This document shows positions 1-64,000 of a stretch of DNA of 64,000 nucleotides, in pieces. The notes under the pieces are model-generated. The model was not told where the DNA came from and did no database searches. It saw only the letters and a list, made by a program, of their open reading frames with translations. Origin of the DNA: Actinomycetes bacterium (GTDB lineage Bacteria > Actinomycetota > Actinomycetes > JAHEKZ01); contig JAHELE010000003.1 in assembly GCA_024644345.1 (NCBI GenBank), positions 1,288 to 65,287 of the forward strand. The letters run 5' to 3'. The position numbers and the translations under genes were made by a program. Numbering within the stretch: position 1 is the stretch's first letter; each line of letters starts with the position of its first letter.

Positions 1-266
1 GACGCCAGTCGTCGGCCCTGCGGACGCTCGGGCTGGACGCACGCCGACCACCCCTTGAGCTCGCCCGCACTGACCCCCAGGCATACAGCGAGGGACTCGC
101 ACGCGCCTCCCACGCGGCAGAGCTGCTCGATCCGGCCGGTCTCGGCTCGTTCTGGTGGTTGATGCAGCCCAAGGCATGCGGCCCGGTCTTTGCCGGCTTC
201 AACTGGTCCTAGATCAGGGAGCTGAAGGCCCTGGTCGGGCGGCGGCAACTGACCCAGGGTGTTGAT

Positions 267-2855
267 GTGGGGATCATGCCGAACGACCCGCTCAACGGTC
301 TCACCGAAGCTGAGGCTGTCGAGCGTCGCGCCACATACGGAGACAATCGGCTCCCCCCGGCGCCATCGGTCCCTGCCTGGCGACGACTCGCTGCTGAGCT
401 GACTCACTTCTTCGCCCTTCTGCTCTGGGTCGCGGCACTCCTGGCCTTGATCTCGGGGCTGCCTGAACTCACCGCGGCGATCGCCCTGGTCGTGGTGATC
501 AATGCGCTCTTCGCCTTCGCTCAGGAGCGAAGGGCCGAGCATGCCGCTGCGGCGATGCAGGACATGGTCCCGCACACTGTCCGCGTACGACGAAGTGGCG
601 AGCTGCGCCAGTTACCCGCGGCCGATCTGGTGGTGGACGACGTCGCCTTGCTCGCCGCCGGGGATCGAGTGCCCGCAGACGGAGTCGTGGTCGAAGCACA
701 TTCACTAGAGCTCAACACGTCGATCATCACCGGCGAGAGTGTCCCCGTTGTCGCCGACGTCGGTGACGACCTGACCGGCGCAACCTTTGTGGTCCAAGGC
801 CAAGGTCTGATGCAAGTCACCGCCGTCGGAACTCATACCCGTCTCGCCAGCCTCGCCGACCTCACCCGGTCCGTTACTCGACCCGCCAGCCCTCTTGCGC
901 TCGAGATGCGGCGCGTCGTCTGGACCATCGCCACGATCGCCATTGCTACGGGAGTCGTCTTCCTCGTCGCTGCGCTCGTGGCCCGGTCCGACCTGCAGAA
1001 CGCCGTCACGTTCGCGATCGGGGTGACCGTTGCACTGGTACCTGAGGCATTGCTGCCAACAGTCACACTGTCACTTGCACTTGGTGCGCAGCGGATCGCT
1101 AAACGCCATGCGGTGGTCCGACATCTCGAGTCGGTAGAGACGCTGGGGTCTGTCACTTTCATCTGCACCGACAAGACCGGCACGCTCACCCGAAACGAGA
1201 TGCAGGTAGTTCAGGTGTGGACCCCACTCGGTTCGGTGCAGATCGAGGGAGACGGGTACGCGCCAACAGCAACGATCGTCGGATCCTTGGAAGCCCGCGA
1301 GGCAGCCGGGGAAGTCGCGCTCACGGCCCGCGTCTGCTCGAGCGGTGAGGCAGTGGAGAAGGACCAATCGTGGATCGCTCAAGGTGATCCAATGGAGGCC
1401 GCCATCGACGCCCTGGTGGCTCGGCTTGGACTGTCGAGGCCGTCCTCGCCGAGCCGGATCTTCCCGTTCGACCCACACCGACGCCGGATGTCCGCACTTA
1501 AGGATGGCGAGGTCCTAGTCAAGGGTGCGGCCGACACTGTCCTGCCGGTCTGCCGTGGTGAGGAGTCGACCCTCGCTGCCGTCGGCCAGACAGCTCACGC
1601 GATGGCTTCATCCGGGCTCCGGGTGCTCGCTGTGGCGTCTCGCCAGTGCGGGTCTGATGAACCGCGCGATGCTGTTGAGGCAGAGCGCCACCTCACCCTC
1701 CTCGGTCTTGTCGGGCTGTCCGATCCGGCCCGCCCGGACGCGAGCGTCGCGCTCCGTGCCTGTCGCGAGGCCGGCATCAAGGTCGCCATGATCACTGGCG
1801 ACCACCCCGCCACGGCATGGGCGGTCGCAGAGCAAGTAGGCCTCGCCATGGGGGAGCGCACAGTCGTCACGGGTGCTGAGCTGCCACCCGAGGGCGACCG
1901 CCTCGGCGAGCTACTGGACCACGACGGTGTGGTTGTCGCGCGGGTGACACCTGAACAGAAGCTCGCGATCACCGCTGCCCTCCAGTCGCGGGGTCTTGTC
2001 GTCGCCATGACGGGCGACGGTGTCAACGACGGTCCCGCTCTTCAGGAGGCCGACATCGGGATAGCCATGGGCGCCAGTGGCAGCGATGTGGCGCGCGAGG
2101 CGTCCGACCTGGTTCTGCTCGACGACGACTTCGCCACGATCGTGGCAACTGTTGAGCAGGGACGTGGCACGTTCCTCAACGTTCGTCGGTTCCTGACCTA
2201 TCACCTGTCGGACAATGTCGCTGAACTCTTCCCGCTCGTCCTGTGGGCTCTGTCTGGAGGGGCATTCCCACTCGCGCTGGGCGTCCTGCAGATTCTCGCC
2301 CTTGACCTCGCGACAGACACGCTTTCTGCGGTGGCCCTGGGTGGGGAACAACCCCACGGGCGCGTCATGCGCCGGCCGCCCGTCTCTGGTCGATTGCTGA
2401 ACCAGACCGTCGCACGTCGAGCATTCGGACTACTCGGCCCCACCGAGGCGCTCCTTGCCCTGGCGGCCTTCCTGGCCGTCCTCGTAGCGGGCGGCTGGAC
2501 CTGGTGGTCAGTCCCCGCACCCGCCCTTCTCGCCCAGGCATCTGGCGCATACTTCATCACGGTCGTGACCGCCCAGTCAGCCAATGCTTTCGCCTGTCGG
2601 AGCAGCACCCTGACACCCTGGGCGCTGGGGTGGACCACCAACCGGCTGCTTCTGATCTCGGTCGTCGTCGAGTTCGTCTTCGCCCTCGCTCTGCTCGTGC
2701 TGCCACCGATTGCCGACTTTCTGGGGCAGGCCTCACCCCCGCTATGGGGGTGGAGCATCGCCCTCGCTGCACCGGCGGTGCTCCTCCTGGTCGATGCAGT
2801 CGACAAGAAGCTACGCCTGGTGCGTCACCAGAAGCGCGCGTCATCCGCCGATTGA
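267..2855 (+). CDS. Cation-transporting P-type ATPase (P2-type, Ca2+/Mg2+-like)
   Basis: 862 aa; phosphorylation motif [14 protein letters not shown] actuator motif, hinge [12 protein letters not shown], about 10 predicted TM segments. Confidence 0.9.
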
Positions 2856-4182
2856 TCGTCAGGCGGAAGGGTGGCACTCTCCGGTTGCCCCGGGCCGCCC
2901 AGCCGACGGGCTAATCCGGCCCGCCTCGCCTGCTCCTGACCAATCGTCCTGGCACGGTCCGCCTGTTGATGCAAGGCAACGATCGACACCGGTCCAGGCG
3001 TCGAGTCCACGTGGACGGACGCGAGACCCAGCCGACGTTGCCACGGCCCCTGCACGACACGGACGCTCTGCGTACGGGCGTGCGGTACGACGTCCCATCT
3101 CGGTACCAACCACCCACGCCGTGTGACAAAGACCGAGGAAGTGGAGCCGACTCCGAGGTTCTTGTACTGAAGAGGTGCCCGCCACCGCGCCGCGACCGGG
3201 GCCGGATGCAGCTCGACCGCGAACGGGTCAACCCCAGGCAGCACGCGGTGCAGCACCGCACGTGCCACCGGAAGCGGGGCCACCGGAAGCACCACTGAGG
3301 GGCGCTCCTCACCCTCGCTGCCTCCCGCGGTTCCCGCCACGTTGACCACGACCCGTACCCATCCCCACGGTTTCCACATCAGCGGCCGCTCGATTCGCAC
3401 CGCCTGGACGCGACCCGGGGGGACGGTCTGCGATCGGTGCGAGGTCAGTCCGAACCGAAGTCGAAGGCCATCAGGTGACTGGGCAACCGTGAAGCCGAAG
3501 TACTTCAGGAACTGACCACCGACGACGGTAATGGGTGCGGCGAGCAACAAGATCCCCGTTATCCCGAGCTCCCAGACACCCGCCACACCTGCCACTGCGA
3601 CCACTGCTGGGATCAGGAGCACCAGGACAACGGTGCCCGGCTGCAAGATCAGAGACGCCAGCAGATGAGGTGGTGGCACCTGGACCAAGACTTGCTCTGG
3701 CGCCGTGGAAACTGCCGCGCCCTCCCTGCTACGCATTCCCGCGGCCCGAGCCAGAAGCTCAGCACGAAGCTGCTGCGCGTCATCGAGCGACAAGTAGCGC
3801 AGCGTCGTTCCTTCGGCCGAAGCCCCCGCGACATCGGGACGGAGTTCGGCAAGGCCGAACAACCGGGCCAACAGTGGCTGAGTGACGTCAACTGACTGCA
3901 GACGTGAAAGCTGGACGCGTCGCTCGTTCCGCACGAGCAAGCCAGAGGTGATGCGCAAGTCGCCATCGTCGTCGTAGAAGAACTCCAGCCGCGTCCAGGC
4001 AATGTACGAGTAGAGCCCGACAGCCAACAGGATCAGGGTAATCACAGCACTCGTTCCGAGCCCACCAAAGATGTCGGTGGCCGCGCCGTCGCCCACCACG
4101 AAAATCCCGATGATGAGGACAGGCGCCGCCCGCACTCCTGTGACCAGCGGCGTCACCGGATGGGTGCGACGCGGTGGTGTCA
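2825..4182 (-). CDS. YdbT-like membrane protein with repeated bacterial PH (bPH_2) domains
   Basis: ORF track gives 2825..4636, but the first ~150 aa are Arg/Pro-rich and overlap the upstream ydbS-like gene. The likely start is a GTG overlapping the ydbS stop (GTGA). Two N-terminal TM helices are followed by repeated 'RLEFFYDDDGDLRITSG..' PH-like modules. Confidence 0.6.
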
Positions 4183-4809
4183 CAGGCCAGCGCTCCGCTG
4201 CTCGCCGAGGGCAGCCAGCTGGTCGCGCAGACGTCCCGCGACGTCCGGCGGCAGGCCAGGGATGGTGGCGTCTGTGGTTGCAGCGGCCGTGTGCAGCTGA
4301 ACGGTGGCCAGCCCCAGGTAACGCTCGAGGGGGCCACGGCGGACATCGACCAGCTGCATCCGCCCGTACGGCACCAGCACCAGGCGTCGGAAGAGGATTC
4401 CCGACACGACGAGCAGGTCGTCGTCTCGCTCGGCGTACCCGATGGCCCGAACCTGCCGGCCGATCAGCCACCACATCCAGAGACCGGCCCCAAGACCCAC
4501 CATCAGAGCGATGAACCCCAGCTCGGGGTAGCCACCGACCACCAGGGTCACGACCAGCAGAGCCGTGACCAGTGCCGCAATGCTGATGGAGACGACGCGG
4601 CGACCCGTGGCCAGGCGGGGGTTGACCGGTGTCCACCCACGTTCGTCGGCCACAAAGGGATCGGTGCTCACGTCTAGCAACCTACCCCCCGCGCGTGGGT
4701 GCTCCGGCATGGAAGGATCACCCCGTGACCGAGGATCGGGTGGTGAGCACCGGGGACGGCGTCGTCGCCACCGACATGGTGCTGAACATCGGCCCACAGC
4801 ATCCAGCAA
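4180..4809 (-). CDS. YdbS-like membrane protein with single bacterial PH domain
   Basis: TM hairpin plus a PH-like C-terminus ('[28 protein letters not shown]'). The true start is probably the internal MPEHP.. Forms an operon with the ydbT-like gene. Confidence 0.55.
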
Positions 4810-5870
4810 CGCACGGTGTCCTTCGACTCCGACTTGTCCTCGACGGCGAACGCATCGTGTCGGCCGAACCCGTCATCGGGTACATGCACCGGGGCGCCGA
4901 GAAACTCTTCGAGGTGCGCGACTACCGGCAGATCATCATGCTGGCCAACCGCCATGACTGGTTGTCGGCGTTCTCCAATGAGCTGGGCGTCGTCCTCGCC
5001 GTTGAGCGGATGCTCGGGATGGAGGTACCGGAGCGGGCAACCTGGGCACGCACTCTGTTGGCGGAGCTGAACCGCTTGCTCAATCACCTCATGTTCCTCG
5101 GCTCCTACCCTCTCGAGGTGGGTGCGATCACGCCGGTCTTCTACGCGTTCCGAGAGCGCGAGGCCATCCAAGAGGTGATGGAAGAGATCTCGGGCGGCCG
5201 GATGCACTTCATGTTCAACCGGGTTGGTGGCCTGAAGGAAGACCTGCCCAACGGGTGGATCAATCGCGTCCGTACCGCCATGGCCGGCGTGCGCGACCGA
5301 CTACCACAGCTGGAGAACCTCGTGTTCGGCAACGAGATCTTCGCCGCGCGTACCCAGGGGGTCGGCGTTCTTTCAAAGGAACAAGTGCTGCAGTACGGCC
5401 TGTCCGGACCGATCGCGCGCGCGTCCGGCGTCGACATCGACCTGCGACGTGACGAGCCTTACTTGGCGTACGGGGAACTGCAGGACGTCCTGCAGGTGGT
5501 CACGCGCTCCGAGGGCGACTGCTACGCCCGCTTCGAGGTGCTCCGCGGACAGGTGCACGTGTCGATGGATCTAGTCGATACCTGCCTGGACCGCCTCGAG
5601 CAGCTCCCGCAGGGGCCGATCAACCAACGCCTTCCCAAAGTGCTCAAGGCCCCCGAGGGGTACACCTACGCTTGGACCGAAAACCCGCTCGGGTTGAACG
5701 GATACTTCCTTGTGTCGCACGGAGAGAAGACGCCGCACCGCATGAAGCTGCGCTCGGCGTCCTTCAACAACGTGCAGGTACTCAGCGAGATGCTTCCCGG
5801 CCAGCTTGTCGCCGACATGGTGGCCATCCTGGGGTCGATGTTCTTCGTCGTGGGCGACGTCGACAAGTAG
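4629..5870 (+). CDS. NADH-quinone oxidoreductase subunit D (NuoD/49-kDa, NiFe-hydrogenase large-subunit fold) paralog, stand-alone
   Basis: Conserved NuoD N-terminus '[22 protein letters not shown]', '[10 protein letters not shown]', and C-terminal '[26 protein letters not shown]'. The probable real start is the GTG near 4725 (VTEDRVV..). No other nuo genes are adjacent. Confidence 0.8.
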
Positions 5871-5886
5871 CCAACCCCACCCCCCG

Positions 5887-6065
5887 CCGAGTGCACACCT
5901 GGTTGACGCCTGAGCCCACCGAGTGCACACCTGGTTGACGCCTGAGCCCACCGAGTGCACAGGTGGATGACGCAACTCCGGGCCCGAAGTCGCCACTCGG
6001 CGTCCAGAACTGTCACTCAAGTGCGCACTCGGCGCAAGAAAGTGTCACTCAGGTGTGCACTCGGC
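5887..6065. repeat. Complex tandem + inverted repeat array (33-bp unit x2.5 plus ~30-bp unit x2, GTGCAC-centred)
   Basis: 'ccgagtgcacacctggttgacgcctgagcccac' repeats exactly twice and a diverged third copy follows. Then 'gtcactca[ag]gtg[ct]gcactcggcg' occurs x2. Right-hand units are reverse complements of left-hand 'cgccgagtgcacac'. Confidence 0.7.
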
Positions 6066-6078
6066 GAGTAGGCGAGGG

Positions 6079-6795
6079 TTAGTTGGCGGGGCGGAGCCGG
6101 GCGATCTCGGACGCCGTGAGGTCCAGAATCTGACGCGGCAGCTGTGCCTCGGCCCCCGTTGTCGACTCACGCTGCAGGCCAGGGGATGCCGGACGCGGTA
6201 CCGAGGAGGGCGCCGCCGGCAGGTCGGTCGAGAACGCTGCCCGCACCAGAGGCAGGTGCAGCGACGGGTAGACCGGATCGAATGCCGGGGAACGCGGCAG
6301 CAACATCTGTCGCATCAACGCTCGCTGATCGGCATCATCGCTGGCGATCCGGGCCGCCTCCTGCGAGAGGTGGACCGCTTCCTCACGCATCGTGCGCAGC
6401 TCGAGCAGAATCTCCAGGTGCTGTGCCTTGATCTCGGCCAGCTCTCGATGGGTGTCGGCAACTTCACGCCGCCGCTCTACCGACTCGAGCCACGCTGCCT
6501 GAGCCGCACGCGATGCAGCCCGCGTCGACGTCCACAGAGCGACCAGGGCGAGCACGACGATGCCCGTGACGCCGGCGCGCAGCGCCCACGTGTCGTCGAT
6601 CACCCACACCAGGGCAACGGATGCGATCGCGACCACAAGAGCGACAACCAGGAGCGGGATGGCGGAGCGGGGCGGCTCTGGCTGGGCGTGGCGTCCTCGT
6701 GACATGGATCCAGGGTACGCCGAACGGGTGATCCGCACCGGGTATTGCGGGTCTGCGCGTCCGGTCGGCTCAGGCGGCGGCCGACGAGGGTCCAC
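6079..6795 (-). CDS. Hypothetical membrane-anchored coiled-coil protein
   Basis: One TM segment (LLVVALVVAIASVALVWVI), a second hydrophobic stretch, then a charged heptad-like region (ESVERRREVADTHRELAEIKAQHLEILLELRTMREEA). No recognisable catalytic motif. The start is possibly the internal MSRGRH. Confidence 0.4.
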   Translation of the reverse strand: MDPRRPPPEPTGRADPQYPVRITRSAYPGSMSRGRHAQPEPPRSAIPLLVVALVVAIASVALVWVIDDTWALRAGVTGIVVLALVALWTSTRAASRAAQAAWLESVERRREVADTHRELAEIKAQHLEILLELRTMREEAVHLSQEAARIASDDADQRALMRQMLLPRSPAFDPVYPSLHLPLVRAAFSTDLPAAPSSVPRPASPGLQRESTTGAEAQLPRQILDLTASEIARLRPAN

Positions 6796-7249
6796 CTGGC
6801 TCGTCCTCGTCGTCCTTGATCCGGCAGATGCGCTCCAACCACAGCGCCGTCACGCAGAGGGCAACCCCGGCCGCGGCCGCGGCCAAGCAGATCATCAGCA
6901 TGCGGCGTCGGTAGTCGTTGGCCAAGTCGGTCAGCAGGAATCCCGCGTACCCCAGATAGACCCCCGAGACCGCCGAGCCGGCTCGCGACCCGGCCAACGC
7001 GAGCACCGCGGTCCGTGCGGCGGTGAACGGGTCGAGAGGACGGTGCCCCTTGCGCCGTTCGATCCGCGGACGAAGTGTCCAGGCAGCGACGGCGAATCCC
7101 GCTGCCAGAATCAGGAGGACGAGCGGAGCCGCCCAGGGGACGGCCGGTGGCGACCCGGTCCACAGATCCCAGAACCGGGCACCAAGAAACCCGACAGCGA
7201 ATCCCACGAGGCCGGTAACCAGTAGCAGCCGCCACGACGTCGGACGCAT
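6770..7249 (-). CDS. DUF3180 family membrane protein (folK-associated)
   Basis: 159 aa, four TM segments. Lies immediately downstream of folK as in mycobacteria (Rv3605c position). Confidence 0.65.
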   Translation of the reverse strand: MRPTSWRLLLVTGLVGFAVGFLGARFWDLWTGSPPAVPWAAPLVLLILAAGFAVAAWTLRPRIERRKGHRPLDPFTAARTAVLALAGSRAGSAVSGVYLGYAGFLLTDLANDYRRRMLMICLAAAAAGVALCVTALWLERICRIKDDEDEPGGPSSAAA

Positions 7250-7749
7250 CAGCGGTCACCATCCTCGGAGAACTCATGGACGCCGGTGCCATCGATCGTG
7301 GCAACCCAATCCGAGACGGGGCGACCCTGGACGACGAAGTCAGGGTCGACGTCGGCCCACGGAATCAGCACGAAGGCCCGTTCCAGCGCCCTCGGGTGCG
7401 GCAGCGTCAACGCCGGATCGTCGCTCGATACGTCGTCATACGCCAGAACATCGACATCGAGGGTCCGCGGCCCCCACCGTTCGGTCTGCTCACGCCCAGC
7501 CTCGACTTCACACCGCTGAGCGACGAGGAGCAAGGCCGCAGGTGCCAACGAGGTTTCGAGAACCGCTACGGCATTGAGGAAGTCACCCTGTTCCGGTCCA
7601 CCTACGGGATCGGATTCGTACACGGGCGATACCTCAACGTCCCAGACCTCGGCGGTGCTCCTCAGAGTTCGCAGCGCTCCGCGAAGATGTCCGAGGCGGT
7701 CGCCGACATTCGACCCCAGCCCCAGAGCGGCGTGCACTCGACTGGTCAC
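7249..7749 (-). CDS. folK: 2-amino-4-hydroxy-6-hydroxymethyldihydropteridine pyrophosphokinase
   Basis: 'LGLGSNVGDR', 'DVDVLAYDD', 'LTLPHPRALERAFVLIPWADV' HPPK motifs. Confidence 0.9.
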   Translation of the reverse strand: MTSRVHAALGLGSNVGDRLGHLRGALRTLRSTAEVWDVEVSPVYESDPVGGPEQGDFLNAVAVLETSLAPAALLLVAQRCEVEAGREQTERWGPRTLDVDVLAYDDVSSDDPALTLPHPRALERAFVLIPWADVDPDFVVQGRPVSDWVATIDGTGVHEFSEDGDR

Positions 7750-8108
7750 CGCTCTCGCTCCACCGTGACTGCCACGTCGGAGAACGGCACGCCGACCGGA
7801 GCCTCCGGCTTGTGAACTGTCACTCGCGCCGCGTACACAGTTTCATGGACGAGCATGGCATCGGCCAGGCGTACCGCGAGGGTCTCGATCAGGTCGCACG
7901 GCTCGCCCTGCACGATGTCGACGACTTGGCGGGCCAGCGTGGAGTAGTCGACAGTCTGGGTGAGGTCGTCCGATGCGGCCGCTGCCGACACATCGGTATG
8001 TAGCTCGAGATCGACGACGAACGGTTGTCCCCGCTCGCGCTCGGTAGGCAGGACGCCGTGATAGCCATAGGCCTCGATGCCACGGACGGCGATGACGTCT
8101 GCAGCCAT
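7746..8108 (-). CDS. folB: Dihydroneopterin aldolase
   Basis: 120 aa, 'IAVRGIEAYGYHGVLPTERERGQPFVVDLEL'; 4-nt overlap with folK. Confidence 0.9.
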   Translation of the reverse strand: MAADVIAVRGIEAYGYHGVLPTERERGQPFVVDLELHTDVSAAAASDDLTQTVDYSTLARQVVDIVQGEPCDLIETLAVRLADAMLVHETVYAARVTVHKPEAPVGVPFSDVAVTVERER

Positions 8109-8533
8109 TACTCAGCGTCCTCTGTCGGAACGCCCATGACAGGAGAAGCGTGGTGCAGCCACATTCGCCATCTTCCCTCAATGCGTACAAACCCGTTCGT
8201 CGTGACAGCGTGACTGGAGACGAAGGGATCAGGACCAGCGCCCGGCCGCAGGATGATTTCGGTGCAGTTGACTGTCGCCGTCTCACCCTGCACGAGTGTC
8301 TCGACGTCGGTGAGAATGAACTGCAGATCCTCGGCGTTCGCCATGACAAGGGCCCACGACCTGAGCACAGCCTCAACCCCTCGCACGAACTCGCCGCCCG
8401 GGTGGACGCATCTCGCGAGCGCGCCGTCGGGCCCACCGATCCACAATGCCTCCATCCGGTCAAGGTCGCCTGCCTCGAACGCGGCGTAGAGCTCTTCGTT
8501 CGCTGCGATCAGCAGGTCGCGGTCGCTACTCAT
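8108..8533 (-). CDS. NTF2-like/SnoaL-like (DUF4440-type) small protein inserted in folate operon
   Basis: ORF track gives 8108..8695. The N-terminal 54 aa overlap folP, so the start is probably the ATG at 8533 (MSSDRDLLIAANEELYAAFEAGDLDRMEALW..), a typical NTF2-fold N-terminus. Confidence 0.5.
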   Translation of the reverse strand: MSSDRDLLIAANEELYAAFEAGDLDRMEALWIGGPDGALARCVHPGGEFVRGVEAVLRSWALVMANAEDLQFILTDVETLVQGETATVNCTEIILRPGAGPDPFVSSHAVTTNGFVRIEGRWRMWLHHASPVMGVPTEDAE

Positions 8534-9395
8534 CGTTCCCCGCCGTCCAGGCGTCAGCAACGCGTACGGCGTCCACGTTTCCCCGGGCATCATGTACGCG
8601 AACGCACCATGCGCCCGCAGCTGCAGCGAGTGCTGTGATCGCAACGGTGGCGTCGTCCCTCTGCTCGACGAGCCGGGGCTCACCCCCCACCGCAAGAAGT
8701 TGGCCGAGAAAGCGCTTGCGGGACGCCCCGATGAGCAACGGTTGCCCCAGCGCAGACAACGCGTCCAGCGACTTCAGAAGCGACCAGTTGTGGTCGGCAT
8801 CCTTGGCAAAGCCCAAGCCAGGATCGAGCACGACGCGATCGGAAGCCACTCCGGCCGCGATGGCTGCCCGCAGCCGATCGTTCAGCTCGTCGATGACCTC
8901 GTGGACTACACCCGTCGGATAGGTCGCGTGCTGCTGCATCTCGCGGCTGTGTCCACGCCAGTGCATCAGCACCACTGGCACACCAGACTCGGCGACGAAC
9001 GGCAGCATCGAGTCGTCGGCCTGCCCTCCGGAGACGTCGTTGACGAGCACTGCGCCCGCGTCCACAGCTGCGCGAGCGACCTCTGCACGCATCGTGTCGA
9101 TGGACACCGCGACCCCCTCGCCGACCAGCCTCTCGACGACCGGTAGTACGCGTCCAAGCTCGTCGTCCACCGAGATGCGCTCGGCACCCGGTCGAGTCGA
9201 CTCACCGCCCACATCGATCAGGTCGGCTCCCAGATGCATTTGGTGCAGCGCCCGCTCAACAGCACGTTCGGGATCCAGGAACTCACCGCCGTCGGAGAAC
9301 GAGTCGGGCGTGACGTTGAGAACGGCCATCACCAACGTCCGATGCACCCGTGCCAAGGCGGGCGGCAGGCCGGAGGGAATGTGGTGTGAGGGCAC
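8526..9395 (-). CDS. folP: Dihydropteroate synthase
   Basis: 'VMAVLNVTPDSFSDGG', pterin-binding DHPS fold, 289 aa. Confidence 0.9.
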   Translation of the reverse strand: MPSHHIPSGLPPALARVHRTLVMAVLNVTPDSFSDGGEFLDPERAVERALHQMHLGADLIDVGGESTRPGAERISVDDELGRVLPVVERLVGEGVAVSIDTMRAEVARAAVDAGAVLVNDVSGGQADDSMLPFVAESGVPVVLMHWRGHSREMQQHATYPTGVVHEVIDELNDRLRAAIAAGVASDRVVLDPGLGFAKDADHNWSLLKSLDALSALGQPLLIGASRKRFLGQLLAVGGEPRLVEQRDDATVAITALAAAAGAWCVRVHDARGNVDAVRVADAWTAGNDE

Positions 9396-9433
9396 GTGGT
9401 GAGCCTAGGGGAGGTCCAGGGCGGGGCCAGGCG

Positions 9434-10045
9434 TCAGCGGGAGTCGAGGATCAGAGACATTGCCTCGGCCCGGGTGGCGGTGTCGCGCAGCTGCCCACGC
9501 ACGGCCGAGGTGACGGTGCGGGCACCGGGCTTGCGGACGCCACGCATCGACATGCAGAGGTGCTCGCACTCGAGCACCACGATCACGCCCTGCGGCTCAA
9601 GAATCTCCAGCAGTGAGTCGGCGATCTGCGTGGTCAGGCGTTCCTGCACCTGGGGACGCTTGGAATACACATCCACCAGTCGCGCCAGCTTCGACAGACC
9701 CGTGATGTGGCCAGCCTCGCTCGGGATGTACCCGACATGTGCAACACCGTGAAACGGCACTAGATGGTGCTCGCACAGTGAGTAGACCTCGATGTCCTTG
9801 ACCAGGACCATCTCGTCATGACCGAGGTCGAAGGTCGTGGTGAGGACGTCCTCAGCCCTCAGCCGCAAGCCGGACAGCGTTTCCGCGTACATCCGCGCAA
9901 CCCGCTCAGGCGTGTCACGCAGCCCTTCACGTTCGGGGTTCTCGCCGATCGCCAGCAAGAGCTCGCGCACGGCGGCCGCCGCACGCTCGTAGTCGAAGGG
10001 GGCCGTCACATCGTCGGCAGCGGACAGACCAATGGGGTCGACCAC
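9434..10045 (-). CDS. folE: GTP cyclohydrolase I
   Basis: '[18 protein letters not shown]' active-site motif, 203 aa. Confidence 0.92.
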
Positions 10046-10048
10046 CGC

Positions 10049-12040
<1,992 letters not shown>

Positions 12041-12164
12041 GGCGAGGGCGCCAGCGCCCTGGACCTCCTGCTACGGGGGAAGACTTCGGGCTTCGACGGT
12101 ACACCGCCATGATCAGCCCCGCCCCCACAGCAAGCGATCACAGCCCTACGTTCGCCGCCAGCGA

Positions 12165-12728
12165 TCACCCACCAGGCCGGTACACATGCCTGGCGAGGCT
12201 GCCCACGAAGGGCAGGGAGCGGTACTTCTCCGCGTAGTCCAGGCCATACCCGACGACGAACTCCGGTGGAATGTCGAACCCCACGTACTTGACCTTGGCC
12301 GGGCCTCCTCGACTGGAGCTGTCCTTCTGGGCCTCCGGCTTCCGAAGCAGCGTGCACACCTCGAGCGACGCCGGCCCGCGTGACGAGAGGTTGCGCAGCA
12401 GCCACGACAGAGTGAGTCCTGAGTCAACGATGTCCTCGACCACCAGCACATGACGGTCAGTGAGGTCGGCATCCAAGTCCTTGATGATGCGTACCACCCC
12501 GCTCGACCGCGTCCCCGACCCGTACGAGGAAACAGCCATCCAATCCATTTCCACGCTGGTGTGCAGCGCCCTTGCCAGGTCAGCCATCACCATGACTGCA
12601 CCCTTCAGCACCCCCACGAGCAGCAGCTCCCTACCGGCATAGTCGGCGTCGATCTCAGCAGCCAGCTCGGCGATCCTCGTGCGAATCTGATCGGCATCTA
12701 TCAGTACGGCGGCGAGGTCGTCGCCCAT
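12165..12728 (-). CDS. hpt: Hypoxanthine-guanine phosphoribosyltransferase
   Basis: PRPP-binding motif '[15 protein letters not shown]'. ORF track gives 12165..12824, but the start is probably the internal ATG (MGDDLAAV..) at 12728. Confidence 0.88.
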
Positions 12729-12756
12729 GTCCTTGGCGTCCACAGCGCTCTTCCTC

Positions 12757-13788
12757 CTAGCCGACCTCCGCCGCAGGATGCGGCGCGAGTTGGAGCCTGC
12801 CACAGTCGCGTTCGGCGCGAACACCTCCGGGGAGGTGCACGGGGCCCTGGCCCCGCCACCTGGTCACCAAGGCATCGACGTCAGCAAGGTGAGACGCCCT
12901 GAGGTCGCCTCCCGGGACTCCTCGCTCGAGCGCTTCGGCCCGAAGCACCCGCCGCCGAACCGCCGCTGGAGCGGTCGCGAGGATCTCCGCATCGAGAGCA
13001 GGTCGCTCGGCATCATCCACACACCGGGCTGCGCGATGCACGTCCATGGCCCACTGCTCCAGGGCGGCATCGTCCTCGCGAAGAAGGTCCGCAGTTCGGG
13101 CGAGAGCTGCAACCACACCGGGGCCGAGCTCGCGTTCGACAACCGGGATCACGCGCTGTCGCACCCGCACGCGCGTGAAGGACGCGTCGTCATTGTGCGG
13201 GTCATCCCACACCGGCACGCCCTCGCCATTGCATGCCTCTCGGGTGGTGACGCGGTCAATCGTGAGCAGGGGGCGTCGATAGCGCCCTCTTACCGGGGCC
13301 ATGCCGCTGATCGATCGCGCCCCAGAGCCCCTGGCCAGACCAAGAAGCACCGACTCCGCCTGGTCGTCACGCGTATGACCCAACACCACGACCGCGGCGT
13401 CCAGCTCTGTCGCCACCTCGTCTATCGCGCCGTACCTGGCGCTGCGCGCTGCCGCTTCCGGTCCGCCTTCGACGCCCACGCGCACGGCCCGGATGACGAC
13501 CGGATCCAACGAAAGCCCGGCCAACGCGTCGGCCGCCGCTCTCGCTGTCCCTCCGGAATCTGTCTGAATCTGGTGATCCACCACGACGGCGGCCACCCGC
13601 CAGTCAGCTGTGCGCGCCTCGAAAGCGGTGGCCGCGGCGAGCGCCATCGAGTCGGCCCCACCACTGGCAGCCACGAGCACAACCGCACCGGCCGGAACGT
13701 CGGCCAGGCACTCGCGCACCGCATGCCGCACCCGCGCCACCGCGGGGGGCGGACCGGTCATGAGACCGTCGCCACCCGCGCGATCCAC
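12757..13788 (-). CDS. tilS: tRNA(Ile)-lysidine synthetase
   Basis: PP-loop '[14 protein letters not shown]', 343 aa. Sits upstream of hpt as in mycobacteria. Confidence 0.85.
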
Positions 13789-14804
13789 TGCTCAGGGGCA
13801 TGCAGCTCGTCACGGGAGGGAAGCTGATCGGGCGATTCCCAGACCTTGTTGAAGCCGTCCATCCCCACCTCGTCCACGACAGCCCGCACGAACGCAGCCC
13901 CATCGCGGTACTGCGCCAGCTTGGCTTCCATTCCGAGCAGGCGGCGCACAAAGGCCTCGGTGGCCTTGGGATTCGTGCGGCGTTCGGTCATGCGCTGACG
14001 GAGTACCTCAACGGTAGGGATGACGTCCGAACCGACGGTATCCATCATCACATCGGCATGTCCTTCCAGCAGCGACATCACCGCGGTGAGACGCCCGAAG
14101 AGTTCTTGGTCTTCCTCGGACATCGACTGCTCGAGCGCCTTGGCGACGTCGAGGCCGCGGAGCGCACCAACGACCGCGGCAAAGACCTGTCCCAGTCGCT
14201 TGCCAAGCTCACCTGGTTCGGCCGCTAGGCCGTCGAGTGTTGAGAGGATCTGCTCGCGCAACCACGGTCCGAGCCACGGCACGGCGGTGAACTGCACCCG
14301 GTGGGTTTCCTCGTGCAGACAGACCCAGAGACGGAAGTCAGACCCACGCACACCAATGCGCTGTTCCACGTCGACGATGTTCGGCGCGACCAGCAGGAGC
14401 TGAGGTTCAACGTCGGGCGCGGTGAAAAGTTCGTACTGCCCCAGCACACGCGAGGAAAGGAAACCGAGCGCCGCACCGATCTCGGCGCCCGCAACGCGCG
14501 ACCCGATCGCGCCCACCGCAGTGTCGCGGCGCAACCGCTTCGTCAGTGGCTCGATGACCGTGACAAAGGCGTCAGTGTTGGCGTCGACCCATCGCGACCG
14601 GTCAACGACGCGGACGCGGTCAACGGGAACATCGGCCCGAAGACCAGTCAGATCGCGCACCACGTCAACGGCGACATCGGCCCCCAGGCGCAGTTCCTCC
14701 ACTGCCTGTCGGGCACCTTCGCGACCTATCGTCGGGCCACGACCTCCGACGCGGCGCGCTACCGTGCGCGCCAGGCCCCAGTCGACCACTGATGTCTCGC
14801 TCAT
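13758..14804 (-). CDS. Zinc-dependent metalloprotease (DUF2342/Rv3626c-like)
   Basis: HExxH 'LHEETHRVQF'. ORF track gives 13758..14945. The first 47 aa are Arg-rich, so the probable start is MSETSVVDW at 14804. Confidence 0.7.
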   Translation of the reverse strand: MSETSVVDWGLARTVARRVGGRGPTIGREGARQAVEELRLGADVAVDVVRDLTGLRADVPVDRVRVVDRSRWVDANTDAFVTVIEPLTKRLRRDTAVGAIGSRVAGAEIGAALGFLSSRVLGQYELFTAPDVEPQLLLVAPNIVDVEQRIGVRGSDFRLWVCLHEETHRVQFTAVPWLGPWLREQILSTLDGLAAEPGELGKRLGQVFAAVVGALRGLDVAKALEQSMSEEDQELFGRLTAVMSLLEGHADVMMDTVGSDVIPTVEVLRQRMTERRTNPKATEAFVRRLLGMEAKLAQYRDGAAFVRAVVDEVGMDGFNKVWESPDQLPSRDELHAPEQWIARVATVS

Positions 14805-14826
14805 CGGACCACCGTACGTGTCGTCC

Positions 14827-16197
14827 TCACCGCGGCCGTGGGCACGTCGCCAGGGCCGCCGCCGCATCGTCGAGCGCCGACCGGGCCGCCTCAGTGTCGG
14901 CGACGTCGTCGGCCAGGAAGGCGAAGGCGACCAGGTCGCCGCCACAGGTGGTCACGACACCTGCTTCAGCCGAGATCCCCGTCAGGGTGCCGGTCTTGGC
15001 CCGGACCACCCCGGCACCGGCAGCGGAGGGACCAGAGGTGAAGCGGTCGGTCAGCGTCCCGTCGAATCCGGCGACGGCCAGCCCCGATAGGACCGAGACC
15101 AACCCCGGCTCGGTACCGGCCGCATGCAGCGCGTCCACGAGCGAGTGAGCAGGCACCGTGTCACCTCGAGCAAGCCCGCTCGCATCCGAGATCACGGCGT
15201 TGCCGAGGTCGACCCCCCGATCGCTTGCCGCCTGCTCGATCGCGGAAGCCGCGCCCGCGAAGCTGCCAGGTTGACCTTGGGCAACCGCCGCCATCCTTCC
15301 GAGTGCCTCGGCCAGCTGGTTGTCACTGTCACGGAGCATGCGTTCGACGAGGTCGCTCATCGGGGGCGAGACCACAGCGGCTACCGGCTGCGACCCCGTC
15401 GTCCCGGCCGGGTTCACCTCGCCGCGCACCTTGACTCCCGCATCCGACAGCAGTCCCGCGAACTGGCTGGCTGCCCCCGCCGCCGGGTCGGCCAAACGCG
15501 CCGTGCCGTCCGCGGTCACGCGCCCTTGATCGGCCATCAGCGCGGTAACCGGAGCGATCACACCCGATGTGACATACGTGGGTTCCCACGCCCTCGACTG
15601 GCTGGGCCCCGTGAACAGGCTGTCGTCGTATCCCAGCCGCACAGCGGTCACGTCGTCAGCAATCAGTACGCGTGCCGTCGCCCGGGCCAGCGCCGCCAGG
15701 GATGCGGTGGGAGCACCCCGTACCGGCTTGGTCGTCAAGGTGGCATCGCCACCGCCGACCAGCACCACCCGAGAGTTGGCAGCGTCCCAGACGGTGGACG
15801 TCTCGAGCCGGTCTTGGGGCGAGTACCCGTCGAGGGCGGCGGTCGCCGTCCACAGCTTCATCGTCGAGGCCGGAGTCGCCGGCTTGCCGCCGGCAATGTC
15901 GATCCAGGTCGAGGTGGGGTCGGCGAGCGGTGCCACCACGCCGTGCACCGATGAACCGAGGGCATCGACCTCCAACGCACGTCTGACCTGTCGCACGACT
16001 CCCGGCACGGCTGTGGCCGGCCCTGGCTCACGTGGGGGCAGCACCGCAGCATCCAGCCGCTCCGGAAGCGCCAGAGGCGGCGGTGGAGTGGGCCCGGCCG
16101 ACTCGGAGAAGATCACACCGGTGGCGTCGAGAACCACGACCAGCACGGTGACGACCGAGAGCGCCCCGATCACCCACCATCGCGCTCGAGGCATCAC
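14827..16197 (-). CDS. dacB: D-alanyl-D-alanine carboxypeptidase/endopeptidase (PBP4 family)
   Basis: Signal/TM N-terminus, 'ASTMKLWT' SxxK motif, 'SDN' and KTG motifs ('RAKTGTLTG'), 456 aa. Confidence 0.85.
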
Positions 16198-16294
16198 GAC
16201 CCCCTCGCGGTGGCTGGCTTGGCGTACGGGACACTGGACGACACGCGAAAGCGACCCTAAGCCACCGCCCGAGCCACCTTACGAAGGGACCGTC

Positions 16295-16774
16295 GTGGAG
16301 TTCGACGTCTTCATCGAGATCCCGCAAGGACACCGCAACAAGTACGAGCTCGACAAGGAGTCCGGCCGGATCCGCCTGGACCGGATGCTCTTCACCTCGA
16401 CGCGGTACCCGTCCGACTACGGATTTATCGAGAACACGCTCGGCCTCGATGGTGACCCGCTCGACGCCCTTGTCCTGCTTGACGAGCCGACCTTCCCCGG
16501 CTGCGTGATCCTCTGCCGCGCCATCGGGATGTTCCGGATGACCGATGAAGCCGGGGGCGACGACAAGGTGATCTGCGTCCCGGCGCACGACCCGCGCAAG
16601 GAGCACCTCCGCGATATCCATCACATGCCCGAGTTCGACCGACTCGAGATCCAGCACTTCTTTGAGGTCTACAAAGACCTCGAACCTGGCAAGTCGGTGG
16701 AGGGCGCCACCTGGGAGGGTCGCGACGCGACCGAGCGAGAGATCCAGGCGTCCTTCAAGCGCTACGTCCCGTAG
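16295..16774 (+). CDS. ppa: Inorganic pyrophosphatase (family I)
   Basis: '[18 protein letters not shown]', '[21 protein letters not shown]'. A GTG start is preceded by a GAAGGGA RBS. The 401-aa ORF 15569..16774 is an over-extension. Confidence 0.9.
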
Positions 16775-16907
16775 GTCGCCGCAACGGACATGCCTTCGTC
16801 CACAGCGGATGTGGATGAAGCTGGGGATGCGCTGGGGACACACGCGGCAGGTGGTGTGGACGGCTCTGTGGATGAGAAAACCCGTTCAGATTCTTTGGGA
16901 AAACCCC

Positions 16908-16938
16908 TTGCGCAGCTTGGTCGGGTGAGCGTACAAAT
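16908..16938 (+). promoter_or_regulatory. Putative sigma-A-like promoter (TTGCGC-N18-TACAAA) in AT-richer stretch downstream of ppa
   Basis: The only AT-rich island in a 370-bp gap. The hexamers resemble TTGACA/TATAAT with 18-19 bp spacing. Would drive the transcript described in the findings. Confidence 0.35.
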
Positions 16939-17138
16939 CTCACACGACGCCGCGAGGCGCACCCGATCCAAAGGGCAACTAGCGGATCAGTTCGACGGGG
17001 CAACCTGCCGAACACGTTGGCGGGCAACCGCTGGCCGAGCCAGATCGTTGGGGCAACCCAGACGAGCTGCTCAGGGGTGCGGATTGGCGACATCGGGCTC
17101 GGCCTCGGTCGGGTCGTCGGCCCTCGGGCTGACAGCAG

Positions 17139-17171
17139 AAGGCCCCTCCAATGCCTAGTTGGAGGGGCCTT
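17139..17171. terminator. Perfect 13-bp stem / 7-nt loop hairpin (AAGGCCCCTCCAA-tgcctag-TTGGAGGGGCCTT), bidirectional intrinsic terminator between convergent genes
   Basis: Exact inverted repeat read directly, followed by the T-rich 'tctgtgtctgtgtcc' on the + side. Confidence 0.65.
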
Positions 17172-17269
17172 TCTGTGTCTGTGTCCATTGTGGGCAGGGC
17201 AGCGCTGAAACCGGTGGAACGACACGGTCGGCATCGCCCAGGACATGCCGACCAGGCGCCGCGGAAGCG

Positions 17270-18637
17270 CTAGCCCGCCCGGCGCATCAGGTCGTCGATC
17301 GACCGACCGAGGATGGCGAACTTCTCCGTGTAGCAGACTCCAGAGTTGAAGCACGGCTTTCCGTCCGAGTCTGCCTGCGAAGCGTCGCTGTACCGGTATC
17401 CGAGGTTCGTGAATGCCGCCACGATGTACTGGCGCCCGTCCTGCCCGGACAGCGCCTTCACAATCCCCGCATCGGACCCGTAGTTCTCGGTGAGCCCGGT
17501 CTTGTGCAGGAACGTGACCTCTGCTGTGTCGTTGCACGGCCGGACATCGAAGCCATAGGGGATTCCGTGCACGGTGACCGTGCCGTCGGTTGGGTCGATC
17601 CAGCGGTTGGGCACCTTGGCCGGCATCCCTTGGACGGGATAGTCGGCGCCGCACCAGTTGGGGGTGGAGAGCACCTCGTTGAACCCCTGTTGACTCAGCA
17701 AGCCCCGCAGCCACTCCTGGTATCGAGGTGCAAGAGCGCGATCAGCTATTACCTTGCGGCCCTCATCGGTCTTCCAGGCAACGCCATCGAGGCCGTTGAC
17801 CAGGAGCAGCAGGCGGGCCGTGTCGATTGCCGTCATGCTGATTTGCCCCGGGTTCCAGGTGCCACCGGCTCCAGCGTCGGTGCCCTTCACCTGCAGGGTC
17901 GCAAGCCCAAGCGATGCGAAGCGCTGGTTCATCTTCTTCATCTGGTTGAGACTATGGAGCTGCTGCAGCAGCGCACATGTCGACGTGTTGCTGGAGTACG
18001 TGATCATCTTCTCGAGCATCTGCGTCGTGGTGTTGGTGAACTCCTTGGTGTTTCCAAGGCAGGTCTTACCGTTTCGCTGCTTGTAGACGTAGTCGCGGTT
18101 GGGCTTGATCTTCCCCCGCTCGATCAACCGCAGCGTGTGGTAGGCGACGAGCAACTTAAAGGTGGACGCCGGGTAGGGAACCATGAACGGGTCTCCGCCC
18201 GCAGTACCTGGCACAAGGCGCGAACCCTTGGGCCAGGGGGCATTCCAGTCACCGTCCCAACGCGAGAGGTCCCACGCCCGCCAGTCGACTCCAACCGGTG
18301 CCAGGCCCTCGTCAAGGGTGACCACCTTGCCATCGGGGTAGTCGCGGCTGAACAGCACATTGGCGGTAGCGACCGGAGCACCCACCTCGTCCAGCTCGAT
18401 GACGGCCACGTCCAGGTTGGGCTGGTTCGCCACCTGAGGCGCCGGACCCTTCTTGGTGTCGTACTCGAAGTCGACGACCTCGTCGAACGCAGCATCCTGC
18501 ACCGCCGTGAGCAGACGCGCTGCCAACTCGTCGTCAGGAGAGACGTAGGCCGAGACATTAGTCGGGGCCAGCGTGGCCGCCACTATGGCCAGCGTTCCGG
18601 CCCCAGCCGCAGCTCGGAGGATGGACAAACGACGCAT
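17270..18637 (-). CDS. Class A beta-lactamase-like serine hydrolase (secreted) with ~150-aa N-terminal extension
   Basis: Signal peptide MRRLSILRAAAGAGTLAIVAATLAP, SxxK 'ASTFKLL', SxN 'YSSNTS', KTG 'LHKTGLTE'. Lower GC than flanking DNA. Confidence 0.7.
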   Translation of the reverse strand: MRRLSILRAAAGAGTLAIVAATLAPTNVSAYVSPDDELAARLLTAVQDAAFDEVVDFEYDTKKGPAPQVANQPNLDVAVIELDEVGAPVATANVLFSRDYPDGKVVTLDEGLAPVGVDWRAWDLSRWDGDWNAPWPKGSRLVPGTAGGDPFMVPYPASTFKLLVAYHTLRLIERGKIKPNRDYVYKQRNGKTCLGNTKEFTNTTTQMLEKMITYSSNTSTCALLQQLHSLNQMKKMNQRFASLGLATLQVKGTDAGAGGTWNPGQISMTAIDTARLLLLVNGLDGVAWKTDEGRKVIADRALAPRYQEWLRGLLSQQGFNEVLSTPNWCGADYPVQGMPAKVPNRWIDPTDGTVTVHGIPYGFDVRPCNDTAEVTFLHKTGLTENYGSDAGIVKALSGQDGRQYIVAAFTNLGYRYSDASQADSDGKPCFNSGVCYTEKFAILGRSIDDLMRRAG

Positions 18638-18685
18638 GGAAGCTCCTTGCCAGGTCAGGTTGTGCCGGTCACTGTAGGCGATCAC

Positions 18686-19111
18686 TCAGTCACGTACGAG
18701 GAAGGCGCACGACTCTACGAACTCCTCGATCTCCAGCCGCCACTCGTAGCGGCCAGGGGGCAGCGGCATCGAGCCGAAGCTGACAACGAGGGGGGCATCG
18801 AGCGGAGTGCCCTCCGGAAGTCCGGCCGGCCTCCCCACCTCCAGCTGACCCGACACCTCCACCGGCAACTCGTCAGACGTCGTCACGGCTCGCCCATCGG
18901 CGTCGACCAGCGCCAACCGCCAGTCGTGCCCCACATTCGTGCGGTCCCACGGCACCTCGATCTTGATCGCGACAGCCATCGGAGCCGTTGGCGTACCTGT
19001 AGTCGACCAGCCGCCGCCGAGGACATAGAGCTTTCCGCCCACCTGCTGGGCGGCGTCGGCCAGCATCATCGTGATCTTCACAGTGGCCATTCTGCCCCGA
19101 AGAGAGGTCAC
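18686..19111 (-). CDS. Hypothetical protein (141 aa), co-operonic between HMT-family gene and beta-lactamase-like gene
   Basis: ORF with GC3-rich codon usage and no recognisable motif. Confidence 0.4.
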   Translation of the reverse strand: MTSLRGRMATVKITMMLADAAQQVGGKLYVLGGGWSTTGTPTAPMAVAIKIEVPWDRTNVGHDWRLALVDADGRAVTTSDELPVEVSGQLEVGRPAGLPEGTPLDAPLVVSFGSMPLPPGRYEWRLEIEEFVESCAFLVRD

Positions 19112-19126
19112 TGTGTCGGTCGAACG

Positions 19127-20083
19127 TCAGGCAACTATCACGGCTTCGGCGACAGCCCGCACGTGGCGGACGTCTGTTCCACAGCATCCGCCGAGGATCG
19201 TGATGGTCGGCGCCACACGATGGACCTGCCACATCAGGTGGCCGAACTCCTCAATGTCACCGGGATCGAGGGGGTGGCCCTCCTCGGGCTCGACCAGGCC
19301 AGCGGGCGAAGCGTTGGCGCGTAGTCCTCTGATCCGTCGTCGCCATGGCGCGTCATCCCGCAGCATTCGAAGGATGTGGTGCGGGTGGGTGCAGTTGAGC
19401 ATGTAGTAGGCGGGCGCCACTACTGCCTCGCTGTCGGTGCGTTCGATCGCGTCGGCCACTGTCGTGCCGTCCGGCAGCCGTCCCTCGACGTCCGTGGTGA
19501 ACGAGATCACCGAAGGAACGTGTGCCCCGGCAGCCGCGTCGGCGATACCGATAGCCTCGGCGACGTAGTCGATCGTGAGCGCGGACACGATGTCGACTCC
19601 ACTGGCGGACAGGACGCCGACCTGCCAGGCGTGGTACTCGGCGGCCTCAGCCGCTGACATGACGGTGGCAATGTCATACCCGTCGGCGCGCGGCCCGACA
19701 TTTCCACTGATGACGAACGGAAAGCCCGCGCTCTGCTCGCGCAGCCCACGGAGAAGGTCGACGGCGTCGCGATTCAGCTCGGCGAGCCGTTCCAGGTCGT
19801 ACCCCAGTCGAGCACCCCAGTCGGGGCTGGCCCGCCAGGTGGGGGTCTCGAACACCACACCCATGCCACGCTCATTGGCCACGTCGAGGTGAGCCCGGAA
19901 ATAGTCCAGCAGCGTGGACCGCCCGTCGACCGACTCGAGCAGGGGAAACGGAGCGAAGTCCGGCAGGTCGAGCCCGTGGTTGTAGATCAGGTCGGTCTCG
20001 ATTCCGCTGTCGGTGAGAAACACCTCGTCGCGCATCTGGGGAAGACCCTTCGACGCCATGACGCCACCTCCGTCGCTCGACAT
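19127..20083 (-). CDS. Homocysteine S-methyltransferase family protein (MmuM/BHMT-like, zinc-dependent)
   Basis: C-terminal zinc motif 'ILGGCCGTDVRHV', central 'YYMLNCTHP', TIM-barrel HMT fold. Confidence 0.8.
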   Translation of the reverse strand: MSSDGGGVMASKGLPQMRDEVFLTDSGIETDLIYNHGLDLPDFAPFPLLESVDGRSTLLDYFRAHLDVANERGMGVVFETPTWRASPDWGARLGYDLERLAELNRDAVDLLRGLREQSAGFPFVISGNVGPRADGYDIATVMSAAEAAEYHAWQVGVLSASGVDIVSALTIDYVAEAIGIADAAAGAHVPSVISFTTDVEGRLPDGTTVADAIERTDSEAVVAPAYYMLNCTHPHHILRMLRDDAPWRRRIRGLRANASPAGLVEPEEGHPLDPGDIEEFGHLMWQVHRVAPTITILGGCCGTDVRHVRAVAEAVIVA

Positions 20084-20150
20084 GGGAGTGCTCGATACTG
20101 GAAACGTACCGAGACGGCGTCAACCGGCAACCAATGACGAGGAGGTGCCA

Positions 20151-20753
20151 GTGAAGCTGCTTGCCACCGCACTGGTCACTGTGCTCGCAGTCGGCGCCTG
20201 CGCGGCTCCCCAGACCGCGCAAGACCGCCCACCACAGCGCGTCAAGAAATCGGCGACGGTCAAGCCCTCGCCTACGTCATCGAAGCCCACGAGCAGTGAC
20301 ATCCGGCAGCTCGCCAAAGGGCCGGTCAGCACCGGTTGGCGCGTCAGCCGCATAGTGGACGGCGACACGGTCGACGTCACCCAGGGCAAACGCACCCTCA
20401 CGCTTCGGCTGATCGGCATCGACACTCCTGAGACCGTCCATCCCACCGAACCCATCGAGTGTTACGGCCCCGAAGCCACCGAGTTCGCTCGCAGGCGGCT
20501 TCTCGGAGAACCAGCCGCGCTTGAGTTCGACCGCTCGCAGGGTCGCCTCGACTACTACGGCCGGACGCTGGCATACCTGTGGACCACCGACGGCGCCCCC
20601 CGGCAGTTCAACCGTCAGGCCGTCCGCCGCGGCTACGCCCTCGAGTACACCTACGACGACCCGTACCTGTGGCAAGGCGAGTTCAAGCGGGCCGAGGCAC
20701 TGGCGAAGTCCGCCCGCCTGGGCGTGTGGCGGTGTCCCCGACCGGGAAGCTGA
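20151..20753 (+). CDS. Thermonuclease-like (SNase) lipoprotein
   Basis: GTG start after a GGAGG RBS, lipobox 'LAVGAC', 'VDGDTVDV..LRLIGIDTPE' staphylococcal-nuclease motifs. The 246-aa ORF from 20013 is an over-extension. Confidence 0.8.
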   Translation: MKLLATALVTVLAVGACAAPQTAQDRPPQRVKKSATVKPSPTSSKPTSSDIRQLAKGPVSTGWRVSRIVDGDTVDVTQGKRTLTLRLIGIDTPETVHPTEPIECYGPEATEFARRRLLGEPAALEFDRSQGRLDYYGRTLAYLWTTDGAPRQFNRQAVRRGYALEYTYDDPYLWQGEFKRAEALAKSARLGVWRCPRPGS

Positions 20754-20754
20754 G

Positions 20755-22173
20755 CTAGTCCCAACTGAAGCCTGGAGGAGTGGGTGAGCAGAGCTCGACA
20801 GTTCGGTCGTGCATGGCCTGCTCCTTGTCCGCGTAGGCGGGACGGCCAGCAAGGTTGTTCAGCTCCAACGGATCGTGGACGTAGTCATAGAGCTCGACAC
20901 CGGCGTCACCCGACCAGTGCACATAGAGCCAGTTCTTCAGGCGTAGCCCGCAGTAGGCCGGCTGACCTGGGATGGCAATCGCCTCAAGAACCACATCGTT
21001 GCGGAACGGTCCGAGGACGGAGGTGCCTTCGATAGGCCATGTCGGCGTCACGTTGGCGGCATCGAGAATCGTGGCCCCGACGTCGGCGTTGGCCACCAGA
21101 CGGTCACGGTCGGCAACCGGGAACCGCTTGCCCCACTTCAGGATGAGCGGGAACTCGGTCGCCCACCGGTAGGGGTTGTACTTCTCGTCGAGACGGTGCT
21201 CCCCCCACATCACCCCTTGATCGGATGTGTAGATGAAGAGGGTGTTCGGCCGACGGTCACCGATCGCCTTCAGCACGCGTGCCACCGCCTCGTCGACAGC
21301 GCGCAAGGACTCACCGCTCTTGTCCTGAGCCCGCTTGATCCAGTCTCGGTCAACCCGTGGAAGATCCTGCATGAAGGCCGGCTTGTCGCTCATGTCCTTC
21401 TCGTTCACCGCCGGGTTGTCGTAGACCTTCTCGGGTTGCCACGTCCCCTTGTGTCGCGGCGCGGGCGTCCACGGCTCATGCGCGGCAAATGGCGTGAAGT
21501 AGAGGAAGAAGGGTTGGTCGTCCGGCGAGCTCTTGATGAAGCGCACCGCTCGATCAGCGAGCACGTCAGTGGAATAGGCCTTGGGCTTGCTGCCGAACTT
21601 CTCCGTCTCGTGCGTTCCTCGAATCTGATAGTCGTAGTAGCGGCCACCGCCCTGCCCGACATCAGACCAGAGAGCCCGGAAGACGTCCCACCCATCCGGC
21701 ACAAAGCCGTCTGGTGCCTGGTTCCACAGGTTCATGTACTTGCCGACCAGGCCGGTGCGGTACCCCGCTTCGTCCAGCGCGACGGCAATTGTCTTCTGCT
21801 CGTAGCCCGAGCCGTTGAATGCTGGCCAACCACCGTACGTCGGGTTGACGTTGTTGTAGACACCCGTGGTGTGGGCGAACTGCGCGGTCAGGAGGGACGA
21901 ACGAGCCGGACAACATGCGGACGTGGGACTGAACCCGACGTACTTCAGGCCCTTCTGGATGAGCTTCTTGCGCACCGTCGGCATCGTCTGGAACATGTTG
22001 CGACGCTGGTCGTCGGACATGATCACGACGATATTCGGTGGATCAGCAGCTTTGACGCCGGCAGCGGCCGGTGCCGGTAAGGTCGCAGATCCGCTCGGCG
22101 TGGCGACCCCCAGCCCTGATGCCAACACGGCGATGGCGCCGAGGGGAGCCAGGAATCCGGTCAATCTCCGCAT
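20755..22173 (-). CDS. Sulfatase (formylglycine-dependent, secreted)
   Basis: 'SPTSACCPARSSLLT' C-x-P-x-R motif and signal peptide MRRLTGFLAPLGAIAVLASG. ORF track starts at 22425, but the upstream 84 aa are Ser/Thr-rich junk. Confidence 0.8.
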   Translation of the reverse strand: MRRLTGFLAPLGAIAVLASGLGVATPSGSATLPAPAAAGVKAADPPNIVVIMSDDQRRNMFQTMPTVRKKLIQKGLKYVGFSPTSACCPARSSLLTAQFAHTTGVYNNVNPTYGGWPAFNGSGYEQKTIAVALDEAGYRTGLVGKYMNLWNQAPDGFVPDGWDVFRALWSDVGQGGGRYYDYQIRGTHETEKFGSKPKAYSTDVLADRAVRFIKSSPDDQPFFLYFTPFAAHEPWTPAPRHKGTWQPEKVYDNPAVNEKDMSDKPAFMQDLPRVDRDWIKRAQDKSGESLRAVDEAVARVLKAIGDRRPNTLFIYTSDQGVMWGEHRLDEKYNPYRWATEFPLILKWGKRFPVADRDRLVANADVGATILDAANVTPTWPIEGTSVLGPFRNDVVLEAIAIPGQPAYCGLRLKNWLYVHWSGDAGVELYDYVHDPLELNNLAGRPAYADKEQAMHDRTVELCSPTPPGFSWD

Positions 22174-22267
22174 CACGAGCCTCCCACTCCGAACACAGCC
22201 TCTATTCACGGTCGCTGCCCTGACCGCTCCTGCCAAGTGCGGAAGGTCCTGCGGTAGGAATGGGCCC

Positions 22268-23242
22268 GTGATCGATGCCCACAACCACCTCGGTCGATGG
22301 CTGTCTGCAGACGACGACTGGCTGGTCGACGACGTCGGCGAATTCATCGGAATGCTGGACCACGTTGGCGTCGACATGGTCGTGAACCTGGACGGACGCT
22401 GGGGTGCGGAGCTCGAAGCCAACATCGCTCGCTACGACGCGCGGCACCCTGGCCGCTTCCTGACCTTCTGTCACGTCGACTGGTCGGTTCTCAGCTCCGA
22501 CGACGACGAGCGTTCGATTGTCGACACCCTGTCGAGCCAGCTCGCGGCGTCAGCCGCTGCAGGAGCTCGCGGCGTGAAGGTGTGGAAAGACCTCGGCCTG
22601 CAGGTCCGCGGCGCGTCGGGTGAGTTGGTGATGCCCGACGACCCACGCGTCGCAGCCGTCCTCCAGGTGGCGGGCGAGCTCAATCTGCCGGTGCTCATTC
22701 ACACTGCTGACCCCGTTGCGTTCTTTGAACCGCTGACTCGGGCCAACGAGCGTTGGGACGAGTTGCAGGTGCACCCCGAGTGGTGGTTCGGGGGCTCGGG
22801 CATGCCGTCGTTCGGGTACCTCATGGACCGTCTCGACGGACTGCTGACCCGCTGCCCAGGCACGACCTTCATCGGTGCGCACGTCGGCTGCTGGGCCGAG
22901 GATCTCGACGCCGTCGGGCGGATGCTCGGCCGGCACGCCAACTGGACCATCGACATCGCGGGGCGTCTTGGCGAGCTGGGACGCACACCCGGGGACTTTC
23001 GCTCGCTGGTGGAGGACTTTCCCGACCGCGTCCTGTTCGGCACCGACTGTTTTCCACCGACGGCCGACGACTACGCCAGGCACCGGCACTTCATTGAGAC
23101 AACGGACACCGGCTTCGACTACTCGGGGGACCCCACCCCGCCCCAGGGGAACTGGACGATCGACGGCGCCGGCCTCGATGCCCGGCTGCTGCCCGGCCTC
23201 TACGACAACAATGCCCGCAGGATTCTCCGTCTTACTGATTGA
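22268..23242 (+). CDS. Amidohydrolase-2 family metal-dependent hydrolase (TIM barrel)
   Basis: N-terminal 'VIDAHNHLGRW' metal-binding HxH. A GTG start is preceded by GGAAGG/GGTAGGAA. ORF track start 21866 is an over-extension across the divergent sulfatase promoter. Confidence 0.65.
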   Translation: MIDAHNHLGRWLSADDDWLVDDVGEFIGMLDHVGVDMVVNLDGRWGAELEANIARYDARHPGRFLTFCHVDWSVLSSDDDERSIVDTLSSQLAASAAAGARGVKVWKDLGLQVRGASGELVMPDDPRVAAVLQVAGELNLPVLIHTADPVAFFEPLTRANERWDELQVHPEWWFGGSGMPSFGYLMDRLDGLLTRCPGTTFIGAHVGCWAEDLDAVGRMLGRHANWTIDIAGRLGELGRTPGDFRSLVEDFPDRVLFGTDCFPPTADDYARHRHFIETTDTGFDYSGDPTPPQGNWTIDGAGLDARLLPGLYDNNARRILRLTD

Positions 23243-23251
23243 CTGGTCAGT
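23242..23251. promoter_or_regulatory. Operator-like inverted repeat ACTGGTCAGT followed by TAGTTTTC, 23 nt upstream of the GcvT-like ATG
   Basis: Same motif, in inverted orientation, at 29082..29091 upstream of the Rieske oxygenase gene. Confidence 0.45.
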
Positions 23252-23273
23252 TAGTTTTCGCCAGGGTGGTGAC

Positions 23274-24359
23274 ATGACAGACGCCCCGGTCCGCTCCGTT
23301 CTGTACGACGTCCAAGACCGACAGGGAGGGATGTTCGACGACTTCGGTGGGTGGATGTGGACCCTCGACTTTGGCGACATCCTCGGCGAGTACGAGACGC
23401 TCCGCTCTGGTGCCGGCATGTGGGACGTGTACGCGCTCAACAAGTGGCTGGTGACCGGTCCCGATGCTGCGTCCGCCCTGCAGCGCGGCTTCACGAACAA
23501 TCTCGCCACCCAACAGGTGGGCCAGGTGCGCTACGGAGCATTCGTCGATGAGAACGGAATCCTTCTCGACGAGGGAACGGTCTATCGTCGCGCCGACGGC
23601 TCCTACTACGCGTTCACGAACACCGACACATTCGACGGCTTTGTTCGTGGTCACTCGCCAGATGCCGACGTATCCCTCGTCAACAAGCTGCACGACATGC
23701 CCCTTGTCTCTGTGCAGGGTCCACGTTCACGCGAGATCCTGCAGTCGCTCAGCGACTTCGACTTCTCGACGCTTGCGTACTTCCGGTTCGCTGAACCGGT
23801 CACCGTCGCGGGCATTGAGGTGTTCATCTCCAGGACGGGTTTCTCCGGTGAACTCGGCTACGAGCTCATCCCCGCGCGCGACGATGCTGAGCCTTTGTGG
23901 CTTGCCCTGGCCGATGCCGGCGTCCGGCCCGTTGGGTTCAACGCCATCGACATCGCGCGGATCGAGGCCGGGTTGATCGTCTTTGAGTACGAGTACGAAC
24001 CTGGTCTACTGACGCCGTTCGACCTCGGAATGGACCGCATGGTCAGCTTCGCCCCCGACATCGACTATGTGGGCAAGATCGCTCTGCAGAGGATTGCCGA
24101 GAACCCACCGCACCGCCTGAAGACACTTCGCCTGGAAGCTGGAGAGCTTCCGGAGGCGGGCTCGGAGGTCACCAAGGACGGGGCCAAGGTCGGAACGCTG
24201 ACCAGCCCAACGAACAGCCCCCGTTTCGGGCCCATCGCCTTGGCGATCCTCGACACGGCCGTCGCCGACAATGACGCCGTGCTGCAGGTGGTCGGTTCGA
24301 CGGTCACCGTGGCCGACCTCTCGATATTCGACCCGACGAAGGCTAAGCCGCGCGCCTGA
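23274..24359 (+). CDS. Aminomethyltransferase (GcvT/DmdA/DgcA folate-binding family)
   Basis: 361 aa; 'FSGELGYEL', 'YEPGLLTPFDLG', GcvT fold throughout. Confidence 0.8.
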   Translation: MTDAPVRSVLYDVQDRQGGMFDDFGGWMWTLDFGDILGEYETLRSGAGMWDVYALNKWLVTGPDAASALQRGFTNNLATQQVGQVRYGAFVDENGILLDEGTVYRRADGSYYAFTNTDTFDGFVRGHSPDADVSLVNKLHDMPLVSVQGPRSREILQSLSDFDFSTLAYFRFAEPVTVAGIEVFISRTGFSGELGYELIPARDDAEPLWLALADAGVRPVGFNAIDIARIEAGLIVFEYEYEPGLLTPFDLGMDRMVSFAPDIDYVGKIALQRIAENPPHRLKTLRLEAGELPEAGSEVTKDGAKVGTLTSPTNSPRFGPIALAILDTAVADNDAVLQVVGSTVTVADLSIFDPTKAKPRA

Positions 24360-24939
24360 CCGCACGACGTTGTCGGACCGTCATCCAGACCCCGGCGAGT
24401 GCGGCCCCTGATGTTCCGAGGAACTCGTCGAACAGAGTGTCTTCGTAGGCGGTGTCGAGCTCAGTGCCGTGCCGGATGAACGCGTACCACTCGCCGAGCT
24501 CCCACCCGATCGCCAGGATGGCTCCGATGCCCACCGTCAACCAGCCGAGGGCCCACGGCGGCAGAGTCGATGCCTGGGACAGGATGAGACCGGCGCCGGC
24601 GGCCAGCAGGAACCAGTTCACGAAATGGTTCGCGTCGTCCCACCAGGACACCGTGTCGTAGAGGTTCAGGGTGTTACCCGTGACGTCGATGAGGAACGGC
24701 GTCCAGATGAACGCGAATGCCCGCCACGGTGTCTCGGGGACGGGCTTTTGCCGACGGCCCCACGCCCAGTAGGCCACGGGGACGATGAGCATCATCAGCG
24801 GGTAGGCCAGCAACCGTGCGCCGAAGGCCTTGCCCTCGAACTGGTCGAGTCCCGGCACGAACGTCGCAACTCCCAGCTGCAGAACCGTGAGCCCGAAGAT
24901 CACCAAAGCAATCACGCGGCTCAGCCCGGCTCTCGTCAC
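24343..24939 (-). CDS. Hypothetical polytopic membrane protein
   Basis: 5-6 TM helices and no catalytic motif. Convergent with the GcvT-like gene, with a 17-nt overlap. Confidence 0.45.
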   Translation of the reverse strand: MTRAGLSRVIALVIFGLTVLQLGVATFVPGLDQFEGKAFGARLLAYPLMMLIVPVAYWAWGRRQKPVPETPWRAFAFIWTPFLIDVTGNTLNLYDTVSWWDDANHFVNWFLLAAGAGLILSQASTLPPWALGWLTVGIGAILAIGWELGEWYAFIRHGTELDTAYEDTLFDEFLGTSGAALAGVWMTVRQRRAVRRAA

Positions 24940-25021
24940 GTGGCACAGAGTAGGGGTGGCCAGACGAAGGCTTGTGCGTCGACATGCCTAGAGATCTGGC
25001 TAGGATCCGATCGGATGAGAG

Positions 25022-26038
25022 GTGGTGCCGTCGATGAGCGACGTCTTGCAGCAGCGTGACTTTCTGAAGGAGATTGACTTCACCAGGGACGAGCTGCAGC
25101 ACCTCATCGACCTCGCCGGAGAGCTCAAGACCGCCAAGCGAACCGGCACCGAGAACAAGCACCTGACCGGCCGCTCAATCGCCCTGATCTTCGAGAAGTC
25201 GTCGACCCGTACGCGCTGTGCCTTCGAAGTCGCCGCGTACGACCAGGGAGCTCATGTCACCTACCTCGACCCCTCGTCGTCGCAAATCGGCCACAAGGAG
25301 TCAGCGGCCGATACGGCCCGGGTGCTGTCTCGCATGTTCGACGCCATCGAGTTCCGGGGTAAGGCCCAGGCCACAGTCGAAGAGCTGGCCGAGTTCTCCG
25401 ATGTCCCGGTCTACAACGGGTTGACCGATGAGTGGCACCCCACACAGATGCTGGCTGACTTTCTCACCATGGAAGAGCACGCGTCGCACGCGACCACCCG
25501 GCCGAGCTTCTGCTTCCTCGGTGACGGACGATTCAACATGGGCCGCTCACTGCTTGTCATGGGGGCAATCATGGGATCCGACGTCCGGATCTGCGCGCCT
25601 CAGACTCTTTGGCCTGATGACGAAGTGCAGGCGATCGCCCGCGAGCACGCCGACCGATCGGGTGCTTCGGTCACCCTGACCGAGGACCCCGACGAAGGTC
25701 TGCGTGGGGTTGAGTTCGTACACACGGACGTCTGGGTGTCGATGGGCGAGCCGAAGGAGGTCTGGGCATCACGCGTCAAGGAGCTGATGCCGTACCAGGT
25801 GAACGCGGTCGCCCTGGCAAAGACAGGTAACGCCAACGCGAAGTTCATGCACTGCTTACCTGCATTTCACGATGAGCGCACCGCGGTGGGACGCGAAGTA
25901 TCCGCACTGACCGGGGTCACGGGTGGCCTCGAGGTCACCGACGAGGTATTCGCCTCGCCGGCCAACATCGCCTTCGACCAGGCGGAGAACCGTCTACACA
26001 CGATCAAGGCCCTCATGGTCGCGACTCTGGGCCGCTGA
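25022..26038 (+). CDS. Ornithine carbamoyltransferase, closest to catabolic ArcB-type
   Basis: '[17 protein letters not shown]', 'HCLPAFH', and N-terminus collinear with ArcB ('[27 protein letters not shown]'). The start is probably MSDVLQQ at about 25034. Confidence 0.88.
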
Positions 26039-27454
26039 TCAGTCAGGCCGTGCCGGAACTGCCGCACTGGGCGCGCTGACGACAAAGACCCCGGCCCGCT
26101 CCGCGTGTGCGGCCCAGCCCAGGAGGTCCTCGTCGCCGTTGGGGCGTCCGATCAGCTGCACCCCCATGTGCAGCCCTTCCTCGTTGGTGCCAGCGGGCAT
26201 AGAGAGGGCAGGCAGCCCAGCGAACGTTGCGAGCGTCGTCACCTCCATCCATCGGTGGTAGGTGTCCATGGCGACTCCGTTGACCGAAGCCGGCCAGTGC
26301 AGGGATGCAGGGAAGGGCCAGCACTGGGCGGTGGGCATGGCCAAGAAATCAAAGCGCCCAAGCAGAGTCACGAGCGACTGACGCACACCGTCGCGAACGA
26401 GCTTCGCGTGCGCCAGCTGTCGGCTTGTCAGAGAGCGAAATCCGGCGACCTCCCACTGGGCCTCTGGCTTCATGCCGTCAATCGTGGATCCATCGAACTC
26501 GGCTGCAAGCGATCCGCCGACCTCGTGGTGGCGAATGGCCAGCCATGCCGGCCACAGCTGAGAAGCGCCGGTGAAGGCGCCCCGGGTCGGCAGATCGGCG
26601 CTGTCCACGCGACCGCACCACGCCTTCAGGGTGCTCGCACAGGTGTCGAGGATCCCGCCCTCGAAGGGCAGGTATCCACCAAGATCTCCCAGCCAACCGA
26701 TTCGCGGACTGGCGTCAGGTGGTGGGAGACCCAGCACCGAGATTCCTTTCTGTCCTGCCATGGTCGCGAGTAACGCATGGAGATCGCCAACGCTGCGAGC
26801 GATCGGCCCGTCCACCCCGCTGCCATGCGCGCCGGTGGCGTCCTGCACACCTGGGACAACGCCGACTGACGGACGCAGTCCCAGCACGCCGTTCCAGCCC
26901 GGAGGGTTGCGCAGCGACCCCATGAAGTCACTGCCGTCCGCCACAGGGGTCATTCCGGTCGCTACCGAGACCGCAGCTCCGCCGCTGCTACCTCCGGCAG
27001 TCAGTGAAGGATCGACGACGTTGCCCGTCGTCGGACCGATGGCGTTGTAGGTGTGCGACCCAAGGCCGAACTCAGGAGTGTTCGTCTTGCCGATGAAGAC
27101 AACGCCAGCGGCCCGTAGATGCGCCACGAACGGGTCGTCGACGTTCGCCACCGGCGACTCAGCCACCGGGCGGAAGCCCAAGGTGGTCGGCAGTCCCTCT
27201 ACGTGCGACAGATCCTTCACCGCGTGCGGAAGCCCGTGCATCCAACCGCGCCACATCCCGTGATCCAGCTCATCATCACGTTCAGCCGCGTCCGCCAGGA
27301 CCACATCACGAGGGCGTCGACTGCTCAAGGCGTGGTACGAAACGTCCAGTAGCTCGATTCGGTCGAGATGTGCGCGCACCACCTCGACACACGAGATCTC
27401 TCGCTGTTGTATCGCTCGACTCAGCTGCAACGCAGAATGGTCGAAGGCGGGCAT
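26039..27454 (-). CDS. Amidase (amidase-signature family)
   Basis: 'GGSSGGAAVSVATG' plus the 'GKTNTPEFG' Ser-cisSer-Lys triad context. Confidence 0.85.
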   Translation of the reverse strand: MPAFDHSALQLSRAIQQREISCVEVVRAHLDRIELLDVSYHALSSRRPRDVVLADAAERDDELDHGMWRGWMHGLPHAVKDLSHVEGLPTTLGFRPVAESPVANVDDPFVAHLRAAGVVFIGKTNTPEFGLGSHTYNAIGPTTGNVVDPSLTAGGSSGGAAVSVATGMTPVADGSDFMGSLRNPPGWNGVLGLRPSVGVVPGVQDATGAHGSGVDGPIARSVGDLHALLATMAGQKGISVLGLPPPDASPRIGWLGDLGGYLPFEGGILDTCASTLKAWCGRVDSADLPTRGAFTGASQLWPAWLAIRHHEVGGSLAAEFDGSTIDGMKPEAQWEVAGFRSLTSRQLAHAKLVRDGVRQSLVTLLGRFDFLAMPTAQCWPFPASLHWPASVNGVAMDTYHRWMEVTTLATFAGLPALSMPAGTNEEGLHMGVQLIGRPNGDEDLLGWAAHAERAGVFVVSAPSAAVPARPD

Positions 27455-28938
27455 CAGCTCTCTCGTTCCACGAGCTCGTTCCGCAGCGCGGCCTTCTCCA
27501 CCTTGCCCATCACGTTGCGCGGCAGGCTCTTCATCACCACGATTTCCTTTGGCACCTGGTACCCGGCTAGCCGCGACCGTGCTGCCTCACGCAGCACCTC
27601 GGGCTCGAGCCGAATCTCGGGGTTGGCGACAACGACGGCCACGACGCGCTCTCCGAAGTCCGGATCCGGCAGTCCCACCACGGCCGACTCCACCACCCCG
27701 GGCAACGAGTCAAGGACACTCTCGACATCGGTCGGGTAGACGTTCAGACCCCCCGTGATGACAAGGTCCTTCGAGCGACCCACCAGCTCGAGGTATCCAT
27801 CATCATCGAACCGGCCCAGATCGCCGGTACGGAACCACCCGTCTGTCGTGAACGACTCGTCCGCGAGCTCCGGTCGCCGCCAGTAGCCGGAGAAGACGTT
27901 CGGACCGCGTACCTGCACATCGCCCACCTGCCCCGCCATTACAGGTCGATCAGCTTCGTCCACGGTTCGGATTGACACCCCGGGAAGCGGGGGACCGACA
28001 GTCCCAGGACGCCGTGGGCCGGCAAGGGGGTTGGAGGCCAACATCGAGGTCTCGGTCATTCCGTAGCGTTCGAGGATCTCAGCGCCTGTCCGTGCGGTGA
28101 ACTCAGCATGCGTTGCCTGCGTCATCGGTGCCGAACCAGAGACGAAGAGCCGCACCCTGGCGCAAGCGGCGGCGGTGAATCTCTCGTCAGTGAGCAACCG
28201 CGTGTAGTGCGTCGGTACCCCCATCACCACCGAGCAGGACGGCAGTGCGGCCAAGATCTCATCAATGTCGAAGGTGGGTAAGAGCACCATGGACGCACCG
28301 CTGGTCAGAACGCAGTGCGCTGCCACGAAGAGACCGTGAGTGTGAAACAGCGGAAGGATATGCAGGAGGACGTCCGAAGGAGTGAATCGCCATGCGTCGA
28401 CCAGGGTTTGAGCGTTGGCTGCCAGATTGCCGTGACTCAGGAGTGCACCCTTCGGTCGCCCTGTGGTGCCTGATGTGTAGAGCAGAGCCGCTCCATCGTC
28501 GGCCGTCACCGCTGGTAGCTCGTCAGAGCCTTCACTCATGATGTCTCGGAGCGAACCGTGGCCCATCGCGTCCATCGTGAGCAGCCGCCAGGGCCCACCT
28601 AGTGGTGAACGCCCCGGCGAGCGGATGACCAGCGACGGCTCGGCGTCGGCCAGCAGTGCGTCCACCTCCGCGTCGGCGTAGCTGGGGTTCAGCGGAAGCT
28701 GAATCGCACCACAGCGAAGCAGCGCAAGGTGCAGGACCACCGTGGCCACCGACTTGTCCACTTGGTATGCCACTCGATCACCGATGCCGATGCCAGACGC
28801 CACGATGGCCCGTGCCAGCCGCGTTGACGCCTCGTCGAGCTGTCCGTAGGTGAGGCCGGCACCCATCGGAGTGCGGATGGCCGGCGCGTGGCGGCTCGCC
28901 GTGACATCAGCCAGGAGCCCCAGCAAGGTACGACTCAC
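27454..28938 (-). CDS. AMP-dependent synthetase/ligase (acyl-CoA synthetase family)
   Basis: '[12 protein letters not shown]', 'TGDLGRFDDDGYLELVGRSKD'. A 1-nt stop/start overlap with the amidase gene implies an operon. Confidence 0.85.
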   Translation of the reverse strand: MSRTLLGLLADVTASRHAPAIRTPMGAGLTYGQLDEASTRLARAIVASGIGIGDRVAYQVDKSVATVVLHLALLRCGAIQLPLNPSYADAEVDALLADAEPSLVIRSPGRSPLGGPWRLLTMDAMGHGSLRDIMSEGSDELPAVTADDGAALLYTSGTTGRPKGALLSHGNLAANAQTLVDAWRFTPSDVLLHILPLFHTHGLFVAAHCVLTSGASMVLLPTFDIDEILAALPSCSVVMGVPTHYTRLLTDERFTAAACARVRLFVSGSAPMTQATHAEFTARTGAEILERYGMTETSMLASNPLAGPRRPGTVGPPLPGVSIRTVDEADRPVMAGQVGDVQVRGPNVFSGYWRRPELADESFTTDGWFRTGDLGRFDDDGYLELVGRSKDLVITGGLNVYPTDVESVLDSLPGVVESAVVGLPDPDFGERVVAVVVANPEIRLEPEVLREAARSRLAGYQVPKEIVVMKSLPRNVMGKVEKAALRNELVERES

Positions 28939-29081
28939 TTGCTCACCCGATATCTGCTGCCACGTGCACGCTCGATGCCCACGCTGAGCCGTGGGCTTCA
29001 GACCCTATTGGAGCGGGTCGATATGCCGTAGAGATGCTTCCCTACCCGCCTTGGCTCGGGTTATCCTTGGCTCGCTGACTG

Positions 29082-29091
29082 ACTGACCAGT
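29082..29091. promoter_or_regulatory. Operator-like inverted repeat ACTGACCAGT followed by CACTTTTC, 21 nt upstream of the Rieske oxygenase ATG
   Basis: Reverse complement of the site at 23242..23251, with the same downstream TTTTC and the same distance to the start codon. Confidence 0.45.
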
Positions 29092-29111
29092 CACTTTTCA
29101 ACGGAGGATCG

Positions 29112-30212
29112 ATGACCACCCAGGTTCGCCACACGCTGCCGGCCACCCACTACTACTCGCCTGAGCAGTACGCCGTGGAGCAGGAGTGCCTGTGGTACGA
29201 GCAGTGGGTGTTTGCGGGGCGGGCCGACCAGGTGGCCGACCCGGGCCAGTTCCTCACCGTCGACATCGCCGGCCAGGGCGTGCTGATCACCCGCAACAGC
29301 GAAGGTGCGCTTCGGGCGTTCTACAACGTGTGCAGTCACCGTGGCGCCGTGCTCTGCGACGACACCCGAGGCGAAACCAAAGCAGTGTTCCAGTGTCCGT
29401 ACCACGCGTGGTGCTATGACTTCGACGGCGTGCTCGTCGCCACCCCCCGGGTCGACAAGGACGAGGTTGACCGATCGGTCCTCGGACTCAAGCCCGTGCA
29501 CGTCGACGATTGGCAGGGTTTCCTTTTCGTCAACCTGAGCCGCGAAACGCCGACGCCACTGCGCGACTCCCTAGACGGTCACTACGACTCACCGCTGCGC
29601 TTCGAGAAGCACGAGCTCGACCGCCTCGCCACCGTTCACCGCACCGAGTCAGTCGTAGCGGCCAACTGGAAGATTCTGATCGAGAACTACAACGAGTGTC
29701 TGCACTGCCCCATCGTCCACCCCGAGCTGGTGGAGGTCGTTCCGACCTACAAGAAGGGCATGACCGGCGACCGAAGCCGAGAGGACGGCGGCGTCGCGCT
29801 AATTACTGGTGGGACGAGCTACTCCGACGACCCTCGTGCTCGCCGGGCCGTTCTTCCCGGCATGAACGACGAGATGGCCCACAGCATCTACGGCAGTCAG
29901 GTGTTCCCCAACATGTTCCTCGACATCGCCGGCAGCAATGTCGTCGCGACCAGGCTCGTTCCGGAGGGCCCCCTCCAGACCCGCGTCCTCACCGAGTACC
30001 TCTTCATGCCCGAAGACATCGCTGAGCCGGACTTCGACCACCAGCCGGTCGTCGACTTCTGCGAGCTGGTTGCCGGGCAGGACTACGCCGTATCCGAACG
30101 CGTCCAGCGCGGTATCACCTCACGCGGGTTCGCACACGGCGTCTACCCCGAGAAGGACGACTACGTCCACCAGTTCAACGAGTACTACCGCAAGGTCATG
30201 AACGAGGCCTGA
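29112..30212 (+). CDS. Rieske [2Fe-2S] non-heme iron oxygenase alpha subunit (GbcA/CntA/Stc2-like)
   Basis: Rieske motif 'CSHRGAVLC..CPYHAWCYDF' and mononuclear Fe site 'NECLHCPIVHPE'. No adjacent reductase gene. Confidence 0.85.
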   Translation: MTTQVRHTLPATHYYSPEQYAVEQECLWYEQWVFAGRADQVADPGQFLTVDIAGQGVLITRNSEGALRAFYNVCSHRGAVLCDDTRGETKAVFQCPYHAWCYDFDGVLVATPRVDKDEVDRSVLGLKPVHVDDWQGFLFVNLSRETPTPLRDSLDGHYDSPLRFEKHELDRLATVHRTESVVAANWKILIENYNECLHCPIVHPELVEVVPTYKKGMTGDRSREDGGVALITGGTSYSDDPRARRAVLPGMNDEMAHSIYGSQVFPNMFLDIAGSNVVATRLVPEGPLQTRVLTEYLFMPEDIAEPDFDHQPVVDFCELVAGQDYAVSERVQRGITSRGFAHGVYPEKDDYVHQFNEYYRKVMNEA

Positions 30213-30239
30213 CGCACCTGGCACGACCGCAACAGCAAT

Positions 30240-30818
30240 GTGATGGTGTTCACTAGTTCGATGGCGTCGTCCCGCACAGTTCACCGCAGCCTGCTGGATG
30301 CCATGGACAACGCATGGGAGCCCGTATCCGCTCGGTTGTCAGGTATGAGTGAGAGCGAGTACGCGTGGCAGCCAGTCGCCGAGTGCTGGACCGTTCGCAC
30401 CCACGGTGGCCATTGGCTCGCAGACTGGGCGGATCCGGACCCTGATCCCGCACCCGTGACGACGATTGCCTGGCGTACCTGGCATGTTGCGGTCGATTCC
30501 CTCGACAGCTACTCCGAGAGACTGTTCGGCGTACGGGGTACCGGCCTCACGGGAACGAACTGGGTGGGGACCTGGCGCGAGGCCGAGCCACTTATGGCGG
30601 CCGCGTTCGACGTCTACCGCAGAGGTGTTGCTGGGTGGACCGACAAGACGCTGCTGGCTCCTCTGGGTGCACAGTGGGGTCCGTTCGCACACCACACTCA
30701 TTTGGATCTTGCGTTGCACGCTATCCGCGAGCTGATCCACCACTTGGCCGAGATTGCGCTCCTGCGTGACCTCTATCGAGCGATGCTCGACCAGCGCGGA
30801 AGTGACTTTCTGCCCTGA
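30240..30818 (+). CDS. DinB/YfiT-like (DinB_2) superfamily protein
   Basis: His-rich 4-helix pattern ('HGGHW', 'WHVAVDS', 'HHTHLDLALHAIRELIHH'). 27 nt after the Rieske gene, so probably co-transcribed. Confidence 0.55.
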   Translation: MMVFTSSMASSRTVHRSLLDAMDNAWEPVSARLSGMSESEYAWQPVAECWTVRTHGGHWLADWADPDPDPAPVTTIAWRTWHVAVDSLDSYSERLFGVRGTGLTGTNWVGTWREAEPLMAAAFDVYRRGVAGWTDKTLLAPLGAQWGPFAHHTHLDLALHAIRELIHHLAEIALLRDLYRAMLDQRGSDFLP

Positions 30819-30926
30819 CGCTCCGACTGAGGGCCCCGATAGATTTGTTGTGGCGACCACGCCTCGGTCGCCGACGGGACTGCCAGTCGCCCCGCCTCTC
30901 GCTAGTGAGAGTGTCGGAGGGTTGAC

Positions 30927-31898
30927 ATGACATTCATGCGTACAAAAACATCCCTCTTCGCGGTTGCCGCTGTAGCGGCGCTCGCAGTCGGGGGTACATC
31001 CGCAATCGCGGCCGAGGAGGAAACCCTCGGCAACAACCTCTCGATGCCGGTCGTCTTCGCAGAAGGCTACGGAATCACCGGGATGGAAACTCAGCCCTAC
31101 ACCACGTACCCCACCCTGACAGAGGACGACGGGCTCCGGCCACGCACAGAGGCCGAAGCGCTTCCGTTCCTGGAGGACGGAACACCCGCCCCCTATCTGG
31201 ACATGGCTGACGCGTACATGCTGGACGGAACCACGTACTACACCCAGAAGGGGCCGAGCACCTGGAAGGCTTACGCGAAGGACGGCGCCACCAACAAGAA
31301 GGTCGCTTCCCTCGTGTACTTCGGTGACAACCTCACGGGCCACCAGTGGACAACGAACGTCAAGATCATCCACCTGGAGATGGGGCTGCAGAAGGAGATG
31401 ACCGATCCGCAGCTCACCTACCCGATGACGTCCCTAGAGGGCACCAAGATGAACGAGGTGTTCGGGACGACCGGCGAGCCCGCAACGGGTACGACCGCCA
31501 AGGTCTACACGCCCATGGGCAAGCTGGTTATCCAGAAGCTTGACAAGAACCACAAGCCCATCGGCAAGATCTTTAAGCAAGCCATCTACCAAAGCTTCTC
31601 GACAGATGGCAGCGGGCAGTTCGCCACTGAGGTCACTGGATCCGGCACGCTTTCCTACGGCTACAACTGGTTCCTCAGCGACACCGGCGACTTTGCCAAG
31701 GCCGGTTGGTGGAGGATCACTTTCAAGATCAAGGCAGAAGGCACGTGGAACGACGGCGTCGAAGACGTGACCGTCGACCGCAACGCCAAGATCGTGGGCA
31801 AGATCGTTAGCACTGAGACGGAAGGCGAAGCACCGCTCTTCCCGATCAAGATCGCTGACAAGTACACCGCCTACGTGGACATCCAGATCATCAAGTAG
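30927..31898 (+). CDS. Secreted protein of unknown function (Lys-rich, low GC)
   Basis: Sec signal MTFMRTKTSLFAVAAVAALAVGGTSAIAAE preceded by a GGAGGG RBS. About 53% GC versus about 70% in flanking DNA. Confidence 0.5.
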   Translation: MTFMRTKTSLFAVAAVAALAVGGTSAIAAEEETLGNNLSMPVVFAEGYGITGMETQPYTTYPTLTEDDGLRPRTEAEALPFLEDGTPAPYLDMADAYMLDGTTYYTQKGPSTWKAYAKDGATNKKVASLVYFGDNLTGHQWTTNVKIIHLEMGLQKEMTDPQLTYPMTSLEGTKMNEVFGTTGEPATGTTAKVYTPMGKLVIQKLDKNHKPIGKIFKQAIYQSFSTDGSGQFATEVTGSGTLSYGYNWFLSDTGDFAKAGWWRITFKIKAEGTWNDGVEDVTVDRNAKIVGKIVSTETEGEAPLFPIKIADKYTAYVDIQIIK

Positions 31899-32009
31899 TT
31901 CACACGCGGCTTCACGGAGAGGGCTGTCCCCTCGGTTCTCTCCGTGGAGCCCGCCGAACGGCACTAGTCGACTCACGCAGACCCGACCGAAGATGCCGAG
32001 TCAGCGCTG

Positions 32010-33428
32010 ATGAGGGAGGGGCATCTCATGAAACACCGCAGACAGCATCTTCTTCTGCTCGCAGCCGCGGCAGTGGCGATCGGAGTTGCTCCAGCGTGGA
32101 GCCCGATGGCCATCGCTGATGAGGCTGCGGCACCTGACGACACATCCACCAGCGCCGAGATCACCGAGCCATCGCTCGCTACGGATCCGGGCGAAGCCGC
32201 TGACCGGGCCGAGCCGGCCGACGCGACGATACCCGCTGAACGGTCCACATCAGACTCCTCGCCCGCTGACGACGTCACCGATCCCGTGGCCGAGGACCCT
32301 GTTCCGGGCAAAGAGTCCGCTACGGCAGAAGAGCCCGGCGATGAAGGAGGGCACGAAGGTGGCGGCCACGGCGAAGGTGGCACCCTGCCCGATGGAGTCA
32401 CTGTCACCGTCGACGGCCGCAACATCCAGGCCACCGACCCTGAAGGCAGCCTGCCGAAGATCGCCAGCTGCACCTTCGACGTCGTCGCCAGTGGTCTCAC
32501 CACTGAGCCACCCGACACAGTGGGCATCCGGATCGTGGCCTGGCCCCCGACAGCTCCCGGCGAAAGCCGCGTCAAGCTCGTTGACATCACCGAGACTTCA
32601 GTTGACGGCGCGTGGGCCGGCGGATTCCCTCTCGATGAAGCGGTCCAGCAGTTCGACCGTAAGGGAAACGGCTACCACATGCGGTTCGAGTTCCTGATCA
32701 ATGACGACGTCGTCGCCATGAAGATGTACTGGCTCGGCTGCGGCGAACCTCAGACCGGAAACCCCCGCCGAATGCTCTTCGATGTGCAGTGGTACGACGC
32801 CGATGGGACCCTGCTCACCACCGCTCTCGACAGCGCACTTCCTGCAGGTTGGCGTCAAGGCTTCGTGCTCGACGCTGCAGGCGAACGCGGCACGGTGGAA
32901 TGCACCTACCCACCCGGCTCAGACCTGCTGAGCTGCCAGTACGTGAACCCGGGGCACGGAGATCAGCCCGGTCTCGTGCTGCCAGGCAAACCTGGGACCA
33001 GCTACACGGTGGACGTGACTGGTGAGCCCCGTCGCTGGGTTGTGGACGACGAGACAGTCGGGAGCTTCCTGGCTGACGACACCTGCCCAAAGGGCGGCGG
33101 CCACGACGACGGACACGAGGAGACGACGGCAGCAGTCACCCGAGCTGAGGGTGAGGACGGAGACGGCGAGCATGCGGCGTGCGTCCACACCGTCGCGATC
33201 AACCAGCTGGCCGTCGTTACCCCGCCAGACGAGGGCAACGATGGGAACGCCAATCCTCCCGACACCGGAGGTGGAGGCAATGCCAACCCAACCGAAGGTA
33301 ACGCTGCTGCGCTTCCAACTACCGGCGCCAACTCGCTCCCCCTCATCCCGGCAGGACTGGTCCTGCTGGCCCTTGGAGGAGTTCTGATCGTTAGCAGCAG
33401 GCCACCCCGTCCGGTCCTGAACAGGTAG
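32010..33428 (+). CDS. LPXTG-anchored surface protein of unknown function
   Basis: N-terminal signal peptide, acidic Pro-rich linker, and C-terminal 'LPTTG' + hydrophobic helix + 'RPPRPVLNR' sortase sorting signal. Confidence 0.6.
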   Translation: MREGHLMKHRRQHLLLLAAAAVAIGVAPAWSPMAIADEAAAPDDTSTSAEITEPSLATDPGEAADRAEPADATIPAERSTSDSSPADDVTDPVAEDPVPGKESATAEEPGDEGGHEGGGHGEGGTLPDGVTVTVDGRNIQATDPEGSLPKIASCTFDVVASGLTTEPPDTVGIRIVAWPPTAPGESRVKLVDITETSVDGAWAGGFPLDEAVQQFDRKGNGYHMRFEFLINDDVVAMKMYWLGCGEPQTGNPRRMLFDVQWYDADGTLLTTALDSALPAGWRQGFVLDAAGERGTVECTYPPGSDLLSCQYVNPGHGDQPGLVLPGKPGTSYTVDVTGEPRRWVVDDETVGSFLADDTCPKGGGHDDGHEETTAAVTRAEGEDGDGEHAACVHTVAINQLAVVTPPDEGNDGNANPPDTGGGGNANPTEGNAAALPTTGANSLPLIPAGLVLLALGGVLIVSSRPPRPVLNR

Positions 33429-33434
33429 CCGGAT

Positions 33435-34442
33435 CTAACCGGTGAAGCCCAGGTGGATGTGGTCCTGATGTGTGTCGTCGGAGAAGAACGACGCACCTGA
33501 TCCGTCAAGGTCAACAGGACCACCCACCTGGTATGCGCCACCTTCTCGGGCAGCGCGCATGAAGTTGGCTACGGCCTTGCTGTAGCCGGACGAGATGATC
33601 GAACGACCGTCGAGCGCCCAGATGTCCACGGCCAGCCCCTCCGTGTGATTGCTCGTCCGGTCGGTGCCGAACACCCGCAGCGGGTGACCGGAGCGAAGAA
33701 CACTGACATCCAGCCGGTGACGCCGGGCCAGCGACACCAGCGCTTGGAGCACCGAGCCGTCGATCACCCCCGCCCGAACATCGCGTCTCGCTGCGAACGG
33801 GAGGACGATGCGATCGTTGCCCAGCACCTGCTTCGCCTCACGTGAGATCTCCCCGGATGGTCGTCCTGGACGGGCGGGACGGACTGCCGTCACCGCCCAC
33901 TGCGGCTCGTCCGCCACCAACCGGACGTCTAGCGTTGTTCCCCTTCTCCTCACGCGCCCGTCCACCCCCAGCCGCCACTGGTCAAGAACCACGAGCACGG
34001 AGGCACTCCCAGCAAGGATTCCGCCGTACTGGGCCGTCACCACCTGAGCCGCGGATGCCGGATCGTCGGAGACAACCGGGGCAAGGTCGGCGGCGAGTTC
34101 CGGATCATTGCCCGAGGCTCGGACGCGGGTCCGCGCAGCGGCTATTCCGCCATCGCCTACGTCCCACACGGCCGCGGCCTCGACGAGTCGAACGGCGGCG
34201 AGCTTCACGTTTGGTGAGACCTCTCGTGGCGATGGCCGCCATATCGTGGTTCTGGGTAAGGCGGCTGTCGTCGACTCCGACGGAGAAGGAGTGCCACCAG
34301 TCGCCGGAGCCATCGAGGTCGCGGCTCCTCCCGGCTGAGATTGTGCGCGATCTGTGCAGCCCGCCAGACCAATGGCAGCCCCGGCGGCCAGGGTAGAACG
34401 CAACATGCTGCGCCGGCTGATGCTCACCGACTCATCATCCAA
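33435..34442 (-). CDS. Peptidase M15 (VanY-like D-Ala-D-Ala carboxypeptidase) Tat lipoprotein
   Basis: Tat motif 'SRRSMLRS' with 'LAGC' lipobox, M15 zinc motifs 'SNHTEGLAVDI' and C-terminal 'HQDHIHLGF'. Confidence 0.65.
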   Translation of the reverse strand: MDDESVSISRRSMLRSTLAAGAAIGLAGCTDRAQSQPGGAATSMAPATGGTPSPSESTTAALPRTTIWRPSPREVSPNVKLAAVRLVEAAAVWDVGDGGIAAARTRVRASGNDPELAADLAPVVSDDPASAAQVVTAQYGGILAGSASVLVVLDQWRLGVDGRVRRRGTTLDVRLVADEPQWAVTAVRPARPGRPSGEISREAKQVLGNDRIVLPFAARRDVRAGVIDGSVLQALVSLARRHRLDVSVLRSGHPLRVFGTDRTSNHTEGLAVDIWALDGRSIISSGYSKAVANFMRAAREGGAYQVGGPVDLDGSGASFFSDDTHQDHIHLGFTG

Positions 34443-34478
34443 CAGCCGCCCTCATGCTCGTAGACAGACCATCGCCCA

Positions 34479-35897
34479 ATGCTGATACGGTCCGAAGCGT
34501 CGAGGAAAGGACCGACGGTGACCCGTGTGCGGCAGGCGCTGGCCCTCACGGTTCTGGGGTTGGGCGCGTCGGGTTTGTTGGTGGGTACTGCTCCCGGCGC
34601 CTCCGCACCACATGAGTTCTCAGCACTAGTCCATGCACGAGCGACATTTGACCCCGGCGCAAAGATCGACCATGTGGTGGTCATCGTGAGGGAGAACCAC
34701 TCATTCAACTCGGTTCTCGGCCCCTTCTGCGCCAGGGCCCACAGATGCGTGGGCGACGACATCGGAACCCGGGAGCCCACCTCGACTGGATCAGCCCCCC
34801 TCGCGAAGGCCCCAGATATCGTGCCCAACACCGATCACTCACACTGGGCGCAAATGAGGGCGTGGAACAACGGGGCCAACGACCACTGGAATCTGATCGG
34901 GGGATGCTCCGCCTCGACAGGCTATGCCTGCTACCAGGCCTACGAGCCGCAACAAGTTCCCAACGCCACTGCACTCGCGACTACCTATGCCCTAAGCGAC
35001 AACACGTTCACCTGCCAACGACAGGCCAGCTGGAGTGACAAGTTGACCTGGGGCTCGGCCTGCGACCAGAACGGCTTCCTGGGTAGCAACCCTCAGCCCT
35101 ACCCGGGGGTTCCTGACAACTCGGGATGGGGCTGCACATCGAACAAGGGCACACCTTGGAGGGGTGTTCGCGGAGACCCCTTCACGAAGGAACCGTCCTG
35201 CATCCCGGACTACTCGACGGGACTCGAGTTTGGCGGCGCGTTCAGGGCAACGCCGGTTCCCGAACAGGTGTCCCTATTCGAGAACTGTGATCTCGCACCC
35301 AGATGCACCTGGGTCGACTACAACACCGCCAAGGTGTGGAGCCCGACTGAGATGCGTGCCTATACCGTCTTCAACCACTCCAGCAGACGAACACCGACCC
35401 AGTTCCTTGCCGATGCCGGGAACGGAAAGCTGCCGAGCATTTCCTTTCTGACCTCGTCGTTGACCAAGCCCAGTGACTCGCAGCACAACGGTGACTCCAT
35501 GCTGATCGGGGACAACGCACTCCAGCGTGAGGTGTCGGCGGTCATGAATGGCCCCGACTGGGGCTCCACTGCCATCTTCATCACGTGGGACGACTGTGGC
35601 TGTCAGTACGACCCCGTGGCTCCTAACCGCGTGCCCATGATCATCGTCAGCCCCTACGCCAAGGCGGGCTACACCGACTCGCGCAAGACCAATTTCGCTG
35701 GAGTTGTTCGGTTCATCGAGGAGTCGTTCGGACTGCCCAGCATGAACAGGCATGATCGCCGAAAGTACGACTACCGACGCTCATTCGACTTCTCACAGCA
35801 ACCACTTGCCGGTATCGCCATGAAGAGCAGCCACGTTCCGCGGGCGTCCCGCCTTGCCACCTTGAAGAACCCCGCAAACGACCTCGACGACTCCTAG
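34479..35897 (+). CDS. Phosphoesterase family protein (non-haemolytic phospholipase C / AcpA acid phosphatase family), secreted
   Basis: Signal peptide, then 'IDHVVVIVRENHSFNSVLG', the hallmark of the PLC/AcpA phosphoesterase family. Confidence 0.75.
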   Translation: MLIRSEASRKGPTVTRVRQALALTVLGLGASGLLVGTAPGASAPHEFSALVHARATFDPGAKIDHVVVIVRENHSFNSVLGPFCARAHRCVGDDIGTREPTSTGSAPLAKAPDIVPNTDHSHWAQMRAWNNGANDHWNLIGGCSASTGYACYQAYEPQQVPNATALATTYALSDNTFTCQRQASWSDKLTWGSACDQNGFLGSNPQPYPGVPDNSGWGCTSNKGTPWRGVRGDPFTKEPSCIPDYSTGLEFGGAFRATPVPEQVSLFENCDLAPRCTWVDYNTAKVWSPTEMRAYTVFNHSSRRTPTQFLADAGNGKLPSISFLTSSLTKPSDSQHNGDSMLIGDNALQREVSAVMNGPDWGSTAIFITWDDCGCQYDPVAPNRVPMIIVSPYAKAGYTDSRKTNFAGVVRFIEESFGLPSMNRHDRRKYDYRRSFDFSQQPLAGIAMKSSHVPRASRLATLKNPANDLDDS

Positions 35898-35904
35898 ACG
35901 TCGA

Positions 35905-37248
35905 TCAGCCGTAGTCACCACGCCCCGCAGCGGACCCCTTGGGAACATCGAGCGGGAGCCAATGGGTCAGCTCGGTGGCGGACAGCTGCGTGTTGCCTGT
36001 CAGAAGTCTGACGCGTTCATTCACCCCGTCGTGACGCAGCGCGGCAAGTACGTCCGCCAGGTCCAGTAGCGGCGTGGCCCCACTTCGGCGCTTGATCACG
36101 TTCACGTGGTTCTCGCCGGCGAACTGCATCCCGTCCGGCACGAGTGCGCAGCGGAGGCTTCCACTCCCCACACTGCCGGTGATTCGATTCACGACGATCG
36201 CAGGGCCTAACTCACCCCGGCCCGAGATCACATACTGCTTCTTCTTTGGATGCTCGGTCGTCAACTCAATTGTTTCGGAGTCGGTGATGTTGTGGGCCCA
36301 CACAAGTGGCACCGTTCCCTCGTCGGGTTCATCCCTGAGTGCACTCTTGTGCTCATTCCACACAATCTTTCCAGTCACTGCCTCGTAGCCCAGGTGCCAG
36401 AGAGTCGATCTTCCTTGGTATAGCGATCGGACCGATTCTGGGTTCTCCGAGAAGAGAATCCTGTGACGGGGCGAGTTCCCGAGGACACCCAGATCAACCA
36501 TGTACCTGTCGGACTGTCGGCCCTTCTTGAGAACGATGAGTTGGACGGCCGTCTGGGCATCCTGGAAGAGCAACTTGTCGGAGTACACCTCAAGAAACTC
36601 GATCTCGGACTCCTTCACGATGTAGGCACGCAAAGCGGCAAAGAATGCGCCGTTGTTCATGGAGGGCGGCACCACATAGCCCAGGTGTCCTCCAGGCTTG
36701 AGGGCGTCGAGGCCGACCTGAAAGAACATCGAGAAGATGTTGGGGCGACCAGCCAATACCGACTGGTACCGACGCCTGACGTCCGGGTCGATCCCACGAA
36801 TCTCGAAGTACGGGGGATTTCCGATCACCACGTCAAACTCTGCAGGTGCGTCGACCTCGAGCGCCGAGCGGTTCTCTAGCTTCGCTTCGGGTACCAACTC
36901 CCGGGCCACGACAAGGGCTTGCGGGTCGATGTCCCAACCGTGGAGCTCAAGACCCCGCACACGGTCACTACACGTCCGGAGGAATTCGCCAGTTCCCACT
37001 CCCGGATCAAGAACTTTGTCACCGGGCGAAAACGGGACATGGTCGACCAAGCGTTCTCGCAAGGTGCGCGGAGTCAGGAACTGACCTATCCCGCTCCGCT
37101 CCGACTTGGGCCGACGAGCGAGGTACGCCTGACTCTCCGGTGAAAGCTCCTCGTTGGCCTCCGTCGCGATCTTGGCCACACGTACCTCCGTCCTGCGACT
37201 GTCCTCTTGCGGAACCGTAGCGCGACCCACGTCGAGGCGGCCTACCAC
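35905..37248 (-). CDS. N6-adenine DNA methyltransferase, gamma-class (M.TaqI/Eco57I-MTase-like), orphan
   Basis: Motif I 'VLDPGVGTGEFL', motif IV 'VIGNPPY', and a C-terminal ~200-aa target-recognition region. About 52% GC. No REase or specificity subunit nearby. Confidence 0.75.
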   Translation of the reverse strand: MVGRLDVGRATVPQEDSRRTEVRVAKIATEANEELSPESQAYLARRPKSERSGIGQFLTPRTLRERLVDHVPFSPGDKVLDPGVGTGEFLRTCSDRVRGLELHGWDIDPQALVVARELVPEAKLENRSALEVDAPAEFDVVIGNPPYFEIRGIDPDVRRRYQSVLAGRPNIFSMFFQVGLDALKPGGHLGYVVPPSMNNGAFFAALRAYIVKESEIEFLEVYSDKLLFQDAQTAVQLIVLKKGRQSDRYMVDLGVLGNSPRHRILFSENPESVRSLYQGRSTLWHLGYEAVTGKIVWNEHKSALRDEPDEGTVPLVWAHNITDSETIELTTEHPKKKQYVISGRGELGPAIVVNRITGSVGSGSLRCALVPDGMQFAGENHVNVIKRRSGATPLLDLADVLAALRHDGVNERVRLLTGNTQLSATELTHWLPLDVPKGSAAGRGDYG

Positions 37249-37420
37249 CGCACTCAGCGGACCACAGGACAGTGGACATGGCCCCCAGCTGCCACGGACC
37301 CGAACGCGGATGCATAGTGACCGGCGTCACTTCCGGCCGGGTCCTTCGACCCTCCCGATAGCCAAGGATCCCTGCGTCAATGGATCGGGGCCCCCACCTA
37401 GAAACAAAGGGAGTCCAACC

Positions 37421-38458
37421 ATGTCTACGATCACCGCCGAGTCGTCGGCGGGCCACCGATCCTCTGCCCCTTCGGGGGGCCCCTCGAACCTGCGGAAAGC
37501 TGCCTCGCTCCTCACAATCGCGGCGGGCCTGGTGCTGCTGGCGAGCACCTTCATAAACAACCTGTTCGCAGTCGGCCCCGCGTTCGAGGACCTGACTGAT
37601 GACTTCCGGCCGCTGCTCGTCCAACAGTCACTGGACACGGCCAAGGACGACGTCGCGGGGGTGGCCGCCGTGGGGGATGAGTTCCAGACCACGATGGGTC
37701 CGGCGCTGGCAGAGCAGATGGGACTGACCCCCAAGGAGTTCTCCGCGATGATGGACCAGCAGTTCCCCGCGGTCAGCGACGGGATGGCTGCCATCCCCGA
37801 GGTGACACCCACCTTCGACGGCCTCCTCGCTACCCTCCAGACGCAGCAGCCGCTGTTCGAGTCGGCCGACGCCATCCCGACTGAGAACCTCCCCGCCACC
37901 ACGGTGCCGTGGGCGATGCTCATCGCCGGGATCCTGTCGATCATTGTGGGAATCATGATCTGGGTAACCGCCCGGACTGGCGCGTTCCTGGCCCTCGTAC
38001 TTGGCGGTGTGCTGATCATTGCACCGCTGGCACTGTCGCTGCCGCAGAAGGCGTCCGACGCGGACCAGCTCAACGCGAATCTCCAGCCGGTGTACACCCA
38101 GGAGCTCGTCACCCAGGCCGCCGGTGCGGTTACGGTGCTCGGGGCCATGGGCGAGGAGATGCAGACCACGATGCTGCCCGCCCTCGCTGACCAGCTAGGA
38201 ATGTCGCAAGACGAGCTCAACGCAATGATCGGCGACAACTTCCCGGCGGTTGCCTCCGCGATGCAGACGCTCCCCGACTCGATGGCGCGGTTCCAGGGCC
38301 TGGTCGGCGCGTTCGACCAGAACCTGGCGAACTACGACACCATCAAGTCGGTGTCGTTCGTCCCGATCATCTGGACGATGATCGGTGCCGGCGCGGTTGT
38401 CTTCGTGTCTGGAGCGCTCGCATTCGTTGGCCGGCCACGCGCATACGCCGCAGCCTGA
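37421..38458 (+). CDS. Hypothetical membrane protein with internal tandem duplication
   Basis: An AAAGGGAG RBS precedes the ATG at 37421. Two ~110-aa halves are clearly homologous ('TMGPALAEQMGLTPKEFSAMMDQQFPAVSDGMAAIPE' vs 'TMLPALADQLGMSQDELNAMIGDNFPAVASAMQTLPD'), each followed by a TM helix. Confidence 0.5.
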   Translation: MSTITAESSAGHRSSAPSGGPSNLRKAASLLTIAAGLVLLASTFINNLFAVGPAFEDLTDDFRPLLVQQSLDTAKDDVAGVAAVGDEFQTTMGPALAEQMGLTPKEFSAMMDQQFPAVSDGMAAIPEVTPTFDGLLATLQTQQPLFESADAIPTENLPATTVPWAMLIAGILSIIVGIMIWVTARTGAFLALVLGGVLIIAPLALSLPQKASDADQLNANLQPVYTQELVTQAAGAVTVLGAMGEEMQTTMLPALADQLGMSQDELNAMIGDNFPAVASAMQTLPDSMARFQGLVGAFDQNLANYDTIKSVSFVPIIWTMIGAGAVVFVSGALAFVGRPRAYAAA

Positions 38459-38468
38459 CACCCGCCCA

Positions 38469-38504
38469 CAACTGCTCGGGTCGGATCGTCGACCCGAGCA
38501 GTTG
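38469..38504. terminator. 15-bp perfect stem hairpin (CAACTGCTCGGGTCG-gatcgt-CGACCCGAGCAGTTG), terminator-like, between the membrane-protein gene and tRNA-Thr
   Basis: Exact inverted repeat. No U-tract, i.e. the I-shaped type common in high-GC actinobacteria. Confidence 0.5.
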
Positions 38505-38528
38505 GTTGGATCGGACCGCCGACGGACG

Positions 38529-38604
38529 TGGAGCCGCCTATCGGAGTCGAACCGATGACCTACGCATTACGAGTGCGTCGCTCTACCAACTGAGCTAAGG
38601 CGGC
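38529..38604 (-). tRNA. tRNA-Thr (anticodon CGT), CCA encoded
   Basis: The reverse complement folds as a cloverleaf GCCGCCT/AGGCGGC acceptor, GCTC-AGTTGGTA-GAGC D-arm, ACGCA-CTCGTAA-TGCGT anticodon arm, ATCGG-TTCGACT-CCGAT T-arm, and CCA. Confidence 0.85.
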
Positions 38605-38671
38605 GTGCCCTATTTCCCAGGGCGAAGGCCGAGTCTACCGATGGCCCTCCCTGAGCTGGGATCGGGCCGGG

Positions 38672-40186
38672 TCAGCAGATGGTCGGGTTGGCGGGAGTCT
38701 CGCCGGCCACAAGGTACTTGTCGACAGCATTGTCGACGCAGGTGTTCCCTGCGTTGTAGCCGGTGTGACCATCACCATTTCGCGAGACCAGAACGCCGTT
38801 CTGGAGTGACCTGGCCAGTCGGACCGACCAGGAGTAGGGCGTCGCTGGGTCGCGCGTGGTGCCAACGACGACGATCGGGTCGGCTCCTTCGGCGATTACC
38901 TTTGTCGGAAAGTCGCCCTTCTTCACCGGCCAGTCGCGGCACCCGACGGCTCCCCATGCGAAGGTCCGGCCGAAGATCGGGGAGATCTCTTCGTAAGCGG
39001 GGATCTGCTGTTTCGCCGTGGCCACTGATGAGGACCCGGGGCGATCTGTGCAGCTGATGGCCGGGAAGGCAGAGTTCACGTTCGATGCATAGGTTCCATC
39101 GTTGTTCCGTTCTGCGTACGCGTCGGCCAGCGCCAGCAGCACCGTGCCGTCACCGTTCAAGGCCTGCGATAGCCCGAGCCGCAATGACGGCCAGCCGGAC
39201 GCCTCGCTGTACATCGCTGAAATCATGCCCGTGGTTGCCAGCGACTCGGTGAGCGGGCGGCCTGATTGAGTGGGCAGAGGAGACTGGTCGATCGATGCCA
39301 GGAGATCGGCGATCTGTTGCTCCGCAGCATCTTGCGTTGGCCCGACAGCACATCCGCGCCGTGCGATGCAGTCGTCAATGAAGGACTCTGTCGCCCGTTG
39401 GAAGCCGCGCAGCTGCCCCTTCGACAAACCGTTGCTGGTGACAGCGGGGTCAAGTGCGGCGTCCAGCACCATGCGGCCGACCCGCTTAGGGAACAGCTCG
39501 GCATAGATCGCGCCGAGCTCAGTGCCGTAGCTGGCCCCGAAGAAGTTGAGTCGAGGCTCGCCCACTGCTGAACGAAGGATGTCGAGGTCGCGTGCGGAGC
39601 TGAAGGTTCCCAGTTGCGGGATCAGGTCTGCATCATCCGCGACGCATCCCTTGGTGAACTGCTCGTTGACGCGAACGAGCTCGCGGACCTCGGCCTGATC
39701 GTCCGGGGTACCGTCGGTCTCGTAGTAGGTGTCGGTCTCGCTGTCGGTCATGCACGAGATTGACGTGCTGTCACCAACTCCCCTCGGATCCCAACCGACG
39801 ATGTCGTAGTGCTCCAGCACCGGTTGGGTGAAGAGCGCCTCGGCGAGCTTCGCGTAGCTGTTACCCGAAACCCCAGGGCCGCCAGGGTTGACGAAGAGCG
39901 AGCCGAGACGCTCGTCCTGGTTGTCAGCGGCGCGTTTGAGGAGCGCCAACTGCACCGTGCCCGCGTCCGGTTGATCGTAGTTGCGGGGTGCTTCTACCGT
40001 GGCGCACTCGAAGTCTCCGCACTCCTTCCAATCGGCACTCTGGTTGTAGAACGGTTTGAGCGCCTGAGGCTCTGCCGTCGTGAAGGAGGGACTGGGAACT
40101 GGTGATGCAGCCACACTGGGCTCTGCAGTGGTACACCCGGCCAGAAGAAGCGCGGCTGCTGCTCCCAGAGCGAGGATCCGGATCAA
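38672..40186 (-). CDS. Secreted alpha/beta-hydrolase, tripeptidyl-aminopeptidase (S33/TAP) family lipoprotein
   Basis: Lipobox 'LLLAGCTT', a/b-hydrolase nucleophile elbow 'GASYGT', and a TAP-like C-terminal domain with a conserved Cys pair. Confidence 0.7.
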   Translation of the reverse strand: MIRILALGAAAALLLAGCTTAEPSVAASPVPSPSFTTAEPQALKPFYNQSADWKECGDFECATVEAPRNYDQPDAGTVQLALLKRAADNQDERLGSLFVNPGGPGVSGNSYAKLAEALFTQPVLEHYDIVGWDPRGVGDSTSISCMTDSETDTYYETDGTPDDQAEVRELVRVNEQFTKGCVADDADLIPQLGTFSSARDLDILRSAVGEPRLNFFGASYGTELGAIYAELFPKRVGRMVLDAALDPAVTSNGLSKGQLRGFQRATESFIDDCIARRGCAVGPTQDAAEQQIADLLASIDQSPLPTQSGRPLTESLATTGMISAMYSEASGWPSLRLGLSQALNGDGTVLLALADAYAERNNDGTYASNVNSAFPAISCTDRPGSSSVATAKQQIPAYEEISPIFGRTFAWGAVGCRDWPVKKGDFPTKVIAEGADPIVVVGTTRDPATPYSWSVRLARSLQNGVLVSRNGDGHTGYNAGNTCVDNAVDKYLVAGETPANPTIC

Positions 40187-40881
40187 CCGCGAGTTCCCGG
40201 GAGGACAGACTGCAACCAGTTGATCAGGCCATTGGGGTTGCGGCTCTGGGTCACGACTCGTCCCGGGCCCTGAAAGTCGAGTACGAGCCCCTCACCAGAC
40301 TTCATGGTGGACATCAGTCCAGACGTCACCTTGCGCGTCTGCAGCGAGATGGTGTCGTCGTAGGCGACCAGGTGCCCGGAGTCGACGGTGAACCCCTGAC
40401 CTTCCTGCAGATCGTGAACATCCATCGCTCCATAGGCTGCCAGGACGATGGGGCCTTCACCGGTGGCATGGAGCACAAAGAGGCCCTCACCCCCGGTAAA
40501 CATCTTGGCCCCTCCCCACTTGGTGTCGATGTCAACACCGGACGCATTCGCCAACCAGGACCCTCGGGTCACGACAAGCGCTCGGCCCGGCACGACGTCG
40601 GTCACCCAGATGTCGCCGGGAAGATTCGCCGCGACATCAACCCAGGTGCTGGACTCTGCATGCCCGGTGAAGGTGGTGACGAACAGCGACTCGCCACCCA
40701 TCACGCCACGCTTGAAGGCGCCCTTGAGCCCTCCCTGCATTTTCGCATCGACTGCCACTCCGAACGAGTGCATCGCCATGGCCCCCGACTCAGCCCGAAC
40801 CTGCTCGCTCGGCTCTAGATGGATGCGGGCAACTGAGAAGCTTGGTTGGTGACGAAGCTCGACCTGCATGTGCTCTCCCAA
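40183..40881 (-). CDS. AIM24/DUF124 (TIGR00266) family protein
   Basis: 232 aa with repeated 'GEGLFVL/GEGLVL' beta-rich segments typical of the AIM24 family. 4-nt overlap with the hydrolase gene. Confidence 0.6.
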   Translation of the reverse strand: MGEHMQVELRHQPSFSVARIHLEPSEQVRAESGAMAMHSFGVAVDAKMQGGLKGAFKRGVMGGESLFVTTFTGHAESSTWVDVAANLPGDIWVTDVVPGRALVVTRGSWLANASGVDIDTKWGGAKMFTGGEGLFVLHATGEGPIVLAAYGAMDVHDLQEGQGFTVDSGHLVAYDDTISLQTRKVTSGLMSTMKSGEGLVLDFQGPGRVVTQSRNPNGLINWLQSVLPGTRG

Positions 40882-42033
40882 TCAGCTGGCCCGTAGGGCC
40901 AGCGTCAACTCTTCCACTGCGAGCAGCGGTGTGACATAGGCGGCGATCTTCTCGCGTGCGTCCAGTATCGCCTCCATCGCCCGCATCGTGATCTCGGGTT
41001 GATAACGGCTCGCGACCTTCTCGATGTTGGCTCGCAGCTCAGCGTTGACCAGCGGCACCTCACCGCCCACCTGAACCACCAGAACATCTCTGTAGAACGA
41101 CAAGAGGTCTTGCAGATCTCGGTCGAGCTCATCGATCGTCGCACGCTTGCGTCTCTTGTCCTGCGTGTCCTTCAGACGCTTGAACTCGGAGCGTGCCCAC
41201 TTCGGCGGTCGGTCAGGGTTCTCCACGCCGAGCCCGCGACCGAGCTCGATGCGCTCGACCTCATCCACGGACTTGGTTCGCTCGGCGCCCCGTTCGGTGG
41301 CGGCGTCCACGAGCTCTCGGGCGGACAGCAGCGCCGAGCCGAGCGACGACACATTGACCGGGAGCGACAGCGTCGCCGCGCGCGTGAGTCGAGCCTGCTC
41401 ATCACGGGCAAGTCCGCGAGCCCGACCGATATGCCCCATTGAGGCACGAGCAGCGAACGCCGCCATCGCCTCGTCGGCGCCGTCACGCTCCACCAGATGG
41501 CGTGCGACGTCAGTGGTCGTGGGCGTTGTGAGCACAACATGGCGACATCGCGAGCGAATGGTGGGCAGCACGTCTTCCATCGAGGGTGCGCAGAGCAGCC
41601 AGACCGTATGAGGTGTCGGCTCTTCCAGCGACTTCAGCAAGGCGTTGTTCGCTGACTCGGTGAGCCGGTCGGCGTCTTCGAGAACGATGACGCGCCAACG
41701 ACCCACCGACGGGGCGGTGGACGCCTCGAGCACCAGGGACCGAGCCCGCTCGACCGAGATCGTCATCGCTTCGGTGGCGACGTGGTCGACGTCAGCATGT
41801 GACCCCAACAGTGCGGTGTGGCAGTCGGGGCAGTGCCGGCACCCACCGTTCGGACACACCAGTGCTGCTGCAAACGCCCGTGCGGCAACAGACCGTCCCG
41901 ACCCCGGTGGGCCCGTGAAGAGCCAGGCGTGCGTCATCGCCGGCCCGGGGGACTCAAGTGCGGCGTCTGAAACTGCCCTGACCAGTTCGGTACGAGCTCT
42001 CTCTTGGCCCACCATCGAGTCGAAGACGCTCAT
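40882..42033 (-). CDS. holB: DNA polymerase III subunit delta'
   Basis: 'HAWLFTGPPGSGRS', zinc module 'CPNGGCRHCPDC', AAA+ clamp-loader fold. Confidence 0.85.
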   Translation of the reverse strand: MSVFDSMVGQERARTELVRAVSDAALESPGPAMTHAWLFTGPPGSGRSVAARAFAAALVCPNGGCRHCPDCHTALLGSHADVDHVATEAMTISVERARSLVLEASTAPSVGRWRVIVLEDADRLTESANNALLKSLEEPTPHTVWLLCAPSMEDVLPTIRSRCRHVVLTTPTTTDVARHLVERDGADEAMAAFAARASMGHIGRARGLARDEQARLTRAATLSLPVNVSSLGSALLSARELVDAATERGAERTKSVDEVERIELGRGLGVENPDRPPKWARSEFKRLKDTQDKRRKRATIDELDRDLQDLLSFYRDVLVVQVGGEVPLVNAELRANIEKVASRYQPEITMRAMEAILDAREKIAAYVTPLLAVEELTLALRAS

Positions 42034-42659
42034 GTCAGCCGCGATTCAACTGCGGCCAGGACCGTAGCCGACACATCATCCACCGGCTCGGTCGCGTCAA
42101 GGACGAGGTAGCGCCTCGGGTTCCCTCGACTCAGCGCCAGGAAGTGCTCACGCACCCGTTGATGGAAGGCGAGCGGTTCGGCCTCGAGCCGGTCGGCAGG
42201 AGAGCTGAACCGCGTGAGGCCAACCGCCGGGTCGACGTCGAGGACGACGGTCAGGTCGGGCAGCAGCCCGCCAGTGGCCCATTCCGAAATCCGCCCGATG
42301 TCGGCGGGGTCGAGCGTGCGGCCAGCGCCCTGGTAGGCAATAGATGAATCGATGTACCTGTCGGTGATGCAGACCGCGCCCCGGTCAAGTGCCGGCTGCA
42401 CGACCGAGGCCACGTGCTCAGCTCGATCTGCGGCGTAGAGCAAGGCTTCGGTTCTCGGGTCGAGATCGCCGGTCTCGTGGCCGAGCAGAATCTCACGAAG
42501 ACGTTTGCCGACCGGGGTGTCACCAGGCTCGTGGGTTGTCACGACCTCACGTCCGCCGGTCTTCAGCGCCTTAGCCAACAGACGAACCTGAGTGCTCTTA
42601 CCCGCACCCTCGCCGCCCTCAAAGGCGACGAAGAAACCAGGGGATGGGTTAGACACCAC
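42030..42659 (-). CDS. tmk: Thymidylate kinase
   Basis: P-loop 'FVAFEGGEGAGKSTQ', DRY-like 'ITDRYIDSSIAYQG'. Confidence 0.9.
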   Translation of the reverse strand: MVSNPSPGFFVAFEGGEGAGKSTQVRLLAKALKTGGREVVTTHEPGDTPVGKRLREILLGHETGDLDPRTEALLYAADRAEHVASVVQPALDRGAVCITDRYIDSSIAYQGAGRTLDPADIGRISEWATGGLLPDLTVVLDVDPAVGLTRFSSPADRLEAEPLAFHQRVREHFLALSRGNPRRYLVLDATEPVDDVSATVLAAVESRLT

Positions 42660-42685
42660 TACAACCTACCGGCCCAGTCGGACAG

Positions 42686-45394
42686 CTAAGACTTCTCGGC
42701 TGCCTTCTTCTTCGCGGTGGCCTTCTTGGCCGCACCCTTCTTGACAGTTCGCTTCGTCGTCCGCGGTGCGGACTTCTTGGCCGCCCGCTTCTTGGTCGAC
42801 GGCCCCTGGGCCCGCTTGTCGGCCAACAGCTCGGCGGCTCGCTCGATCGTGATCGACTCGGGGGTGTCTGTACGCCGCAGGGTCGCATTGGTCTCGCCGT
42901 CCGTGGCATAGGGGCCGAAGCGGCCATCCTTCACCAGCACCGTGAGGCCGGTGACCGGATCGGGCCCGAGATCACGCAGAGGCGGGGCGGCGGCACGGCG
43001 ACCCCGCTGCTTGGGCTGCGCATAGATCGCCAACGCCTCGTCGAGGGTGACGGTGAACATCTTCTCTTCGGAGTCGAGAGACCGGGAGTCGGTGCCCTTC
43101 TTCAAGTAGGGGCCGTAGCGGCCGTTCTGCACCGTGATCTCTTGGTCGTCGGAGGGGTCGACGCCGACCACCCGAGGCAGTGAGAGCAGGCGCACCGCAT
43201 CGTCGAGTGTCACGGTGTCGAGCGTCATCGTCGACAACAACGAACCGGTACGCGGCTTCACGGCGTTCTTACCCGTCTTCGGCACATCGTCCGGGAGGAT
43301 CTCAGTGACGTACGGACCGTACCGGCCCGACTTGGCAACAAGCTGACGTCCCGTCTCGGGGTGCATACCAAGCTCGCGGTCGCCGGACGGTGCGTCGAGC
43401 AGTTCCTTCGCCTTCGCGAGAGTGAGCTCGTCCGGGGTCATGTCGTGCGGCACGTTGGCCCGCTGGAGGTCGTCACCCTCGCCCCGTTGGACGTACGGCC
43501 CGTAGCGACCGACACGCAGCACGATTCCATCGCCGAGCGCCATGGAGTTGACCTCGCGCGCATCGATCTCACCCATGTTGCTCACGAGCGGGTGTAGGCC
43601 GGGGAAACCGCGTCCGGCATCGCCGAAGTAGAACCCTTCAAGGACTCGCTGCCGGGGCGTCTCTCCCGCGGCAACGAGGTCGAGAATCTCCTCCATGCGC
43701 GCGGTGAAGCTGTAGTCGACCAGGTCGGCGAAGTGACGCTCCATCAAGTTGACGACGCTGAAGGCCAAGAACGAGGGAACTAAGGCAGTCCCGCGCTTGA
43801 ACACGTAGCCACGGTCGACGATCGTGCTGATGGTGGCCGCGTAGGTGGACGGACGCCCGATCCCGCGCTCCTCCAGAGCCTTGACCAGGCTCGCCTCGGT
43901 GTAGCGCGCGGGAGGGTTCGTCGAGTGCCCCTCGGCCTCGAGCTCGAGGGCCGTCACTGTGTCGCCCTCACTCAGTGCGGGCAGTCGGCGCTCGTCCTCG
44001 TCGTCTGCGGTCTCGGTGTCGGCGTCCTTGCCCTCTTCGTAGACGGCCAGGAACCCACGATGGGTGATGACAGTGCCCGTCGCCGAGAACTCGGCATCGC
44101 GCCCGTCGGCAGCGGTGCCTCCGAACCGCACGGTCATCGTCGTTCCTCGGGCATCGGACATCTGTGACGCCAGGGTGCGCTTCCAGATGAGCTCGTACAG
44201 CTTCAACTCATCGAGCGACAGCTCACCGCTCAGCTCGCCCGGCGTCCGGAAGGTGTCACCGGCCGGACGAACAGCCTCGTGAGCCTCTTGCGCGTTCTTG
44301 ACCTTCTTGGCCCATGACCGCGGCTTCTCGCTGACGTGGTCGGCCCCGTACAGCTCGGTGACCTGCGCCCGCGCGGCCGCCACAGCGGTGGCGGATAGCG
44401 TTGTCGAGTCGGTGCGCATATAGGTGATGTAGCCGTTCTCGTACAGCCTTTGAGCGACGCGCATCGCCGTCTGCGCCGACATACGCAGCTTCCGACTGGC
44501 CTCCTGTTGCAGGGTCGACGTGATGAACGGCGCAGCAGGCGAACGACGGTACGGCTTCTGTTCAACCGATCGGACGGTAAGAGCTGCTCCGTCGAGCCCG
44601 CTGCAGAGAGAGGTCGCCGCCGCTTCATCGAGCACGACGACACCGTCCGGCTTCTTCAGCTGAGCACGGTCGTCGAAGTCACTGCCTCGCGCAACTCGCT
44701 GGCCATCCACTCCTACAAGGGTCGCTGTGAATCGCGAAGGATCGAAGGTGCCTGCGATGTCCCAGTACGCCGCCGACACGAACGCCATGCGGGCCCGCTC
44801 ACGCTCGACCACGAGTCGGGTGGCCACTGACTGCACGCGCCCCGCCGAAAGACCGGTGGTGACCTTCTTCCACAGAACAGGCGACACCTCGTAGCCGTAG
44901 AGACGGTCGATGATCCGGCGTGCCTCCTGGGCATCCACGAGTCGTTGGTCAAGCTCGCGGGGAGACTCGGCGGCAGCTCGAATCGCATCCTTGGTGATCT
45001 CGTGGAAGACCATGCGATGGACGGGCACGGTCGGTTTGAGCTCCTGCAAGAGGTGCCAGGCGATCGCCTCGCCCTCGCGGTCCTCGTCCGTGGCCAGCAG
45101 CAGCTCGTCCACGTCCTTGAGCATCTTCTTCAGCTCGCTGACCTTCGCCCTCTTGTCGGGGCTGACGAGGTACAGCGGTTCGAACCCGTTCTCGATGTTG
45201 ACACCGAGCCGCGCCCACTTCTCTTTCTTGTACTTGGCAGGGATGTCGGCGGCGCTCTTGGGGAGGTCGCGGATGTGCCCGACACTCGCCTCTACCTCGT
45301 AGCCCTCGCCCAGATACCCCCTGATCGTCTTCGCCTTGGCCGGCGACTCGACGATCACCAGGCGTCGCGTCACGCCCTCGTCGCTCGCCGCCAC
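42686..45394 (-). CDS. topA: DNA topoisomerase I
   Basis: Toprim N-terminus 'LVIVESPAKAKTI', active-site Tyr region, and a Lys-rich C-terminal tail, 902 aa. Confidence 0.95.
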   Translation of the reverse strand: MAASDEGVTRRLVIVESPAKAKTIRGYLGEGYEVEASVGHIRDLPKSAADIPAKYKKEKWARLGVNIENGFEPLYLVSPDKRAKVSELKKMLKDVDELLLATDEDREGEAIAWHLLQELKPTVPVHRMVFHEITKDAIRAAAESPRELDQRLVDAQEARRIIDRLYGYEVSPVLWKKVTTGLSAGRVQSVATRLVVERERARMAFVSAAYWDIAGTFDPSRFTATLVGVDGQRVARGSDFDDRAQLKKPDGVVVLDEAAATSLCSGLDGAALTVRSVEQKPYRRSPAAPFITSTLQQEASRKLRMSAQTAMRVAQRLYENGYITYMRTDSTTLSATAVAAARAQVTELYGADHVSEKPRSWAKKVKNAQEAHEAVRPAGDTFRTPGELSGELSLDELKLYELIWKRTLASQMSDARGTTMTVRFGGTAADGRDAEFSATGTVITHRGFLAVYEEGKDADTETADDEDERRLPALSEGDTVTALELEAEGHSTNPPARYTEASLVKALEERGIGRPSTYAATISTIVDRGYVFKRGTALVPSFLAFSVVNLMERHFADLVDYSFTARMEEILDLVAAGETPRQRVLEGFYFGDAGRGFPGLHPLVSNMGEIDAREVNSMALGDGIVLRVGRYGPYVQRGEGDDLQRANVPHDMTPDELTLAKAKELLDAPSGDRELGMHPETGRQLVAKSGRYGPYVTEILPDDVPKTGKNAVKPRTGSLLSTMTLDTVTLDDAVRLLSLPRVVGVDPSDDQEITVQNGRYGPYLKKGTDSRSLDSEEKMFTVTLDEALAIYAQPKQRGRRAAAPPLRDLGPDPVTGLTVLVKDGRFGPYATDGETNATLRRTDTPESITIERAAELLADKRAQGPSTKKRAAKKSAPRTTKRTVKKGAAKKATAKKKAAEKS

Positions 45395-45475
45395 GTGAAG
45401 ATCTCCCTCATCAGATTGGGTCTGTCAAACCACAGGGACGCTAGCAGCGTGTCACAAGCCGGGCCCGGGGGGCTC

Positions 45476-46999
45476 TCACAGCACGAAGCCTTCCTCGGCC
45501 AGCTGCCGCAGCACCGGGAGGGACGCCGCCAGGGCTTCCTCGGGGGTCACCCCCTGGTTTACAGCAGCCCCCAGCACCGCCTCTGCAGCTGGGCGGACGC
45601 CGTCGAGCGCATCCAGCACGTCCAGCCCAAAGGGGTCGATGGGGCCGGTCCACGCCATTCCTGTGGCTCGCCGGATCAGAGTCACCACCTCGGAGCCGCC
45701 GACCTCACGGTGCTGCTCGACCACGACGTCGGGGCCGACGCGAATTGGCCGCAGGAGGACGCCTGAGGGGTCAGCAGCGAAGACGTCCTGCACCGCGAAC
45801 CAGCGCTCCACGTCGGGAGCCACAGGCTGCACCCACTCCTGTGCCGCGTGCTGAAACCTCTGGAACGGGGCCTCACGCCCTCCTCTCCTTAGCGTGATCA
45901 GCCCGAAGCCGATGCCGAGGACGCGCCGTGAGTCCAAGACCGTCATCCAGGCGTCGTACGCCGCCCGGTAGCCATCGGACGTCTGCTGACCGGCGTCGCG
46001 CAACCAGGTCTCGACGTAGGCGGCGGGGTCTTGGACGTCACGTTGGATGACCCATGCATCCAACCCTCCGTCCGCTACCCACGACCTCGGATGCTGGGCC
46101 CAGTCATCGCCGTCAGCGATCTCCCAGTTCGCGAGCAGCTGGCACCACCCACCCTCGGTGAGATGGTCGGCGACGCCTCGCACGAGAGCGGCGCAGAGGC
46201 CATCGCCGTCGAGCCCGGAATCGCGGTAGTCATGCCGCTGGGACTCCGGTGACCCGATCACGAAGGGCGGATTGCTCACCACCAGGTCGAACTGCTCCCC
46301 GGCCACCGGATCGAGGAGGCTGCCCTGTCGAAGGTCGAGCGTGACTTGGTTCAGCGCGGCATTGAACGCCGCGAGGTCCAGGCAGCGTCTGCTGACGTCG
46401 GTCGCTACGACCTGGCGAGAGTGCCCTGCCAGATGAAGCGCCTGAACGCCGCATCCCGTGCCGATGTCGAGCGCCCGGTCGACGTCCGGCCGCACGGTGC
46501 ACTGGGCGAGCATCGTGGAGGCCCCGCCCACCCCCAGCACGTGCTCGGTGCGGGTCGGGCGTCCGGTACGCCGACTCGACCAGTCTGACGCCACATACCA
46601 GTTGTGATCATCGACGCCGTACGGCGCGAGCTCGACAGACGCTCGGACCACGCCATCGGCCTCGACGACCAGGTCACGAAGCTCGTCAACGGCCACGCCC
46701 AGAGCACCCTCAAGGAGCCGTGCATCCACCCCCTCCCCGAGCATGAAGGCCCGGCTGACCAGCGACAGTGGTGATTCGTCACCTATCAGCGTCCGAGTGG
46801 CCGGCACGACCTCTTCGCGGTCGAGGGCCCCCGCCGCCACCGGTCCCAGAAGAAGCCGCACGCCCTCGACGGTGTAGTCGAGGGCGTGCAGTCGGTCAGC
46901 CAGTCGAGCCGGAAGGTCGCCCCCGGGGAGGCGCACGGCTCTACTCCTCGCCGACCGTGATGCTCCTGCGCTTGCTGATGACGACCGCGGCGACCACAA
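45476..46999 (-). CDS. Class I SAM-dependent methyltransferase (HemK/PrmC-like small-domain MTase with NPPF motif) with long N-terminal domain
   Basis: 'ALDIGTGCGVQALHLA' motif I, 'DLVVSNPPFV' motif IV. The annotated start overlaps the hppA 3' end, so the real start is probably internal. Confidence 0.6.
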   Translation of the reverse strand: MWSPRSSSASAGASRSARSRAVRLPGGDLPARLADRLHALDYTVEGVRLLLGPVAAGALDREEVVPATRTLIGDESPLSLVSRAFMLGEGVDARLLEGALGVAVDELRDLVVEADGVVRASVELAPYGVDDHNWYVASDWSSRRTGRPTRTEHVLGVGGASTMLAQCTVRPDVDRALDIGTGCGVQALHLAGHSRQVVATDVSRRCLDLAAFNAALNQVTLDLRQGSLLDPVAGEQFDLVVSNPPFVIGSPESQRHDYRDSGLDGDGLCAALVRGVADHLTEGGWCQLLANWEIADGDDWAQHPRSWVADGGLDAWVIQRDVQDPAAYVETWLRDAGQQTSDGYRAAYDAWMTVLDSRRVLGIGFGLITLRRGGREAPFQRFQHAAQEWVQPVAPDVERWFAVQDVFAADPSGVLLRPIRVGPDVVVEQHREVGGSEVVTLIRRATGMAWTGPIDPFGLDVLDALDGVRPAAEAVLGAAVNQGVTPEEALAASLPVLRQLAEEGFVL

Positions 47000-49274
47000 C
47001 CGCCGTAGCGGCCAGAGCGATCAGGATCCGCAACGTGGTGTTGGCGTCGTTGCCGATCGAGAGCTGAACAACGGCCGGCGCAATGAGCAGTGCCACCAGG
47101 TTCATCACCTTGATCAGGGGGTTGATCGCCGGACCCGCGGTGTCCTTGAACGGGTCACCGACCGTGTCACCGATCACCGTGGCCTCGTGCGCTTCCGATC
47201 CCTTGCCACCGTATTGGCCGTCCTCGACGAACTTCTTGGCGTTGTCCCAGGCTCCGCCGGAGTTGGCCAGGAAGATCGCCATCAGCACGCCGGTAGCGAT
47301 CGTGCCAGCCAGGAAGGCACCGAGCGCACCGACACCGAGCCCGAAACCGACTGCGATCGGCGTGAGAACAGCAAGCAGCCCTGGCGTCGCCAGTTCACGA
47401 AGGGAGTCACGCGTGACAATGTCGACGACCTTGCCGTACTCGGGACGTTCGCTGTAGTCCATGATCCCGGGGTGCTCGCGGAACTGCCGACGCACCTCGA
47501 AGATCACGGCACCGGCCGCGCGGGAGACCGCGTTGATGGCCAACCCGGAGAAGAGGAACACCACCGCTGCACCGATGAGTAGACCGACAAGGTTGCGCGG
47601 ATTGGAAACGTCAAGGATTCCCGCGTACTGCGACAGGTCGATCTTTGGCAGCCCGTCGAGCGCCCCATTACCGGCATCGACGGTCGCCGTGATGATGCCT
47701 TCGCGGAATGAGCCAAACAGCGCAGTGGCCGCAAGCACCGCGGTGGCGATGGCGATGCCCTTGGTGATGGCCTTGGTCGTGTTACCGACGGCGTCCAGGC
47801 TCGTCAGGATCTTGGCTCCTTCACCATCGACATCGCCCGACATCTCGGCGATGCCCTGGGCGTTGTCAGATACCGGGCCGAAGGTGTCCATAGCCACGAT
47901 CACACCGACCGTGGTGAGCAATCCGGTGCCAGCCAGTGCCACGGCAAAGAGCGCCAAGGTGATGGACCCGCCGCCCAGGAGGAACGCACCATAGACGGCA
48001 GCGCCGATCAGCAGAGCGGAGTACACGGCCGACTCAAGACCCAGCGAGATGCCCGACAGGATCACCGTTGCCGGGCCCGTGAGCGAAGACTTCGCGACAT
48101 CATCGACTGGTCGCCGGTTCGTCTCGGTGAAGTAGCCGGTGAGCTGCTGGATGGCAGCCGCAAGCACGATCCCGATGATGACCGAACCGATCGTGAGCAG
48201 ACGCAAGTTGTACGTGTCGATGTTGACGGCTGCGAACACTGCTTCATCACCTGATAGGACGACTCCCGTCAGGTCGACGGCCCGCGCCGGGATCAGCCAG
48301 AACGACGCACCGATGACGAGGACCACCGAGACCGCGGCGGAAATGAAGAAGCCACGTGTGATCGCCGTCATGCCAGACCGGTCACCGGGGCGCGGGACGA
48401 TCGACAAGATGCCGATGACGGCAGTGATCACACCAATGGCGGGGACGATCAGCGGGAAGACAAGACCGATGTCACCGAAGGCCGCCTTGCCGAGGATGAG
48501 CGCTGCGACCAACGTGACGGCGTACGACTCGAAGAGGTCGGCGGCCATACCTGCACAGTCGCCCACGTTGTCGCCCACGTTGTCAGCGATCGTGGCAGCG
48601 TTGCGGGGGTCGTCCTCGGGAATGCCCTGCTCAACCTTGCCGACCAGGTCGGCGCCGACGTCAGCTGCCTTGGTGAAGATGCCGCCACCAACACGCATGA
48701 ACATGGCGAGCATGGCGGCACCGAAACCGAATCCCTCGAGCACGACCGGGGCGTCGCCCTGGTAGATGAGCACGACGGAGGCGGCCCCGAGCAGGCCTAG
48801 CCCGACGGTGAACATTCCGGCGACACCACCGGTACGGATGGCGATCCTCATGGCCGGCAGCTCGCCGCCCTCTCGAGCCGCGGCGGCAACGCGCACATTT
48901 GCCCGGACCGCGAGCCACATGCCGACGTAGCCCGTGACACCTGAGAAGAGTGCGCCAATGATGAAGAAGATCGACCGGCCGACTTTGAGCGAGGTCGTGT
49001 CTGCAGGAAGGAGGTAGAGGAGGAAGAACACCACCACGGCGAATACCGACAGCGTCCGGAACTGCCGTGTCAGGTAGGCGGAAGCGCCCTCCTGGACCGC
49101 TTGCGCGATCTCCTGCATCCGCTCGGTTCCTTCGGACGCGGCCAGCACCTGACGAACCAGCACGCCCGCGACCACGATCGCGGCGAGAGCAATCAGTGCC
49201 ACGATGGCCACGTAGGTGAGCTGCTGGTTGGTCAGGTCGATCGAAACCTCACCGATGGCGAGCAACGACATCAA
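46941..49274 (-). CDS. hppA: Membrane-bound proton-translocating pyrophosphatase (H+-PPase)
   Basis: 777 aa, about 16 TM segments, 'GDNVGDCAGMAADLFESY' and 'DNAGGAWDNAKK' signatures. Confidence 0.9.
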   Translation of the reverse strand: MMSLLAIGEVSIDLTNQQLTYVAIVALIALAAIVVAGVLVRQVLAASEGTERMQEIAQAVQEGASAYLTRQFRTLSVFAVVVFFLLYLLPADTTSLKVGRSIFFIIGALFSGVTGYVGMWLAVRANVRVAAAAREGGELPAMRIAIRTGGVAGMFTVGLGLLGAASVVLIYQGDAPVVLEGFGFGAAMLAMFMRVGGGIFTKAADVGADLVGKVEQGIPEDDPRNAATIADNVGDNVGDCAGMAADLFESYAVTLVAALILGKAAFGDIGLVFPLIVPAIGVITAVIGILSIVPRPGDRSGMTAITRGFFISAAVSVVLVIGASFWLIPARAVDLTGVVLSGDEAVFAAVNIDTYNLRLLTIGSVIIGIVLAAAIQQLTGYFTETNRRPVDDVAKSSLTGPATVILSGISLGLESAVYSALLIGAAVYGAFLLGGGSITLALFAVALAGTGLLTTVGVIVAMDTFGPVSDNAQGIAEMSGDVDGEGAKILTSLDAVGNTTKAITKGIAIATAVLAATALFGSFREGIITATVDAGNGALDGLPKIDLSQYAGILDVSNPRNLVGLLIGAAVVFLFSGLAINAVSRAAGAVIFEVRRQFREHPGIMDYSERPEYGKVVDIVTRDSLRELATPGLLAVLTPIAVGFGLGVGALGAFLAGTIATGVLMAIFLANSGGAWDNAKKFVEDGQYGGKGSEAHEATVIGDTVGDPFKDTAGPAINPLIKVMNLVALLIAPAVVQLSIGNDANTTLRILIALAATAVVVAAVVISKRRSITVGEE

Positions 49275-49451
49275 TCCTCCTCGAGGGCAGGCTCCGCCGG
49301 GTCATCCGCCGTGCGGGCCGCTGGGGAGTCTATTCAGGCGCTAGGGGTTTCGGTAAGGGAGCCCCGCGATTCAGCGTCTTCGATCGAGGGCCTGAAGGTC
49401 ACAGCTCGGTCACGTCCCCCGGGACGGCCGACTCCTTGCCAGACTGGGCTC

Positions 49452-51767
49452 ATGCCGGATCCGGACGCCCTCCTCGAGCACCTGGCGTCTGTGGGCGACC
49501 GACGCGACCGCTTGCTTCACGTCGAGCGGATTCCGAGGCGGGAAGGGCGCACCGGCGACTGGCCCGCCTGGCTGCACCCTCGGCTCCGCGAGGCGCTGAC
49601 CGCTCAGGGGATCGATGCGCCCTGGCAGCACCAGGTGGACGTGGCTGAGCTCGCCCACGGTGGCCGATCTGTCGTCATCTCTACCGGAACCGCGTCCGGC
49701 AAGTCCCTGGCGTATCTGCTGCCGTCGGTCCACGACGTTCTCACCAGCCGCGATGACGGGGTCGAGCGAGGCGCGACGGTTCTCTATCTGAGCCCAACCA
49801 AAGCGTTGGCGGCAGACCAACGTCGTCGGATCGAGGGTTTGGGGGTCGAGGGTCTGCGTGTGGCGACCTACGACGGGGACACTCCCAGCGAAGAACGTGA
49901 GTGGGTCCGCAACTACGCCAACATCGTCCTGACGAATCCCGACATGCTGCATCACTCGATGCTGCCGGGCCATGCCCGTTGGGCCTCGTTCCTACGACGG
50001 CTGCGCTACGTCGTCATCGACGAGATGCACTACTACCGCGGCTTGTTCGGCGCCCACGTCTCCGCCGTCGTTCGCCGACTCCGTCGCGTTGCCGCTCGCT
50101 ACGGCGCTGAGCCGAACTTTCTCCTTGCCTCTGCGACAGCGTCCAACCCCGGCGTCACGGCCGAACGCCTGACCGGCATATCTTGTGCCGCTGTCACAGC
50201 TGACGGATCCCCGCGCGGCGAAGTCATCTTTGCGCTGTGGGAACCCCCGTTCACCGAGCTGCACGGCGAGCACGGCGCTCCGGTCCGACGCACAGCTGCC
50301 GCGGAGGTGGCCGCGCTCCTCACCGACCTGGTGATCGACGACGTCCGCACTCTTGCCTTCGTGCGTTCGCGTCGGGGCGCAGAGGTGGTGTCGCTGCTCA
50401 CTCGACATGCCCTGGAGGAGGTCGACCGTGAGCTCGCTCGAACCGTGGCGGCCTACCGCGCGGGGTTCCTTCCCGAGGAACGCCGACTGCTCGAGAAGCG
50501 CCTGACCACCGGAGACCTGCGAGGTGTGGCCGCTACCAGCGCTCTCGAGCTGGGGATCGATGTGTCCGGGCTCGATGCGGTCCTGCTCGCCGGGTGGCCG
50601 GGCACCCGGGCCTCCCTCTGGCAGCAGTCCGGGCGGGCTGGCCGGACCGGGCAGGGTGCCCTCGCCGTGCTCGTGGCCCGTGATGACCCGCTCGACACGT
50701 ATCTGGTGCACCACCCGGAAGCGATCTTTCATCAGCCGGTCGAGGCCACCGTCTTTGACCCGCACAACCCCTACGTCCTCGGCCCGCACCTGGCAGCGGC
50801 CGCAGCCGAGCTGCCACTGGTCGACGACGACCTCGAGCTCTTCGGCGAAGGCACACATGAGCTGCTGGACGCACTGGTCGAACGCGGCTGGCTGCGCCGT
50901 CGAAGTGCTGGCTGGTTCTGGACGAAACGCGAGCGTGCCACCGACCTCGCGGACCTGCGGGGGATCGGGGGCACTCCCGTCCGGGTGGTCGAGAGCTCCA
51001 CGGGTCGGGTCCTGGGAACGGTCGATCCAAGCTCTTCCCACACGACCGTCCATGCCGGTGCCGTGTACGTCCACCAGGGTGAGAGCTATGTGGTGCGGTC
51101 ACTCGACCTCGAGGAGTCCGTGGCCCTGGCCGACGCCGCCGAACCGGACTACACGACATCTGCCAGAGAGCTCACCGAGATCCGCGTGCTCGAGACCGAA
51201 CGACAGTCACTGGTGGGACCGGCACGGCTGCAGTTCGGGACGGTGGAGGTGACCCGTCAAGTGGTGTCGTTCCTGCGGCGGCGAATAGCGACAGGCGAGG
51301 TGCTGGGCGAGGACCCCCTCGACCTTCCGCCACGGACGCTGCGCACCCGCGCAACATGGTGGACGGTGACGGAGGCAGCGACCGCCGCAGCCGGCGTCGA
51401 GCACGCTGACCTGCCCGGCGCCCTGCACGCGGCAGAGCACGCGAGCATCGGACTGCTGCCGCTGTACGCCACCTGCGACCGCTGGGACATCGGCGGGGTC
51501 TCGACCGCACACCACATCGACACCGGTGAGCCCACAGTCTTCGTCTACGACGGCGCCGCCGGAGGGGCCGGTTTCGCCGAGCACGGCTACTCGCAGGCAC
51601 CGGCCTGGCTGACAGCTACCCGCGACACGATTGCCGACTGCGGGTGCCTGAACGGGTGCCCATCGTGCGTTCAGTCACCCAAGTGCGGCAACGGTAACGA
51701 CCCCCTCGACAAGGCAGCGGCACTGCGGGTGCTCTCGCTTCTTGTTCCACCGACCTCAACGTCGTAG
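49452..51767 (+). CDS. DEAD/DEAH-box helicase with C-terminal DUF1998 zinc-finger domain (MrfA/YprA, Rv3649-like)
   Basis: 'TGTASGKS' Walker A, DExH 'VIDEMHYY', motif VI 'QQSGRAGR', and C-terminal 'CGCLNGCPSCVQSPKCGNGNDPLDK' four-Cys cluster. The ATG is at 49452, and the ORF from 49101 is an over-extension. Confidence 0.85.
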   Translation: MPDPDALLEHLASVGDRRDRLLHVERIPRREGRTGDWPAWLHPRLREALTAQGIDAPWQHQVDVAELAHGGRSVVISTGTASGKSLAYLLPSVHDVLTSRDDGVERGATVLYLSPTKALAADQRRRIEGLGVEGLRVATYDGDTPSEEREWVRNYANIVLTNPDMLHHSMLPGHARWASFLRRLRYVVIDEMHYYRGLFGAHVSAVVRRLRRVAARYGAEPNFLLASATASNPGVTAERLTGISCAAVTADGSPRGEVIFALWEPPFTELHGEHGAPVRRTAAAEVAALLTDLVIDDVRTLAFVRSRRGAEVVSLLTRHALEEVDRELARTVAAYRAGFLPEERRLLEKRLTTGDLRGVAATSALELGIDVSGLDAVLLAGWPGTRASLWQQSGRAGRTGQGALAVLVARDDPLDTYLVHHPEAIFHQPVEATVFDPHNPYVLGPHLAAAAAELPLVDDDLELFGEGTHELLDALVERGWLRRRSAGWFWTKRERATDLADLRGIGGTPVRVVESSTGRVLGTVDPSSSHTTVHAGAVYVHQGESYVVRSLDLEESVALADAAEPDYTTSARELTEIRVLETERQSLVGPARLQFGTVEVTRQVVSFLRRRIATGEVLGEDPLDLPPRTLRTRATWWTVTEAATAAAGVEHADLPGALHAAEHASIGLLPLYATCDRWDIGGVSTAHHIDTGEPTVFVYDGAAGGAGFAEHGYSQAPAWLTATRDTIADCGCLNGCPSCVQSPKCGNGNDPLDKAAALRVLSLLVPPTSTS

Positions 51768-52094
51768 CCCGGCCCGAGCTACTGCGCCGATCCGCGGCAA
51801 CAGTGGCAGCGACGTCGACACGGTCACCTCCACTCTCAGTGAGCCAGACAACAGCGAGCATCGGTGCAGATCGGCGCCATTGGCACTCGCTACACGTGCG
51901 GCGGTCGCGCACGCCTCACCGGCGTCGCTGAGTGATGCGTTGGCGCCGCCCAAGGCTGCGAGCTGTGCGGCTCGCACGGCGTCCCCGTGTACGGCGAAAC
52001 CAGCACCCAGGACGACGACCGGTAGCGCGACCACCATCAAGAACGTCATCGCTCCCAGCACATATATCGTTGCCGATCCCGACTCATCGCTCAC
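51756..52094 (-). CDS. TadE-like pseudopilin / Flp-pilus assembly protein (Rv3654c-like)
   Basis: Small protein with a single N-terminal TM helix (IYVLGAMTFLMVVALPVVVLG). Position and size are syntenic with the mycobacterial tad locus. Confidence 0.45.
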   Translation of the reverse strand: MSDESGSATIYVLGAMTFLMVVALPVVVLGAGFAVHGDAVRAAQLAALGGANASLSDAGEACATAARVASANGADLHRCSLLSGSLRVEVTVSTSLPLLPRIGAVARAGLRR

Positions 52095-52420
52095 GGCACC
52101 ACCCCCGGCTCGAGCAAGGCAGCGGCCGTTGAGCGGGGAGCCGGCATAGGCACCGGGCCCCACTGCCGCCCGGGTGCGGTCACCTCAACCCGCACCCACG
52201 GACCATCGACCCACATCCGCACCACGGCGGCACGGGGAGCCAGCTGTTGCGCCTGGTCGACCACCACCTCGCGGTCGGTCCCCACCGAGGCGGCCCGGGC
52301 TGCTGCCCTCGCCGCTTCAGACGTCCGCGATGCGTCGGAGGCGACACCGATGACGACGGCCAGAAGCGACACCACCATCACCAGCGCTGGCAACGCCACA
52401 GCCAGCTCGGCTGTGGCCAT
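52091..52420 (-). CDS. TadE-like pseudopilin (Rv3655c-like)
   Basis: 'MATAELAVALPALVMVVSLLAVVIG' TadE-type N-terminus. ORF track 52091..52579 is over-extended. Confidence 0.5.
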   Translation of the reverse strand: MATAELAVALPALVMVVSLLAVVIGVASDASRTSEAARAAARAASVGTDREVVVDQAQQLAPRAAVVRMWVDGPWVRVEVTAPGRQWGPVPMPAPRSTAAALLEPGVVP

Positions 52421-52472
52421 TCCCCGATCGCTGGTGCGACCGGCCCAACGGACCGGTCGCACCACGCCGGCC

Positions 52473-52652
52473 TCAGAAGATGAGGTCAAACGCACTGCTG
52501 ATCGCTGACTTGAGGAGACTCTGCACCCAGTCGCTTCCCAGGAGCTGCAGCAGGGTTCCTGCGAAGCCGCATGCGGCAACTGTTCCCACGGCGTACTCCG
52601 CGGTGGTCATACCGTCATCGCCGCTCACCCGACGACGCACCGTTTCGATCAT
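52473..52652 (-). CDS. Flp/Fap family pilin (59 aa)
   Basis: 'MIETVRRRVSGDDGMTTAEYAVGTVAACGFAGTLLQLL..' Flp motif G-x-T-T-A-E-Y-A preceded by a GGAGG RBS. Embedded in the longer ORF 52473..53012. Confidence 0.6.
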   Translation of the reverse strand: MIETVRRRVSGDDGMTTAEYAVGTVAACGFAGTLLQLLGSDWVQSLLKSAISSAFDLIF

Positions 52653-52791
52653 GAGTCCTCCAGCCTCCGACGTCCGGTCGGTACGGACGATCTGGTTGAT
52701 CGCAGGGCGCAGCCTGGCCCGCCGACGAAGAGATCCGGCGGCAGACGGCGCAGCTTGCGGATAACTCCCCGGCACCCCGGCTGTGGACGAC

Positions 52792-53583
52792 TCACAGTCC
52801 GATGGGAAGGAGCGAGAGAACCAACGGCACCACCGCAACCAGGACGAAGGAGGGCAGGAAGCAGAGACCGAGAGGGCCGGTGGAGCGCACTCCCAACGTT
52901 CGTGCGCCGTCCATGGCCACCACCCGCGCCAGCTGACGATTCTGGTCAGCCAGCATCCAGAGCTGGGGCGCGACGGCAGCTCCGGTCGTGTGCGCCCGAG
53001 CAAGTAGGACACCCAACGGGCGGAGATCGGGCTCCGGGACCAAGGACCACGCCTCGGCTACATCGGCACCGACCCCGAGGGCGCCGGACACGCGCCGAAA
53101 GTCTTCTTCGAGAGACCCGGCCAATCCATTCGACACCGCGCGCAGTGCCTGCTCTTGGGTCGCACCGATCGCCAGACACGAGGCGAGCACCTCGATGGCG
53201 ATCGGTAGTTCGAGAACGCGTCTGGCCGCCAGCGCACGCTCGGGCCGCGCCGACGACCGCTGTGCCCCTCTGTCGATGATGAACGCCACCACGATGGCCA
53301 CCACAAGTCCCGTGGCGCTGCCAACCACCATGACGACCGCGAGCGCCCCTCCGACAGGTGCCACCCAGCGCGGAAGCCGTCGTCGGCCAGAGTGGTGCTG
53401 AGGCAACAGCCGGCGACGAGCACGCGACACCGATGGAATCCAGATCGACACCGCGCCGGCGGAGGCGACTGCCGTGAGCAGGCTCAGCACCGCTACCAAC
53501 GCAAAGCCTCGCGAACGCTCTCGACCTGACGCGCGAGCCACCACCAGCCTGCGGCGCCGAAGACTGCCCCCACCCCGAGGCAC
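52792..53583 (-). CDS. TadC-like Flp pilus assembly membrane protein
   Basis: Polytopic, T2SS-F-like, and syntenic (Rv3657c position). The start is probably internal because of the overlap with tadB. Confidence 0.55.
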   Translation of the reverse strand: MPRGGGSLRRRRLVVARASGRERSRGFALVAVLSLLTAVASAGAVSIWIPSVSRARRRLLPQHHSGRRRLPRWVAPVGGALAVVMVVGSATGLVVAIVVAFIIDRGAQRSSARPERALAARRVLELPIAIEVLASCLAIGATQEQALRAVSNGLAGSLEEDFRRVSGALGVGADVAEAWSLVPEPDLRPLGVLLARAHTTGAAVAPQLWMLADQNRQLARVVAMDGARTLGVRSTGPLGLCFLPSFVLVAVVPLVLSLLPIGL

Positions 53584-54173
53584 GCGGCCCCGATCGGGCT
53601 CCCGAAGAGAATCGACAGGGGATCAGCGCCAAGGAGGGTGCCCATGGTGACCGCCACCGCCGGCAGCATTGCCAACACCACCCCGGTGGCTCGCACCGAT
53701 GACAGCTGACCATGCACCTCGGCCGCCACCTCGTACTCATGGCGCATGGCCTCACCCACGCGATCGAGGGCGTCGGCCAGCCCCGCACCGGCGTCGTCGG
53801 CGACCCGCCAGCACACCGCAACAGCGGCAAGCCCTCCCCAACCCGGCACGCGCGCCCAGCGAGTCAGCAACGCCATCACGTCACTGCCCGGAAGCCAGGG
53901 ACCCGGCAGCTGTCCGCTCCATGACGACAGAACTGCCCGCCACGCGCCCTCCGGCGGCTGGCCCGCCCGCAGCTCGCCTGCCAAAGCGGCGCAGAGCGCA
54001 CCAATCTCGCGGGCCTGCGATGCCGGTGCGCGGTGACGCCTGGCCATCGAGGCACCCGGCCAGCTGACCCCAGCGCCCTGGCCCACTAGCGGTCCCCGTC
54101 TGACCGGAGTCGGTCGCCAGCACCAGGCCGCCAACGCCGCACAGACGACAGATGCCAGAACGAGTGGTGTCAT
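53493..54173 (-). CDS. TadB-like Flp pilus assembly membrane protein
   Basis: Polytopic T2SS-F-like protein immediately downstream of tadA (4-nt overlap). Confidence 0.55.
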   Translation of the reverse strand: MTPLVLASVVCAALAAWCWRPTPVRRGPLVGQGAGVSWPGASMARRHRAPASQAREIGALCAALAGELRAGQPPEGAWRAVLSSWSGQLPGPWLPGSDVMALLTRWARVPGWGGLAAVAVCWRVADDAGAGLADALDRVGEAMRHEYEVAAEVHGQLSSVRATGVVLAMLPAVAVTMGTLLGADPLSILFGSPIGAACLGVGAVFGAAGWWWLARQVESVREALRW

Positions 54174-55279
54174 CGGAGTACCACCCCGTCCTCGCCGACA
54201 GTCACCTCAGGTGTGACACATAGCTGCCCCGACCGCTCAACAACTGAAGCCACAGCCGAGACGAACCGGCGTCCGCCGCGCGTTCTCTCAAGATGGACGA
54301 CGGCGTCGATTGCCGGTGCGACGAGTCGATGCAGAGACTCGCGATGCACACCACCAAGTACAGCCAACGCCTCCAGCCGAGGAATGAGGTCGCCAGCTGA
54401 GTTGGCGTGCACGGTTCCACATCCGCCGTCGTGACCGGTGTTGAACGCAGTGAGCAGGTCAACGACCTCGGGGCCGCGGACCTCGCCGACAACCAGTCGG
54501 TCCGGGCGCATTCGGAGTGTCTGTCGCACCAGGTCCTGGAGCGACACCGCACCCGCACCTTCAATGTTGGGCGGGCGAGTCTGCAGGAAGACCGCGTGTG
54601 GATGCTGTGGGGCAAGCTCGCGCGTGTCCTCGACCACGACGAGTCGCTCGTGCGCGGGAACCGCCGCGAGGAGCGCATTCAGCAGCGTCGTCTTGCCCGA
54701 GCCCGTACCGCCGGTCACCAGGAAGGTCCGGCGGTCGGCGATCAGCCCACGCAGGATCTCGTCGATGCCGCGGGCGATCATTCCCGAGCGCACCAGATCT
54801 GAGAGCATCCACCCTCGGTGCCGCGGCACACGAAGGACGAGGCTCACCCGGTCCACCAGCGGGGGCAGGATGGCGTGCAGCCGGACGCCATGGGCCAGCG
54901 GTGCATCGACGTAGGGGGCCGCGTCGTCGAAGCGGCGTCCTGCCGAGCTCGCCAACCGTTGGGCGAGGCGACGAACGGACGCGTCGTCCGCAAATCGGAT
55001 TGACGTCGCACGCATCCCACAACCGTCATCGACCCAGACCTCGGCTGCACCGTTCACGGCGATGTCAGTGACCATCGGGTCGGACAGGAGCGGCTCGAGT
55101 GGTCCGAACCCCTGAAGATCTGCAGCGAGCGACGATGTCAGTCGGTGCAGTCCGGCGTCGTCGATGACGTGCCCGCGTGCCTGGACGACCTCGCGCACGG
55201 TTTGGGCTCTCGGCGGCCTCGCATCCAGCAGTAGCGACCGCCGGACATCGGCACTGATGTCCACGTCAGGCCGCGACAT
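54170..55279 (-). CDS. tadA: Flp pilus assembly ATPase CpaF/TadA
   Basis: Walker A 'LVTGGTGSGKTTLLNAL', Walker B/Asp-box 'LVVGEVRGPE', His-box. ORF track start 55348 overlaps the cpaE-like gene, so MSRPDVD at 55279 is the likely start. Confidence 0.85.
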   Translation of the reverse strand: MSRPDVDISADVRRSLLLDARPPRAQTVREVVQARGHVIDDAGLHRLTSSLAADLQGFGPLEPLLSDPMVTDIAVNGAAEVWVDDGCGMRATSIRFADDASVRRLAQRLASSAGRRFDDAAPYVDAPLAHGVRLHAILPPLVDRVSLVLRVPRHRGWMLSDLVRSGMIARGIDEILRGLIADRRTFLVTGGTGSGKTTLLNALLAAVPAHERLVVVEDTRELAPQHPHAVFLQTRPPNIEGAGAVSLQDLVRQTLRMRPDRLVVGEVRGPEVVDLLTAFNTGHDGGCGTVHANSAGDLIPRLEALAVLGGVHRESLHRLVAPAIDAVVHLERTRGGRRFVSAVASVVERSGQLCVTPEVTVGEDGVVLR

Positions 55280-56321
55280 CCGCGACCGCCGTGAGCACCT
55301 GCCGGCAGACGCGTTGCCACTGAGCTGACGTCGGGGGTTGTCCGCCAACCTCTTCGTTCACCGGACGTCGTCGGTCGTCGGGAAGTTTCGCTGCGACGGG
55401 CAGTGACAACGCCGCCGCCAGGTCGTCGGGCGAGAGCCCGCCGGGTGCCGGCCCGCTCGCAACGATGGTCGGCGGAATCGGGGGAGAGATCCGCGCCAGC
55501 AGACGCCGCGCTGCTGCGACCGCCCGCACTCGAAGCGGGACGACCAACACCAGCCGCTGACAGCGGGCCAGGGCGACAGCGGCCCTGGGGTCGTTCAGGC
55601 GCCCGCCGTCGACCACCACCACACCGGGCGGTCGGCCCAACGCGTCGAGTACCTGGCCCACAGCGCCTACCGACGGTTCGAGGTGGCTCTCCCCCGACCA
55701 GCTCAGCACCGGGAGACCGTCGGCCCGTGGCAGCGCCTCCAGCAGCACCGTCTCGTCCACTGTTCCGGTGATGCCGGCGAGCTCTTCCCACCGCGCTCCG
55801 GTCTCGCCCTCGGCGCCAAGCATCAGGTCCAGCCCGCCCCCGGCGGGATCGAGGTCGACCAGAACCGACGGCGTCCGGTCTCTCTTAGCCGCATAGGCGA
55901 GTGAGGCGGCCAGGGTGCTCGTGCCGGCTCCTCCCACTGCCCCCGCAACGACCACGACCTCGGCCGCGGGATCGGGCTGGAGAGACCGACCGAACCGCTC
56001 GAAGAGCCATGGGGCACCGTCCGGCAGCTCGACCACGTGCTCAGCTCCAACTGCCATGAGGTGACGCCAGATCGCGGGGTCGTCGATTGCTCGGGCAACG
56101 ACCACCAGACCTTGCCGCGGCAGAGGCAGCAAGCGCATGGCCGGCTCGACCAACGAGACGTCGAGCAACACCAGTGGCGCCGTACTCCACAGCGGGGCAG
56201 CGGCGCCGACGTCGGCCGCGACGGCGACGTCGACCTGCGCCTCGTCAGCCACTGCGAGTACGGCGTCCTGAACCCCGTTGTCAGTGGTGATGAGCAATGG
56301 GCGGGCATACGGCTGTGGCAT
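55266..56321 (-). CDS. CpaE-like ParA/MinD-type ATPase with N-terminal receiver-like domain (Rv3660c-like)
   Basis: Deviant Walker A 'VVVAGAVGGAGTSTLAASLA' and N-terminal CheY-like fold without a clear phospho-Asp. Confidence 0.65.
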   Translation of the reverse strand: MPQPYARPLLITTDNGVQDAVLAVADEAQVDVAVAADVGAAAPLWSTAPLVLLDVSLVEPAMRLLPLPRQGLVVVARAIDDPAIWRHLMAVGAEHVVELPDGAPWLFERFGRSLQPDPAAEVVVVAGAVGGAGTSTLAASLAYAAKRDRTPSVLVDLDPAGGGLDLMLGAEGETGARWEELAGITGTVDETVLLEALPRADGLPVLSWSGESHLEPSVGAVGQVLDALGRPPGVVVVDGGRLNDPRAAVALARCQRLVLVVPLRVRAVAAARRLLARISPPIPPTIVASGPAPGGLSPDDLAAALSLPVAAKLPDDRRRPVNEEVGGQPPTSAQWQRVCRQVLTAVADVAA

Positions 56322-56671
56322 GGAAGCTCCTCACTCGGGAGCTGGAGCCTGTTCTACTGCCACCTACGCGTCGCGCGTCATGTCCGGAGTTGGGGACAAG
56401 GACCGGCTGGCCGAAGTTGTGGACGGCTGTGAAGAGCGTCCGCACGTGGGACGACCCCCGCCGGGGGGATAGCGGGGGCCGTCAAGGCGCTTGGCCCCGG
56501 GGGGAGGGAGCCAGGCGCGCTCTGGACCGCGGAGGACCAGATACGCACATCGTGTACCCGATCCACTACACAGCGCAATCGGGTCAGGCCGAAGGGCCGA
56601 CGGCGACTAGAACAACCACCCGAACGGCCCAATCACCTATGACCCACTCGGGCTGCCTATTCTCTGAGGCA

Positions 56672-57502
56672 ATGACACGATCAGCAGCTTTCTTCGACCT
56701 CGACAAGACCATCATTGCGCGGTCGAGCTCGTTGGCATTCAGTCGTCCGTTCTATGCGAGCGGACTGATCAATCGCCGCACCGTGCTCCGCAGCGGCTAT
56801 GCCCAGTTCGTCTACCTCGCCGGTGGGGCCGACCACGACCAGATGGAACGGATGCGCCAGTACCTGCAGTCGATGGTGGCCGGCTGGCCGGTCGCCCAGG
56901 TGCGGGAGGTCGTGGCCGAGACGCTGCACGAGCTGATCGACCCCATCGTCTACGACGAGGCCGTCACCTTGATCGAAGAGCACCGCGCAATGGGTCGCGA
57001 GATCGTGATCGTCAGCTCCTCCGGACGCGAGGTCGTCGAGCCCATCGGACAGATGCTCGGTGCCGATCACATCGTTGCCACCCAGATGGTGATCGAGGAC
57101 GGCAAGTACACCGGAGAGATCGACTACTACGCGTACGGTCCCACCAAGGCTGATGCCATCCGCGAGATGGCGCAGGCCCACGGCTACGACCTCGACGCGT
57201 CCTACGCCTACAGCGACTCGCAGACTGACCTGCCCATGCTCGAGGTGGTGGGGCATCCCACAGCGGTGAACCCCGACAAGGAGCTGGCCAAGGTGGCCGC
57301 TGAGCGCGAGTGGCCGATCCTGCGCTTCGAGCGTCCGGTGGCGATGCGCCGACGGCTGCCGTCCGTTCCCGATCTACCGCACCTGTCCGACCTCGACACC
57401 CGACAGCGTGCCTATGCCGGGGTCTCGGTGGCTGTCGTCCTGGGTGCAGCCGCGCTGGTTGTCGTCGTCGCCGCGTCCCGGCGCCGACGTGTCACGGCCT
57501 AG
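56672..57502 (+). CDS. HAD-IB family hydrolase (SerB-like, Rv3661-like)
   Basis: 'AAFFDLDKTII' motif I, 'SSSGREVV' motif II, 'YSDSQTDLPML' motif IV, and a C-terminal TM anchor. ATG at 56672. Confidence 0.8.
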   Translation: MTRSAAFFDLDKTIIARSSSLAFSRPFYASGLINRRTVLRSGYAQFVYLAGGADHDQMERMRQYLQSMVAGWPVAQVREVVAETLHELIDPIVYDEAVTLIEEHRAMGREIVIVSSSGREVVEPIGQMLGADHIVATQMVIEDGKYTGEIDYYAYGPTKADAIREMAQAHGYDLDASYAYSDSQTDLPMLEVVGHPTAVNPDKELAKVAAEREWPILRFERPVAMRRRLPSVPDLPHLSDLDTRQRAYAGVSVAVVLGAAALVVVVAASRRRRVTA

Positions 57503-57595
57503 CGACCGACGTACTCCCGCCTCTCCCGCCGAGTGGCACGAAACCGTTCATCGAGGCCCACCTGTTCGGCCATATTCGTAGCAGTCACGCCGTGG

Positions 57596-58678
57596 TCAGC
57601 GCTGTCGTAGCCCGGCGAGCGCGGCGGTGTGAGGCACACCGGTCCACCCACGTCCCCGCAAGTACCGGGCGACGTGCAGAACCACGCCTCGAGGCGAGCG
57701 CATCATCGTGGCCTCGACCTGCACCACCTCAAAGCCCAGCGCGGCGAGCCGCCCCCGTCGTCCGATATCGGCTGCGTACTGCTCGCGCGATCTGTGGTAC
57801 GCGCCCTCGTACTCGACAACCAGCCTGCGATGCCTGTCGAGAAGATCGACCCGCGCAACAAACTGACCGTCGTCCCAGATCTCGACGTTCGGCTCGAAGG
57901 GCGGCAACCCGCACAAGAAGAACCAGACACGAAGCAGGCTCTCTGGTGGCGACTCGGCCCTAGCATCCAGCAGCGGCAGAGCAGCCCGCATGGTGGAGAT
58001 TCCCCGGCGCCCCCTAGCCCAGCTGACCATGTCCAGCAGCTCAGATCGCCCGACACCCAGCGCGCGCAGGCAGTGGTCGCCGGTGGCCACCAGCTGGTCC
58101 AGTGGCAGAACGGCTGCCAGGTCGAGAAGTGTGCGAGGGGCACTCGTGACCGCCACCCCATCAACAAGAGCCCGATGTTCGCGTGGCAGATCGGCGCGGT
58201 GATTGACGACTCCCGCCCGACGAATGGCGGACGCCCCTGGCGCGCGCGTGACATGAAGGTCTGCCGCCGGCGGCCCCCAGCCGGGCATGCCCCATAGCGC
58301 AGCGGCCGTGTCATGGCTCACCACCGGGTCGCCGGCAAGCACCAGAACAAGCCCCCGGCAACGATCGACCAGAGATGGGTCTTCCATCCCACGCAGGTGG
58401 ACACCATGGGTCAGGGACTGCCACGTCGAGCCGCGAAGCACCGACGGGCTGATCCCCCGCTGACGCAGGTCGGCCGGGCGCACCGGACGGCCGACGAGAT
58501 CGTCGGGAAGCGGAACTGACCTGGGCATGCCGAAGACCATCGTGCGCGTCGGCGCTCGGCGGGTCGCCGCATGCCTCAACTGGGGAGAACGCCAGCGGCC
58601 CACGGGTGTGGACGACGCAGCGCCACGTCCCCGCACCGCTCGACTGTCACGAAACCGTCCACCCCGAGCCCTCGACAT
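57596..58678 (-). CDS. AbiEi_4-like N-terminal domain fused to DUF559 (Vsr-like endonuclease fold) protein
   Basis: C-terminal 'RLVVEYEGAYHRSREQYAADIGRRGRLAALGFEVVQV' is the DUF559 signature. The N-terminal wHTH-like region is typical of AbiEi antitoxin-like domains. The start is probably internal (MVFGMPRS). Confidence 0.55.
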   Translation of the reverse strand: MSRARGGRFRDSRAVRGRGAASSTPVGRWRSPQLRHAATRRAPTRTMVFGMPRSVPLPDDLVGRPVRPADLRQRGISPSVLRGSTWQSLTHGVHLRGMEDPSLVDRCRGLVLVLAGDPVVSHDTAAALWGMPGWGPPAADLHVTRAPGASAIRRAGVVNHRADLPREHRALVDGVAVTSAPRTLLDLAAVLPLDQLVATGDHCLRALGVGRSELLDMVSWARGRRGISTMRAALPLLDARAESPPESLLRVWFFLCGLPPFEPNVEIWDDGQFVARVDLLDRHRRLVVEYEGAYHRSREQYAADIGRRGRLAALGFEVVQVEATMMRSPRGVVLHVARYLRGRGWTGVPHTAALAGLRQR

Positions 58679-58710
58679 AGCCAGTTTCGTGACACTCGAA
58701 CGACGAGGGG

Positions 58711-59457
58711 TCAGCGGCAGAGGGTACGGGCGAACGCCGCCCCACGCTGCACGGATGCCGCGTGAAAGATCAGCCAGTGGGCCAGACCCTCCCGCGAGCC
58801 AACCGCGTAGGCGTCCAACGCCTCTCGATAGGCGTCAGTACCGAGCTCGAGAAGCCCCATCTCGGGAACGGTCAGTGCATCGGGATCGACACCCCGGGCC
58901 ACGAGCACCACACGGGACGCTGCCCGCGCCACCACATCATCAGCTGAGCCGAAGGGGCGCAGGGCCATCAGGTCCGCGTGGACGATTCCCGCGACCAGGA
59001 CACCAGGTGCCTCGGAAGACACGACCACGTCGGCCATCGTGGTGAGCCGCTCACTCACACCGGGCTCGGGCCGAGGACGCCCCAACTCGTCGTCGGACAC
59101 CTGGCCCGTCATGGCCACGGTGTGCAGCCTCGCCAGCGCCTGCAGCGGAGCCCTCCTCCATGTGTCGGCCAGTCCCCCGACCTCGGTGGCCACCTGAAGC
59201 GCTGCTTGCGCCTGGCGTCCAGGTTCGTCGTCGTCGAACGGCGGCGCGAACTCCTCCCACACGACGGCGACACCACTCAGCTGCGCCGATGCCCAGGCCG
59301 AACGCAGACGGGCGGCCGCGCGCACCTCGCCGCGTTGACGTCGCAGGGCCGGCTCGCGCAACAGGCCATCCATCGCGGCACGGGCGGCGTCGATGGCCTC
59401 CGCGACACCTGGCAGGGCCGCCAGCGGGGCCAGCGCGTCAGTGGTAGTCACGGGCAA
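58711..59457 (-). CDS. Hypothetical protein, possibly degenerate Fic/Doc-like
   Basis: 'IVHADLMALRPFGSADDVVARAASRVVLV' matches the Fic core HPFx[DE]GNGRxxR only at the P, F and second R positions. 32 nt upstream of the DUF559 gene, so probably co-transcribed. Confidence 0.35.
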   Translation of the reverse strand: MPVTTTDALAPLAALPGVAEAIDAARAAMDGLLREPALRRQRGEVRAAARLRSAWASAQLSGVAVVWEEFAPPFDDDEPGRQAQAALQVATEVGGLADTWRRAPLQALARLHTVAMTGQVSDDELGRPRPEPGVSERLTTMADVVVSSEAPGVLVAGIVHADLMALRPFGSADDVVARAASRVVLVARGVDPDALTVPEMGLLELGTDAYREALDAYAVGSREGLAHWLIFHAASVQRGAAFARTLCR

Positions 59458-59537
59458 AGACCTATCACCCCTCCCACAGCCCCGGTCGCTCGACTACGTT
59501 CTGACGTGATCCACCCAACGCCGAGGAGACCACCATC

Positions 59538-61511
<1,974 letters not shown>

Positions 61512-62903
61512 GTCTGGTCACCAGGACGCCACCCAGCACGAGCAGGACCAGCGCCATGCCAAACACCACTTCGCCGGTGACCCCATCGCGTAGAGCCGCC
61601 CATGCCGTGCGCGGGTCGTACCACGGTTGCTCAGGTGGCGTTGCCTTTCGGACTCCACCAGATGCGAGAACGTCAGCCGCTACCCGGCTCGTCAGGTAGT
61701 AGCGCGGGACGCCCGCTGCCCCGGCACGGACGATCACCTCGTGGGTGCCGGCAGCGGCGTCGTAAGCGACGAGCACACCGGGTCCATCCGCACCTGGACG
61801 GGCGGCACTCAACACGGGGGTGTTCGCGTCCCGCCAACCGATGATCCAGGTCTGATCCTCCGCATAGCTGCTGAGGTTGGAACTGAGAACCCGCTCCGAG
61901 GCTTCCAGGTCGTACACCTGCAGGTCCCACACACTTCCGTCTCCGAAGGCGCTGGGGGTGGGATCGACAAGCCCGGCCAAGAGGCGCCCATCTGGCGAAA
62001 GCGCCGCTCGGGAGAAGCCCAGAGGGAGCCCTGGGAGGGTCGCTAGTCGTGTGACTTCGTCTTGATCTGCGGCCGAGACGACAAGCCGACCGGACGGCGC
62101 CCCTGGCCCGTCGACGAGAACCAGCTTGCCGTCCGGTGTCCACCCCGCCAGCTCCCCAGCCAAGACAGCCTTTCGCGGCAACGCGATCACCGTGCCGGAT
62201 TCGGTGTCGACCACGAAACACCTCGCGCGTCCCGACGAGAGATCGCGGTCAGTGGGATCGATGACGTTCGCCAGCACAGCCACTTGACCCTCATTCGAAC
62301 CCCAGAGAAGGGAGTCGATGCTTCCGCCCGCGCCGTCATCCGGAAGCTCCACGACGCGGGTACTGCCGGTCGCCACGTCAACGAACTCCAGTCGTAGGTC
62401 GCCACTCCTGGCACCACCACGGCCTACAACGACAGTGGCGCCGTCAGGGGCAATATCTACGTTGTCATCGAACTCGAGATGTGCCGAAGCGGGCGTAAGC
62501 GCTCGGTACTCGTCGCCATCGGCGCCGATCGCCACCCACGATGTTGCTCCCTCGAGCAGCGGTCCGGCATACACGAGCGACGCGCGGTCGATCGGGGCCT
62601 GCTCCAGCGTCAGGATGTGCTCGCGCGACGGAAAGATCTGGTCCGGAAGAGAGCCAGGACCGGATGCCGGTGTCACGTCGACCGGGCGCAGCAGCTGCGC
62701 TGTGGCGACAACGAACAGCAGCAAGACGGCGGCAACCGCCATCGCTCCGACCGCCCAACGGCGACGCACTCGTCCGCTGGACATGGCCGACGGCGATCCG
62801 CCGCCAGTAGCGGTGTCGGCCATCCGTGCCAACCGCGCATCATCCACCTGGCCCATACCGGCCCTGGCGGTCTCGTGCAGTGCCTCCCGCAGAGTCGTCG
62901 AGT

Positions 62904-63434
62904 TCACGACCGCACCTCCTGCTCCTCATCAGCGGAGTCCCAGAGGTCTACCAACTCCGGCGAAACTTCACGCAGCTTCTTCAAAGCGCGGTGCGCCTGG
63001 GTCTTCACGGTCCCGATGCTGCATCCGAGTGCGTCCGCGGCTTGCCGCTCAGTCAGGTCGTCGTAGTACCGCAGCACCAACACGGCCCTCTGTTGCGGCG
63101 ACAGCTGCCGCAGGGCGGCGTCAAGCGTGATGCGACGGTCGACATCGGTAGTCTCATTCGACGAGGACCGCTCAGGAACATCAGCCATCGAGGACTCGGC
63201 GACCCGGCGGCGGCGCCACCACGACACGTTCTCGCGCACCATGGCCTGGCGCACGTAGGCCTCCGGGTTACCACCGCGAACGCGTGACCAGTGGCGAAAG
63301 GATTTCCCCAGCGCCGACTGCACGAGGTCTTCAGCAAGGTGGCGATCACCGGTGAGCAGGTACGCCGTCCGCAGCAGCGCAGCACCCCGCGCGACCACGA
63401 ACTCCTCGAAGTCTCCAACAGCAGACCCAGTCAC
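62904..63434 (-). CDS. ECF-family RNA polymerase sigma-70 factor
   Basis: Region 2 'LAEDLVQSALGKSFRHW' and region 4 HTH 'LTERQAADALGCSIGTVKTQAHRALKKLR'. Confidence 0.85.
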   Translation of the reverse strand: MTGSAVGDFEEFVVARGAALLRTAYLLTGDRHLAEDLVQSALGKSFRHWSRVRGGNPEAYVRQAMVRENVSWWRRRRVAESSMADVPERSSSNETTDVDRRITLDAALRQLSPQQRAVLVLRYYDDLTERQAADALGCSIGTVKTQAHRALKKLREVSPELVDLWDSADEEQEVRS

Positions 63435-63639
63435 TGGTTCACCTCCTCACCCATGAGAACGCTCTATGAACGGGGAAAGGTTGACACGGATGCTCACGTG
63501 GAGAACGCAAACGGCGCCGGAACACCCACTGCGTCCTCCACCACCGCCCGATAGGCTGGCCGTGGCGTGCCGGGAAGACGGGTCGGCGACTTGAGGTCTG
63601 CGCGCCTGCTGGCCCGGTCCAACTGTGCCTCGGAGGAAG

Positions 63640-64000
63640 AATGTCGACGCCGTCGCCACCACCTATTCGTCGCGTCCTCTTTGAGAAGCTGCCGATCGGT
63701 GAGCGGACCTTCGTCGCGGACGCGCTACGTCAAGAGACCGTCGGTGGCGCACTGCTGCTCGGGGCTGCCCTGGCCGGCCTGGTCATCGCCAACAGCGCCT
63801 GGAGCGATGGCTACCAGGACCTGAAGGACTTGGTCGTCGGGCCGGCGGCGCTGCACCTCGACCTGTCACTGGAGACCTGGGCAGCCGACGGACTGCTCGC
63901 CATCTTCTTCTTCGTCGCCGGCCTCGAGCTGAAGCGCGAACTGGTTGTCGGCACGCTGCGAGAGCGCTCTCAAGCTGTTCTCCCGGTGGTTGCGGCGGTC
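63640..64000 (+). CDS. nhaA: Na+/H+ antiporter NhaA (5' portion, runs off window)
   Basis: 'ALLLGAALAGLVIANS', 'LLAIFFFVAGLELKRE' canonical NhaA N-terminal helices. Confidence 0.8.

Follow-up and report, generated by a model that had tools for sequence, protein, structure and literature searches.

The 64-kb window (the whole stretch of DNA analysed, 64,000 nucleotides) carries a methyltransferase (MTase) gene which is very probably a solitary ("orphan") type II gamma-class N6-adenine DNA MTase, derived from a mobile restriction-modification (RM) cassette and present here as a one-gene insertion. The gene is intact, and its product is probably active as an enzyme. The source lineage is Acidimicrobiia-like, judging by the labels of homologues.

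The methyltransferase gene and its product

35905..37179 (minus strand): MTase coding sequence, 424 aa, supported by the open reading frame, Pfam Eco57I and N6_Mtase, gene calls, and the AF2 model.
37185..37189 (minus strand): Shine-Dalgarno sequence GGAGG, read from the sequence, 5 nt upstream of GTG 37179.
36982..37008 (minus strand): motif I, SAM-binding loop DPGVGTGEF, residues 58-66 of the 424-aa protein, from the translation.
36808..36819 (minus strand): motif IV, catalytic NPPY, residues 121-124, from the translation.
35950..36477 (minus strand): C-terminal target-recognition domain (TRD), about residues 235-410, from invariant blocks and the M.TaqI structural alignment.

The open frame runs on 5' of GTG 37179 to GTG 37248 (35905..37248, minus strand), and a preliminary description of this DNA had therefore given a 447-aa MTase. 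The open frame from a GTG and the motifs DPGVGTGEFL and NPPY named there are present, but the start has to be moved. GTG 37179 is most likely the true start because it is preceded by the GGAGG and because both recorded gene calls, from Logan (P0001) and NCBI (P0241), give 424 aa; P0241 is identical to the window translation.

Pfam matches are Eco57I (PF07669, 4e-16, 60 bits versus a cut-off of 25.3) and N6_Mtase (PF02384, 1e-13, 51.5 bits versus a cut-off of 20.4), and the Pfam TaqI_C model gave no match to the window MTase. PADLOC matches it best to a type II MTase (4e-44), the top match in a PDB sequence search is M.TaqI (1e-10), and the nearest homologue has 73% amino-acid identity. With the AF2 model (pLDDT 91), Foldseek again returned M.TaqI first (TM 0.68-0.76; the alignment has about 410 columns and takes in the DNA-recognition domain), followed by the DNA adenine MTases CamA and then M.BseCI. 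Motif I is N-terminal to motif IV, as in the gamma class, and the alignment of the AF2 model with M.TaqI places the predicted TRD C-terminal to the catalytic domain in the same polypeptide. The earlier assignment as a TaqI-like gamma-class N6-adenine DNA MTase with its own TRD is thus confirmed by Pfam, PADLOC, and the M.TaqI fold.

In a family alignment of 39 sequences (A3), the columns of motif I are invariant or nearly so. N121, P122, and P123 are invariant and Y124 nearly so, and this motif aligns with the NPPY of M.TaqI. Invariant blocks of the TRD are VWN, PLxWAxN, GPxxxxNRxxGxVG, ENHxN, and LTGNTQxSxxE; across the family, the TRD is as conserved as the catalytic domain. The window MTase retains all invariant columns of the alignment (84/84) and departs at 3 of the 132 highly conserved ones, which is about the family median.

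Membership in a MADS, BREX, or type IIG system was considered, for which we required an MTase of >650 aa, mad1-8 or brx/pgl genes, or a fused nuclease. It was ruled out as the MTase has 424 aa and its neighbours are housekeeping genes. Matches to mad2, PglX, and IIG models (PADLOC, NCBIfam) cover the catalytic core only and lie far under the cut-offs.

A one-gene insertion between native genes

35901..37307: 1407-bp segment with the MTase gene and its 5' region only, delimited by blastn versus L004.
34479..35897 (plus strand): native phosphoesterase-family gene (Pfam PF04185, 9e-37), syntenic in L004.
37421..38458 (plus strand): native 4-TM membrane protein with an internal duplication, from alignment of its halves and a homologue search.
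38529..38604 (minus strand): tRNA-Thr(CGT), found with ARAGORN, 70 nt after the membrane-protein stop.
35917..35936 (plus strand): imperfect 20-nt direct repeat (repeat family D3), left copy.
37244..37263 (plus strand): imperfect 20-nt direct repeat (repeat family D3), right copy.

The collinear relative L004 (GCA_024644435.1) has 66 bp where the window has 35901-37307. By blastn, positions 4232-7819 of L004 correspond to window 32325-35900 and positions 7886-9051 to window 37308-38468, and the collinearity as a whole spans 27569 to 38468. As L004 keeps the flanking genes with 66 bp in place, the MTase is a single-gene presence/absence difference. The MTase is missing from seven related contigs which represent four distinct relatives (L004, L005, and L090-L094). 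Their membrane-protein region has 79-88% DNA identity to the window, and among these sampled relatives only L004 shares both flanks. An assembly chimera behind the insertion is ruled out, since L095, which was assembled independently, matches the window at 99.88% identity over 35499-38094, both junctions included. Parsimony over a handful of metagenomic relatives favours a gain here rather than a loss in the relatives.

The phosphoesterase and MTase genes are convergent, and the 7 bp between their stops leave no room for a restriction gene or its remnant. The insertion point lies in the spacer between the phosphoesterase and membrane-protein genes, 1.2 kb from tRNA-Thr(CGT). The two copies of the 20-nt repeat ACCAC(N)GC…CAGCGGACC, which agree at 16/20 positions, are close to the borders of the inserted segment, with the left copy in non-conserved C-terminal tail codons of the MTase. 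A match this good was seen in 0/300 shuffles and in 2/300 real-sequence controls at the same spacing. A scan of 35700-38700 for promoters and terminators found none.

The preliminary description suggested that this could be the remnant of an RM system acquired at a tRNA site, in a low-GC islet. The descent from an RM system is retained, and the tRNA-Thr gene is at the place described. It does not abut the MTase, since the native membrane-protein gene lies between them, and the insertion is in the spacer mentioned above, not at the tRNA. The alignment of the relative L005 reaches 38573, within the tRNA gene. The GC content given earlier (52% in a 70% genome) fails, as the MTase gene has 60.7% GC versus 65.6% for the window; the native phosphoesterase next door has 61.5%. 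GC3 is 72% versus 71-76% in most neighbours, and by leave-one-out likelihood the synonymous codon usage is the 8th most atypical among 36 genes and no outlier. A low-GC or compositional island is ruled out by these three measures. Because the codon usage is host-like, the insertion must be old or else stem from a donor whose composition is similar. A tRNA-targeted genomic island, for which one expects insertion directly at a tRNA, an integrase or else a second copy of the tRNA 3' end, and deviant composition, is rejected as well, given the distance of 1.2 kb, the native gene in between, and the ordinary composition. Among the eight flanking ORFs scanned (32010-42033), we found no nuclease, specificity subunit, helicase, or integrase, in agreement with the earlier account. 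As a contrast, one family locus from elsewhere (L054) contains a low-GC R+M pair which is framed by a duplicated tRNA-Leu.

The membrane-protein ORF is divergent from the MTase at a distance of 241 bp, and its halves align at 30% identity (E = 2e-17), which bears out the internal duplication noted before. It has 498 homologues, all unnamed, with nothing above threshold in Pfam and no match in NCBIfam, PADLOC, PHROGs, or the PDB. The gene and its upstream region from about 37308 are present in the seven MTase-less contigs and also in unrelated contexts. The gene and its promoter region are native.

The family, its predicted nuclease partner, and the recognition sequence

Of 80 family loci from other species, 35 contain an abutting partner ORF of 300-350 aa, and 45 have none. 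The partner ORFs are mostly convergent, at -32 to +38 bp from the MTase end, and in 35/35 partnered loci the predicted nuclease adjoins the MTase directly. The ORF in L012, for example, lies at 11292-12263 and is close to P0242, and complete genomes such as OZ241989, OZ251507, and AP024682 also carry partnered systems. They form four sequence clusters (A, B, C22, and C23) with the invariant motif D102…E121-x-K123, and their predicted fold is nearest to the restriction enzymes HinP1I and MspI. The partner is thus a candidate PD-(D/E)XK nuclease and would be the restriction half of an RM cassette. Representatives of all four clusters gave no significant match in Pfam, PADLOC, NCBIfam, or a PDB phmmer search, and a database search with the partner gave 26 homologues, none of them named. 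Homology among the four clusters is not established, because it rests on shared motifs seen by eye: hhalign of cluster A versus B gave E = 0.055, which is not significant, and the C22 profile touches cluster A weakly (about 1e-3).

Partner genes are damaged in four loci. They are split by frameshifts in L010, L014, and L019 and cut short in L069, where the shortened partner stands beside a truncated MTase. In a neighbour-joining tree, the window MTase falls among the partnered copies L010, L012, and L011, and partner-less copies are scattered over the tree. The four nuclease profiles found no match in the six-frame translation of the 64-kb window, so that the adjacent cognate restriction gene of a complete type II RM system is lacking here. 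What the window holds is an intact MTase of an RM-type family whose flanks, over the 64 kb searched, encode no cognate nuclease, that is, a solitary type II MTase.

The family is patchily distributed, with 178 matches among 185,579 species genomes. At least 19 species of Solirubrobacterales/Thermoleophilia have a partner-less copy in conserved synteny. Among INPHARED phages and PLSDB plasmids, no family relative exceeded 31% identity, and IMG/VR (2.9 million contigs) contained only 5 distant relatives of the MTase.

As the TRD is strongly conserved, the family probably reads a sequence in common. Depletion scans for this sequence used 21-kb loci. The pooled scan for palindrome avoidance in partnered loci was led by palindromes which are depleted everywhere (GGCC, CGCG, TGCA, and GTAC). 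In a matched contrast, only ACGT was depleted in the A (0.69) and B (0.66) groups and not in partner-less loci (1.01). In the C23 group, which is closest to the window, ACGT is undepleted (1.16, from 58 kb only), and the window itself has 267 sites versus 275.5 expected. TCGA, the target of M.TaqI, is not consistently depleted in partnered loci. Hence, ACGT is a candidate for the family target, a lead and not a result.

Proposed role, alternative readings, and known systems

The analysis shows what the window MTase is, its fold and intactness, the indel, the link of its family with the predicted nuclease, and the lack of this nuclease in the window; we infer its enzymatic activity, recognition target, and biological role. 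If the enzyme works as its M.TaqI-like fold suggests, the N-terminal Rossmann domain would bind S-adenosylmethionine via DPGVGTGEF, a flipped-out adenine would be methylated at NPPY, and the C-terminal domain would read one short DNA sequence. The family would supply the modification part of a mobile type II RM cassette, whose restriction part would be the 300-350 aa PD-(D/E)XK nuclease without annotation in any domain library. Of this pair, the window lineage has the MTase only, as a 1.4-kb one-gene insertion with its own ribosome-binding site. With no cognate nuclease nearby, the MTase would methylate its sites genome-wide. Most likely, this would shield the chromosome from incoming restriction systems which recognise the same sequence, have epigenetic effects of an incidental kind, or do both.

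A more far-reaching joint reading, to which we give only a small chance, is a recent capture from an unannotated, phylum-crossing RM family which shed its nuclease repeatedly and whose bare cassette moved via the 20-nt repeats. The family would then reach archaea and combine a HinP1I/MspI-like nuclease with a TaqI-like MTase, possibly targeting ACGT. Nuclease loss would leave orphans, some of them fixed in a lineage as in Solirubrobacterales. If true, this would be a route for an MTase to spread without a toxic partner.

Domestication as a Dam/CcrM-like epigenetic regulator of gene expression or replication would fit the intact gene with its strong ribosome-binding site and host-like codon usage, the syntenic partner-less copies in at least 19 Solirubrobacterales/Thermoleophilia species, and the fact that conserved orphan MTases are common (PMC4752239). 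Regulatory orphans are typically lineage-conserved (PMC4752239), i.e., found in most related species at a conserved locus, whereas the MTase is missing at this locus from every close relative sampled (L004, L005, and L090-L094). This absence means no lineage conservation here and argues against an old, lineage-fixed role, which makes domestication unlikely. We consider it decidedly improbable that the MTase is half of a working RM system with its nuclease encoded outside the 64-kb window. The MTase is fully intact, the search covers 64 kb of the genome, and restriction genes are hard to recognise, a caveat also made in PMC4752239. Against this stand the 35/35 partnered loci in which the nuclease directly abuts the MTase, the absence of any nuclease-profile match in the window, and, as a weak point, the undepleted candidate target ACGT.

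The preliminary description had also offered a reading in which the MTase serves an unrecognised defence system as its modification module, with the divergent, duplicated membrane protein as effector. The two genes are adjacent and divergent, and the membrane protein has no known function and no above-threshold match in the domain and structure databases searched. Nevertheless, tblastn detected no homologue of the membrane protein in any of 83 MTase loci (1.4 Mb), nor a family MTase in any of 11 loci of the membrane protein. The membrane gene and its upstream region also occur in the seven MTase-less contigs and in unrelated contexts, and the MTase family has its own recurrent partner, the nuclease-like ORF. 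We regard such a system as very improbable. Hardly any credence is left for a housekeeping RNA or protein N6-adenine/glutamine methyltransferase. NCBIfam does give sub-threshold matches to PrmC/HemK, RsmA, and Erm, but at 16-34 bits these fall far short of the cut-offs (above 100), and they extend over the Rossmann core alone. Grouping with rRNA or protein MTases was looked for and is not seen: the full-length predicted fold, including the C-terminal DNA-recognition domain, matches M.TaqI, CamA, and M.BseCI. The pairing with a nuclease-like gene in 35 loci and the patchy distribution in 178 of 185,579 species genomes also speak against a housekeeping enzyme.

The solitary MTase from an RM cassette adds one more case to the solitary type II MTases. 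It is also a clean example, resolved at both junctions, of an uncultured Actinomycetota lineage in which native genes flank an MTase as a one-gene indel. An over-reading is corrected as well, since there is no low-GC islet, no tRNA target, and no membrane-protein partner. Because the predicted partner nuclease family is absent from Pfam, PADLOC, and NCBIfam, defence-system annotators would call complete systems of this family "orphans". The syntenic partner-less Solirubrobacterales branch could be a lineage-conserved epigenetic enzyme.

M.TaqI, a gamma-class type II enzyme (target TCGA; PDB 2ADM, 1G38, and 2IH5), has the same two-domain architecture as the window MTase, nearly the same length (421 versus 424 aa), and the same motif order, FxGxG and then NPPY. 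The identity is only about 20%, and the target of the window MTase need not be TCGA. For the predicted nuclease partner of the family, searches detected no similarity in sequence to R.TaqI or to other chains of solved structure, and its predicted fold is HinP1I/MspI-like. R.HinP1I and R.MspI are monomeric PD-(D/E)XK type II nucleases of 241-262 aa, versus about 320 aa for the family partner; at 8% identity, the likeness lies in the predicted fold.

CamA of Clostridioides difficile (PDB 7LT5), the second structural match, is likewise an orphan gamma-class enzyme with a C-terminal recognition domain. It has about 580 aa and 12-13% identity to the window MTase. CamA is described in the literature as conserved across its species, with a defined role in sporulation.

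RM-family MTases which occur alone, as one-gene insertions, are common and well understood. The survey "The Epigenomic Landscape of Prokaryotes" (PMC4752239) counts at least one solitary type II MTase in 48% of 230 prokaryotes, and such enzymes arise from RM systems by nuclease loss. A subset of unmethylated target sites is the orphan-MTase signature described there. The window MTase shares with these orphans the membership in an RM family without an adjacent nuclease, and its family holds intact, frameshifted, and absent nuclease genes, like the surveyed RM-derived orphans. The conserved orphan families of that survey are fixed at the genus level or above. Missing from its closest relatives, the window MTase is unlike these and resembles the "singleton" orphans (PMC4752239).

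Identity and integrity of the methyltransferase

Features of the locus (positions in the window)
35905..37248, (-): methyltransferase ORF with DPGVGTGEFL and NPPY in its product
35917-35936 and 37244-37263: imperfect 20-nt direct repeat near both borders of the 1.4-kb insert, 16/20 matching
37421..38458, (+): four-TM membrane protein, divergent from the methyltransferase
38529..38604, (-): tRNA-Thr(CGT)

The ORF that the preliminary description had recognized by its two motifs is present. Translation almost certainly begins at the GTG at 37179, for a product of 424 aa. GGAGG lies 5 nt upstream of this codon, and both gene calls on record (P0001 from Logan and P0241 from NCBI) are 424 aa long, P0241 being identical to the window translation. 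Above the cut-offs, the protein matches Eco57I (PF07669, 4e-16) and N6_Mtase (PF02384, 1e-13) in Pfam, and PADLOC ranks a type II methyltransferase model highest (4e-44). By sequence, the best PDB match is M.TaqI (1e-10).

An AlphaFold2 model was built on 39 family sequences (mean pLDDT 91). In a Foldseek comparison of this predicted model with the PDB, M.TaqI came first and aligned over its full length (about 410 columns, TM 0.68-0.76), ahead of the DNA adenine methyltransferases CamA and M.BseCI. As M.TaqI ranks first by fold and by sequence, the assignment as a TaqI-like, gamma-class enzyme with its own target-recognition domain is confirmed. A housekeeping RNA or protein methyltransferase, named at the outset as the outcome that would refute the idea, was rejected on the same fold matches; the PrmC, RsmA, and Erm models scored far below cut-off and covered the Rossmann core alone. 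The copy is intact: of 132 highly conserved columns, 3 differ from the consensus, which is about the family median.

A single-gene difference at the locus

The closest relative with a long contig (L004, GCA_024644435.1) is collinear with window positions 27569-38468. The sole difference in this stretch is that L004 has 66 bp instead of window 35901-37307 (1407 bp). Homology ends a few bases past the phosphoesterase stop codon and restarts in the 5' region of the membrane-protein gene. On six further related contigs (L005 and L090-L094), the alignment starts at 37308-37340 and runs rightwards only; none of the six carries a methyltransferase. A binning or assembly chimera was considered and rejected because an independent assembly from another sequencing run (L095, SRR12825371) spans both junctions, with 99.88% identity over 35499-38094. 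Taken together, these comparisons show that only the methyltransferase varies at the locus, at a distance of 1.2 kb from the tRNA, and that both the tRNA and the membrane protein are native. The flanking tRNA-Thr(CGT) of the preliminary description exists, as part of the native locus.

The border repeats read ACCACGCCCCGCAGCGGACC and ACCACCGCACTCAGCGGACC, and the empty site of L004 contains GCCCCGGAC once. None of 300 shuffles gave an equally good match; among 300 controls taken from real sequence with equal spacing, 2 did. The repeat is at most a candidate for a part in the insertion mechanism.

The proposed low-GC composition did not hold. The gene has 60.7% GC, compared with 65.6% for the window and 61.5% for the adjoining native phosphoesterase gene. 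Its GC3 is 72% (71-76% in most neighbours), and when synonymous codon choice was scored leave-one-out, it ranked as the 8th most atypical of 36 genes. Beyond the tRNA, at 38672-42033, the context is ordinary housekeeping: a TAP-like alpha/beta hydrolase, an AIM24-family protein, and DNA polymerase III delta' (holB). The hydrolase matches the PADLOC candidate model C3a206 (8e-94), which is described merely as "TAP-like protein".

The internal duplication of the membrane protein is real, since its halves align with 30% identity (E = 2e-17); the protein contains two soluble repeats of roughly 110 aa each. The protein has no match in NCBIfam, PADLOC, PHROGs, or PDB and nothing above threshold in Pfam, where DUF7144 and DUF937 are sub-threshold. 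Its 498 database homologues are unnamed and come mostly from Acidimicrobiia/Actinomycetota MAGs with varied genomic contexts. It had been put forward as a possible partner of the methyltransferase. By tblastn, a homologue is absent from 83 methyltransferase loci (1.4 Mb), and the methyltransferase is absent from 11 membrane-protein loci. Nothing in these sequences connects the two, and the membrane protein is not a partner of the methyltransferase.

Relatives and their nuclease-like partners

More than 1,000 full-length homologues share at least 50% identity with the window methyltransferase. Among 185,579 species-representative genomes, 178 stretches contain a relative (38-73% identity), in Actinomycetota, Acidobacteriota, Planctomycetota, Zixibacteria, Patescibacteria, Pseudomonadota, Chloroflexota, and Nitrososphaeria archaea. 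The distribution is patchy and reflects horizontal transfer.

Neighbouring ORFs were clustered in the best 80 methyltransferase loci. In 35 of them, an ORF of 300-350 aa adjoins the methyltransferase 3' end (clusters A, 16 loci; B, 11; C22, 4; C23, 4), and in the other 45 it is absent. In the two large clusters, the partner is convergent, at -32 to +38 bp from the methyltransferase end, with L069 and L084 as exceptions. The partner proteins match nothing in Pfam, PADLOC, NCBIfam, or PDB sequences. All share a D…(E/S)-x-K signature and a C-terminal motif like (R/H)WKN…P(A/C)W; D102, E121, and K123 are invariant in C23.

Broken partner genes and a tRNA-flanked islet in relatives
L010:7349-8418: split by frameshift (same contig as L001)
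L014:11244-12199: split by frameshift
L019:11175-12106: split by frameshift
L069:10858-11736: cut short, beside a truncated methyltransferase
L054:9003-9968, (-): C22-type nuclease-like ORF
L054:10001-11221, (+): family methyltransferase

The breaks reflect either decay of the restriction genes or indel errors in long reads. In a second contig from the L010 sample (L002), the C23 ORF beside an identical methyltransferase is unbroken. In Demequina rhizosphaerae (L011), two paralogous C23-type ORFs, 11121-12290 (+) and 12367-13317 (-), lie directly downstream of the methyltransferase. In L054, a Microbacteriaceae MAG, the nuclease-like ORF and the methyltransferase lie on a 2.9-kb segment with 48.8% GC; the locus as a whole has 60.3%. 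On either side of the segment stands one copy of a perfect 133-bp direct repeat that includes the whole tRNA-Leu(GAG) gene (8247-8330 and 11262-11345). The tRNA-flanked low-GC RM islet that was first imagined for the window is thus real in this other genome.

Partnered and partner-less copies intermingle in a neighbour-joining tree, where the window methyltransferase nests with the C23-type L010, L012, and L011. The nuclease profiles of the four partner clusters found no match among six-frame fragments of the 64-kb window, in agreement with the reported lack of a restriction endonuclease. There is also no space for a nuclease remnant, because the methyltransferase and phosphoesterase stops are 7 bp apart.

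At least 19 Solirubrobacterales/Thermoleophilia species representatives (L027, L032, L033, L036, L041, L042, L044, L046, L052, L057, and others) carry the methyltransferase in conserved synteny, none with the nuclease partner. The order is a 228-aa HAD-like gene, the methyltransferase (about 10001-11220 in most loci), a 158-aa GNAT-like gene on the opposite strand, and a membrane protein of roughly 750 aa, sulfatase-like by eye. This branch is a candidate lineage-conserved orphan methyltransferase.

In the 39-sequence family alignment, the C-terminal recognition domain is conserved to the same degree as the catalytic domain, which suggests one shared specificity. ACGT is the sole 4- or 6-bp palindrome depleted both in loci with an A partner (subset of L066-L089; O/E 0.69, z -4.6) and in those with a B partner (L016, L021, L026, L034, L049, and L076; 0.66, z -5.5); 22 partner-less loci gave 1.01. 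GAGCTC is also low in the A group (10 vs 33 expected). ACGT depletion is absent in the C23 group and in the window (267 sites vs 275.5 expected). ACGT may be considered a weak pointer to the specificity.

A probable solitary type II methyltransferase

The window gene is best read as encoding a solitary type II N6-adenine DNA methyltransferase that stems from a mobile RM cassette; in this lineage it is present as a single-gene insertion. The enzyme is probably active. A domesticated role like that of Dam or CcrM is disfavoured: regulatory orphan methyltransferases tend to be conserved throughout a genus or a higher rank (PMC4752239), and this one is missing from close relatives. By the standard possibilities, a solitary methyltransferase may shield the cell from incoming RM systems that share its specificity, or it may have incidental epigenetic effects. 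At least one solitary type II methyltransferase occurs in 48% of 230 surveyed prokaryotes (PMC4752239), so that such enzymes are common (see also the review PMC12707154). The window gene is therefore one more of an already known kind.
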